Assembly (NCBI RefSeq): GCF_000025685.1
Contig: NC_013967.1
Location: 1,980,001 to 2,012,000 of the forward strand
Length of the DNA: 32,000 bases
Source: Haloferax volcanii DS2
Lineage (GTDB): Archaea; Halobacteriota; Halobacteria; Halobacteriales; Haloferacaceae
Direction of reading: 5' to 3'
The position numbers and the translations under genes are program-made. Shown here in pieces: positions 1 through 32,000 of the stretch. The notes beneath the pieces were generated by a model. The model made no database searches, was not told where the DNA came from, and saw nothing but the letters and a program-made list of their open reading frames with translations. Every line of letters starts with the position of its first letter. Within the stretch, counting starts at the first letter, position 1.

Positions 1-47
1 GTGTTCTGCCACGTCCCGAAGCCTACTCTTGGCTCGCTAAATACCAT
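1..47 (-). CDS. Possible 5' end of an aldo/keto-reductase-like gene (partial, runs off the window)
   Basis: Minus-strand ATG at 47..45 translates to MVFSEPRVGFGTWQNT; G-F-G-T-W-Q resembles the N-terminal AKR signature. An in-frame stop lies upstream at 86..84. An AT-rich box (TTATTATA on the minus strand, 77..84) lies about 30-37 nt upstream. Only 16 codons are visible. Confidence 0.3.
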   Translation of the reverse strand, partial: MVFSEPRVGFGTWQN

Positions 48-206
48 GATCGTCAGTACGTTCTCGGGTGATCCTATAATAATCTATGGGGGGACGCGAG
101 AAGACAGTGGATCGGGTGACTGGAGTCTTCGTTCGTCTCTCGAACAGCTGTGACTGTACTGATGGGAAGGTTTTTACCGTTGGTTCATGAAGAATTGGCA
201 CGTTCC

Positions 207-1151
207 ATGAGTACAATCAACAAGCATGGCTCCCGGGCTCGAGAGTTACGAGACGAGGTGTTCGAGTTCCTCTCAAAAAAGAAGGTATTGACCGCGCTGA
301 CGATTCTCCCGCCGATGCTACTCTTCACGTTCGTGAATCTCGTTCCGATTATCGGCGTCATCGGCGCGAGTTTCTTCAACATCAACGCCTTCTCGAACGA
401 GTGGCAGTGGATCGGGACTGCGAACTTCGAGTCGCTCCTGACGAGCGACTCGTTCTACGATGCGCTCAACCGGTCGGTGATATACGCGGGTGGCTCGGTC
501 GTCATTCAGGTGATTTTCGGGACGACTCTCGCGCTATTGCTCAACCGGTCGTTCAAGTTCGTGAATATCGCGCGCACGTTCGCAATTCTCCCGTACCTCA
601 TCCCGAACGCCGTCATCGGCTTCATGGCGCTCTGGATGCTCAATTCGCAGTGGGGAATCGTCAACCAGCTCGCCGTCCAGATCGGTCTCACCCAAGGGTA
701 CGTGTCGTTCTTCGGAGACCAAGGATCGGCGATGCTCGCGGCGATTCTCACGAGTAGTTGGAAAGACTCTATCTTCGTCACGGTGATGGTGCTCGCTCGA
801 CTGCAGGCTATCCCCGAGAGCTTCTATGAGGCGGCGAAGATGTCCGGTGCGACGGCCTACCAGCGATTCCGAGATATCACCCTGCCGAACCTGAAGGGTG
901 TGTTCTTTATCGTGCTGCTGCTGCGTGCGGTGTGGATGTTCAACACCTTCGACTACATCTGGGTCCTCACGCAAGGAGGACCGCGAGGAGCGACGACGAC
1001 CGCACCCATCTACGCGTACAACATCGCCTTCGGGACGAGTCGGCTCGGCATCGCCGCGGCCGTTTCGACCGTGCTGTTCCTCGTCTTGTTGGTCGCGGCA
1101 GTGTTGTACTTCCGGATCTTCGAGCCGTCTGAGGAGGTGCGTGCAGAATGA
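207..1151 (+). CDS. Carbohydrate (CUT1-type) ABC transporter permease, MalF/UgpA-like
   Basis: Multi-TM protein with the EAA loop motif (FYEAAKMSGATAYQRFRDITLPNLKG). The ORF opens at GTG 150; ATG 207 (MSTINK...) gives a more typical N-terminus. The stop overlaps the next permease start (1148), indicating operon coupling. Confidence 0.9.
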   Translation: MSTINKHGSRARELRDEVFEFLSKKKVLTALTILPPMLLFTFVNLVPIIGVIGASFFNINAFSNEWQWIGTANFESLLTSDSFYDALNRSVIYAGGSVVIQVIFGTTLALLLNRSFKFVNIARTFAILPYLIPNAVIGFMALWMLNSQWGIVNQLAVQIGLTQGYVSFFGDQGSAMLAAILTSSWKDSIFVTVMVLARLQAIPESFYEAAKMSGATAYQRFRDITLPNLKGVFFIVLLLRAVWMFNTFDYIWVLTQGGPRGATTTAPIYAYNIAFGTSRLGIAAAVSTVLFLVLLVAAVLYFRIFEPSEEVRAE

Positions 1152-2068
1152 GCATTCGTAACGACATCGGACGCAAGTGGTCGAACGTCAAACAGCGGAC
1201 CGTGGACAAGCCGTGGAACCCGCTGACGCACCTCTCGCACCAGGGTCGGTCGACGGGGTGGAACTTGACGCTGAACGCCCTGTTGGTGCTGCAGCTGTTC
1301 GTCGTCATCTTCCCCATCTTCTGGATGGTCAGTACGGCGCTACGGCCGACGGACATGATTTACAACGTTCCGCAAACGCTGCTACCGCAGATATTCTCCG
1401 TCGAGAACTTCGTCAACACGTTCGAGGGGACGAACTTCCCGACGTACTTCAAAAACAGCATGATTCTCTCGGTGGGCGTCGTCGTGGTCACGACATCGAT
1501 GTCGACGCTGGCTGGCTACGGGCTCACGCGCATCGACATCCCACACAAGAAGACGTTCGCGAGAATCATTCTTTTCGGGTACATGTTCCCGCAGATTCTG
1601 CTCGCGATCCCGATGTTCATCTTCTGGAGTCGCATCGGCCTCATCAACAGCCACCTCGGCCTCATCTTGGCGGTTACCGCGACCGCCTTGCCGTTCGGCA
1701 TCTGGTTGATGTGGAAGTTCTTCCAGAACGTTCCCATCTCGCTCGAAGAGTCCGCCCAGATGGCGGGCGCGTCGCCGTTCCGGGCGTTCTACGAGATCGC
1801 ACTACCGATGGCGAAACCCGGTGTCATCGCGGTAGCCATCTTCTCGTATGCAACGGCGTGGGGTGCGTACACGATTCCCCGAATCATCATGCCGACGAGT
1901 GAAAACTGGCCGCTCACCGTGGGTATCCACATGTTCACGATTCAGAAACAGACTCTCTGGGGAGAGGTCATGGCCGCGAGCGTGATGATGGTAATCCCGG
2001 CGTTCATCTTCGTCTTCGCGCTCCAGAAGTACCTCCTCGAAGGGTTCGAAGTCGGCGGACAGATGTAA
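1148..2068 (+). CDS. Carbohydrate ABC transporter permease, MalG/UgpE-like
   Basis: Six predicted TM segments and an EAA loop (LEESAQMAGASPFRAFYEIALPMAKPG). There is a 4-nt ATGA overlap with the upstream permease. Confidence 0.9.
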   Translation: MSIRNDIGRKWSNVKQRTVDKPWNPLTHLSHQGRSTGWNLTLNALLVLQLFVVIFPIFWMVSTALRPTDMIYNVPQTLLPQIFSVENFVNTFEGTNFPTYFKNSMILSVGVVVVTTSMSTLAGYGLTRIDIPHKKTFARIILFGYMFPQILLAIPMFIFWSRIGLINSHLGLILAVTATALPFGIWLMWKFFQNVPISLEESAQMAGASPFRAFYEIALPMAKPGVIAVAIFSYATAWGAYTIPRIIMPTSENWPLTVGIHMFTIQKQTLWGEVMAASVMMVIPAFIFVFALQKYLLEGFEVGGQM

Positions 2069-2188
2069 CAGTCGACCACGCGGTCCTTCGACAACCCTCT
2101 CATTTTCGTCCGTTCTGGCAGCAGAGATCCTGCGTTCACCGAAACGTATAATGTCCCCGTCGAATAACGTGTGAGTGGTTGTCAATCA

Positions 2189-3292
2189 ATGACTATTGAG
2201 GTTAGCTCCCTGCGAAAAGAATTCAGTTCGCCGTCCGGAACGATCACGGCCGTCGATAGTATCGACTTCAGCATCGACGAAGGCGATTTCTTCACGTTCG
2301 TCGGCCCGTCCGGGTGTGGGAAGACGACGACGCTCCGTTGTATCGCGGGCCTCGAAACGCCGACGAGCGGGAGTATCCGGTTCGACGGCGAGGACATGAC
2401 GGGGAAACCGGCTCACAAGCGGAATCTGGCGATGATGTTCCAGAACATCGCCCTCTACCCACACATGAAGGTGAAAGAGAACATCTCCTACCCGCTGAAA
2501 GTCCGGAACGTTCCGAAGCAAGAGCGACACGAGAACGCCGAAGAGGCCGCGGACATCATGCAGATTCGAGAACTACTGGAGAAGTACCCCGGCGAACTCA
2601 GCGGTGGCCAGCAACAGCGGGCGGCCTTGGCGCGAACCATCGTCCACGAACCGGAGGCGTTCCTGATGGACGAGCCGCTGAGCGACCTCGACGCGAAGCT
2701 CAAAGTCGAGATTCGCAAGGAAATCCAGCGCGTCCACGACCGCGTGGAGAAGCCGACAATCTACGTGACGCACGACCAAGAGGAGGCGATGACGATGAGC
2801 GACCGTATCGCGGTGTTCAACGACGGCGGCATCGAGCAGATCGGGACGCCCGACGAACTCTACCAGCGGCCGGCGAACCGGTTCGTGGCGAACTTCATCG
2901 GCAACCCGTCGATGAACTTCTTCGACGGCACCGTCGACCGCGCGAGCGGCGAGACGGTCGTCGTATCGGTCGACGGTCGAGACGTCGAGCTTCAGGTGGT
3001 CGACTCCACGGCGGTCGGCGTCGGCGACGGCGTCACGGTTGGCGTCCGGCCCGAAGACGTCAGGCTCGACCGGAACGACGGTGATCTCGAAGGCGAAATC
3101 ACCCTCATCGAGCGGATCGGAAAGCAGATGCTGGCGACCATCGAGGGCCCGCAGGGCGAAGTCAGGGTGACGCTCCCGGCCGACAACTCCTACCAAAAAG
3201 GCGAGGTGGTTCGCCTCGCTATCGAGACTCGGGCGACGCATCTCTTCGATTCCGGCTCCGACGACGTCGTGACCCGCGGCCCGGACGTATGA
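2189..3292 (+). CDS. Sugar ABC transporter ATP-binding protein, MalK/UgpC-like
   Basis: Walker A GPSGCGKTT, signature LSGGQQQR, Walker B FLMDEPLSDLDA, and a C-terminal MalK-type regulatory/OB region. ATG 2189 (MTIEVSSL) is preferred over the ORF-track start at 2171. Confidence 0.9.
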   Translation: MTIEVSSLRKEFSSPSGTITAVDSIDFSIDEGDFFTFVGPSGCGKTTTLRCIAGLETPTSGSIRFDGEDMTGKPAHKRNLAMMFQNIALYPHMKVKENISYPLKVRNVPKQERHENAEEAADIMQIRELLEKYPGELSGGQQQRAALARTIVHEPEAFLMDEPLSDLDAKLKVEIRKEIQRVHDRVEKPTIYVTHDQEEAMTMSDRIAVFNDGGIEQIGTPDELYQRPANRFVANFIGNPSMNFFDGTVDRASGETVVVSVDGRDVELQVVDSTAVGVGDGVTVGVRPEDVRLDRNDGDLEGEITLIERIGKQMLATIEGPQGEVRVTLPADNSYQKGEVVRLAIETRATHLFDSGSDDVVTRGPDV

Positions 3293-3303
3293 CGAGGTGA
3301 CCG

Positions 3304-4137
3304 ATGCACTGGCTACGTCACCGCGGCTCGACCGTGCTCGATCGCGTCAGGAATCCCGCGTACACGGGTGATAATCGGTGTCTCCCCTGTACCGGCGTGA
3401 ACGCCGTTTTCGCCGTTGCCCTCGCCGGAGTCGTCGCGTGGGCGGGGTCGCCGCTCTTGGGTGCTGTCTCACTCGCGGCGTCGGCCGCAGTCATCGGTCT
3501 CCGGGGGTATCTGATACCGGGGACACCGACCCTGACACAGCGATACCTCCCCTCGCGGGCGATGGCGTATTTCGAACACGGGTCGGCACAGACGGCCCTC
3601 GATTCGCATCCGGAACCGGCCGACGTGAGTGACCGCGACCGCGACAACGTCCTCGTCGAACACGGCGTGCTTGTGCCGTGCGACGGCGGGGCGGATCTCT
3701 GTCTGACGGACGCCGTTCGTCGTGCGTGGACGGACGCACTCGACGCTATCGGTGCCGACGTAGACGCCGCACTCTCGGAGTCCGCGCTTGTCGATGCCGA
3801 GTCGTCCGAGTTCGTCGTCGACGAATCGGCCGGCGACTTCGCCGTCTCCGTCGATGGGGCGCACGCCGGTCGGTGGCCCTCGCGCGAAGCGTTCCTCGCC
3901 GACGCGGCCGGTGCGGTTGCGCTGGCGAGCGAACTCCCGGGATGGCACGGGCTGTCTTCGCGAACGCGAGGCATCGCCCTCGGCGAGCTTCGACTGTTCC
4001 TCGACCGCTGCCCGACCTGCGGCGGCGACCCCGACTTTCAGCGTCGAACCGAAGCGACGTGCTGTCGGACGCGACCCGTCACGACGATGCGGTGTGCGGA
4101 CTGCGACGCCTCGTTCGTCGAAGTCGTCGGGGCGTGA
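3304..4137 (+). CDS. Hypothetical membrane-anchored protein with C-terminal zinc-ribbon
   Basis: N-terminal CLPC motif followed by two hydrophobic helices, and a C-terminal CPTCGG...CADCD pair. A strong SD (AGGTGA) lies 4 nt before the ATG and 12 nt after the ATPase stop, so it is probably co-transcribed with the ABC genes. Confidence 0.6.
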   Translation: MHWLRHRGSTVLDRVRNPAYTGDNRCLPCTGVNAVFAVALAGVVAWAGSPLLGAVSLAASAAVIGLRGYLIPGTPTLTQRYLPSRAMAYFEHGSAQTALDSHPEPADVSDRDRDNVLVEHGVLVPCDGGADLCLTDAVRRAWTDALDAIGADVDAALSESALVDAESSEFVVDESAGDFAVSVDGAHAGRWPSREAFLADAAGAVALASELPGWHGLSSRTRGIALGELRLFLDRCPTCGGDPDFQRRTEATCCRTRPVTTMRCADCDASFVEVVGA

Positions 4138-4200
4138 CCCGTTTTCACCACCGCCTGCGGTATCTTTAATACCCCCGCCCCAACTCTGTGAAACAGACGC

Positions 4201-5358
4201 ATGCTAGATTCACCCAAGAGAGTCGAGAGTGCCGAACACACCGTCGTCTACCACGGTGACGGCGAGTTCTCGGCGTGGCCCTTCAACGGCGGGATGTGGA
4301 AGACCGACGATGGCGTAGTCGTCGCGTTCATCAACCACGACTGCGATTACTCGGTGCCCGAGAACCTCCACGACGCCAAGGTCGTTCGCTACGGGAGCGT
4401 CGTCTCCCCGACCGAGAACAAGCAGAATCAGCTGAGCCACGCACGCATCGAGACCTACGGCGCTATCCGTGCGATGCGAACGATCGACGGCGGCGACACG
4501 TGGACGGACGACGGGGTCATCTCGGATAACGTCGAGACCTCCGAACAGGTGCTCTACAACGAGACTCCGGACATCGAGCCCCACGACTTCTCGAATCGGG
4601 ATACCCTCATGGCCTGCTGGTCGTCTCCGCATTCAGCGGCCTCGGACGCGGTTCCCTGGGTGAAGCTGTCCGACGACGGTGGGGACTCGTGGAGCGACGC
4701 GAAGCGCCTCCCGATGTTCGACTTCGAGCGAATACAGGGCCGTCCGTCGTACATCACTCGCGAAGACGGTACGCTCCTGTTGATGCTGACGGGGAAGACG
4801 GGAAGCGACCCCCACGACGTGCCAATCGTGTACGCGTCGTTCGATGGGGGGCAGAACTGGACGTTCCTGTCGCAGATCGACGGGAGCGAGAAGTACCGCA
4901 TGCTGTGTCCCTCGCCAGTCCTGCTCGAGGACGGGACGCTCGTCGCGGCCGTTCGGTGTAAGATATCAGTCGACTGCGAGTGGACCGAAATCTATCGCTC
5001 GACCGACGACGGGCGCAACTGGTCGTTCGTCTCGCGCGTGAACGACCTCGGCGCACCGAGCAAACTCCTTGAGTACGACGGGTCGCTCGTGTGCATCTAC
5101 GGCTACCGCCACCCGCCGTACGGCATCCGCGCCCGCGTGAGTCACGACGACGGTGCCACGTGGAGCCGCGAATGGATTCTCCGCGACGACGGCGCGAACT
5201 ACGACCTCGGCTACCCGCGGGCGGCCGTGCTCGACGACGGGACCATCCTCGCCACGTACTATTTCAACGAACAGGACGACGACGTCGCTGTCGACGGGGG
5301 TCCACGACACATCGCGGCCACTCGATTCGACCCGACAGAACTACTCACCGAGCGGTGA
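4201..5358 (+). CDS. BNR/Asp-box repeat beta-propeller protein (sialidase/exo-alpha-sialidase-like glycoside hydrolase fold), no signal peptide
   Basis: Five Asp-box (S/T-x-D-x-G-x-x-W) repeats: DGGDTWTD, DDGGDSWSD, DGGQNWTF, DDGRNWSF, DDGATWSR. A TTTAATA box at 4165..4171 lies about 30 nt upstream of the ATG. Confidence 0.8.
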   Translation: MLDSPKRVESAEHTVVYHGDGEFSAWPFNGGMWKTDDGVVVAFINHDCDYSVPENLHDAKVVRYGSVVSPTENKQNQLSHARIETYGAIRAMRTIDGGDTWTDDGVISDNVETSEQVLYNETPDIEPHDFSNRDTLMACWSSPHSAASDAVPWVKLSDDGGDSWSDAKRLPMFDFERIQGRPSYITREDGTLLLMLTGKTGSDPHDVPIVYASFDGGQNWTFLSQIDGSEKYRMLCPSPVLLEDGTLVAAVRCKISVDCEWTEIYRSTDDGRNWSFVSRVNDLGAPSKLLEYDGSLVCIYGYRHPPYGIRARVSHDDGATWSREWILRDDGANYDLGYPRAAVLDDGTILATYYFNEQDDDVAVDGGPRHIAATRFDPTELLTER

Positions 5359-5890
5359 TTTCCCGGCGAACAACCTCGTAACCGCGCTTTTACTCCATGG
5401 CCGTGGCACCGTCTCGTCAGATGAGTCGCTGTTTCGATGCACCCCTACTGGTGTCTCGCTCGTCGTCCGCGGCGCAGTCCGCGGGACCGTTAGTCTCCCC
5501 GAGTAGGCATGCGACGATGTCATCGAGGACGTAATTCGGACAACAAAATATTGTGAGAACTATACAATATAATGGGGAACTTGGATTTCTATCTGATTCG
5601 GTAGATATTAATCCTAAATTCAAAATAGCGTTCATTACACTTTTTAACTAGATTTCAGAACATACGCTACTGAATAGTACATTCAATACGTGGATAGCTA
5701 GACTTGTTTAATTGGGCGATTCGACTCGATGCGTCACCTCGTGGTATATTATTGCTTAGTTAATACTATATTAGTCGGTGCTCTCGGGAGACTGACTTCG
5801 CTATACTCTACCCGTGGGAGAGCGAAGTGAACGGCGCCACCCGGTTGCGCGAAACGCTCCCGAACGGCTACCGAGGTTCGATCGCTCCCG

Positions 5891-6100
5891 CTACGTGCGG
5901 TCGAACTCGTCGTCTATCACCGCCAGCGCCCCGCCGGCGTTGAACAGCAGGCGGCTCACGACCACCCACGTCGGCACCGCGAGGACGACCAACGCGACCG
6001 TGCTCGCCACGGGCGACAGCGGCGGCAACAGCCCGCGGTAGAACCACACGATGGCGAACGTCAGGACGATGCGGAGCATCGGCTTGACGGCGACGCTCAT
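5891..6100 (-). CDS. Small (69 aa) two-TM membrane protein, translationally coupled to the peptide ABC operon
   Basis: Its ATG (6100..6098) overlaps the TGA of the upstream ATPase gene (6099..6097) in an ATGA arrangement. Third-position GC is high by hand reading of codons, and there are two clear hydrophobic helices. No recognisable family. Confidence 0.5.
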   Translation of the reverse strand: MSVAVKPMLRIVLTFAIVWFYRGLLPPLSPVASTVALVVLAVPTWVVVSRLLFNAGGALAVIDDEFDRT

Positions 6101-7203
6101 CTGTCGTCGTCACCCCGGCCGTCGGTGACGAGCGTCGGCTCGGCGTCGAAGTTCTCGATGCTGAACCGCTCGTCGACGCCCTGCGCGGCGCTCGGGACGC
6201 CCGCCCCGGTCTCGAACTCGTCGACGTGGATGCAGGCGGCCTTGTGGCCGCCGGTCGCGCCCGCCACGTCGTCCAGCGTCGGGTCGACCGACGTGCACTC
6301 CTCGGTCGCCGCGGGGCACCGCGGGTTGAACGAACAGCCCGACGGCGGGTCGAGCGGCGAGGGCACCTCGCCTTCGAGCACCTGTCGTTGCCGGGCGAGT
6401 TCGGGCACCGGCTGGGGAATCGCGCCCAACAGCGCCCGCGTGTAGGGGTGCTGCGGGTTCGAAAACAGCTCGTCGGCGTCCGCGAGTTCGACGATTTCTC
6501 CGAGGTACATCACGGCGACGCGGTCGCAGACGTGGCGAATCACGCTGAGGTCGTGGGCGATGAACAGAAGCGTCAGGTCGAACTCCTCCTGCAAATCGTC
6601 GAGGAGGTTGAGAATCTGCGCCTGAATCGACACGTCGAGCGCGGAGACGGGTTCGTCGGCGACGATGAAGTCCGGGTCGACCGCGAGCGCGCGGGCGATG
6701 CCGACGCGCTGGCGCTGGCCGCCGGAGAACTCGTGGGGATAGCGGTTGGAGTACTGCGGCGGCAGGCCGACCGTCTCCATAAGTTCGTCCACGCGGGCGT
6801 CGCGTTCGCCCTCGTAGAGGCCGTGAATCTCCATCGGCTGTTTGATGATTTGGCCGACGGTCTTCCGGCGGTTGAGGCTCGACGCGGGGTCTTGGAAGAC
6901 GATTTGGATGCGCTTTCGCATCTCCGTCATCTCCCGGTCCGACAGCGCCGTCAGGTCGGTGCCGTCGTAGCTGACTGTCCCTTTCGTCGGTTCGTCCAGC
7001 CGGAGGACCGACCGCGCAGTCGTCGACTTGCCGGAGCCGGACTCGCCGACGAGTCCGAGCGTCTCGCCGCGCTCGATATCGAAGGAGACGCCGTTGACGG
7101 CTTTCACCGTCTCGTCGGCTCCGAGCAGGCGGTCGATGAAGCCGTCGTTCTGCGTGAAATACTTGTGGAGTCCCGAGACGGACAACAGCGGGTCGTCGCT
7201 CAT
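6097..7203 (-). CDS. Peptide/nickel ABC transporter ATP-binding protein, DppF/OppF-like
   Basis: Walker [10 protein letters not shown], signature FSGGQRQR, Walker [13 protein letters not shown], and a C-terminal oligopeptide-transporter domain ([11 protein letters not shown]). The true start is [12 protein letters not shown] at 7203 (ATGA overlap with the upstream ATPase); the 62-codon Arg-rich extension in the ORF track is spurious. Confidence 0.9.
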
Positions 7204-8276
7204 TGGGACGCACCCCCGTCGGTCGCGGGGGCCGTGGGGCCGCCGCCGTCCGCCTCCGCGCGCTCCGTCTCGATGGCCGACGGCGAGAGGTCGTAGCCGC
7301 GGGCGTGGAGACACGCCGCCTCTCGACCGGGTTCGACCTCTCGCAGTTCGGGGTCGTACGACTCGCACTCGGCGGTCGCGTGGGGACACCGCGGGTGGAA
7401 CGAACAGCCCGACGGCAGGTCGGTGAGGTTCGGCACGTCGCCCTCGACGGGCGTCAGCCGGTCGGTGTCGTCGGTCAGCCGCGGAATCGACCGCATGAGG
7501 CCGCGGGTGTAGGGGTGCCGCGGGTTCTCGAACAGGTCGTCCACGCCGGCGCGCTCGACGACGCGGCCGCCGTAGGCGACGGCGACGCGGTCGCAGGTCC
7601 CGGCGACGACGCCGAGGTCGTGCGTGATGAGGATGATGCTCATCCCGTACTTCTCCTGGAGTTCGTCGAGGACGTTGAATATCTGCGTCTCGATGGTCAC
7701 GTCGAGCGCCGTCGTGGGTTCGTCGGCGATGAGCACGTCCGGCTCGCAGGAGATTGCCATCGCGAGCAGCGCGCGCTGACGCATTCCGCCGGAGAACTGG
7801 TGAGGGTAGTTGTCCACGCGCGAGGTCGGTTCGGGGATGCCCACGTCGGCCATGAGTTCGATGGTCCGCTCGCGGGCCGCCGCGTCCGACACGTCCTGGT
7901 GGGTCTTGATGACCCGGCTAATCTGGTCGCCGACGGTGAACACGGGGTTGAGACTCGTCATCGGGTCCTGAAACATCATCGCGATGTCGTTGCCCCGAAT
8001 CGACCGCATCTCCGCCTCGCTCTTTTCGAGCAGGTCGTCGCCGCGGTATCGGACGCTCCCCCGCTCGATGCGACCGGGGCTGTCCACGAGTTGGAGCATC
8101 GACAGCGCGGTCACGGACTTGCCGGAGCCCGACTCACCGACGATGCCCAGCGTCTCGCCCTCGTAGAGGTCGAACGACGAGCCGTCGACGGCCTTGACCG
8201 TCCCCTCGTCGGTGTAGAACCGCGTGACGAGGTCGCGGATTTCGAGTACCGGCTGTTCGTCCGGGTCGGCGCTCAT
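7200..8276 (-). CDS. Peptide/nickel ABC transporter ATP-binding protein, DppD/OppD-like
   Basis: Walker [10 protein letters not shown], signature FSGGMRQR, Walker [13 protein letters not shown]-terminal [11 protein letters not shown]. The true start is MSADPDEQ at 8276, overlapping the permease stop (8273). Confidence 0.9.
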
Positions 8277-9289
8277 CGCTCGCCTCCGTCGTTGCGGGGG
8301 TCGAGCGCGTCGCGCAGGCCGTCTCCGAGCAGGTTGAACCCGAGGATAGTGACGACGATGACGAGTCCGGGGAACACCGAGTACCACCACTCGCCGCTGT
8401 AAAGGTAGCCGCGGGCGTTCGACAGCATCAGTCCGAGGCTCGCGTTCGGCGGCTGGATGCCGAGTCCGAGGAACGACAGCGCGGCGCTGGCGAGGACGGC
8501 CGTCCCCATGTAGAGCGTCCCTTGGACCACGACGGTCGGCAGGGTGTTGACGGCGATGTCCTTCAGGAGGATGTGTCGGTCGCTCGCGCCGAGGGATTTC
8601 GCAGCGTCGATGTAGTCTTCTTCCATCTCCTTGAGGACCGACCCGCGCATGACGCGCGCGAAACTCGGGATGTAGACGACGCCGATGACGGCGATGACCT
8701 TCACGATGTTCGGGAGCGCAAAGGAGCCGTACTCCGTGCTTCCCACCCCGAGCACGCCGATCACCGCGATGGCGAGGATGAGACTCGGGAAGGAAAACAG
8801 GATGTCCATGAAGCGCATGACGACCTCGTCGACCCAGGTGTTGCGGTAGTAGCCGGCGATTGCGCCGGCGGTCACGCCGAGCGCCATCGCGAAGCCGACG
8901 ACGCCGAGCGAGACGGTCATCAGCGTCCGCAACCCGTAGATGATGCGCGAGAGGATGTCCCGGCCGTGGTGGTCGGTGCCGAGGTAGGCCGTCGTCGTAC
9001 CGACGACCTCGCCGGCGCTGTTCTCGATGAGCATCTCGGTGCCTATCGGCATCGGGTTGTGTTCGCCGTCCGGTGCCTCGAACTGCGTCGTCGGGTCGTG
9101 GGGGGCGAGAAACGGCGCGAACAGCGCGGTCAGGAGCATCGTGAGGATAATCGCGCTCCCCACGAGCGAGAGGGTGTTCTGGCGGAACTCCTTCCAGAAC
9201 ATCTCGAACTGACTGTGGTGCGTGCCGGGGGCTTGCGCGGTGGGCACCGCCTCGTCCGTCTGGTCTGTCGTTGCCATGTTAGTTTCCAT
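8273..9289 (-). CDS. Peptide ABC transporter permease, DppC/OppC-like
   Basis: Multi-TM binding-protein-dependent transport permease in operon position 3. An alternative start lies at 9277. Confidence 0.9.
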   Translation of the reverse strand: METNMATTDQTDEAVPTAQAPGTHHSQFEMFWKEFRQNTLSLVGSAIILTMLLTALFAPFLAPHDPTTQFEAPDGEHNPMPIGTEMLIENSAGEVVGTTTAYLGTDHHGRDILSRIIYGLRTLMTVSLGVVGFAMALGVTAGAIAGYYRNTWVDEVVMRFMDILFSFPSLILAIAVIGVLGVGSTEYGSFALPNIVKVIAVIGVVYIPSFARVMRGSVLKEMEEDYIDAAKSLGASDRHILLKDIAVNTLPTVVVQGTLYMGTAVLASAALSFLGLGIQPPNASLGLMLSNARGYLYSGEWWYSVFPGLVIVVTILGFNLLGDGLRDALDPRNDGGER

Positions 9290-10244
9290 CGTGTCTGATG
9301 CGGGGGTCGAGGTAGGCGTACAGCACGTCCACCGCGAGGTTCGCGAAGACGAACACGCTCGCGATGAACAGGATGAGCGCCTGGATGATGCGGTAGTCGC
9401 GGCGGTCGATGGCCAGTATCAGGAGCTTCCCGATACCGGGGAGGTTGAACACCGTCTCGGTCAGAATCGCGCCGTTCATCAGTTGGCCGAGGCCGACGCC
9501 GATGACCGTCACGACGGGGATGAGCGCGTTCTTCGAGGCGTCCTTGAGGACGATTTCGCGCGCGCCGATGCCCATCGCGCGGGCGGTCTTGACGTAGTCC
9601 TGACTGAGCGTGTCCAGCATCTCCGAGCGCATCATCCGGGCGATGAGCGCGGAGTAGGCCGTCCCGAGCGTGATGACCGGGAGGAACAACTGCTGGAGAT
9701 TCGCCACCGGGTCGACCCACGGCGGCGTCCAGCCGCCGGTCGCCCACGGGAACGAAAACTGCACCGCGAAGATCATGATGAGGATGATACCCAGCCAGAA
9801 GTCGGGAATCGAGATACCCGACAGCGCGGCGATACGCGCGGCGTGGTCCGCGGGCTTGTCCTTTCGGACGGCGCTGATGATGCCCGCCGGAATGGCGATG
9901 AGAATCGCCGTAATCATGCTGAGAATCGACAGCTCGACCGTCAGCGGGATGCGCTCGACGATGATGTCGGTCACGGGCGTTCCCTGCTGAACCGTCCACG
10001 ACACGCCGAAGTCGCCTTGGAGGGCGTCGAGCATCCACAGACCGTACTGGACGTACAGCGGGCGGTTGAACCCCATCTCCAGTCGAATCTGCCTGACGAG
10101 CTCCTCGCTGCTGAGCGGGCCGAGCATCACCCGCACCGGACCGCCCGGCGCGAGGTGGACGAGCGCGAAGACGACGACGCTAACCCCGAGGAGGACGGGC
10201 AGGCTCAACAGCAGGCGCTTGAGGACGAACCGGAACATGCTCAC
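9279..10244 (-). CDS. Peptide ABC transporter permease, DppB/OppB-like
   Basis: The typical N-terminus MFRFVLKRLLLSLPVLLGVSVVVF and six TM segments. It overlaps the downstream permease start. Confidence 0.9.
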   Translation of the reverse strand: MSMFRFVLKRLLLSLPVLLGVSVVVFALVHLAPGGPVRVMLGPLSSEELVRQIRLEMGFNRPLYVQYGLWMLDALQGDFGVSWTVQQGTPVTDIIVERIPLTVELSILSMITAILIAIPAGIISAVRKDKPADHAARIAALSGISIPDFWLGIILIMIFAVQFSFPWATGGWTPPWVDPVANLQQLFLPVITLGTAYSALIARMMRSEMLDTLSQDYVKTARAMGIGAREIVLKDASKNALIPVVTVIGVGLGQLMNGAILTETVFNLPGIGKLLILAIDRRDYRIIQALILFIASVFVFANLAVDVLYAYLDPRIRHDGN

Positions 10245-10313
10245 GGCTGAGTCACCTCCCGGGTCGCCGCTGGAAATCGACGGGGCTGGCGCGAACGCGT
10301 GTGCATCTGTTCG

Positions 10314-12065
10314 TCACTCACCCTTCGAGACGAAGCGGTAGTTGTCCTGGAACGTGCCCACGTCGTAGTCGTTGACGGTGTTGCGCCACGCTTCGAGCTT
10401 GTTCACGTAGGCGATGTCTATCTGGATGCCGTGTTCGACGAGGTACTCCTCCAGTTCCCAGACGATTTCCTTCTGTTCTTGTTCGTCCGTCGAGGCCTGT
10501 GCCTCGCGGAGCTTCGAGACGTACCACTCGTGACCGTTCGAGAAATCGCCCTCGGCGTCGTCGGGCGCGGCGGGGCCGCTCGGCGCGTAGATGTCTTCGA
10601 GGTCATCGGACGGGTGGTGCCAGTTGTTGTGGTTGTGGTTGTTGTCGGCGTAGCCGGCGTCGAGCCACGACGTGGCGACCGGAATCGACTGTGCCCAGTC
10701 TTCCATCGCGGCGTGCCACGTGTCCGTGCTGTACACCTGGTTGAGGAGCGTGGACTTGTCGACGGTGGTAACGCTGGCTTCGATGCCGATTTTCGACAGT
10801 TGGTTCTGGATGACGACGGCCTCGTCTTTGAACCACGAGCCCTTGGTGGCGATGATGTCCATCTCGAAGCCGTCGGGGTTGCCCGCGAGTTCGAGTTCTT
10901 TCTTGGCCTTCTCGGGGTCGTACATCTGCATCTCCTTGAGCTTCGGCGAGGTCCAGTCGCTGTCGGGGTACCACGGTCCCTTTTGGACCGCGCCCTGTCC
11001 GTAGAAAATCTCGTCGAGAATCTCCTGGCGGTCGATGCCGAACAGCACCGCGCGGCGGTTGTGCCGGTTGCTCATCGGGTTACCCTCGGACTCCATCATG
11101 TTCACGTACAGTACCTGCGTGAAGTTGCCGGGGACGGACTCGGTCGTGATGTCCGGCTGGCCGCTGAGGCTCTCGAAGTCCTTCGGGGGGACCTTGTCCG
11201 TCAGGTCGAGTTGGCCCGAACGGAGGTTCGCGAGGCGCGTGGAGTCCTCGCCGATGAAGTTGAACTTGAACTCGTCGACGGCGGGCGCGCCCTCCTTCCA
11301 GTAGTCCTCGTTCTTCTCGAGGAGGACGTGACTCCCGCTTTTCCACTCGACGAATTTGAACGCGCCGGTGCCCGCGCCGGAGGGGTCCTGCGTGAGGTCG
11401 GTCGCGAGGCCGCTCGGCCCCTTCCCGTCTGCGGTGTCGCCGCGGGAGCCCTCGGGGACGATACCTTCCAGCCCGCGCGTGAGCCACCAGTTGAGCGTCC
11501 CGAACGGCTGGGAGAGGTTGAGCCGGAGCGTCCGGTCACCGACGATTTCGGTGTCCTCGACGAACGGGAGGCGACTCTTGACCGGCGACTTATTGTCGGG
11601 GTTGAGAATCCAGTCGACGGAGTACTTGAAGTCCTCGACGGTCACTTCGTCGCCGTTGTGGAACGTGATGCCCTCGCGGAGCGTGTATTCGAAGGCGGTC
11701 CCGCCGTCGACGGGGTCGGGCACCTCGGTCACGAGGCCGGGCTGGAGTTCGGAGTCGGGCGTTAGTTCGATGACCTCGTCGTAGATGAGGCCGCCGATGG
11801 TGCTGGTCGCGGTGTCCGTCCAGAGCGCGGGGTCGAAGTTCCACGGCTCCGCGGCGAGCGCGACGTTGACGCGGACGGTCTCGCCCGAGTCGCCCGACGA
11901 ACCGCTGTCGGTGCTCCCGCCGCTCGTCTCGGTTCCGTCGGAACCGCCGGAACCACCGGCGTCACCGCCGGTACAGCCCGCAAACGCGGTCGCGCCGACC
12001 GCGCTCGCGGCCGCAATAAATTGCCGTCTGTCCATGTTTACCTCGGTAATGTTGTCGTCTGACAT
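10314..12065 (-). CDS. ABC transporter substrate-binding lipoprotein, family 5 (peptide/nickel/opine type), Tat-exported
   Basis: Twin-arginine motif DRRQFI followed by the lipobox FAGC, then a Ser/Gly/Asp/Thr linker and a family-5 SBP body. An alternative start (MDRRQF) lies at 12035. Confidence 0.9.
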   Translation of the reverse strand: MSDDNITEVNMDRRQFIAAASAVGATAFAGCTGGDAGGSGGSDGTETSGGSTDSGSSGDSGETVRVNVALAAEPWNFDPALWTDTATSTIGGLIYDEVIELTPDSELQPGLVTEVPDPVDGGTAFEYTLREGITFHNGDEVTVEDFKYSVDWILNPDNKSPVKSRLPFVEDTEIVGDRTLRLNLSQPFGTLNWWLTRGLEGIVPEGSRGDTADGKGPSGLATDLTQDPSGAGTGAFKFVEWKSGSHVLLEKNEDYWKEGAPAVDEFKFNFIGEDSTRLANLRSGQLDLTDKVPPKDFESLSGQPDITTESVPGNFTQVLYVNMMESEGNPMSNRHNRRAVLFGIDRQEILDEIFYGQGAVQKGPWYPDSDWTSPKLKEMQMYDPEKAKKELELAGNPDGFEMDIIATKGSWFKDEAVVIQNQLSKIGIEASVTTVDKSTLLNQVYSTDTWHAAMEDWAQSIPVATSWLDAGYADNNHNHNNWHHPSDDLEDIYAPSGPAAPDDAEGDFSNGHEWYVSKLREAQASTDEQEQKEIVWELEEYLVEHGIQIDIAYVNKLEAWRNTVNDYDVGTFQDNYRFVSKGE

Positions 12066-12247
12066 TGTTTTCTGGAGCTACGTACACACCCTTGTAGCGG
12101 TACGCGTGATACCTTAGATCATGAAACACCGTTATTTATATCTTTGGCAATCTCTCACAATCTTGGTACTATATCTCAGTGGAGCCCCGGCGAGATTGTG
12201 ATACCGCTTCCCAAACAGTTTAACGGGGTGGTTGCAATGTCGGCTTC

Positions 12248-13510
12248 ATGGCGTACGCCAGCACGCTCTCCCTGCGAGAGTTACGACAGGACCTTCACGC
12301 CCACCCCGAGTCCGGGTGGAAGGAGTTCCGCACGACAGCCCTCATCGCCGCCGCACTCGACGAACGCGAGTTCACACTCCACCTCGGCCCGGACGCCGTC
12401 GCCGAAGACGAGCGACTGGGCGTCCCCGATGACGACGCGGTCGCGGCCGCGGTCGAACGCGCACGCGAGGAAGACGCACCCGAAGCCTACCTGGACCGGA
12501 TGGGCGATATCACGGGTCTCGTCGCCGAGAAGCGCTTCGGAAACGGGCCGACCGTCGGCGTCCGCGTCGACATGGACGCCCTCGAACGCACCGAGTCGAG
12601 CGACGAGAAACACCGCCCCGCGAAGCTGGGATTCGCGAGCACGCACCCCAACGAGATGCACGCGTGCGGCCACGACGGCCACACCGCTATCGGCCTCGGT
12701 ATCGCCCGCGCCCTCGACGACGACGGCGGGTTCGACGGCACGCTCCGACTGTTCTTCCAGCCGGCGGAGGAGGGCGGCCGCGGCGGCAAACCGATGAGCG
12801 AGACCGACCTGCTCGCGGATATCGACTACTTCCTCGCGCTCCACCTCGGCCTCGGCAACCCCACGGGAACCGTCATCGCCGCCTACGAGAACCCGCTTTC
12901 GAACGCGAAACTCGACGTGACATTCGAGGGCGCGCCGAGCCACGCGGGCAACGCGCCCAACGAGGGGCGCAACGCGCTCCACGCGGCGACGGCCGCGGTC
13001 CAGAACCTCTACGGGATTCCGCGCCACGCCGACGGGACGACCCGCATCAACGTCGGGAAGTTCGAATCGCCCAACCCGCAGAACATCATCGCCGAGGAGG
13101 CGCGCCTCCGCGTCGAGGTTCGCGGCGGGACCGCCGACCTGAACGAGTACATGCTCGACAAGGCCCGGCGCGTCCTCGACCACGCCGCGGGCATGCACGA
13201 CGTGTCGGTCGAGACGGGGCTGTACGGGAAGACGGCGACGTTCACGGCCGACGACGAGATGATAGAGGCCGTCCTCGCGTCGGCGGCCGACCTCGACGAC
13301 GTGACCGAGACGGTCCCGCGACTCGATATCGGCGGCAGCGAGGACGCCTCCTACCTCATCCGGCGCGTGCAGGAACACGGCGGGAAGGCGACCTACGTCG
13401 GCATCGGCGCGAGCAACGAGTTCGGTCACCACACCTCGCGGTTCGACATCGACGAAGACGCCCTCGACATCGGCGTCGACGTGGTGTGTCAGACGATTCG
13501 CGCACTCTAA
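12248..13510 (+). CDS. M20D-family amidohydrolase (N-acyl-L-amino acid amidohydrolase / hippurate hydrolase-like)
   Basis: N-terminal LRQDLHAHPESGWKEFRT and metal-binding MHACGHDGHTAIGLG motifs typical of M20D aminoacylases. A GTTTAAC box at 12218..12224 lies 24-30 nt upstream of the ATG. Confidence 0.85.
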   Translation: MAYASTLSLRELRQDLHAHPESGWKEFRTTALIAAALDEREFTLHLGPDAVAEDERLGVPDDDAVAAAVERAREEDAPEAYLDRMGDITGLVAEKRFGNGPTVGVRVDMDALERTESSDEKHRPAKLGFASTHPNEMHACGHDGHTAIGLGIARALDDDGGFDGTLRLFFQPAEEGGRGGKPMSETDLLADIDYFLALHLGLGNPTGTVIAAYENPLSNAKLDVTFEGAPSHAGNAPNEGRNALHAATAAVQNLYGIPRHADGTTRINVGKFESPNPQNIIAEEARLRVEVRGGTADLNEYMLDKARRVLDHAAGMHDVSVETGLYGKTATFTADDEMIEAVLASAADLDDVTETVPRLDIGGSEDASYLIRRVQEHGGKATYVGIGASNEFGHHTSRFDIDEDALDIGVDVVCQTIRAL

Positions 13511-13639
13511 CGCGGCGGTCCGACCCGGCTGTTCGGCCCCGACCAGCCGCGCGTCTCGCCGGCCGTCGTCCCCCTCGACCCGTAGAATCTGCCACGAACA
13601 CGCACAACTATTATCCGCTGTTCGCGAGTTGAGCCGCAC

Positions 13640-14896
13640 ATGCAGGCCTCCCAGCAACGACTCCGCGAGGATATCGAAGCGAACGCCCGTTTCGGCGACA
13701 TCGACGCGCCGGCGGGGCGCGGCCGCACCGTCCTGACCGGGAGCGACGCAGACCGCCGCGCCCGCGAGTTCCTCGTCGAGCGACTGCGCGACGCCGGCCT
13801 CTCGGTCCGCATCGACGCCGTGGGAACCATCGCCGGGCGGTGGGTTCCCGACGGGGCCGACCCCGACGCGCCCCCCGTCGCCGCCGGCAGTCACCTCGAT
13901 TCGGTCCCCGAGGGCGGCATCTTCGACGGCCCGCTCGGCGTCTACGCGGCGCTCGAAGCGGTGCGGACGCTCCAAGAACGAGACGCCGGCGCGAGCCTCG
14001 ACCGCCCAATCGACGTCGTCTCGTTCACCGAAGAGGAGGGCGCGCGCTTCTCGCACGGCCTGCTCGGGTCGTCGGTGGCGACCGGTGCGCGCGACGCCGA
14101 CGACGCGCTCGCGCTCCGCGACGCCGACGGCACGACGCTCGACGCCCACCTCGACGCCATCGGCTTCCGCGGGACCGACACCATCGACGCCGCGGCGTGG
14201 GACGCGTGGGCCGAACTCCACATCGAACAGGGGACGGTGCTGGAGTCCGCGGGCGCGGGGGTCGGCGTCGTCGACGCCATCACCGGCATCACGACCTGTG
14301 CGGCCGACATCGTCGGCGAGGCCGACCACGCGGGCTCGACGCCGATGGACGAGCGCCGCGACGCGCTCGTCGCCGCCAGCGAGTTCGTCGTCGACGTCCG
14401 GGCCGCGGCCGACGACGTGGCGCAGAACCAGAGTTCGACCGCCGTGGGGACCGTCGGCCAGTTCGACGTGGCCCCGAACGCGCGCAACATCGTCCCCGGC
14501 GAGGTCACGCTCCAGATGGACATCCGCGACGTGGACTACCGCGCGATGGACGCCATCGCCGAGCGGGCCGAGGCCGCGCTCGACGAACTCGAAGCCGCCC
14601 ACCCGGTCGAGACGAGCTTCGACCGCTACCGCGACCAGCGCCCGAGTCGGATGGCCGACGACTGCGTCGCCGCCGCCCTCGCCGCCGCCGCGACCGAGGA
14701 TATCGACGCGAAACGGATGCACTCCGCGGCGATGCACGATACTGCGAATGTTGCCGGCGTCACCGATGCCGTGCTCCTGTTCGCGCCGTCGGCGGACGGC
14801 CTCTCGCACAACCCGCGCGAATGGACCGACTGGGCGGACTGCGCGACCGCGGCGTCGGTTCTCGCTGGAACGCTCGCACGCCTCGCCGGCGCGTGA
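13640..14896 (+). CDS. M20-family Zn-dependent hydrolase of the hydantoinase/carbamoylase amidase group (N-carbamoyl-L-amino-acid hydrolase / allantoate amidohydrolase-like)
   Basis: Motifs GSHLDSVPEGGIFDGPLGV, FTEEEGARF and ELHIEQG are characteristic of AmaB/AllC-type amidases. Confidence 0.85.
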   Translation: MQASQQRLREDIEANARFGDIDAPAGRGRTVLTGSDADRRAREFLVERLRDAGLSVRIDAVGTIAGRWVPDGADPDAPPVAAGSHLDSVPEGGIFDGPLGVYAALEAVRTLQERDAGASLDRPIDVVSFTEEEGARFSHGLLGSSVATGARDADDALALRDADGTTLDAHLDAIGFRGTDTIDAAAWDAWAELHIEQGTVLESAGAGVGVVDAITGITTCAADIVGEADHAGSTPMDERRDALVAASEFVVDVRAAADDVAQNQSSTAVGTVGQFDVAPNARNIVPGEVTLQMDIRDVDYRAMDAIAERAEAALDELEAAHPVETSFDRYRDQRPSRMADDCVAAALAAAATEDIDAKRMHSAAMHDTANVAGVTDAVLLFAPSADGLSHNPREWTDWADCATAASVLAGTLARLAGA

Positions 14897-15488
14897 GTCG
14901 CGGCCGACGGCCTGCTCCCGCTTGTGGACTATTCCTTTGTTTTCAGACATTTCACGGCCAGATTCGCGCCTCTGCCGCGATTTCGTCGCGGCCGCGTCGC
15001 CTGTCTCGATATGTGACACGCGGCTCCGAATCATCCCGTGTTCCGCGTGGACGTTCGTGTTCCGGTGGTCTGGCGGTGCTCGAACTCGAATCGCAGTTTT
15101 TCCGTGCCGCTTCGGTCGAAACGTCACCTCGTGGGTCATCGAGTTCACCCTGCGAAACCTGCAGCCATTCGCTCTGCTCCGCGGTGTTGTCATCAAATAC
15201 AACGATTCTTCGAGTCGTGTGTGGTTCGACCGCGAAGAGCGTCGCCGAGCGTCCGGGTATCGAGGAGGATACCGATTCCACGCATCTGACAAGCGAAGTC
15301 GCGGGCGGCGACCGTCGCTTCCGGTGTGTCTCGGGGGATACGCACATTCGCGCTCGCGCTGGGCGAGGGTGGTGGGCGGCTCCGGCTTCGAGTTGGGTTA
15401 ACAATTATCGACCGAAACCGCCTTCGAGCGGCGGTCTCAACACCGATTGTCCGCATCACGTTTCGATTGCGAGATATTCGGAACAGCT

Positions 15489-16334
15489 ATGACACCCGAT
15501 AGACGTTCTCGTAGCATGCCCGAGAACCCCAACACCGATGCGCCGTCGCGGACCCTCAGCACGGTGGACACGGCGGTCAGCGTCGTCAGGGCGCTCGAGG
15601 AGTTGAACGGGGCGCGCGTCGCCGAGTTGGTCGACTACCTCGACCTCTCGAAGTCCACGGTGTACAACCATCTCGCGACCCTGCGGAAGAACAACCTCGT
15701 CGCCAAGGACGGCGACAGCTACCATCTCAGCCTCCAGTTCCTGCTTTTGGGCGAGTACGTGCGCAACCAGCAGATACTCTACCAAGTCGGCAAGGAGGAA
15801 GTCGAGGCGCTCGCGGAGAAGACCGGCGAGTACGCCCACCTCTCGACCGAACAGCACGGCCTGCGAATCAGCCTGCTCAAGGTGCGCGGCGAGCGCGCGG
15901 TCGGCAGCCAGTACCAGCGCTCGAAGATTCAGCGCCCGGACAACCTCCACGCGTCGTCGACCGGGAAGGCCATCCTCGCGTTCCTCCCGCGCAGTCGGGT
16001 GGAGGAAATCGTCGACCAACACGGCCTGCCGGCGAAGACCGAGGCGACGATCACCGACCGCGAGGCGCTGTTCGACGAACTCGACACCATCCGCGAGCGA
16101 GGGTACGCCTGCAACGACGAGGAGGAAATCGAGGGGCTCCGCGCGGTCGGCGCGCCGATTCGCGACCGCAACGGCACCGTCCTCGGCGCGCTGAGCGTCT
16201 CCGGGCCGACGAGTCGCATCAAGGGCGAGCAGTTCCGCGACACCATCCCCGAGATGGTCACGAGCACGGCCAACATCATCGAGGTGAACATGAACATGGC
16301 CGCGCGGAGTTCGAACAACGGGCGCTTCGACTGA
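15489..16334 (+). CDS. IclR-family transcriptional regulator
   Basis: N-terminal wHTH (LSKSTVYNHLATLRKNNLV) and a C-terminal IclR effector domain (GLRAVGAPIRDRNGTVLGALSVSGP). The start is uncertain: ATG 15489 or 15516; the TTG at 15447 in the ORF track is less likely. Confidence 0.85.
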   Translation: MTPDRRSRSMPENPNTDAPSRTLSTVDTAVSVVRALEELNGARVAELVDYLDLSKSTVYNHLATLRKNNLVAKDGDSYHLSLQFLLLGEYVRNQQILYQVGKEEVEALAEKTGEYAHLSTEQHGLRISLLKVRGERAVGSQYQRSKIQRPDNLHASSTGKAILAFLPRSRVEEIVDQHGLPAKTEATITDREALFDELDTIRERGYACNDEEEIEGLRAVGAPIRDRNGTVLGALSVSGPTSRIKGEQFRDTIPEMVTSTANIIEVNMNMAARSSNNGRFD

Positions 16335-16529
16335 GCCGCACCGGCCGACTTCCATGACATCGATAAGCGTGTAATGCTAATCGGGTTCTCGCACGCTCTG
16401 TCGTCCGACGGTCACTCGACCAGTTCGGTTTGTTGGAACCGGCACTCCGTCGCAGACCGTAGGCAGTTGCTCGCTTCGCCAGCAAAATTACCTGAAATAG
16501 TATATTTAGCAAGTAGTACCAAAATACTG

Positions 16530-16538
16530 TTTTTTTTT
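16530..16538 (+). terminator. T9 run (candidate archaeal oligo-T terminator) in an AT-rich spacer
   Basis: Nine consecutive T residues on the plus strand, about 195 nt downstream of the iclR stop. Archaeal RNAP terminates at oligo-T tracts. No transcript data are available. Confidence 0.3.
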
Positions 16539-16961
16539 CGCTCGGGTCTCCGATGCCGAACTCGAAATCCGTAGTATCGTATTTCTGCGCCTAAAGCGCG
16601 ACTATTGGGTGTTTCAATCGCAAACGCCGCGAATGAACAGAGACGGGCTATTGTCCATATGATCTCAAAATTAAGGATATCTATCGGGTTTATTCTGATT
16701 TATCCCAAAAATCAAGTATATTATTCCGAATATAGAGACATATGACTAATATTGTCCTGGCCTCTGCTATCCTAATTTATCTAGAAAAAATACATATCTT
16801 ATATTTGTTAGCTTGGCTTCTACCGAGTTCATTCTTCCGCGTCTCCAGTGGGTGACGGACCGCCGGCTCGACGACTGGTTTTCGGAACTGCGTCGTGTCA
16901 GGCGCAGAAACAGGTCACGTCAGCACCCGCGACTCGCCGCGACGCAGATGAATCGGGACCG

Positions 16962-17831
16962 TCAGTCCAGCCGCGTTTCCAGCGACTCGACGAGCGAGTC
17001 GTTGCCGATGTAGACCGGCACGCGGTCGTGGATGTCCTCGGGCGTTCCCGAGAGGAGCGACTGTTCGCCGTCGGACGACCGCCCGCCGGCGCACTCGATG
17101 ATGTAGCCGATGGGGAAGCCCTCGAACTGCTGGCGGAGTTTGCCGCCCGGCGCGTCGGTCTGTGCGGGGTACGCGAAGACGCCGCCGTAGTGGAGAATCT
17201 GGTTCACGTCGCCGATCATCGACCCGCCGTAGCGGAGCTTCATCCCCTCGGTGCGTTCGGTCTCGCGGGCGAACGCTTCGAAGTCGTCGAACCAGCGGTT
17301 GACCCGGCCGCCGAAGCTGAAGATGGCGGGGTCGCCGGGCAGCGTTAGTTCCTCGCGGAGCGGGCGCTTGATACCCGATTCGAGGATGTACTCGCTGACG
17401 ACGCCGTCGCGGCCGGCCACGAGCGTCGTCACCGGGCCGTAAAGGATGTAGCCCGCGGCGAGCAGGTTCTCGCCGCCCGTGGGGAGCGGTTCGTCGTAGA
17501 TGCTGTACAGCGTTCCCATCACGTTGTTCGGCTTTAGGTTCGTCGACCCGTCGAGCGGGTCGAGCGCGACCGAAACCCCCTCGCCGATGTCGATGACGTC
17601 GGGGCGCTCCTCGCTGGCGTACTCGCCGACGCCGTCGAGGGGGCGGAGGCGCTTCAACAGCAGTTCGTCGGCGTAGGTGTCGGCTTCCAGTTGGCGCTCG
17701 CCGCTCGGGTTCGTGCCCTCCTCGTAGACGCGCCGGCCGGGCAGCCCCGCGCGAATCGACGGCGCGGCCGCACAGAGCGTCTCGACGATGGCGTCGACCA
17801 CGTCGTCCTCCCGACTCGATGGGTCTGTCAT
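16962..17831 (-). CDS. fbp: Fructose-1,6-bisphosphatase, class I
   Basis: Motifs LDPLDGSTN, GYILYGPVTTLV, YGGSMIGDVNQIL and YPA...GKLR are typical of class I FBPase. The true start is MTDPSSRE at 17831; the 102-codon extension to 18137 in the ORF track is non-coding. Confidence 0.9.
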   Translation of the reverse strand: MTDPSSREDDVVDAIVETLCAAAPSIRAGLPGRRVYEEGTNPSGERQLEADTYADELLLKRLRPLDGVGEYASEERPDVIDIGEGVSVALDPLDGSTNLKPNNVMGTLYSIYDEPLPTGGENLLAAGYILYGPVTTLVAGRDGVVSEYILESGIKRPLREELTLPGDPAIFSFGGRVNRWFDDFEAFARETERTEGMKLRYGGSMIGDVNQILHYGGVFAYPAQTDAPGGKLRQQFEGFPIGYIIECAGGRSSDGEQSLLSGTPEDIHDRVPVYIGNDSLVESLETRLD

Positions 17832-18143
17832 GCGTTCGATACACCCTGCGGAGTCGCGGCTGCGCCGAAGCGGTTCGACGGAGCGCCGACGGGCGGCGTG
17901 CGGACGAGCGTCGAGGTGGTCGTCATTACCTATTGGTCCCGTGGGCGAAGTATAGTTCTGTCCCCGCGCGTAAGCGTTGCACCGCGGCGACGACGGCGTT
18001 GGCGGTGGGTTTTCGACTCGGGCGCTGGTCGAATCCTCAGTCGCAGAGCGGTTGTCGGGGCCGTGCTGCATACAGCGCGCGAGTGGGTTGTCGGTTCGAA
18101 ACCGACGGTGTCTCGTGATGCACCAGCGTCGAGTCACGGCCCA

Positions 18144-18422
18144 TCATGCAGCTGTGAGAGAGAACAGGTAGAGAAACAGGATAATCGAACTGCCAAACGT
18201 CAGTGCTCCGTACAGCGGCACAGACTTCCACGAGGAGGTTCGGCTGAACCAACTCGATACGAGAGTCCCGACTGCTGAGAGTCCCAGCAGGCCATACACG
18301 ATTGGCATTCCTTCCATCGAGAGATAGCCGCCGATAACCTTCACAGCAATCATTGTAGAAAGGAGTCCACAACAGATAGCGAGGAGGCCAGCGATGGACT
18401 GTCGCTTCACACTCAATCCCAT
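18144..18422 (-). CDS. Small (92 aa) three-TM membrane protein, low-GC
   Basis: ATG at 18422 (the ORF track opens at TTG 18437). A TATTAATTAT box lies about 22-31 nt upstream on the minus strand. The protein has hydrophobic helices, but GC3 is only about 58% and no family was recognised. Confidence 0.45.
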   Translation of the reverse strand: MGLSVKRQSIAGLLAICCGLLSTMIAVKVIGGYLSMEGMPIVYGLLGLSAVGTLVSSWFSRTSSWKSVPLYGALTFGSSIILFLYLFSLTAA

Positions 18423-18476
18423 ACCAAAACGTGACAAACTCCGATAATTAATACGTTGTCACTACGTGGGAACAGA

Positions 18477-19643
18477 TTACTGCGCGGCGAACAGTCGTTC
18501 GAACACGACCGTCGGGAACCGCGGTTCGAGTCGGCTCGGCGGCCGGCCTTTCCGTTCGACGCGCTCCGCCGTGACCCGGCGGGTGATGCCGTCTTCTGCG
18601 AGTTCGTAGAGGATGCGCTTGACCGTGGTCGGTGAGAGGTCGACCGATTTGGCGATGTGCTGGCTCGTCGCCCGCACCGACTGCTGTTGGTCGGGGCGCA
18701 ACGCGAGGAGTTCGTGGAGCACCTGCCGGCGGTTCTCCGGGAGCGAGAACACGCGGCCGAGCGAGACGCAGGGTTGGGGGACCGCGGCGATTCCGTCGGC
18801 GACGTCGGCGGCCGTGATGCTCCGGTGTTGGTTGCGGACCGCTTCGTCGGCCGCGCCGAACAGCGCCACGAGCGCGTCGTGAGCGTCGCCGTCGGCCCAC
18901 TCCGCGATGTCGCGAGCGAGTCGGTGGTCGAGCGTCCGCCGCGACCCGGCCGCCGACACTCGCGTCATCAGCACGTCGACGAGCACCTGACTCTGGTACG
19001 GTTCGAACTGAATCGCGCCGGCCGTGTAGTCGGTCAGCACCGTCTCGTCGGGCGGCGCGCGCCCGATAGCCAGCCAACTGACTTTGCTCGGAAGCCCGGC
19101 ACAGAGGTCGACGAACGCCTCGCCGTCGAGCGTCCCCGACTCTTCGAGGTGGTCGACGGCGACGACGGCACCCGTCTTCGGGCCGTCGAGCGCGTCCTTG
19201 AGCCGCGACTGGAGCGCCTCGGTCTTGATACCCTGCTTGGGCACGGACTCATCGACGAGCGCGTCGAGCACGGCGTGGTAGAACGCGAACGCGCTCGTCG
19301 TCTCGCGCGCGTCGACGTAGACGAACCGCGGCGCGAACGTCGCCTGCACGCGGGTCGTCGTGTGGATGGCGGCGTTGTTGACGCTCGACACGCGGACGAG
19401 GTGGTCGAACAGCGCCGTCACGACCGCCGACTTCCCCGACCCCTTGGGTCCGTAGACGTAGGCGTTCGGCGGGAGATGGCCGTCGAACACCGGGTCGAGG
19501 TAGTCGAGCAGTCGCTCTAACACCGGTCCGCAGTTCACCGGGTCGTCGGTGTGCGCGACCGGCGAGAGCGAGTCGTAATCGACGAGGAGGCGAGGCTCAC
19601 CGTCCCGGCGTTGCCGACGTTGGATCCTCGCTTCGATGTCCAT
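18477..19643 (-). CDS. orc1: Orc1/Cdc6-family AAA+ protein (replication-initiator paralog)
   Basis: Walker A GPKGSGKS, Walker B VVAVDHLEE and a C-terminal winged-helix region (TTVKRILYELAEDGI). The true start is MDIEARIQ at 19643, and a GATATAC box (19671..19677) lies about 28-34 nt upstream. Confidence 0.85.
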   Translation of the reverse strand: MDIEARIQRRQRRDGEPRLLVDYDSLSPVAHTDDPVNCGPVLERLLDYLDPVFDGHLPPNAYVYGPKGSGKSAVVTALFDHLVRVSSVNNAAIHTTTRVQATFAPRFVYVDARETTSAFAFYHAVLDALVDESVPKQGIKTEALQSRLKDALDGPKTGAVVAVDHLEESGTLDGEAFVDLCAGLPSKVSWLAIGRAPPDETVLTDYTAGAIQFEPYQSQVLVDVLMTRVSAAGSRRTLDHRLARDIAEWADGDAHDALVALFGAADEAVRNQHRSITAADVADGIAAVPQPCVSLGRVFSLPENRRQVLHELLALRPDQQQSVRATSQHIAKSVDLSPTTVKRILYELAEDGITRRVTAERVERKGRPPSRLEPRFPTVVFERLFAAQ

Positions 19644-19724
19644 GTCGTAGTGGTAGTTCCGAAATGGGAGGTATATCAGTTCTGACTGCTTACGGCTGTG
19701 GTACGTCTGTGGTCGCCCGGTCGT

Positions 19725-19736
19725 CGAACGTGTTCG
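19725..19736. promoter_or_regulatory. IR box A: CGAACGTGTTCG
   Basis: Lies in the orc1 / DUF2249 divergent spacer. It ends 40 nt before ATG 19777, and its centre is 87.5 nt from the orc1 ATG at 19643. Confidence 0.65.
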
Positions 19737-19776
19737 GGGCAACCGACTCGGCGGTCCCCAACGAGGTACGACGCGT

Positions 19777-20010
19777 ATGGCAGACACCACCCTCGACGTG
19801 CGCGACCTCCCACCGGCGGAGCGCCATCCGAAGATTCACGCCGCGTTCGACGACCTCGACGCCGGCGAGTCGCTGACGATTCTCAACGACCACGACCCGA
19901 AGCCGCTGTTCTACGAAATGCAGGCCGAAGTCGACGCGTTCGACGCCGACAACTACACGGTCGAACAACGCGCTTCCGACGAGTTCGCGGCGACGTTCCC
20001 GAAGCGGTAG
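19777..20010 (+). CDS. DUF2249-domain protein (77 aa)
   Basis: LDVRDLPPAERHPKIHAAFDDLDAGESLTILNDHDPKPLFYEM matches my memory of the DUF2249 pattern and is paralogous to 25712..25972. IR box A ends 40 nt upstream. Confidence 0.75.
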   Translation: MADTTLDVRDLPPAERHPKIHAAFDDLDAGESLTILNDHDPKPLFYEMQAEVDAFDADNYTVEQRASDEFAATFPKR

Positions 20011-20013
20011 CGC

Positions 20014-20043
20014 CGCGGCCGCGGGTCGCGGGTCGCGGCCGCG
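20014..20043 (+). other. GC-only hairpin (10-bp stem, 10-nt loop) directly after the DUF2249 stop codon
   Basis: CGCGGCCGCG (20014..20023) pairs perfectly with CGCGGCCGCG (20034..20043). The loop GGTCGCGGGT is part of a tandem CGGGTCG repeat. No T-run follows it. Confidence 0.4.
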
Positions 20044-20092
20044 AGTCGTACATCGCTGTCCCGACCCGTCTCCGCCGTTTCTCCACTCTCGT

Positions 20093-20104
20093 CGAATATG
20101 TTCG
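20093..20104. promoter_or_regulatory. IR box I: CGAATATGTTCG
   Basis: Lies between the DUF2249 and NnrS-like genes and ends 38 nt before ATG 20143. Confidence 0.6.
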
Positions 20105-20142
20105 GCGTCACCGGTAGGGCTTCGCGCCGCGCTAGTCCGCGT

Positions 20143-21483
20143 ATGAGCGTCATTCCCGCCGATGTCGACACGACCCGACAGCCCCCGATGACGATTCCGC
20201 TCCGGCACTTCGTCGTCGCGCTCGGCTTCCTCGCGGCCGCGGTGGGCCTCCGGGTCGCTTTCGCCGTCGGCGTCGCTCCCGGTGCCGCCCGACTCGCCCA
20301 CGTCCACCTCCTGCTCGCGGGGTGGGTGTGCGTCACCATCATGGGCGCGATGACGCAGTTCGTCCCGGTCTGGTCCGGCGTCGAACTCTACTCCCGACGA
20401 CTCGCGACCACGCAGTTGTGGGTCGTCAGCGTCGGTCTCGCCGGCCTCGCGGGATGCTTCCTCCTCGGGGCGTTCGCGTGGCTCCCCGTCTTCGGTGCCG
20501 TCGCGCTCCTCGGCTTCTGGACGTTCGCCTACAACGTCGCGCGCACGCTCTCCCGACTCGACGGCTCCGACGTGACCGAGCGCCACTTCGGCCTCGCACT
20601 CGGATTTCTCGCGGTCGTCACCGCGCTCGGCGTCCTGCTTGCGGTCGACTTCACGCGCCCGCTTTTCGCCGGTATCGGCGTGGGCCACGCGAGCGTCCGC
20701 GCGGCCCACGTCACGCTCGCCGTCTTCGGCGTCGTCGTGACGACCGTCGTCGGCGCGCTCTACCAACTCGCGACGATGTTCACCCAGACAAAGCTCCGCG
20801 GCGTCGACGTGTGGCTCCGCCGATTCGAGGAGGTCGGCTACCCCGTCGGTGTCGTCGCCCTCGCCGGTGGCCGACTCGTCTCCGACCCGACGCTCGCGCG
20901 GGTCGGCGGCGCGCTCGTCGCCCTCTCGCTTTTCGGTGTCGCCGCGATTCTCGCCCGTCGCCTCGTCGAGTCGGCGGTCGATTGGACGCCCATGCTCACC
21001 CGGTACGCCGTCGCGGCCGTCGCGCTCGCCGGGTGGGCCGTCCTGACGCTCCCCGCGTGGCTCGCGGACCCGCTGGCGGGGGACCGACTGTTCGGCGCGC
21101 CGGGAACCGGGTCGCTGTTCCGGCTCGGCTTCGTCGGCTTCGTCGTGCTCGGGACGCTCTACCACGTCGTCCCCTTCATCGTCTGGATCCACCGATACAG
21201 CGACCGCCTCGGCCTCGAACCCGTGCCGATGCTCGACGACCTCTACGACGCCCGCCTCGCCCGCCTCGATTTCGGTCTCGTCGTCTCGGGCGTCGCCGCC
21301 GTCGTCGCACGCGACCTCGCCGGTCTCTCGACGGGCGTCGAGACGGCGGGCTGGACGCTCGTGCTCGCCGGTGTGGCGGCGTTCGCTGCGAACCTCCTGC
21401 GAGTTATCTGGCTCCACAGCCCGCAATCGCTGGTCGGCGGCGCGGCCGCGTCGGCTGGCGGTGCGGACGACGGCGCTGACTGA
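20143..21483 (+). CDS. Polytopic His-rich membrane protein, NnrS-like (putative haem/copper NO-stress protein)
   Basis: About 12 TM segments. AHVHLLLAGWVCVTIMGAMTQFVPVWSG fits the NnrS-type pattern H-x-H-x4-G-x7-G-x3-(T/Q)-x2-P-x-W-(S/T)-G as I recall it. A second half-repeat is AHVTLAVFGVVVTTVVGALYQ. The start at 20143 (MSVIPADV) is chosen because IR box I (20093..20104) covers the earlier ATG 20098 and ends 38 nt before 20143. The family assignment is from memory, not from a search. Confidence 0.75.
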   Translation: MSVIPADVDTTRQPPMTIPLRHFVVALGFLAAAVGLRVAFAVGVAPGAARLAHVHLLLAGWVCVTIMGAMTQFVPVWSGVELYSRRLATTQLWVVSVGLAGLAGCFLLGAFAWLPVFGAVALLGFWTFAYNVARTLSRLDGSDVTERHFGLALGFLAVVTALGVLLAVDFTRPLFAGIGVGHASVRAAHVTLAVFGVVVTTVVGALYQLATMFTQTKLRGVDVWLRRFEEVGYPVGVVALAGGRLVSDPTLARVGGALVALSLFGVAAILARRLVESAVDWTPMLTRYAVAAVALAGWAVLTLPAWLADPLAGDRLFGAPGTGSLFRLGFVGFVVLGTLYHVVPFIVWIHRYSDRLGLEPVPMLDDLYDARLARLDFGLVVSGVAAVVARDLAGLSTGVETAGWTLVLAGVAAFAANLLRVIWLHSPQSLVGGAAASAGGADDGAD

Positions 21484-21514
21484 GTCGGCGCGTCAGGGAC
21501 GGTCTCGCACCCAC

Positions 21515-21814
21515 TCACATCCCGAGCAGTTCGGGTGCAAGAAAGAGGAGTGCGAGCAGGCACGTCAGGACGAGAACCGCCACGACGCGCAGGCCGCCGG
21601 CCGCTCGTCGTCGGTCCTCCGGGAGCGACTCCGCGAGTCCGGACAGGGCGGTCCCGGCTATCATGAACAGCGGCCAGTTCCCCGACAGAGACTGTTCCAC
21701 GACCGCGTACTGCCAGTACAGCCCCGAGAAGACGAGCGCGCCAGAGAGTTGGACGACTGGAAAGAGGCCGCCGGTGGGTTCGCTGAACAGGGTTTCGTCA
21801 ACTATGGAGGGCAT
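21515..21814 (-). CDS. Small (99 aa) three-TM membrane protein, hypothetical
   Basis: GC3 is very high on hand translation and there are three hydrophobic helices. Start choice is between 21814, 21826 and 21850. It is divergent from the cupin gene across IR box B. Confidence 0.5.
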   Translation of the reverse strand: MPSIVDETLFSEPTGGLFPVVQLSGALVFSGLYWQYAVVEQSLSGNWPLFMIAGTALSGLAESLPEDRRRAAGGLRVVAVLVLTCLLALLFLAPELLGM

Positions 21815-21922
21815 TGAACACGTCATCGCCCGCGAAGGTGAAAAGAGCACCTGCCTTCGCCACCTCGGTCGCGCTCGCGCTGGCTCTCGTTCACATCCGG
21901 TCGCTTCCGGCCCCGCGTCCCC

Positions 21923-21934
21923 CGAACACGTTCG
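21923..21934. promoter_or_regulatory. IR box B: CGAACACGTTCG (CCGAACACGTTCGG with flanks)
   Basis: Ends 41 nt before the cupin ATG at 21976. It is followed after 6 nt by GGCTTACC (21941..21948). Confidence 0.65.
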
Positions 21935-21975
21935 GCCGCAGGCTTACCGACCGTGCGGTCGACGACTCACTCGTG

Positions 21976-22281
21976 ATGCCAGAACACGCCGTGCTCGACG
22001 ACCTCCCGCCGCAGATGCACGCGCCCGTCTTCGAGACCGACCGTCCGAAAACCGTTAGACTCCGCCTCGAAGCCGGCGACGAGGTGCCGGCGCACTCCCA
22101 CCCCGGGTTCGACATCGTCTTCCACGTCGTCACCGGCCGGATGGAACTCGCGCTCGACGGCGAGACGCACGAGGTTGCCGCGGGAGAGCTGCTGCGGTTC
22201 GGCGGCGACCGCGACATCTCGCCGCGCGCGCCGGTCGACAGTACCGCAGTGCTCGTGTTCGCCCCGGCTGTCGACGACTGA
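21976..22281 (+). CDS. Cupin-domain protein (101 aa)
   Basis: Cupin motif 1-like DEVPAHSHPGFDIVFHVVTG and motif 2-like GELLRFGGD. The start at 21976 (MPEHAVL) is 41 nt after IR box B; the ORF-track start at 21814 would read through the promoter. Confidence 0.75.
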   Translation: MPEHAVLDDLPPQMHAPVFETDRPKTVRLRLEAGDEVPAHSHPGFDIVFHVVTGRMELALDGETHEVAAGELLRFGGDRDISPRAPVDSTAVLVFAPAVDD

Positions 22282-22316
22282 ACCGCGGGACCAACTCCCG
22301 CGGACGAACACCTGAT

Positions 22317-22931
22317 TTACTCCGGCTCGCCCGACAGCCGCTTCAGTGCCGCCTCGAACTCCTCGGACAGCGAAACCGAATCCGGCTCGTCGCTGTCGCG
22401 CTCACCCGTCGACGAGCCGGTATCGGGGACCGAGTCGTCCGTCTCCGCCTGCGCGTCAGCCGGGTCCATCGCGTCGAGCTCCGCGTTGATGGCGTCTGCC
22501 TGCTGGTGCATCGGCGCGACGCGGACTCGGACGCGGTCGTAGTCGTGACGGTCGTCGAGGCCGTTCCACGCCCGAAACGCGCCGACGGTGAGCGTCTTCG
22601 ACTGCGGGCAAAACGGCGTCGTCGGCGTGAACTCCGCGACAAGCACCGACGGGTCGTCTCGGTCCTCCGCGTAGCGGAACCCCGCGTCCGGGTGGCGGCG
22701 GTCGAGGTTCAGCCGCGCGAGGTTGTAGCCGAACGTCACGTCGTAGACGCCCCGCGCTTCGAACAGGTCGCGGGCGACCCGGTGGACGGCGACGTGGTCG
22801 TCGCCGTCGAGGACGCGGTGGCCGTCGAGGAAGGCGTCCGGGTCGGGCAGGTGTTCGGGGACGAACTGGTCGATATCGTCGAAGCGGTCGGCCCGCGACC
22901 CGCCGCCGAACAGGGACGGAATGTCTGGCAT
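22317..22931 (-). CDS. Hypothetical protein with DUF59-like (MIP18/SufT-type) T-x-T-x-P-x-C-P motif and acidic C-terminal tail
   Basis: The true start is MPDIPSLF at 22931. SVLVAEFTPTTPFCPQSKTL...VRVRVAP resembles the DUF59 Fe-S/metallocentre-assembly fold signature (weak, from memory). Near-consensus IR box C ends 38 nt upstream. Confidence 0.65.
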   Translation of the reverse strand: MPDIPSLFGGGSRADRFDDIDQFVPEHLPDPDAFLDGHRVLDGDDHVAVHRVARDLFEARGVYDVTFGYNLARLNLDRRHPDAGFRYAEDRDDPSVLVAEFTPTTPFCPQSKTLTVGAFRAWNGLDDRHDYDRVRVRVAPMHQQADAINAELDAMDPADAQAETDDSVPDTGSSTGERDSDEPDSVSLSEEFEAALKRLSGEPE

Positions 22932-22969
22932 AGTTCGAAGTGGGGTCGCCACGGGCGTAGGCCCACCCC

Positions 22970-22981
22970 CGAACACGTTCA
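22970..22981. promoter_or_regulatory. IR box C: CGAACACGTTCA (one mismatch)
   Basis: Ends 38 nt upstream of the minus-strand ATG at 22931 (DUF59-like protein). Confidence 0.55.
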
Positions 22982-23172
22982 ATTCACTGTTCGCCGCTGG
23001 CGCTCGTCGCGGTCGTGGCACGAGTGGATAGTGCTTGGTGCTGTCAAAACTCGTCGTCGCGGGGCGGGAGCTACTGATGTGGACGGGCCAACGAGTGGCA
23101 CAGACAGCCCGGACACGGCTCGGAGCGGAGGTCACCGAAATATCGCCACGACGGAGACGGCTCCGGACGCAC

Positions 23173-23502
23173 TCATCTCCGATTTATCAATCGCTGAATC
23201 CGGTCGCGAACGTCGTCCGCGGAGTCGTAAATCTCGTTGTCGACCGAGGCGAGCACCTCGTGGATGGGCTTCGACCCGCCTTGCGTTTCGACCTCGTAGT
23301 CGCCGTAGTTCTCGACGAGTTGCTCCGTCGTGGTCGGATAGTCCTGAATTTCAAGCGCATCGTCGAGGTCACCGAGCTGCTCCCCGGGGGCGCGTTCGTC
23401 GGCGCGGTCACGCGCCTCTTGGAGCGCTCGTTCGCGCTGGCGCTGTTCTTCGTTGGCCGCTTGCTTGTTTCGGCCCTGTTTGTCGTCTGGCATCCTTGGC
23501 AC
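23173..23502 (-). CDS. Small acidic conserved haloarchaeal protein (DUF5789/DUF2795-like 'YPxT..eL' motif)
   Basis: A charged N-terminus followed by LEIQDYPTTTEQLVENYGDYEVE, a pattern I associate with small haloarchaeal DUF proteins. High GC3. Confidence 0.6.
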   Translation of the reverse strand: MPRMPDDKQGRNKQAANEEQRQRERALQEARDRADERAPGEQLGDLDDALEIQDYPTTTEQLVENYGDYEVETQGGSKPIHEVLASVDNEIYDSADDVRDRIQRLINRR

Positions 23503-23735
23503 TTCGAAAGCGAACGGGATAATGCTGTGGCCGATTCTCGGTAGTCGCTTCCGACACGCGGGTTCTGTTAGCTCCGGTGGGGGTCAACAGCGTCAGGGGA
23601 AACCCGGTCAGTCCGGGGACGACCGGTCGGTGCCGGCGCTCCGTTGCGGTCGGAACGGTCGAGTACACGGTGGATGCTAACTGGCCTCAGAGTAGCTTTA
23701 TTTTCGGCCCGATACGGTACACCACTTGCGGAACG

Positions 23736-24002
23736 ATGCGTTCTCACCAATCGCTCGAAATCCTCGTCGTGGCTATCCTCTACATCTGCGTGTTTGTGAT
23801 AGTCGTCGGACCTGCGCTTGATTCGATAGCCGGCTTGGAAACGCTCTCGATGGATGCTCCGAGAGGCGTTGAACGCACGTGGGACTTAGTCTCGAAGCCA
23901 CAGGGCTGGATACTCTGTCTCGGCTACGTTCCAGTTCATTTCGCGTACCTGTTCGTCCGCGCACGACTCGCCGGTGAATCGGTCGATTCCTACTGGGTGT
24001 AG
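23736..24002 (+). CDS. Hypothetical small membrane protein (88 aa), low-GC region
   Basis: ATG at 23736. GC3 is about 65% against about 55% locally, by hand count. There is one clear TM helix and one possible second, and no family was recognised. Confidence 0.35.
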   Translation: MRSHQSLEILVVAILYICVFVIVVGPALDSIAGLETLSMDAPRGVERTWDLVSKPQGWILCLGYVPVHFAYLFVRARLAGESVDSYWV

Positions 24003-24169
24003 TGCTCCGATACCTTTCCGAGATTTACAGACGTGAACTCCCACGGCAGCGACGTTGACGCGCTGAACTCACCCGCTAAGCGTTGCACGCGTGTGCTCTC
24101 AACACCGAGAGGTTTCGACAGAGACGGGCGAAAAACAGCGATCAATGGTTGCCAGTCGGTGCAACGGCG

Positions 24170-25249
24170 CTACTGCGGGTCAGGGTCGGGGTCGAATATC
24201 TCGGGGTCTTCCGCCCCCTCGGCGCGGACGACCGCCATACAGCCCTTGCGGACGACGCGGGACAGCGAGTGGTCGACGAGCTTGAAGTCGCCGGGGACGG
24301 GCGAACTCATCGTCGCGATGGTCGTGCTCCCCGGCGGCACCTGTCGCGTCTGGATGTGGGTCTGCGGCTCGGTCGTCAGCGACCCCTCGGGGTAGAGCGT
24401 CTCCCAGACGCTTCCGATGGGGTGGAAGCTACTGGAGAGGTTCGGCCCCCCGTCGACGAAGTACACCCGGACCGTCTCGTCGAGGCCGACCGTCGCGGCC
24501 GGCCCCCGGCCGTTGGGCGTCCACGCGTACTTCTCGCCGTTCATGAGGACGTACGTCGGCTCCTCGTTCCGCATGGCCTCGTAGTCGAAGGCGTGTTGGC
24601 CCTCCTCGCCGGCGTCCTTGTCGGTGTAGAGTTCGTGCTGGCCGAGGTATATCTCGTGGTCGACCTCGGGCATCCCCTCCGGCGGTTCGACGAGGATGAG
24701 CCCGAACATCCCGGCGCTGATGTGCATGTCCATGTTCGGCACGGCGCAGTGGTAGATGTACGCGCCGGGGTAGGTCGCCTTGAACCGCAGGTGTGCCGTC
24801 TCGCCGGGGTTCGTCATCGTCGCTTCCGCGCCGCCGCCGGGGCCGGCGACCGCGTGGAAGTCGACGTTGTGCGGCATGGTGTTCTCCTCGGGGTTCTCGA
24901 ACGTCACGTTCACCGTGTCGCCCTGCCGGACGCGGACGAGCGGGCCGGGAACCTGCCCGTTGTACGTCGTGTAGGTGAACGTCACGCCGTCTTCTACCTC
25001 GGCGGTCACTTCCTCCGGCCGGAGCGTCACGTCGACCTCGGCGGACTCGCTCCGGTCGATGGGACCGGGGATGTCCGTCGGGTCGGCCGCGACTTGGTCC
25101 ACCAGGTTCGTCGAACCCTGTTGTGTCGGTTCCTCCGTCTCGTCGAGCGACTGCGCGGCGGTCGGCGATTTCGTCGCACAGCCGGCGAGCGATGCGACGC
25201 CGCCGAGTCCGAGCCACTGGAGCGTCCGCCGCCGAGTCGTGGATAGCAT
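24170..25249 (-). CDS. nirK: Copper-containing nitrite reductase, Tat-exported lipoprotein
   Basis: Tat motif TRRRTL and lipobox LAGC. Type 1/type 2 Cu ligand motifs HNVDFHAV and YIYHCAVPNMDMHISAGMFG. An SD-like GGAGGGAG lies 6 nt upstream, and a TTTATA box is at 25295..25290. Confidence 0.95.
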   Translation of the reverse strand: MLSTTRRRTLQWLGLGGVASLAGCATKSPTAAQSLDETEEPTQQGSTNLVDQVAADPTDIPGPIDRSESAEVDVTLRPEEVTAEVEDGVTFTYTTYNGQVPGPLVRVRQGDTVNVTFENPEENTMPHNVDFHAVAGPGGGAEATMTNPGETAHLRFKATYPGAYIYHCAVPNMDMHISAGMFGLILVEPPEGMPEVDHEIYLGQHELYTDKDAGEEGQHAFDYEAMRNEEPTYVLMNGEKYAWTPNGRGPAATVGLDETVRVYFVDGGPNLSSSFHPIGSVWETLYPEGSLTTEPQTHIQTRQVPPGSTTIATMSSPVPGDFKLVDHSLSRVVRKGCMAVVRAEGAEDPEIFDPDPDPQ

Positions 25250-25289
25250 CTGTGTCTCCCTCCGGTTGAATCGAGTGCCCGGATACTGG

Positions 25290-25295
25290 TATAAA
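25290..25295 (-). promoter_or_regulatory. nirK TATA box (TTTATA on the minus strand)
   Basis: A canonical archaeal TATA hexamer 41-46 nt upstream of the nirK ATG. It would place the TSS near 25265 and give a short leader carrying GGAGGGAG. Confidence 0.55.
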
Positions 25296-25328
25296 CGGAC
25301 ACTGGTTGTCCGGGTTGGAGACGCGCTC

Positions 25329-25340
25329 CGAACATCTTCG
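25329..25340. promoter_or_regulatory. IR box D: CGAACATCTTCG, upstream of the nirK TATA box
   Basis: The centre is 85.5 nt from the nirK ATG (25249) and about 42 nt upstream of the TTTATA box (25295..25290). Confidence 0.6.
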
Positions 25341-25418
25341 CGAACCGTACCACGCCGTGAGACGCGGAGAGGCGCGGTCGCTAACGAGCGCGCGAATCCC
25401 GAGCAGACGAACGGGGGT

Positions 25419-25571
25419 TCAGTCGCCGCCGACGAAGCGGTCGCGGCGGTACCGACACTGCTCGCAGAAGAACTGCGCGAGCCCCGCCGGCTGCGTGCCG
25501 GTGAAGGCCATCTCGGAGCCGCAGTCGGGACACCATTCGGAGTGGGTGGTATTCGTGTGGTCTGAACTCAT
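25419..25571 (-). CDS. Zinc-ribbon micro-protein (50 aa)
   Basis: MSSDHTNTTHSEWCPDCGSEMAFTGTQPAGLAQFFCEQCRYRRDRFVGGD has a CxxC...CxxC pair. It has its own AT-rich box (TTAATGTAATAA on the minus strand, 25596..25607) 25-36 nt upstream of the ATG, which is leaderless-type geometry. Confidence 0.5.
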   Translation of the reverse strand: MSSDHTNTTHSEWCPDCGSEMAFTGTQPAGLAQFFCEQCRYRRDRFVGGD

Positions 25572-25711
25572 ACCACGTACAAACGCGTGAGGAGTTATTA
25601 CATTAACGATTATGCCAAATTGCGCGCGATTGATACGTTTCGGGTCGAAAACGGTGCCGCTCCCGGTGCTGACGAGGGGCACGCAGGAGGGGTATCGGAG
25701 ACCGCGCCGAC

Positions 25712-25972
25712 TCAGGGCTCCCAAATCGCGGTGACGACGCCCTCGTCGCGCTCGGCGGAACAGTAGGCGAATCCCCGGTCGTCGAGCTTCGGGTAGAGGA
25801 ACTTCGGCTCGCGGTCGTTAAGCTGGACGAATACGGTTTCGCCGTCGAGGTCGGTGAGGCGGTTCATCGTCTCCGTGAGCGGTTCCGGCGGCGGCAGCTC
25901 CCGCACGTCGAGGAAATCCACCGCTCGCTCGGTCGGTGCGTCGAGTCCGTCGAGGTACGCCTCGCGGTCCAT
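25712..25972 (-). CDS. DUF2249-domain protein (86 aa), second paralog
   Basis: LDVRELPPPEPLTETMNRLTDLDGETVFVQLNDREPKFLYPKL is paralogous to 19777..20010. The true start is MDREAYL at 25972, and IR box E ends 38 nt upstream. Confidence 0.75.
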   Translation of the reverse strand: MDREAYLDGLDAPTERAVDFLDVRELPPPEPLTETMNRLTDLDGETVFVQLNDREPKFLYPKLDDRGFAYCSAERDEGVVTAIWEP

Positions 25973-26010
25973 ATGCGTGTCGTGGGGGCGACAGCGCAGG
26001 AAGCTCACCC

Positions 26011-26022
26011 CGAACGTGTTCG
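26011..26022. promoter_or_regulatory. IR box E: CGAACGTGTTCG (reads CGAACACGTTCG toward the DUF2249 gene)
   Basis: Ends 38 nt upstream of the minus-strand ATG at 25972. Confidence 0.65.
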
Positions 26023-26046
26023 ATTCGGTTTCCCCGGCCAGTCGGC

Positions 26047-26058
26047 CGAACACGTTCG
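26047..26058. promoter_or_regulatory. IR box F: CGAACACGTTCG
   Basis: Ends 45 nt before the radical SAM ATG at 26104 and is followed after 6 nt by GGCTCACC (26065..26072). Its centre is 36 bp from the centre of box E. Confidence 0.65.
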
Positions 26059-26103
26059 GGGCGTGGCTCACCTTCCGCGACGCCGAACCGCACGACAAGA
26101 GCC

Positions 26104-27294
26104 ATGTCTCGACCGCCACACGTCGACACCGACGCCGACGCCGAAGCCAACGCCGACGCGGGAAGTGACGCCGGCGCGCCGCCGACTGCGACCGCCCCGC
26201 CGGACCCGTCGAGCATCGACACCTCGCGGCGGCCGTTCGTCCTCATCTGGGAGGTCACGCAGGCGTGCGACCTCGCGTGCGACCACTGTCGGGCGGACGC
26301 GACGCCCGCGCGACACCCCGACGAACTGACCACCGCCGAAGGAAAGCGCCTGCTCGACCAGGCCCGCGAGTTCGGCCCCGGGCAGCTCGTCGTCCTCTCC
26401 GGCGGCGACCCGCTCGCCCGCTCGGACCTCGTAGACCTCGTCGAGTACGGGACCGACATGGGCCTCAGGATGACTCTCACGCCGAGCGGGACGTCGTCGC
26501 TGACGTCCGAGACGGTTGCTGCCCTCCTCGACGCGGGCGTCAAGCGCATGGCGCTCAGCCTCGACGGCGCGACCGCGGCGTCGCACGACGCCTTCCGAGG
26601 AGAAGACGGGAGCTTCGACCAGACCGTCGCGGCCGCCCGCGCCGCCCGCGAGGCCGGTCTCCCGCTCCAGATAAACACGACCGTCTGCGCCCAGACGGTC
26701 GACGAACTCCCCGCGCTCTGCGACCTCGTGGCCGACCTCGGCGCAGTCCTCTGGTCCGTGTTCTTCCTCGTCCCCGTCGGGCGCGGGCGCGTCCTCGACC
26801 CGATTTCCCCCGAGCGCGCCGAGCGCGTCATGGAGTGGCTGACCGAGGTGAGCGAGGACGCGCCCTTCGGCGTCAAGACGACCGAAGCGCCCCACTACCG
26901 GCGGGTCGCTATCCAGCGCCGGCGGGACGCGAGCGACGCGCCCCCGACCGACGGCATCGGCCGCCGGCTCGGCATCACCGCGGGCGACGGCTTCGCCTTC
27001 GTCAGCCACACCGGCGACCTGTTCCCGTCGGGGTTCCTCCCGGCGACCGCCGGCAACGTCCGCGACGGCGGACTCGTCGAACGATACCGCGAGAGCGACC
27101 TCTTCCGGTCGCTCCGGGACCGCGACGCCCTCGGCGGGAAGTGCGGCGCGTGCGAGTTCCGCCACGTCTGCGGCGGCAGTCGCTCGCGGGCCTACGCCCA
27201 CACCGGCGACCCGCTGGCCAGCGACCCGCTCTGCGGGTACGTGCCCGCCGACTACGACGGCCCGATACCCGGGACTCGGTCGGCGGGCGACTGA
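26104..27294 (+). CDS. Radical SAM / SPASM-domain enzyme (NirJ/AhbD-like or peptide-maturase-like; subfamily unresolved)
   Basis: CxxxCxxC cluster motif in VLIWEVTQACDLACDHCRADA and a C-terminal SPASM-type Cys cluster (GGKCGACEFRHVCGGSRSRAY...DPLCGY). The true start is MSRPPHV at 26104, and IR box F ends 45 nt upstream. The N-terminal 40 aa are an acidic low-complexity stretch. Confidence 0.9.
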   Translation: MSRPPHVDTDADAEANADAGSDAGAPPTATAPPDPSSIDTSRRPFVLIWEVTQACDLACDHCRADATPARHPDELTTAEGKRLLDQAREFGPGQLVVLSGGDPLARSDLVDLVEYGTDMGLRMTLTPSGTSSLTSETVAALLDAGVKRMALSLDGATAASHDAFRGEDGSFDQTVAAARAAREAGLPLQINTTVCAQTVDELPALCDLVADLGAVLWSVFFLVPVGRGRVLDPISPERAERVMEWLTEVSEDAPFGVKTTEAPHYRRVAIQRRRDASDAPPTDGIGRRLGITAGDGFAFVSHTGDLFPSGFLPATAGNVRDGGLVERYRESDLFRSLRDRDALGGKCGACEFRHVCGGSRSRAYAHTGDPLASDPLCGYVPADYDGPIPGTRSAGD

Positions 27295-27328
27295 CGCCTC
27301 GAGAAGTGGCAGCGCACGGGAAGCGACC

Positions 27329-27340
27329 CGAACACGTTCG
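27329..27340. promoter_or_regulatory. IR box G: CGAACACGTTCG
   Basis: Ends 39 nt before the halocyanin ATG at 27380. Confidence 0.65.
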
Positions 27341-27379
27341 GGACAACCGCTTGCATCCGTCGCCGCCGAGGTACAGCCG

Positions 27380-27946
27380 ATGACGCGCGACACCAACCAC
27401 ACGAGACGGCGTTTTACGGCACTGACTGCGACGGCGGCGCTGTCGACGGCGCTCGCCGGCTGTTCCGGCTCCGGCGGCGACGCCGCGAACGCGGCCGCGG
27501 CGGACGGGGACGACGCGACGACCGCCGAATCGACCGCGGAGCCGACGACCGAGTCCGGCGGCACGACCGGCGGCGACGACGGTTCCGGCGACGGGAGCGC
27601 CCCGCAGTTCGACGGCTGGTTCGACAACGTGGACAACTACGACGGCGTCGCGGACGCGACCGGGCAGTCGACAGTCACGGTGACGGTGGGGTCACAGGCC
27701 AACGGCGGGGCGTTCGGGTTCGGCCCGGCCGCCGTACGGGTCGATTCCGGCACCACGGTCGTCTGGGAGTGGAACGGCAAGGGCGGGTCGCACAACGTCG
27801 CCGCCGCCGACGGCACCTTCGAATCGGAGTTGGCGGGCAGTAGCGGTCACACGTTCGAACACACCTTCGAGGCGGCCGGGACGTACACTTACGCCTGTAC
27901 GCCCCACGAGACGGTCGGGATGAAGGGCGCAATCGTCGTCGAGTAG
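27380..27946 (+). CDS. Halocyanin (type 1 blue copper protein), Tat-exported lipoprotein
   Basis: Tat motif TRRRF and lipobox LAGC, an acidic Thr/Gly linker, and cupredoxin ligands GGSHNV ... YACTPHETVGMKG. IR box G ends 39 nt upstream. Confidence 0.9.
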   Translation: MTRDTNHTRRRFTALTATAALSTALAGCSGSGGDAANAAAADGDDATTAESTAEPTTESGGTTGGDDGSGDGSAPQFDGWFDNVDNYDGVADATGQSTVTVTVGSQANGGAFGFGPAAVRVDSGTTVVWEWNGKGGSHNVAAADGTFESELAGSSGHTFEHTFEAAGTYTYACTPHETVGMKGAIVVE

Positions 27947-28042
27947 CGTCCGACCGCGTCGTTTCTCGGTCCGGTTTCGCCCGCCGTCGGTCGGTTCTCT
28001 CCCGCCCGCGAACTTCTTCTCCCGGTACGACGAATCTCTCGT

Positions 28043-28540
28043 ATGCCTCGGACCTCGGTCCTCGCCGCCGCGCGTCGTCGCCCGTCGCTCACGTTCGCCC
28101 TCGCGGGCGGCGCGTTCGCGCTCTGGTACGTGCTCGCTGAGCCGGTGGTCGCGTTGCTGACCGGCGGCGACCCGGCCGTCCCCTCCGGACCGATGGCGGT
28201 GCTCGTCGCCGGGGGGTTTCTCGGCGGCGGCCTGCTCGCCAGCCTGCTCTGGCGGCGACTCGGCGGGCCGACCTCCCGACTCCGCGGCGCGCTCGTCGGC
28301 GGCCTCGTCGGGTTGCTCGCGCTCCCGGTCCCGATGTACCTGCTCGAACTCGCGGTGGTCGTGATGGAGGGGAGCCCGTTCGAAGCGCCGGTCGGGATGG
28401 GGCCGGTTGCGGCGCTCGCGAGGAGCGTTGCCCTGTTTCTCGTCGCCCCGCTGTTCCTCGGGGCGCTGGGCGTGATTGCGACGCTCGGCGGGACGGTCGT
28501 CGTCGGGGCCGCGACGGGGCTAGTGCTCGCGTGGGAATGA
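28043..28540 (+). CDS. Hypothetical four-TM membrane protein
   Basis: A high-GC ORF with Ala/Leu/Gly-rich helices and no competing ORF with better features. No family was recognised. Confidence 0.55.
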   Translation: MPRTSVLAAARRRPSLTFALAGGAFALWYVLAEPVVALLTGGDPAVPSGPMAVLVAGGFLGGGLLASLLWRRLGGPTSRLRGALVGGLVGLLALPVPMYLLELAVVVMEGSPFEAPVGMGPVAALARSVALFLVAPLFLGALGVIATLGGTVVVGAATGLVLAWE

Positions 28541-28718
28541 GTCGGCAGTCCGATGTCGGCGAAAAACAGAGACGGTGAATCAGTCGCCGGTTGCGCTGTT
28601 GTGCATCCGTTATCTGATGAGGTGGTGTGACACGGACAGAGGCTGTATGCAGTAATTCGCTATCCTTCGTTTCGCACCGAAGTGGGTGAATAGACCGAGG
28701 AAATCACGTGCGAGTTGG

Positions 28719-29390
28719 TCATCCGAGCGAACTGGGGGTCAGCGTGTCACCGAGAACGTATAGTGGTATTCCAAGCAGAACCCCGATAACGCCAAATGCA
28801 ATGAATACGAGTGCTGCTGGTCCTCGCACTCGCTTTGTCATTGGAATTGAGTTGACTAACGCAAGCACATATACCGAGAACACGAGTAGATAAGAGAGAA
28901 TAATCGGCTTACGACTACTCTGCCGAGAAACATAACCCACAGGGAACATTGCTGCGAGTGGAAGGGACAAGTATAGCGAAATCTCGATACTATTGGAACC
29001 GAGGAGACGAAGAACTGCAGAGAATTGAAGTCCATTCGCAGCAAGGAGAGCGACCACAACTCCCGCCAGCGATGCGAGCCAACATCCGATGGTAGAGCAG
29101 TATGGGTATCGCTGATGTACAAACGAAAATAATCCAAGAGTAAAGTAGACACCACCAACTGAGAACAGCCACGGGGTTGAATCTCTAATGAGAGGGACCA
29201 AAGAAGGATACAGTGGATGTCCGAGGAAGTAGACACTAATTACAAACACAGCGACACTACTTCTGTTATTGTCGATACTTCGGTTTTGTAGCAAATTCCT
29301 CAGCAAACGATGTATTGTATAGAAAGACCCAGTAACGATAGCAGCCGGAAATACGACGAGCCAGATTAGATTAGTAAGAACCACATTCAT
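28719..29390 (-). CDS. Hypothetical polytopic (about 6-7 TM) membrane protein in a low-GC island
   Basis: A 223-aa ORF with an ATG start and consistently hydrophobic segments. Local GC is well below the window average. No motif was recognised. Confidence 0.55.
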   Translation of the reverse strand: MNVVLTNLIWLVVFPAAIVTGSFYTIHRLLRNLLQNRSIDNNRSSVAVFVISVYFLGHPLYPSLVPLIRDSTPWLFSVGGVYFTLGLFSFVHQRYPYCSTIGCWLASLAGVVVALLAANGLQFSAVLRLLGSNSIEISLYLSLPLAAMFPVGYVSRQSSRKPIILSYLLVFSVYVLALVNSIPMTKRVRGPAALVFIAFGVIGVLLGIPLYVLGDTLTPSSLG

Positions 29391-29547
29391 GAGTTAGATT
29401 ACTAACAAATGTTTGATAAGTTTTGTGGGGCTGTCTATCGCTTCGTATCTCGTCAGATGAGAGCTGGCCAGAGACCGACTCGCGCGCTCTATGCAGCACG
29501 ACTCCGACAAATATCAGAAAATACGAGGTTCGACAGAGCCTCGCCCG

Positions 29548-31830
29548 TTAGTCGTCGCCCAAGATACCCTCAGCGACCGCCATATCGTCGACGCTCGGGT
29601 CGTCGGCGGACTGCCTGAGGACGAACCGCTTTCTGACGAGGTCAGCCGCGTAGATGACCGTCCCGAGGATGATGAGGGAGTCGCCGGGGAGCCGCGCCCA
29701 GAACAGCGTCTGAATCAGCGGCTGGTCGTAGAAGGCGACGCTCCGAGCGGCGGCGTAGCTCCCGGTGAACGCCGTCTCCAGTTGGAGGAAGCCGACCGGG
29801 AGGACGGAGACGAACACCATCAACACGAGGCCGACGTTCCAACACCAGAAGGCGGCGCGCAGCCACGAGCCGTCCCAGCGCTCGGGGTCGATGGAGAGCT
29901 GGAGCATGTAGGTGACCATGCCGAGCGCGAGGAAGCCGAACGCGCCGAACATCGCGGCGTGGGCGTGGCCGACCGTCAGGTACGTCCCGTGTTCGTAGTA
30001 GTTGATGAGCGGGAGGTTGATGAAGAAGCCGAGCACGCCCGCGCCGACGAAGTTCCAGACGCCGCTGGCGACGATGAACATGAACGGCAGGCGGTACGGG
30101 AACGACTCGCCCGACATCGCGCGGTACTGCCCGAGCGCCTCGTAGAGGATGAACACCAGCGGGATGAGTTCGAGCGTCGAGAAGACGCTCCCGATGGGCA
30201 CCCACATGTCGGGCATGCCGACCCACCAGTAGTGGTGCGAGACGCCGATGATGCCCGTCCCCATGACGAGCAGCGCCTGGAGCATGACGGCCTTCTCTGC
30301 GCTCCGGCGGGACAGCAGGTTCATCGACACCAGCGTCAGGCCGACGATGGCGACGATGAAGAACTCGAACGCCCCCTCGACCCACATGTGGACGACCCAC
30401 CAGCGCCAGAACTCCGTGACGGCGATGTTCGTCTCGGGGGTAAAGAGGAAACCCGCGGTGAACAGGAGGGCGATGGAGCCGCCGGCGTACAGAATCATGT
30501 GCGCCAGTCCGTACGGCGGTTCCTTGTCGAGAAGCGGTTTCAGGCCGCGGACGGCCAGTCCCGCCCAGATGAGGAAGCCGGCGAGGATGCCGAACTGCCA
30601 GAGCTTCCCGACTTCGAGGTATTCGAGCCCCTCGTTGCCGAGAATCCACCACAGCGAGCCGTCGATGTAGCCGTTCGCGCCCAGCCAGATGCCCGACAGG
30701 CCGCCGACCACGACGACGACGATAGCGCCGAGGAGGACGTTGATGTACCTCGACTGCTTCGGCGGTTCGTAGCCGGTCAGAAGCGGCGGGAGGAACAGCC
30801 CCGCGCCGAGCCACGTCGCGGCTATCCAGAGGATACCGAGGTCGATGTGCCACGTCTTGGCGATGGCGAACGGGAGCAGTTGCAGGATGGGCACGCCGAA
30901 TAGCGACTCGATGCCGAAGAAGCCGGCGCGCTCGATGTAGAAGTGCGCGAGCAGACCGCCCAACAGCACCTGCGCCAAGAACAACCCGGCGGCGACCGGG
31001 ATGAACCGGAGCGCCGCCCGCTGGCTCGGGAAGACGCTCACGTCGCCCGGTTCGGGCACCGTGATGTCCTCGGCCGACGGCTCGGGGAGTTCGACCGACT
31101 TGTACAGCCAGATGCCGAGGCCCGCCCCCGCGACGAGAAGCACCATGGCGACGACGCTCCACGTCATCGAGGCGGCGGTGGCGTCGTTCCCCGCGCCGGG
31201 CTGGTACGGCCAGTCGTTCGTGTACGAGTGGGTGCCGTCGGGGCGGTCGGTGTGAGAGAACCACGCCGTCCACATGGCGAAGTCCGCGAACGCCCGCGCC
31301 TCCTCCTCGGAGTCGATCATGTTTACGGGCACGCCGCGCTCGTGGTCGCCCTCGTGGTAGCGCTCGACGTACTCCTGTCGAACCTGCTCGTGGGCGTAGA
31401 CCTCGGCCGCAGTGTACCGAATCACGCCGCCCTCGTAGCTGTCGTCGAGGTCGGATTTCACCACGTCGGCGACGGCCGCTTGGTCTGCGGAGTCGAGTTC
31501 GTCGTAGGGTTCACCGTAGCGCTCTTGGGCGTAGTAGTTCCGCATGAACCCGACTTTCAAATCCAGCGCGTCGGCGGTGTAGTCCGCGCCGTAGTACGCG
31601 CCGTTGCCCAGTATCGACCCGTGGTTCATCAGGCCGTCTCTCTGGAACACCGTCTTGCCCTCTCGAATCACGTCGCCGTTGGCGACGACGTCACCGTCGG
31701 GTCCGACCACCTCGTCGGGGATGGGTGGGGCCTCCTGATAGGCGAACCACGCGCCCGCACCCATCACGACGAGGTTGAAGACGAACACGACGACGATTGC
31801 CTTCGCGATGGTCTTGCGTTGTATCTCCAT
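29548..31830 (-). CDS. norZ: Nitric oxide reductase, long single-subunit quinol-dependent type (qNOR)
   Basis: 760 aa with an N-terminal TM segment and periplasmic extension fused to a haem-copper-oxidase core. Conserved His motifs are VVHMWVEGAFEF, SHHYWWVG and GHAHAAMFGAFG. Confidence 0.95.
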   Translation of the reverse strand: MEIQRKTIAKAIVVVFVFNLVVMGAGAWFAYQEAPPIPDEVVGPDGDVVANGDVIREGKTVFQRDGLMNHGSILGNGAYYGADYTADALDLKVGFMRNYYAQERYGEPYDELDSADQAAVADVVKSDLDDSYEGGVIRYTAAEVYAHEQVRQEYVERYHEGDHERGVPVNMIDSEEEARAFADFAMWTAWFSHTDRPDGTHSYTNDWPYQPGAGNDATAASMTWSVVAMVLLVAGAGLGIWLYKSVELPEPSAEDITVPEPGDVSVFPSQRAALRFIPVAAGLFLAQVLLGGLLAHFYIERAGFFGIESLFGVPILQLLPFAIAKTWHIDLGILWIAATWLGAGLFLPPLLTGYEPPKQSRYINVLLGAIVVVVVGGLSGIWLGANGYIDGSLWWILGNEGLEYLEVGKLWQFGILAGFLIWAGLAVRGLKPLLDKEPPYGLAHMILYAGGSIALLFTAGFLFTPETNIAVTEFWRWWVVHMWVEGAFEFFIVAIVGLTLVSMNLLSRRSAEKAVMLQALLVMGTGIIGVSHHYWWVGMPDMWVPIGSVFSTLELIPLVFILYEALGQYRAMSGESFPYRLPFMFIVASGVWNFVGAGVLGFFINLPLINYYEHGTYLTVGHAHAAMFGAFGFLALGMVTYMLQLSIDPERWDGSWLRAAFWCWNVGLVLMVFVSVLPVGFLQLETAFTGSYAAARSVAFYDQPLIQTLFWARLPGDSLIILGTVIYAADLVRKRFVLRQSADDPSVDDMAVAEGILGDD

Positions 31831-31896
31831 ACACGTCGTGGTTCACACGCCTGCAATAGGCTCTACACGCCGCTTCCCGGCCTCGCACAGCTCGGA

Positions 31897-31908
31897 CGAA
31901 CATGTTCG
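31897..31908. promoter_or_regulatory. IR box H: CGAACATGTTCG (perfect 12-bp palindrome)
   Basis: Lies in the norZ / unknown-gene divergent spacer. Its centre is 72.5 nt from the norZ ATG (31830) and 45.5 nt from ATG 31948. Confidence 0.65.
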
Positions 31909-31947
31909 GATAGGCTCTTTGAGCCGGACGCCGTTCCTCGAAGCGTA

Positions 31948-32000
31948 ATGACGACCGATTCGCGACCCGCGGCCCACGACCACGACACGCCCGACACGGC
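31948..32000 (+). CDS. 5' end of an unidentified gene (partial), divergent from norZ
   Basis: ATG at 31948 (MTTDSRPAAHDHDTPDT...). IR box H ends 39 nt upstream, the same phasing as the other box-associated starts. The fragment is too short to assign a function. Confidence 0.35.
   Translation, partial: MTTDSRPAAHDHDTPDT

Follow-up and report, generated by a model that had tools for sequence, protein, structure and literature searches.

The boxes that cluster in the window, by which we mean the whole 32,000-nt stretch of DNA analysed, very probably represent copies of CGAA-N4-TTCG (CGAAYATDKTYG in Haloferax mediterranei), the known cis-element of haloarchaeal denitrification. A dimeric activator of the helix-turn-helix type, most likely from the Bat/HTH_10 family, would bind to it and turn on the nirK-nor island, together with the accessory genes, at low oxygen with N-oxides. 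The initial annotation had linked this pattern with Haloferax and NarO, and had proposed that the boxes are the shared operator of an anaerobic/N-oxide regulon. The literature bears out both views, and the same palindrome has been described in H. volcanii. The annotation had also regarded the many accessory genes under one box as new; this does not hold, as Table S5 of a study on H. mediterranei (PMC11218638) already lists such pairs. The observation is a correct rediscovery and, because the box and its regulon have been described before, it mainly confirms a published pattern in this genome. The additions of our analysis are the quantised spacing, the conservation in about 13 genera, the continuation of the island beyond the window and the box of a regulator gene; the cross-genus spacing rules, together with the conserved box before the Bat-like regulator gene, provide a concrete candidate binder. 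Denitrification by haloarchaea contributes N2O and NO in hypersaline systems, and little is understood of how it is regulated.

The coordinates and sequences of all nine sites reported by the initial annotation, eight exact and one with a single mismatch, were found to be correct, as were their position within the last 12.3 kb and, by the gene calls of the identical public contig, their intergenic location. Compared with the published consensus, a 12-bp semi-palindrome, eight boxes match exactly and one has a single mismatch. The boxes (given without strand) and the genes that they precede are as follows:
Box A, CGAACGTGTTCG, 19725..19736: 40 nt upstream of the ATG (19777) of a DUF2249 protein gene, 19777..20010, + strand, HVO_2134 orthologue
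Box I, CGAATATGTTCG, 20093..20104: 38 nt upstream of the ATG (20143) of a gene for a 446-aa membrane protein with about 10 predicted TM segments, 20143..21483, + strand
Box B, CGAACACGTTCG, 21923..21934: 41 nt upstream of the ATG (21976) of a Cupin_2 protein gene, 21976..22281, + strand, HVO_2137 orthologue
Box C, CGAACACGTTCA, one mismatch, 22970..22981: 38 nt upstream of the ATG (22931) of a gene for a DUF7998 protein of 204 aa, 22317..22931, - strand
Box D, CGAACATCTTCG, 25329..25340: 79 nt upstream of the ATG (25249) of nirK, copper nitrite reductase, 24170..25249, - strand, HVO_2141 orthologue
Box E, CGAACGTGTTCG, 26011..26022: 38 nt upstream of the ATG (25972, chosen by conserved box spacing) of a gene for a second DUF2249 protein, 86 aa, 25712..25972, - strand
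Box F, CGAACACGTTCG, 26047..26058: 45 nt upstream of the ATG (26104) of a radical SAM/SPASM (AhbD-like) protein gene, TIGR04053, 26104..27294, + strand, HVO_2144 'ahbD' orthologue
Box G, CGAACACGTTCG, 27329..27340: 39 nt upstream of the ATG (27380) of a halocyanin gene, 27380..27946, + strand, HVO_2145 orthologue
Box H, CGAACATGTTCG, 31897..31908: 66 nt upstream of the ATG (31830) of norZ/qNor, quinol-type nitric oxide reductase, 29548..31830, - strand, HVO_2147 orthologue
Box H, other side: 39 nt upstream of the ATG (31948) of a gene for a CGCGG-family putative rSAM-modified protein, TIGR03995, cut by the window end (5' end at 31948..32000), + strand

With the strict centre YRYR, seven copies are present in the window and 0.13 are expected. 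A PWM scan of 42 kb gives 17.5-23.2 bits for the nine boxes and no more than 12.9 bits for any other 12-mer; the nine therefore form a discrete class.

Two start codons deserve comment. Box I overlaps an in-frame ATG at 20098, and the called start is 20143, whose spacing is conserved; the automatic call for the second DUF2249 gene, 119 aa, would cross box E, which lies 36 bp from box F. Several labels of the initial annotation had to be revised. The 446-aa membrane protein had been called NnrS-like, a label that Pfam and NCBIfam searches do not support even at E=10; the protein has no family assignment, and its gene is preceded by a box at 34-39 nt in six genera. The target of box C is a DUF7998 protein, and the suggested label DUF59-like is not supported. 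The radical SAM/SPASM gene cannot be counted among the uncharacterised ones, as it is orthologous to HVO_2144 'ahbD', and deletion of that gene blocks growth without oxygen, a defect rescued by protoheme; the box at the H. volcanii gene had already been noted (PMC5746218). The gene at the window edge, which the annotation had left without a name, encodes the CGCGG-family protein. The halocyanin gene is probably co-transcribed with a gene for a 165-aa membrane protein at 28043-28540. The gene to the left of box A encodes an AAA_16/Orc-like wHTH protein.

Evidence on function comes from orthologous systems. As reported by Kosugi 2017 (PMC5746218), citing Hattori 2016, the H. volcanii palindrome is found upstream of nirK, norB, the halocyanin genes and ahbD, and is essential for the transcription of nirK. 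In H. mediterranei, point mutations in the box reduce the activity of the nos and nor promoters, and mutation of the nirK box lowers activity, though not significantly (Miralles-Robledillo et al. 2023, PMC10062603). There the motif precedes nirK by 79 nt and nor by 66 nt (PMC10062603), and the distances for nirK and norZ are identical here. Its box-gene pairs are orthologous almost one for one to ours and were induced under denitrifying conditions in RNA-seq analyses (Miralles-Robledillo et al. 2024, PMC11218638, Table S5), the orthologous box-linked genes having log2FC values of 2.8-8.7 (Tables S3 and S5); gene by gene, our accessory-gene promoters correspond to those two tables. Furthermore, twelve genes of HVO_2134-2154 go up together in an H. 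volcanii mutant (cluster 16; PMC10716476 supplement). In these systems promoter activity depends on the box, and the genes linked to it are co-induced; by analogy, the boxes described here would have the same role.

The element of H. mediterranei and the one described here share their sequence, their orthologous promoters and the nirK and nor distances, and the accessory targets are shared as well (DUF2249, cupin, rSAM/SPASM and CGCGG proteins, halocyanins, the Bat-like regulator and a multicopper oxidase). The copy numbers are comparable, with eight in 12.5 kb in H. mediterranei and nine in 12.2 kb in our window, or eleven when two promoter boxes just beyond the window are included. There are also differences. 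The divergent DUF2249/rSAM pair has separate boxes, E and F, here and a single box in H. mediterranei; the strong box A at the first DUF2249 gene is absent from Table S5 of the H. mediterranei study; and the box centres are mostly CACG/CGTG in this genome, whereas they are YATG in H. mediterranei.

About 13 haloarchaeal genera have kept both the box and its placement with respect to start codons. The strict motif was observed 123 times, against 2.0 expected, in 31 haloarchaeal nirK neighbourhoods, and no copy was present in eight bacterial nirK neighbourhoods. Upstream of nirK, the box is invariant and its distance fixed in five sampled genera and an unclassified Halobacteriales MAG.

Which protein reads the box? 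The window contains no HTH_10 regulator gene, and the nearest one lacks the Cys motif. The island extends past the window end, where the two further promoter boxes are located. One of them, 66 nt before the ATG, precedes a multicopper oxidase gene; the other, a perfect copy, lies 42 nt upstream of the ATG of a gene for a cysteine-less BAT/HTH_10 regulator of 213 aa (locus L040, 6493-7134, 2.6 kb past the window end), which is the orthologue of E6P09_00735 of H. mediterranei and probably corresponds to HVO_2151. Another perfect box, 7.5 kb beyond the window, sits within a Na/Ca-exchanger gene and has no obvious target.

This island-encoded regulator is our favoured, and a strong, candidate for direct binding. 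We tentatively prefer a scenario in which it, and not NarO, binds the boxes and activates its own gene as well as the nir, nor and accessory genes, with NarO acting upstream, for instance via nitrate reductase and the resulting nitrite/NO signal, as in the bacterial ANR-to-DNR cascade. Several lines of evidence point this way. Firstly, the regulator gene carries a box of its own, which is kept at 38-45 nt in Haloferax, Halobellus, Salinirarus, Halorussus, Halovenus, a Halobacterium MAG, Haloarcula, Halomicrobium and Haladaptatus. Secondly, the gene lies at most 10 kb from nirK in many genera, loci anchored on it contain denitrification-linked genes in every case, and the protein is 97-100% identical in the volcanii group, above the conservation of nirK. 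Thirdly, its recognition helix, AKSTxSExLHRAE, is invariant in nine genera, paralleling the invariant CGAA half-site, and the NarO-type helix, SVSTxAEHLAAAQ, differs from that of this universally co-located protein. Finally, H. mediterranei is reported to lack NarO and yet has functional boxes (PMC10062603), and its orthologue of the island regulator, induced with a log2FC of 3.5 (PMC11218638), had earlier been proposed as a candidate regulator. On the other hand, some more distant homologues (38-53% identity; L019, L023, L028 and L033) have no box upstream and, according to papers citing Hattori 2016, deletion of narO abolishes nirK activation in H. volcanii, a result with which direct binding by NarO is equally compatible.

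That NarO, a Bat-type regulator with a Cys4 motif encoded elsewhere beside nar, binds the boxes directly, the island protein being a mere member of the regulon, is an alternative that we consider somewhat less likely. Those citing papers describe activation of nirK and of nar as genetically dependent on NarO in H. volcanii, which is in line with it, and the published authors assign the palindrome to an HTH regulator. In Haloarcula and Halomicrobium, NarO-type genes (C-x68-CVC-x7-C) are located downstream of CGCGG-rSAM genes, and the CGCGG gene of Haloarcula is preceded by a box at 38 nt; these two genera are the only ones among the loci examined with NarO-type proteins (CXnCXCX7C plus HTH_10). 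Besides the functional boxes of H. mediterranei and the unlike recognition helix, it speaks against this alternative that the nar promoter of H. mediterranei has only a degenerate, non-functional copy of the box (PMC10062603).

The distance from box to ATG is quantised: leaderless genes have 38-45 nt, nor has 66 nt and nirK has 79 nt. At the haloarchaeal loci, 48% of the box-gene pairs fall at 36-46 nt, compared with 7.5% of random positions, with a maximum at 38-42 nt and additional peaks at 66-67 and 78-81 nt. When 113 unique proximal promoters are aligned on the ATG, positions -30 to -27 are weakly enriched in T and A/T peaks at -11/-10, in agreement with the haloarchaeal TATA (TTWT) and WW elements. 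Leaderless transcripts make up 72% of those of H. volcanii (PMC4983044), and the features of a leaderless promoter, a fixed distance from upstream activating sequence to start and TATA and WW elements at canonical positions, are found here; the TATA-like signals are weak at the proximal promoters, so that the leaderless geometry is a prediction. A separate TATA box, 33-40 nt past the palindrome, is present in the promoters of nor, the multicopper oxidase gene and nirK, which also share a second conserved element, GRGAAYCG; at nirK, a TTTATA hexamer follows box D by 33 nt and an SD-like GGAGGG precedes the ATG.

Promoter geometry and binder identity in this genome are predictions from sequence. 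Boxes A, I, B, C, E, F and G, and H on its CGCGG side, end 38-45 nt before the ATG of a gene predicted to be leaderless, which would place the box centre near -45. In this proximal class a weak BRE/TATA region would directly adjoin the box, and TFB/TBP would be recruited by the activator once bound. At nirK (79 nt), nor and the oxidase gene (both 66 nt), the box stands further upstream, before a proper TATA box and GRGAAYCG. With some reserve, we extend this proposal to the haloarchaea at large: a cysteine-less Bat/HTH_10 protein, not NarO, may read the box, regulating itself positively from a box at about -45, and may do so in two geometries, next to a weak TATA at leaderless accessory genes or about 25 nt further upstream with GRGAAYCG at nirK, nor and the multicopper oxidase gene. 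If so, this would be an archaeal counterpart of the two-tier control by ANR and DNR in bacteria. The bacterial FNR/ANR and DNR/NnrR boxes (TTGAT-N4-ATCAA) are likewise 5-4-5 palindromes before nir, nor and accessory genes, the two geometries are reminiscent of class II and class I sites, and there may be two paralogous regulators of which only one, the NarO type, has a Cys cluster motif. However, the half-site differs, the regulator belongs to Bat/HTH_10 and not to CRP/FNR, and the TBP/TFB machinery and leaderless mRNAs are involved, so that the analogy is a functional one and implies no membership. The Bat and DmsR regulons of Halobacterium and Haloferax, whose HTH_10 activators act on bop and dms genes at low oxygen, are controlled by members of the same superfamily (BAT plus HTH_10) as the island regulator; they share with it activation at low oxygen and an upstream activating sequence located immediately 5' of TATA/BRE. 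Neither PAS/GAF domains nor the NarO/DmsR_N cysteine motif are present in the island regulator, and its target sequence is different.

The palindrome might itself be a specialised core promoter that works in both directions, is recognised by a dedicated TFB/TBP paralogue and starts transcription about 20 nt downstream. Its CGAA half-site resembles the haloarchaeal BRE consensus CGAAA, as quoted by Babski et al. (PMC4983044), its centre is relatively A/T-rich, it is symmetric and serves divergent genes at H, and a canonical TATA is weak at the proximal promoters. We consider this highly improbable, as many unrelated genes would need an SD-less 5'UTR fixed at 17-21 nt, the A/T peaks suit leaderless promoters, and nor, the multicopper oxidase gene and nirK have a TATA of their own past the box. 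That the box is a repressor operator silencing the island in air is just as unlikely: the second box 5-9 nt before the regulator ATG in Haloarcula and Halomicrobium occupies a position typical of repression, but box mutations lower promoter activity instead of raising it (PMC10062603), PMC5746218 describes the palindrome as essential if nirK is to be transcribed, and the sites lie upstream of the TATA region without overlapping it.

Chance was underestimated by the initial annotation, which put it at 0.3 copies of the relaxed pattern per window; the expectation is about 1.5 (dinucleotide shuffles, maximum 4; Markov model, 1.46). Nor was its count complete, there being 11 exact matches to CGAA-N4-TTCG in the window and not nine: the match at 11174 had been reported, those at 2874 (CGAACCGGTTCG) and 17866 (CGAAGCGGTTCG) overlooked. 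These three matches, outside the island, have non-consensus centres and PWM scores of at most 8.0, 17866 scoring below the listed matches in the PWM scan. Those at 2874 and 11174 are inside long high-GC3 ORFs, and 17866 is inside the long fbp ORF, close to its probable true start. Across nine promoters, of which eight are from the window and one is that of the regulator gene, conservation is limited to the 12-mer and one following G, and the box promoters are therefore not duplicated segments. Although the three matches look random, a chance cluster or remnants of repeated or mobile sequence is a negligible explanation for the boxes, as none of 100 shuffles attains the observed count, the flanks are unrelated, and the conserved position of the box relative to start codons across genera rules it out.

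The 12-bp palindrome CGAA-N4-TTCG is confirmed as a feature of the nirK/nor gene cluster (hereafter the island), which occupies the last 12.3 kb of the window and runs past its right end. A pattern search recovered the eight exact copies claimed in the initial annotation, at 19725 (A), 20093 (I), 21923 (B), 25329 (D), 26011 (E), 26047 (F), 27329 (G) and 31897 (H), as well as the one-mismatch copy CGAACACGTTCA at 22970 (C). Outside the island, the one relaxed match listed, at 11174, was found again, together with two that had been missed, at 2874 and 17866, and the estimate of 0.3 relaxed chance matches per window was too low, as dinucleotide shuffles give 1.5 (maximum 4). When the centre of the box is restricted to YRYR, the window contains 7 copies versus 0.13 expected, and a scan of 42 kb with a PWM built from the sites gave twelve 12-mers of at least 17.5 bits, all remaining ones reaching at most 12.9 bits. 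In an alignment of nine promoters, eight from within the window and one from immediately past its end, similarity is limited to the 12-mer and a single G after it; the flanks are unrelated, and the copies are therefore independent sites and not duplicated DNA. The analysis was extended to 39 nirK loci: in the 31 haloarchaeal loci, the strict motif was counted 123 times where 2.0 copies are expected, and none of the 8 bacterial loci has it. The mechanism class of the box is well supported.

Window positions 19548-32000 match contig JAERQW010000006.1 (GCA_018420015.1) with 100% identity, in reverse complement. Among the matches listed, the closest named relatives belong to the volcanii/prahovense group of Haloferax, and gene order and content agree with H. 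volcanii HVO_2133-2148. Based on Pfam, NCBIfam and the gene calls of this contig, the island and its border contain the following genes.

Genes of the island and its left border (window positions, strand, product)
18477-19643, minus: AAA_16/Orc-like wHTH protein
19777-20010, plus: DUF2249 protein
20143-21483, plus: 446-aa membrane protein, about 10 predicted TM segments, no family
21515-21814, minus: DUF8011 protein
21976-22281, plus: cupin
22317-22931, minus: DUF7998 protein
23173-23493, minus: DUF5789 protein
24170-25249, minus: nirK
25419-25571, minus: HVO_2142-type zinc finger
25712-25972, minus: second DUF2249 protein
26104-27294, plus: TIGR04053 radical SAM/SPASM protein
27380-27946, plus: halocyanin
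29548-31830, minus: norZ
31948 onward, plus: CGCGG-family putative rSAM target

Past the window end, the gene calls of the identical contig give the CGCGG protein, a DUF8121 protein, a double-domain halocyanin, a 213-aa BAT+HTH_10 regulator (the island regulator), a small HTH protein and a multicopper oxidase. The automatic call of the second DUF2249 gene (25712-26071) starts at a GTG at 26071, giving 119 aa and spanning box E; the ATG at 25972 (86 aa), which preserves the conserved 38-nt spacing to box E, is the more likely start.

The initial annotation considered the number of accessory genes under the box to be new. This claim fails, since the box and its regulon have been published. In H. 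volcanii, the palindrome is shared by the promoters of nirK (HVO_2141), norB (HVO_2147), the blue copper protein genes HVO_2145 and HVO_2150, and ahbD (HVO_2144) (Kosugi et al. 2017, PMC5746218), and is essential for nirK transcription according to Hattori et al. 2016, as cited there. In H. mediterranei, the motif CGAAYATDKTYG precedes nirK by 79 nt, nor by 66 nt and nos by 69 nt; point mutations reduced the activity of the nos and nor promoters, and the motif is present in 83 promoter regions (Miralles-Robledillo et al. 2023, PMC10062603). The nirK-nor island of that species, of 12.5 kb, has eight copies, whose partners in Table S5 of a 2024 RNA-seq study (PMC11218638) are a Bat-like regulator/halocyanin, a CGCGG protein/nor, a halocyanin, DUF2249/rSAM-SPASM, nirK, a hypothetical protein, a cupin and a pseudogene, all induced (log2FC 2.8-8.7). 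Judged by position, the pseudogene and the 446-aa protein gene are probably orthologues. Furthermore, HVO_2134, 2136, 2137, 2140-2142, 2146, 2147, 2149_A, 2150, 2153 and 2154 rise jointly in an H. volcanii mutant transcriptome (PMC10716476). The finding is thus an ordinary one, already described, and its remaining interest lies in the two promoter geometries and the identity of the regulator.

With respect to geometry, most boxes lie at a nearly constant distance from the start codon (A 40, I 38, B 41, C 38, E 38, F 45 and G 39 bases); box H is 39 bases from the CGCGG gene and 66 from norZ, and box D is 79 from nirK. Beyond the window, perfect boxes are located 42 nt upstream of the island regulator and 66 nt upstream of the multicopper oxidase. 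The same distances recur in the haloarchaeal nirK loci, clustering at 38-42, 66-67 (nor, multicopper oxidase) and 78-81 nt (nirK). Relative to the ATG, promoters of the proximal class (36-46 nt; 113 unique promoters) show weak T-richness from -30 to -27 and a peak of A/T at -11/-10. The TATA (TTWT) and WW elements of haloarchaeal core promoters are found at matching positions, and 72% of H. volcanii mRNAs are leaderless (PMC4983044); the TSS tables of that study (Babski 2016) have no entry for HVO_2134-2151. In a mostly leaderless organism, this would place the proximal box near -45, abutting a weak BRE/TATA from the 5' side, as one would expect of a promoter that depends on an activator.

For the distal class (66-67 and 78-81 nt), nirK upstream regions of five genera and an unclassified Halobacteriales MAG were aligned: both half-sites are kept, and so are a TATA-like block 33 nt downstream and a Shine-Dalgarno sequence, GAGGTGA, the last of which indicates that nirK is leadered. 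In the 66-nt promoters, a good TATA occupies -33 to -26. A second conserved element, GRGAAYCG, which resembles a half-site, is present across genera in every promoter of the distal class (nirK, nor, multicopper oxidase); it follows the box by 18-27 nt and precedes the TATA box by about 8-10 nt. It is located at 25280-25312 (nirK) and 31840-31880 (norZ) in the window, and at 5870-5912 (multicopper oxidase) in L040, the locus of the identical contig beyond the window; no description of it was found in the published accounts of the box consulted.

Which protein reads the box? The published regulator in H. volcanii is NarO (Hattori 2016, through later papers). H. mediterranei is reported to lack NarO, yet its boxes are functional (PMC10062603). 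The window has no HTH_10 gene. The AAA_16/Orc-like wHTH beside box A is an unlikely general regulator, because its gene is limited to volcanii-group Haloferax loci. The island regulator, on the other hand, is 97-100% identical within the volcanii group, is near nirK in many genera and has 844 homologues in haloarchaea, the best 120 of which were listed. Loci anchored on it always place it beside denitrification-linked genes (CGCGG-rSAM, DUF2249, nos, multicopper oxidase, halocyanin), and a box precedes its ATG by 38-45 nt in nine genera. It has no cysteine motif and no match in PDB sequence searches, and its recognition helix, AKSTxSExLHRAE, is invariant; NarO-type proteins have SVSTxAEHLAAAQ, the Pfam domain DmsR_N and the motif C-x68-CVC-x7-C. 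Together, these observations favour the island regulator as the candidate that would read the box directly, possibly below NarO in a cascade; its orthologue had been proposed as a candidate regulator by the authors of the H. mediterranei work. Two boxes, spaced 34-36 bp apart, precede the Bat-like regulator gene of Haloarcula and Halomicrobium (7944 and 7980 in locus L044; 7950 and 7984 in L045), one at the activating position of 39-45 nt and the other 5-9 nt before the ATG, overlapping the start site, which suggests negative autoregulation. Boxes E and F of the window are likewise 36 bp apart.

Some individual genes deserve mention. The 446-aa membrane protein is His-rich and adjoins DUF2249. 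It had no relative in Pfam, NCBIfam or PDB sequence searches, and relaxed Pfam scans of the proteins without a family returned nothing usable, so that its earlier label, NnrS-like, gained no support. As its box is kept in six genera, 34-39 nt upstream, it counts as a conserved but functionally uncharacterised member of the regulon. For the radical SAM/SPASM protein, the best score is with TIGR04053, a family that pairs with putative RiPP precursors of the CGCGG type, and its AhbD score is below the cut-off; despite this, the H. volcanii orthologue HVO_2144 behaves genetically as heme b synthase. Its gene and the CGCGG gene are both under the box, and in Haloarcula and Halomicrobium the two are adjacent and followed by a NarO-type regulator gene. 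A perfect box, CGAACGTGTTCG, is present inside a Na/Ca-exchanger gene about 7.6 kb past the right end of the window (L040 2231-2242); it is not followed by a start codon at the usual spacing, and might represent a promoter that is internal or antisense. The AAA_16/Orc-like protein at the island border is a degenerate Orc1/Cdc6-like protein with a C-terminal winged helix, and a TATA-like GATATA lies about 30 nt before its ATG. Finally, about 1 kb of the window (28550-29550) has a low GC content (0.42-0.49 versus 0.65-0.75 in its surroundings) and encodes a 223-aa ORF (28719-29390, minus strand) with four predicted TM segments. Among the fetched loci, this ORF is restricted to this genome and Haloferax sp. 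Q22, and in H. mediterranei this spot is taken by an IS1595 transposase; the region between the halocyanin operon and norZ therefore looks like an insertion hot spot.

Follow-up and report, generated by a model that had tools for sequence, protein, structure and literature searches.

The 32 000 nucleotides of Haloferax volcanii DNA analysed here (the window) raise the question of why the gene of a NirJ-like radical SAM enzyme should lie beside that of a copper nitrite reductase, in an island of genes for nitrite and nitric oxide reduction. The first-pass annotation of the region had considered three answers, namely an O2-independent haem b synthase of the AhbD type supplying qNOR, a maturase acting on one of the small neighbouring proteins, and an enzyme for cofactor repair under NO stress. 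The first of these was right, and already in print: with a probability of about 0.87, the gene at positions 26104-27294 of the plus strand is ahbD (HVO_2144), which encodes the O2-independent radical SAM haem b synthase of H. volcanii and whose mutant is rescued anaerobically by protohaem. The finding is real but already known, the gene having been named and deleted in 2017 (PMC5746218). No support was obtained for the cofactor-repair proposal.

The open reading frame was confirmed from the ATG at 26104 to the stop codon ending at 27294, and it encodes 396 residues. With the sole alternative in-frame start, GTG 25936, the coding region would span the divergent promoter and both of its boxes. 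No in-frame ATG, GTG or TTG is found from 26104 to the radical SAM motif, and a later start that would delete the acidic N-terminus was rejected, as the M-S/T-R-P start is kept in Haloferax and Halobellus. The start at 26104 is further supported by the spacing of the promoter box, which fits it. The assignment to HVO_2144, and to those radical SAM haem b synthases that have AuxII only, draws on this frame, on profile scores and on the published HVO gene order. The protein has 97% identity with proteins that carry the H. volcanii label, its 50-residue neighbour is the member from which the 'HVO_2142 family' takes its name, and the order nirK, 2142, 2143, radical SAM gene, halocyanin gene, ..., norB agrees with the numbering in PMC5746218. 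When set beside the ahbD locus of Kosugi et al. 2017 (PMC5746218), the gene is the same one, with identical protein, neighbours (nirK HVO_2141, halocyanin HVO_2145 and norB HVO_2147 being common to the two descriptions) and CGAA-X4-TTCG palindrome, and no difference; the nirK/norB neighbourhood and the common box had already been noted by these authors. HVO_2144 is curated as ahbD in the H. volcanii annotation, with 42% identity to the assayed enzyme of Methanosarcina barkeri (PMC8305020); its NCBI name is only 'TIGR04053 family', not AhbD.

Membership of the radical SAM superfamily is clear from the Pfam model Radical_SAM (PF04055; 76.7 bits, cut-off 29.5). Among the NCBIfam models, TIGR04053 ('radical SAM/SPASM') is matched with 500.1 bits (cut-off 395, E=4e-150), residues 39-381 being aligned with profile positions 2-366 of 366. 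The AhbD model, TIGR04545, is the second-best with 338.6 bits, a value below its equivalog cut-off of 500, and it too is aligned over its full length (residues 47-381, profile positions 2-339 of 339). Lower scores were obtained for NirJ2 (236.6 bits), NirJ (TIGR04051; 157.8 bits, cut-off 515) and AhbC (153.9 bits), and the models of RiPP and cofactor maturases all fall short of their cut-offs, with 139.5 bits against 381 for PqqE, 133.1 against 265 for MftC and lower values for the others.

The cysteine motifs agree with the identification of the protein as AhbD. It contains IWEVTQACDLACDHC, which corresponds to the CX3CX2C motif of the radical SAM [4Fe-4S] cluster (C55, C59 and C62; 26266-26289, plus strand) and is conserved without exception in the homologues aligned, also in those from Thermus and Bacillus. 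The C-terminal CX2CX5CX20C motif of the AuxII cluster (C347, C350, C356 and C377; 27142-27234, plus strand) equals the one common to all AhbD sequences in PMC10452713. All recognised AhbDs combine an N-terminal CX3CX2C with a C-terminal CX2CX5CX20-38C motif (PMC10452713), and both are present in HVO_2144, as they are in the AhbD enzymes of M. barkeri (Mbar_A1458) and Desulfovibrio vulgaris (TIGR04545, EC 1.3.98.6). Of the full SPASM motif, the four AuxI cysteines are missing from HVO_2144, unlike in these two enzymes, and S301 and S359 are found at those positions. A full SPASM domain has 7-8 C-terminal cysteines for AuxI and AuxII and only four are found here, so that, of the SPASM C-terminal cluster first described for this protein, AuxII stands, while AuxI is absent and the cluster as a whole is degenerate. 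Loss of the AuxI cysteines with serine substitution is a signature of the non-methanogen archaeal AhbDs, and in vitro activity was unreported for any AuxII-only member as of 2023 (PMC10452713). Perturbation of AuxI in M. barkeri AhbD makes the enzyme stall after the first decarboxylation (PMC10452713), and an AhbD wholly devoid of AuxI therefore needs an explanation.

The acidic low-complexity N-terminus, which had seemed unusual for the family, is indeed present as an insert at about residues 6-33 (26119-26202, plus strand), as judged from the alignment and low pLDDT. However, the alignment restricts it to the H. volcanii group, where it varies by 4-6-residue indels among close relatives, and it is missing in other genera; it is also predicted to be disordered (pLDDT <50 for residues 1-30 and 34-42). 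The predicted core of the protein is a beta/alpha barrel resembling radical SAM structures, and the model as a whole finds its fold matches among the SPASM/twitch radical SAM enzymes (PqqE, E=3.6e-16, BlsE and SuiB). PqqE, SuiB, SkfB and CteB are the closest solved structures by fold; by sequence the best match in the PDB, which was found to hold no AhbD structure, is again PqqE (6c8v, E=2.7e-25). Because of this gap in the PDB, and because Foldseek returns generic SPASM/twitch enzymes only, structure cannot separate AhbD from the maturases. The SPASM maturases (PqqE, SuiB, SkfB, CteB and MftC) have two auxiliary clusters or an RRE domain and act on peptides, whereas HVO_2144 has AuxII only and no RRE.

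The claim that the radical SAM gene shares a promoter box with the NirK, halocyanin and qNOR genes was borne out. The CGAANNNNTTCG box (CGAA-N4-TTCG) is found at 11 sites in the window against 1.51 expected (with a maximum of 4 in 100 shuffles), and 8 of the 11 sites sit in island promoters; the same palindrome had been described upstream of ahbD and of denitrification genes (PMC5746218). Two boxes, at 26011 and 26047, are within the 131-bp intergenic region that separates the divergent DUF2249 and radical SAM genes. The CGAACACGTTCG box (26047-26058, no strand assigned) is centred 51.5 nt ahead of the start codon of ahbD, in a spacing class common to six other island promoters. The CGAACGTGTTCG box (26011-26022, likewise without strand) serves the divergent DUF2249 gene, with its centre 44.5 nt upstream of ATG 25972. 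The latter gene (HVO_2143; 25712-25972, minus strand) encodes 86 residues that match Pfam DUF2249 with 54.6 bits, and under denitrifying conditions its H. mediterranei orthologue is induced with a log2FC of 8.65; the ahbD orthologue of the same organism has the box and is induced with a log2FC of 2.78.

Also on the minus strand are the gene of the 50-residue zinc-finger (Zn-ribbon) protein of the HVO_2142 family (25419-25571; NF041913, 106.1 bits, cut-off 90; PF28086 also listed) and nirK for the copper nitrite reductase (HVO_2141; 24170-25249), with a box at 25329-25340. On the other side of ahbD are the halocyanin gene (HVO_2145; 27380-27946, plus strand; box at 27329-27340, centre -45.5) and norB for qNOR (HVO_2147; 29548-31830, minus strand), the box of which at 31897-31908 is common to the divergent gene of a small CGCGG-family (TIGR03995) protein. 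This last gene is cut by the end of the window, and its 5' end (31948-32000, plus strand; box centre -45.5) translates as MTTDSRPAAHDHDTPDT. At lower coordinates there are a second DUF2249 gene (19777-20010, plus strand; box at 19725-19736, centre -46.5), the gene of a conserved polytopic membrane protein (20143-21483, plus strand; box at 20093-20104, centre -44.5), that of a cupin protein (21976-22281, plus strand; box at 21923-21934, centre -47.5) and that of a conserved 204-residue protein (22317-22931, minus strand), whose box at 22970-22981 (centre -44.5) has one mismatch. Neither the membrane protein nor the 204-residue protein belongs to a Pfam or NCBIfam family, searches with E up to 5 having returned nothing for either. 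In Thermus and Bacillus the HVO_2144 homologues have a YwiC-like protein as neighbour, and the membrane protein was considered as its haloarchaeal counterpart, a relationship that was rejected on the basis of a BLASTP comparison showing no similarity.

The genetic data come from the published work. Deletion of ahbD left aerobic growth normal and allowed barely any growth by denitrification or DMSO respiration, and the pitA (chdC) deletion mutant was complementary, being defective only aerobically (PMC5746218). With 5 µM protohaem, DMSO-respiring growth of the ahbD mutant was fully restored and denitrifying growth partly so, the latter rescue requiring added DMSO; the evidence in that study consists of growth phenotypes and haem rescue only, without trans complementation or measurement of haem or coprohaem (PMC5746218). 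Because DMSO respiration also fails, the role of AhbD is not specific to qNOR or NO stress. Of the haem supply to qNOR suggested at first, what survives is that qNOR would be among the recipients, and what falls is the specificity. The gene sits in the nitrite/NO-reductase island because of a common anaerobic switch.

Starting from the observed gene identity, motifs, common box and published phenotype, the chemistry of HVO_2144 may be drawn by analogy with the AhbD enzymes that have been assayed. The [4Fe-4S] cluster of the CX3CX2C motif would cleave S-adenosylmethionine to yield the 5'-deoxyadenosyl radical, which would take hydrogen from the two propionates of Fe-coproporphyrin III, one after the other. 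Each propionate would lose CO2 and one electron to become a vinyl group, with protohaem as the product, and the electron would exit via the single C-terminal auxiliary cluster, AuxII. In spite of the different cluster content, the reaction would be the one catalysed by M. barkeri AhbD. In air, the same haem step is carried out by the peroxide-dependent ChdC (PitA), which H. volcanii also has, so that HVO_2144 is not its only route to haem b but the one for anaerobic conditions. In the absence of oxygen ChdC cannot work, and ahbD is accordingly placed under the CGAA-N4-TTCG box of an anaerobic activator, which also drives nirK and norB, the gene for halocyanin and a number of accessory genes. 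The haem b made by AhbD would then go to anaerobic respiratory enzymes generally, among them qNOR, nitrate reductase and the chain for DMSO respiration; NirK would not be a recipient. A similar arrangement is that of hemN under Anr/Dnr in proteobacterial denitrifiers, where the gene of an O2-independent radical SAM enzyme that acts late in haem synthesis is under joint control with those of denitrification, as ahbD is, although HemN belongs to another family, catalyses the step from coproporphyrinogen III to protoporphyrinogen IX and depends on another regulator.

The distribution of the gene is in line with a general anaerobic role. Only about one in three of 80 haloarchaeal species has it close to nirK or nor, nirK or qNOR is nearby in only 18 of the 52 haloarchaeal loci with full 10-kb flanks, and ahbD is also present in non-denitrifying anaerobes. 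The first-pass annotation had taken orthology to the housekeeping AhbD combined with a conserved position in non-denitrifiers as an argument against a role tied to the island, and this is largely the pattern found. The exact box precedes ahbD in 43 of the 80 species, 25 of which are without nirK/nor nearby. The recurrent neighbours in the 80 loci are anaerobic or NO-island genes only, that is those of the unassigned membrane protein (the 20143-21483 family, near ahbD in 30 of the 80), HTH regulators, the 204-residue protein, CGCGG, DUF2249, qNOR, NirK, halocyanin and cupin, and no haem-biosynthesis gene, which would have backed AhbD by context, recurs among them. Homologues of the wider family are found in the nir-nor cluster of Thermus and, on plasmids of Bacillus cereus, next to nrdDG and adhE; according to a review, AhbD also occurs in facultative bacteria whose usual enzyme is ChdC.

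The CGCGG protein (TIGR03995; HVO_2148) is the neighbour with which, or on which, the haloarchaeal AuxII-only AhbD may work, a tentative and rather unlikely proposal. It could stand in for the lost AuxI cluster as electron acceptor, or be a coprohaem/haem chaperone passing haem b to qNOR, or the true protein substrate, in which case TIGR04053 would be a bifunctional or misassigned enzyme. The protein has approximately 100 residues, folded by prediction, with two invariant cysteines and five invariant histidines, and the full-length orthologue of another locus (L007, 15957-16316) scores 137.6 bits against the TIGR03995 cut-off of 70. That HVO_2144 wholly or additionally modifies this protein, with the haem-rescuable phenotype being indirect, for example through anaerobic haem handling, is improbable. 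The CGCGG gene is directly upstream of the radical SAM gene, on the same strand and with abutting, translationally coupled frames, in 15 of the 80 species, which belong to several families, and within 10 kb of it in 30; in the window it is driven by the box in common with norB, the H. mediterranei orthologue is induced with a log2FC of 4.30, and TIGR03995 was named 'rSAM-modified RiPP protein' in NCBIfam for the presumed relationship. However, the radical SAM family is broad, including Thermus and Bacillus, while the CGCGG family has 896 members, all the named ones from Halobacteria, and its gene was not found on the Thermus or Bacillus plasmids. CGCGG genes also occur apart from any radical SAM gene, beside sufB, ric, a haem-copper oxidase gene or DUF2249. 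The protein is conserved over its full length and predicted to form a compact beta-alpha-beta-alpha-beta-beta domain (pLDDT 88.7, pTM 0.81), unlike a leader-core peptide, and on the enzyme side the missing AuxI, the scores far under the RiPP maturase cut-offs and the rescue of the mutant by protohaem all argue against modification. A fold search with the CGCGG model gave at best Rossmann-type methyltransferase fragments (E 7.8e-3), not judged to be a real match, and a literature search for 'TIGR04053' and 'CGCGG family' found no papers.

It is highly improbable that HVO_2144 is NirJ-like and makes or tailors another tetrapyrrole, such as a haem d1-type or modified haem, instead of haem b. An argument for the idea is the 'NirJ' of Thermus thermophilus, a TIGR04053 member with 53-54% identity and the same AuxII-only cysteine pattern, the gene of which likewise lies within a nir-nor cluster controlled by anaerobic/NO regulators. 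Unlike HVO_2144, the Thermus protein, encoded in a nirS-nirJ-nirM operon, has a cd1-type NirS as its neighbour and figures in the literature as a haem d1/NirS maturation protein, and it is without a haloarchaeal-type CGCGG or DUF2249 neighbour. NirJ (TIGR04051) and AhbC/NirJ1 (TIGR04546/TIGR04054) are relatives among the radical SAM/SPASM enzymes that also modify tetrapyrroles and resemble HVO_2144 in their N-terminal motif, and the scores for NirJ2 and NirJ (236.6 and 157.8 bits) reflect some likeness. However, the NirJ models are well under their own cut-offs and under the AhbD score, and for NirJ and AhbC/NirJ1, the substrate of which is didecarboxysirohaem, the values of 146.7-157.8 bits compare with cut-offs of 515-650. 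Furthermore, the window contains no nirS or other d1 gene (nirS, nirF, nirN and nirE were looked for), NirK is a copper enzyme, the radical SAM gene is present at many loci without nir or nor genes, and the ahbD mutant fails in DMSO respiration too and is rescued by plain protohaem.

A peptide maturase for the DUF2249 protein, the HVO_2142 zinc-ribbon protein or halocyanin, as once suggested by the small-protein genes that are divergent from or adjacent to the radical SAM gene and co-boxed with it, and by DUF2249 being within 10 kb of it in 29 of the 80 loci, is barely credible, since all three are folded-domain families and not precursor peptides, the zinc-ribbon and halocyanin genes accompany the radical SAM gene in only 4 and 17 of the 80 loci, respectively, DUF2249 genes are scattered over nar, nos and nor clusters without a TIGR04053 radical SAM gene, the sequence affinity of HVO_2144 is to tetrapyrrole enzymes (AhbD 338.6 and NirJ2 236.6 bits versus PqqE 139.5 and MftC 133.1), AuxI is missing and the mutant is rescued by haem.

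The same family carries three public labels that disagree, namely ahbD in papers on H. volcanii, 'TIGR04053 family' at NCBI, where a RiPP is the presumed target, and 'NirJ, haem d1 maturation' in Thermus. This conflict is a curation issue. It also bears on the O2-independent coprohaem decarboxylase that was still called unknown in a 2024 paper on Bacillaceae. For H. volcanii, the presence of a NirJ-like radical SAM gene next to that of a copper nitrite reductase has been explained since 2017: the enzyme provides, without O2, the haem b for all anaerobic respiration.

The radical SAM gene runs from 26104 (ATG) to 27294 (stop) on the forward strand and encodes a protein of 396 residues; the only other in-frame start is GTG 25936, translation from which would cross the divergent promoter. 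The neighbours named in the first-pass annotation are all present as described, namely nirK (24170-25249, −), the gene of a 50-residue zinc-ribbon protein (25419-25571, −), the divergent DUF2249 gene (25712-25972, −), that of halocyanin (27380-27946, +) and that of the 760-residue qNOR (29548-31830, −). Both NCBIfam NF041913 ('HVO_2142 family', 106.1 bits) and Pfam PF28086 are named after the zinc-ribbon protein, and numbering along the window makes nirK HVO_2141, the zinc-ribbon gene HVO_2142, the DUF2249 gene HVO_2143, the radical SAM gene HVO_2144 and the halocyanin gene HVO_2145, with norB published as HVO_2147 (PMC5746218). Because this arrangement exactly matches that of Kosugi et al. 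2017 (PMC5746218), who listed the same neighbours and named HVO_2144 ahbD, the radical SAM gene is ahbD. The identical protein (100%) was found on 48 contigs, and proteins labelled Haloferax volcanii share 97% identity with it.

The observation is real but already known: the proposal of an AhbD-type, O2-independent haem b synthase, one of three put forward in the first-pass annotation, is correct and has been published for HVO_2144 itself. The ahbD deletion strain grows normally in air and very slowly by denitrification or DMSO respiration; protohaem (5 µM) fully restores growth on DMSO, and protohaem with added DMSO partially restores denitrifying growth. Its mirror image is a mutant without the peroxide-dependent ChdC (PitA), which has a defect in air only (PMC5746218). 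A curated review of the H. volcanii annotation also lists HVO_2144 as ahbD (EC 1.3.98.6), 42% identical to the biochemically characterized M. barkeri AhbD, and reports chdC in nearly all haloarchaea and ahbD as well in two-thirds of them (PMC8305020). The other two proposals, a role in cofactor repair and one as maturase of a small neighbouring protein, found no support.

The motifs place the protein in a distinct AhbD subgroup. Its IWEVTQACDLACDHC stretch provides the CX3CX2C motif at C55/C59/C62, and of the nine cysteines only C347, C350, C356 and C377 (CX2CX5CX20C) belong to the C-terminal domain. Neither these four nor the three radical SAM cysteines vary in an alignment of haloarchaeal, Thermus and Bacillus homologues; where the full-SPASM AhbDs have AuxI cysteines, Ser is fixed at 359 and almost fixed at 301. 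What had been taken for a C-terminal SPASM Cys cluster is not the full motif, as the cysteines of the auxiliary cluster AuxII are retained and Ser is found at AuxI positions. CX3CX2C and CX2CX5CX20-38C are common to all AhbDs; the eight-cysteine SPASM motif is found only in those of methanogens and sulfate reducers, and non-methanogen archaeal AhbDs, a Halorubrum sequence included, carry Glu/Ser/Ser in place of three AuxI cysteines, with no assay reported for any AuxII-only AhbD (Fix et al. 2023, PMC10452713). The acidic N-terminus described as unusual for the family is indeed present, but it is a lineage-specific insert: 4- and 6-residue indels separate close Haloferax relatives, and the insert is missing in Hfx. 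larsenii, Hfx. mediterranei, Halobellus and other genera, with the flanking M-S/T-R-P start conserved. Residues 1-30 and 34-42 are predicted to be disordered (pLDDT <50 in the structure model).

The sharing of a promoter box by ahbD and the island (the nirK/halocyanin/qNOR gene group) was confirmed. The palindromic box CGAANNNNTTCG occurs at 11 sites in the window against 1.51 expected (maximum of 4 across 100 shuffles), eight of them in island promoters, and the boxes at 26011 and 26047 both fall in the 131-bp gap between the DUF2249 gene and ahbD. In seven genes the start codon follows the box centre at a distance of 44.5 to 51.5 nt (−51.5 for ahbD); the centre is at −72.5 for qNOR and at −85.5 for nirK. 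The CGAA-X4-TTCG palindrome upstream of ahbD and the denitrification genes had already been pointed out (PMC5746218), and H. volcanii requires the site to transcribe nirK according to Hattori 2016, as cited in PMC5746218. In H. mediterranei, box point mutants of the nar, nir, nor and nos promoters have been made for published reporter assays; there, one box is common to the orthologue E6P09_00765 and the DUF2249 gene divergent from it, and the orthologue is induced under denitrifying conditions with a log2FC of 2.78 (nirK, 8.06; nor, 5.73; halocyanin, 4.16).

Automated calls give the DUF2249 protein 119 residues (25712-26071, −), and the start they choose, 26071, overlaps both boxes; ATG 25972 (86 residues) is favoured as the true start by taking into account the −44.5 box spacing and the comparison with other promoters. 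Several ORFs in this GC-rich DNA have spurious N-terminal extensions in which 'PNVFG/PNTFG' is the translation of the box itself. An exact CGAAGCGGTTCG site at 17866-17877, 40.5 nt upstream of ATG 17831 (−), the likely start of a class 1 fructose-bisphosphatase gene, could be due to chance or mark an extra regulon member, and the exact sites at 2874 and 11174, inside ABC-transporter coding regions, are probably due to chance. HTH regulators of the bacterio-opsin-activator/DmsR/NarO type (approx. 215-240 residues) lie within 6 kb of the radical SAM gene in 24 of the best 80 of 573 loci (L019, L029, L045, L047, L060 and L072 included), in some less than 100 nt from the ahbD-type gene, and are candidates for the factor reading the box; H. 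mediterranei is reportedly without NarO.

A scan of one genome per species yielded 573 confirmed relatives, of which the best 80 loci were kept; all of these are from haloarchaea, at 64-96% identity. Among these best 80 of 573, NirK is found within 10 kb of the radical SAM gene in 18, qNOR in 17, halocyanin in 17, DUF2249 of the HVO_2143 type in 29, the polytopic membrane protein of approx. 446 residues (20143-21483, +) in 30 and the 204-residue protein (22317-22931, −) in 26. The last two have no Pfam or NCBIfam match; their boxes are both at −44.5, that of the 204-residue gene, at 22970, with one mismatch, and their genes accompany an ahbD-type gene even where nirK and nor are missing (Haloplanus, Halodesulfurarchaeum). 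Together with the genes of DUF2249 and CGCGG, these two make up a conserved uncharacterized anaerobic module. NirK or qNOR is present in 18 of the 52 loci with full 10-kb flanks, accessory genes only in 12 and none of these in 22. An exact box lies within approx. 260 nt upstream in 43 of the best 80 of 573 loci (approx. 5 expected by chance), 25 of them without nir/nor nearby. The gene is also carried by Halodesulfurarchaeum and Halanaeroarchaeum, genera that are not known to denitrify. Thus, ahbD has a general anaerobic function, and its position in a denitrification island is incidental in Haloferax, Halobellus and some other genera; this largely corresponds to the outcome that the first-pass annotation had itself named as speaking against its proposal.

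Between the halocyanin/165-residue membrane protein genes and norB (approx. 28550-29550), G+C falls to 0.55-0.63 from approx. 0.70 around, and a 223-residue membrane ORF without family match (28719-29390, −) lies within; an IS1595 transposase at the equivalent position in H. mediterranei points to repeated insertion at this site. On its left, the boxed island is bordered by an Orc1/Cdc6-like gene (18477-19790, −), a weak match whose 76.9 bits do not reach the family cut-off; it adjoins the first DUF2249 gene.

Divergent from norB, the 5' end of a CGCGG gene (TIGR03995, HVO_2148; 31948-32000, +) runs past the window end; it shares the box at 31897-31908 with norB, and the centre of this box precedes its start by 45.5 nt. 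Full-length orthologues, such as that at 15957-16316 of the related locus L007, score 137.6-138.2 bits against TIGR03995 (cut-off, 70), which NCBI names 'putative rSAM-modified RiPP protein', presumably because of tight linkage: among the best 80 of 573, CGCGG is within 10 kb of the radical SAM gene in 30 species and directly upstream in 15, there in the same orientation and with the two reading frames all but touching. That it is a RiPP precursor and substrate of the enzyme is, however, doubtful, given the predicted compact beta-alpha-beta-alpha-beta-beta domain (pLDDT 88.7, pTM 0.81) with five invariant His, a CGCGGH motif and invariant Cys residues, conserved over its full length. Moreover, TIGR03995 has only 896 members, all named ones from Halobacteria, CGCGG was not found on those plasmids of Thermus and Bacillus on which the radical SAM gene lies, and CGCGG genes with no radical SAM neighbour exist, adjoining sufB, ric, a haem-copper oxidase gene or DUF2249. 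A fold search with the model gave no convincing match. CGCGG is read instead as a small accessory protein within the anaerobic/NO regulon that would bind a metal or a cofactor and may be a partner of AhbD.

By tblastn, TIGR04053 members were found on Thermus thermophilus megaplasmids (53-54% identical to HVO_2144; pTHTHE1601, L005:8989-10116) and on Bacillus cereus-group plasmids (46-48%; L006:6989-8107). Aerobic use of ChdC is a feature of Thermus. It has been shown in Haloferax (PMC5746218) and, for Bacillus, rests on a 2024 Bacillaceae paper, in which the oxygen-independent coprohaem decarboxylase is 'yet unknown'. The Thermus gene is flanked by nirS and by nirM, which encodes a cytochrome c, with norCBH adjoining, and is the nirJ of the nirSJM operon in the Thermus literature, where its product is assigned to the maturation of haem d1 or NirS; as a TIGR04053 member of 53-54% identity that shares the AuxII-only pattern of HVO_2144, its product may instead be an anaerobic haem b synthase. 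The B. cereus gene adjoins nrdDG, adhE and an FprA flavoprotein gene, and a YwiC-like membrane protein gene is near in both organisms. The recurrence of an AuxII-only AhbD-like enzyme within anaerobic gene sets agrees with the AhbD reading for the family as a whole; this is evidence from gene context and not proof.

By analogy with the assayed AhbD enzymes (PMC6013774, PMC10452713), the radical SAM cluster of HVO_2144 would generate a 5'-deoxyadenosyl radical that acts in succession on the propionates of rings A and B of Fe-coproporphyrin III, each being oxidatively decarboxylated to a vinyl group, with the spare electron leaving via an auxiliary cluster. This chemistry is inferred, but the motifs, the genetics and the co-regulation have been shown, in this analysis or in published work. 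Since ChdC requires peroxide or oxygen and haem b is also needed for anaerobic respiration, for example in qNOR, the oxygen-independent ahbD comes under the anaerobic activator site that serves nirK and norB. The finding itself is established for HVO_2144, and its remaining value lies in the enzymology of the AuxII-only subgroup, in the tightly linked CGCGG protein and in the conflict of public labels for this family, which appears as ahbD, as TIGR04053 with a presumed RiPP target, or as NirJ.
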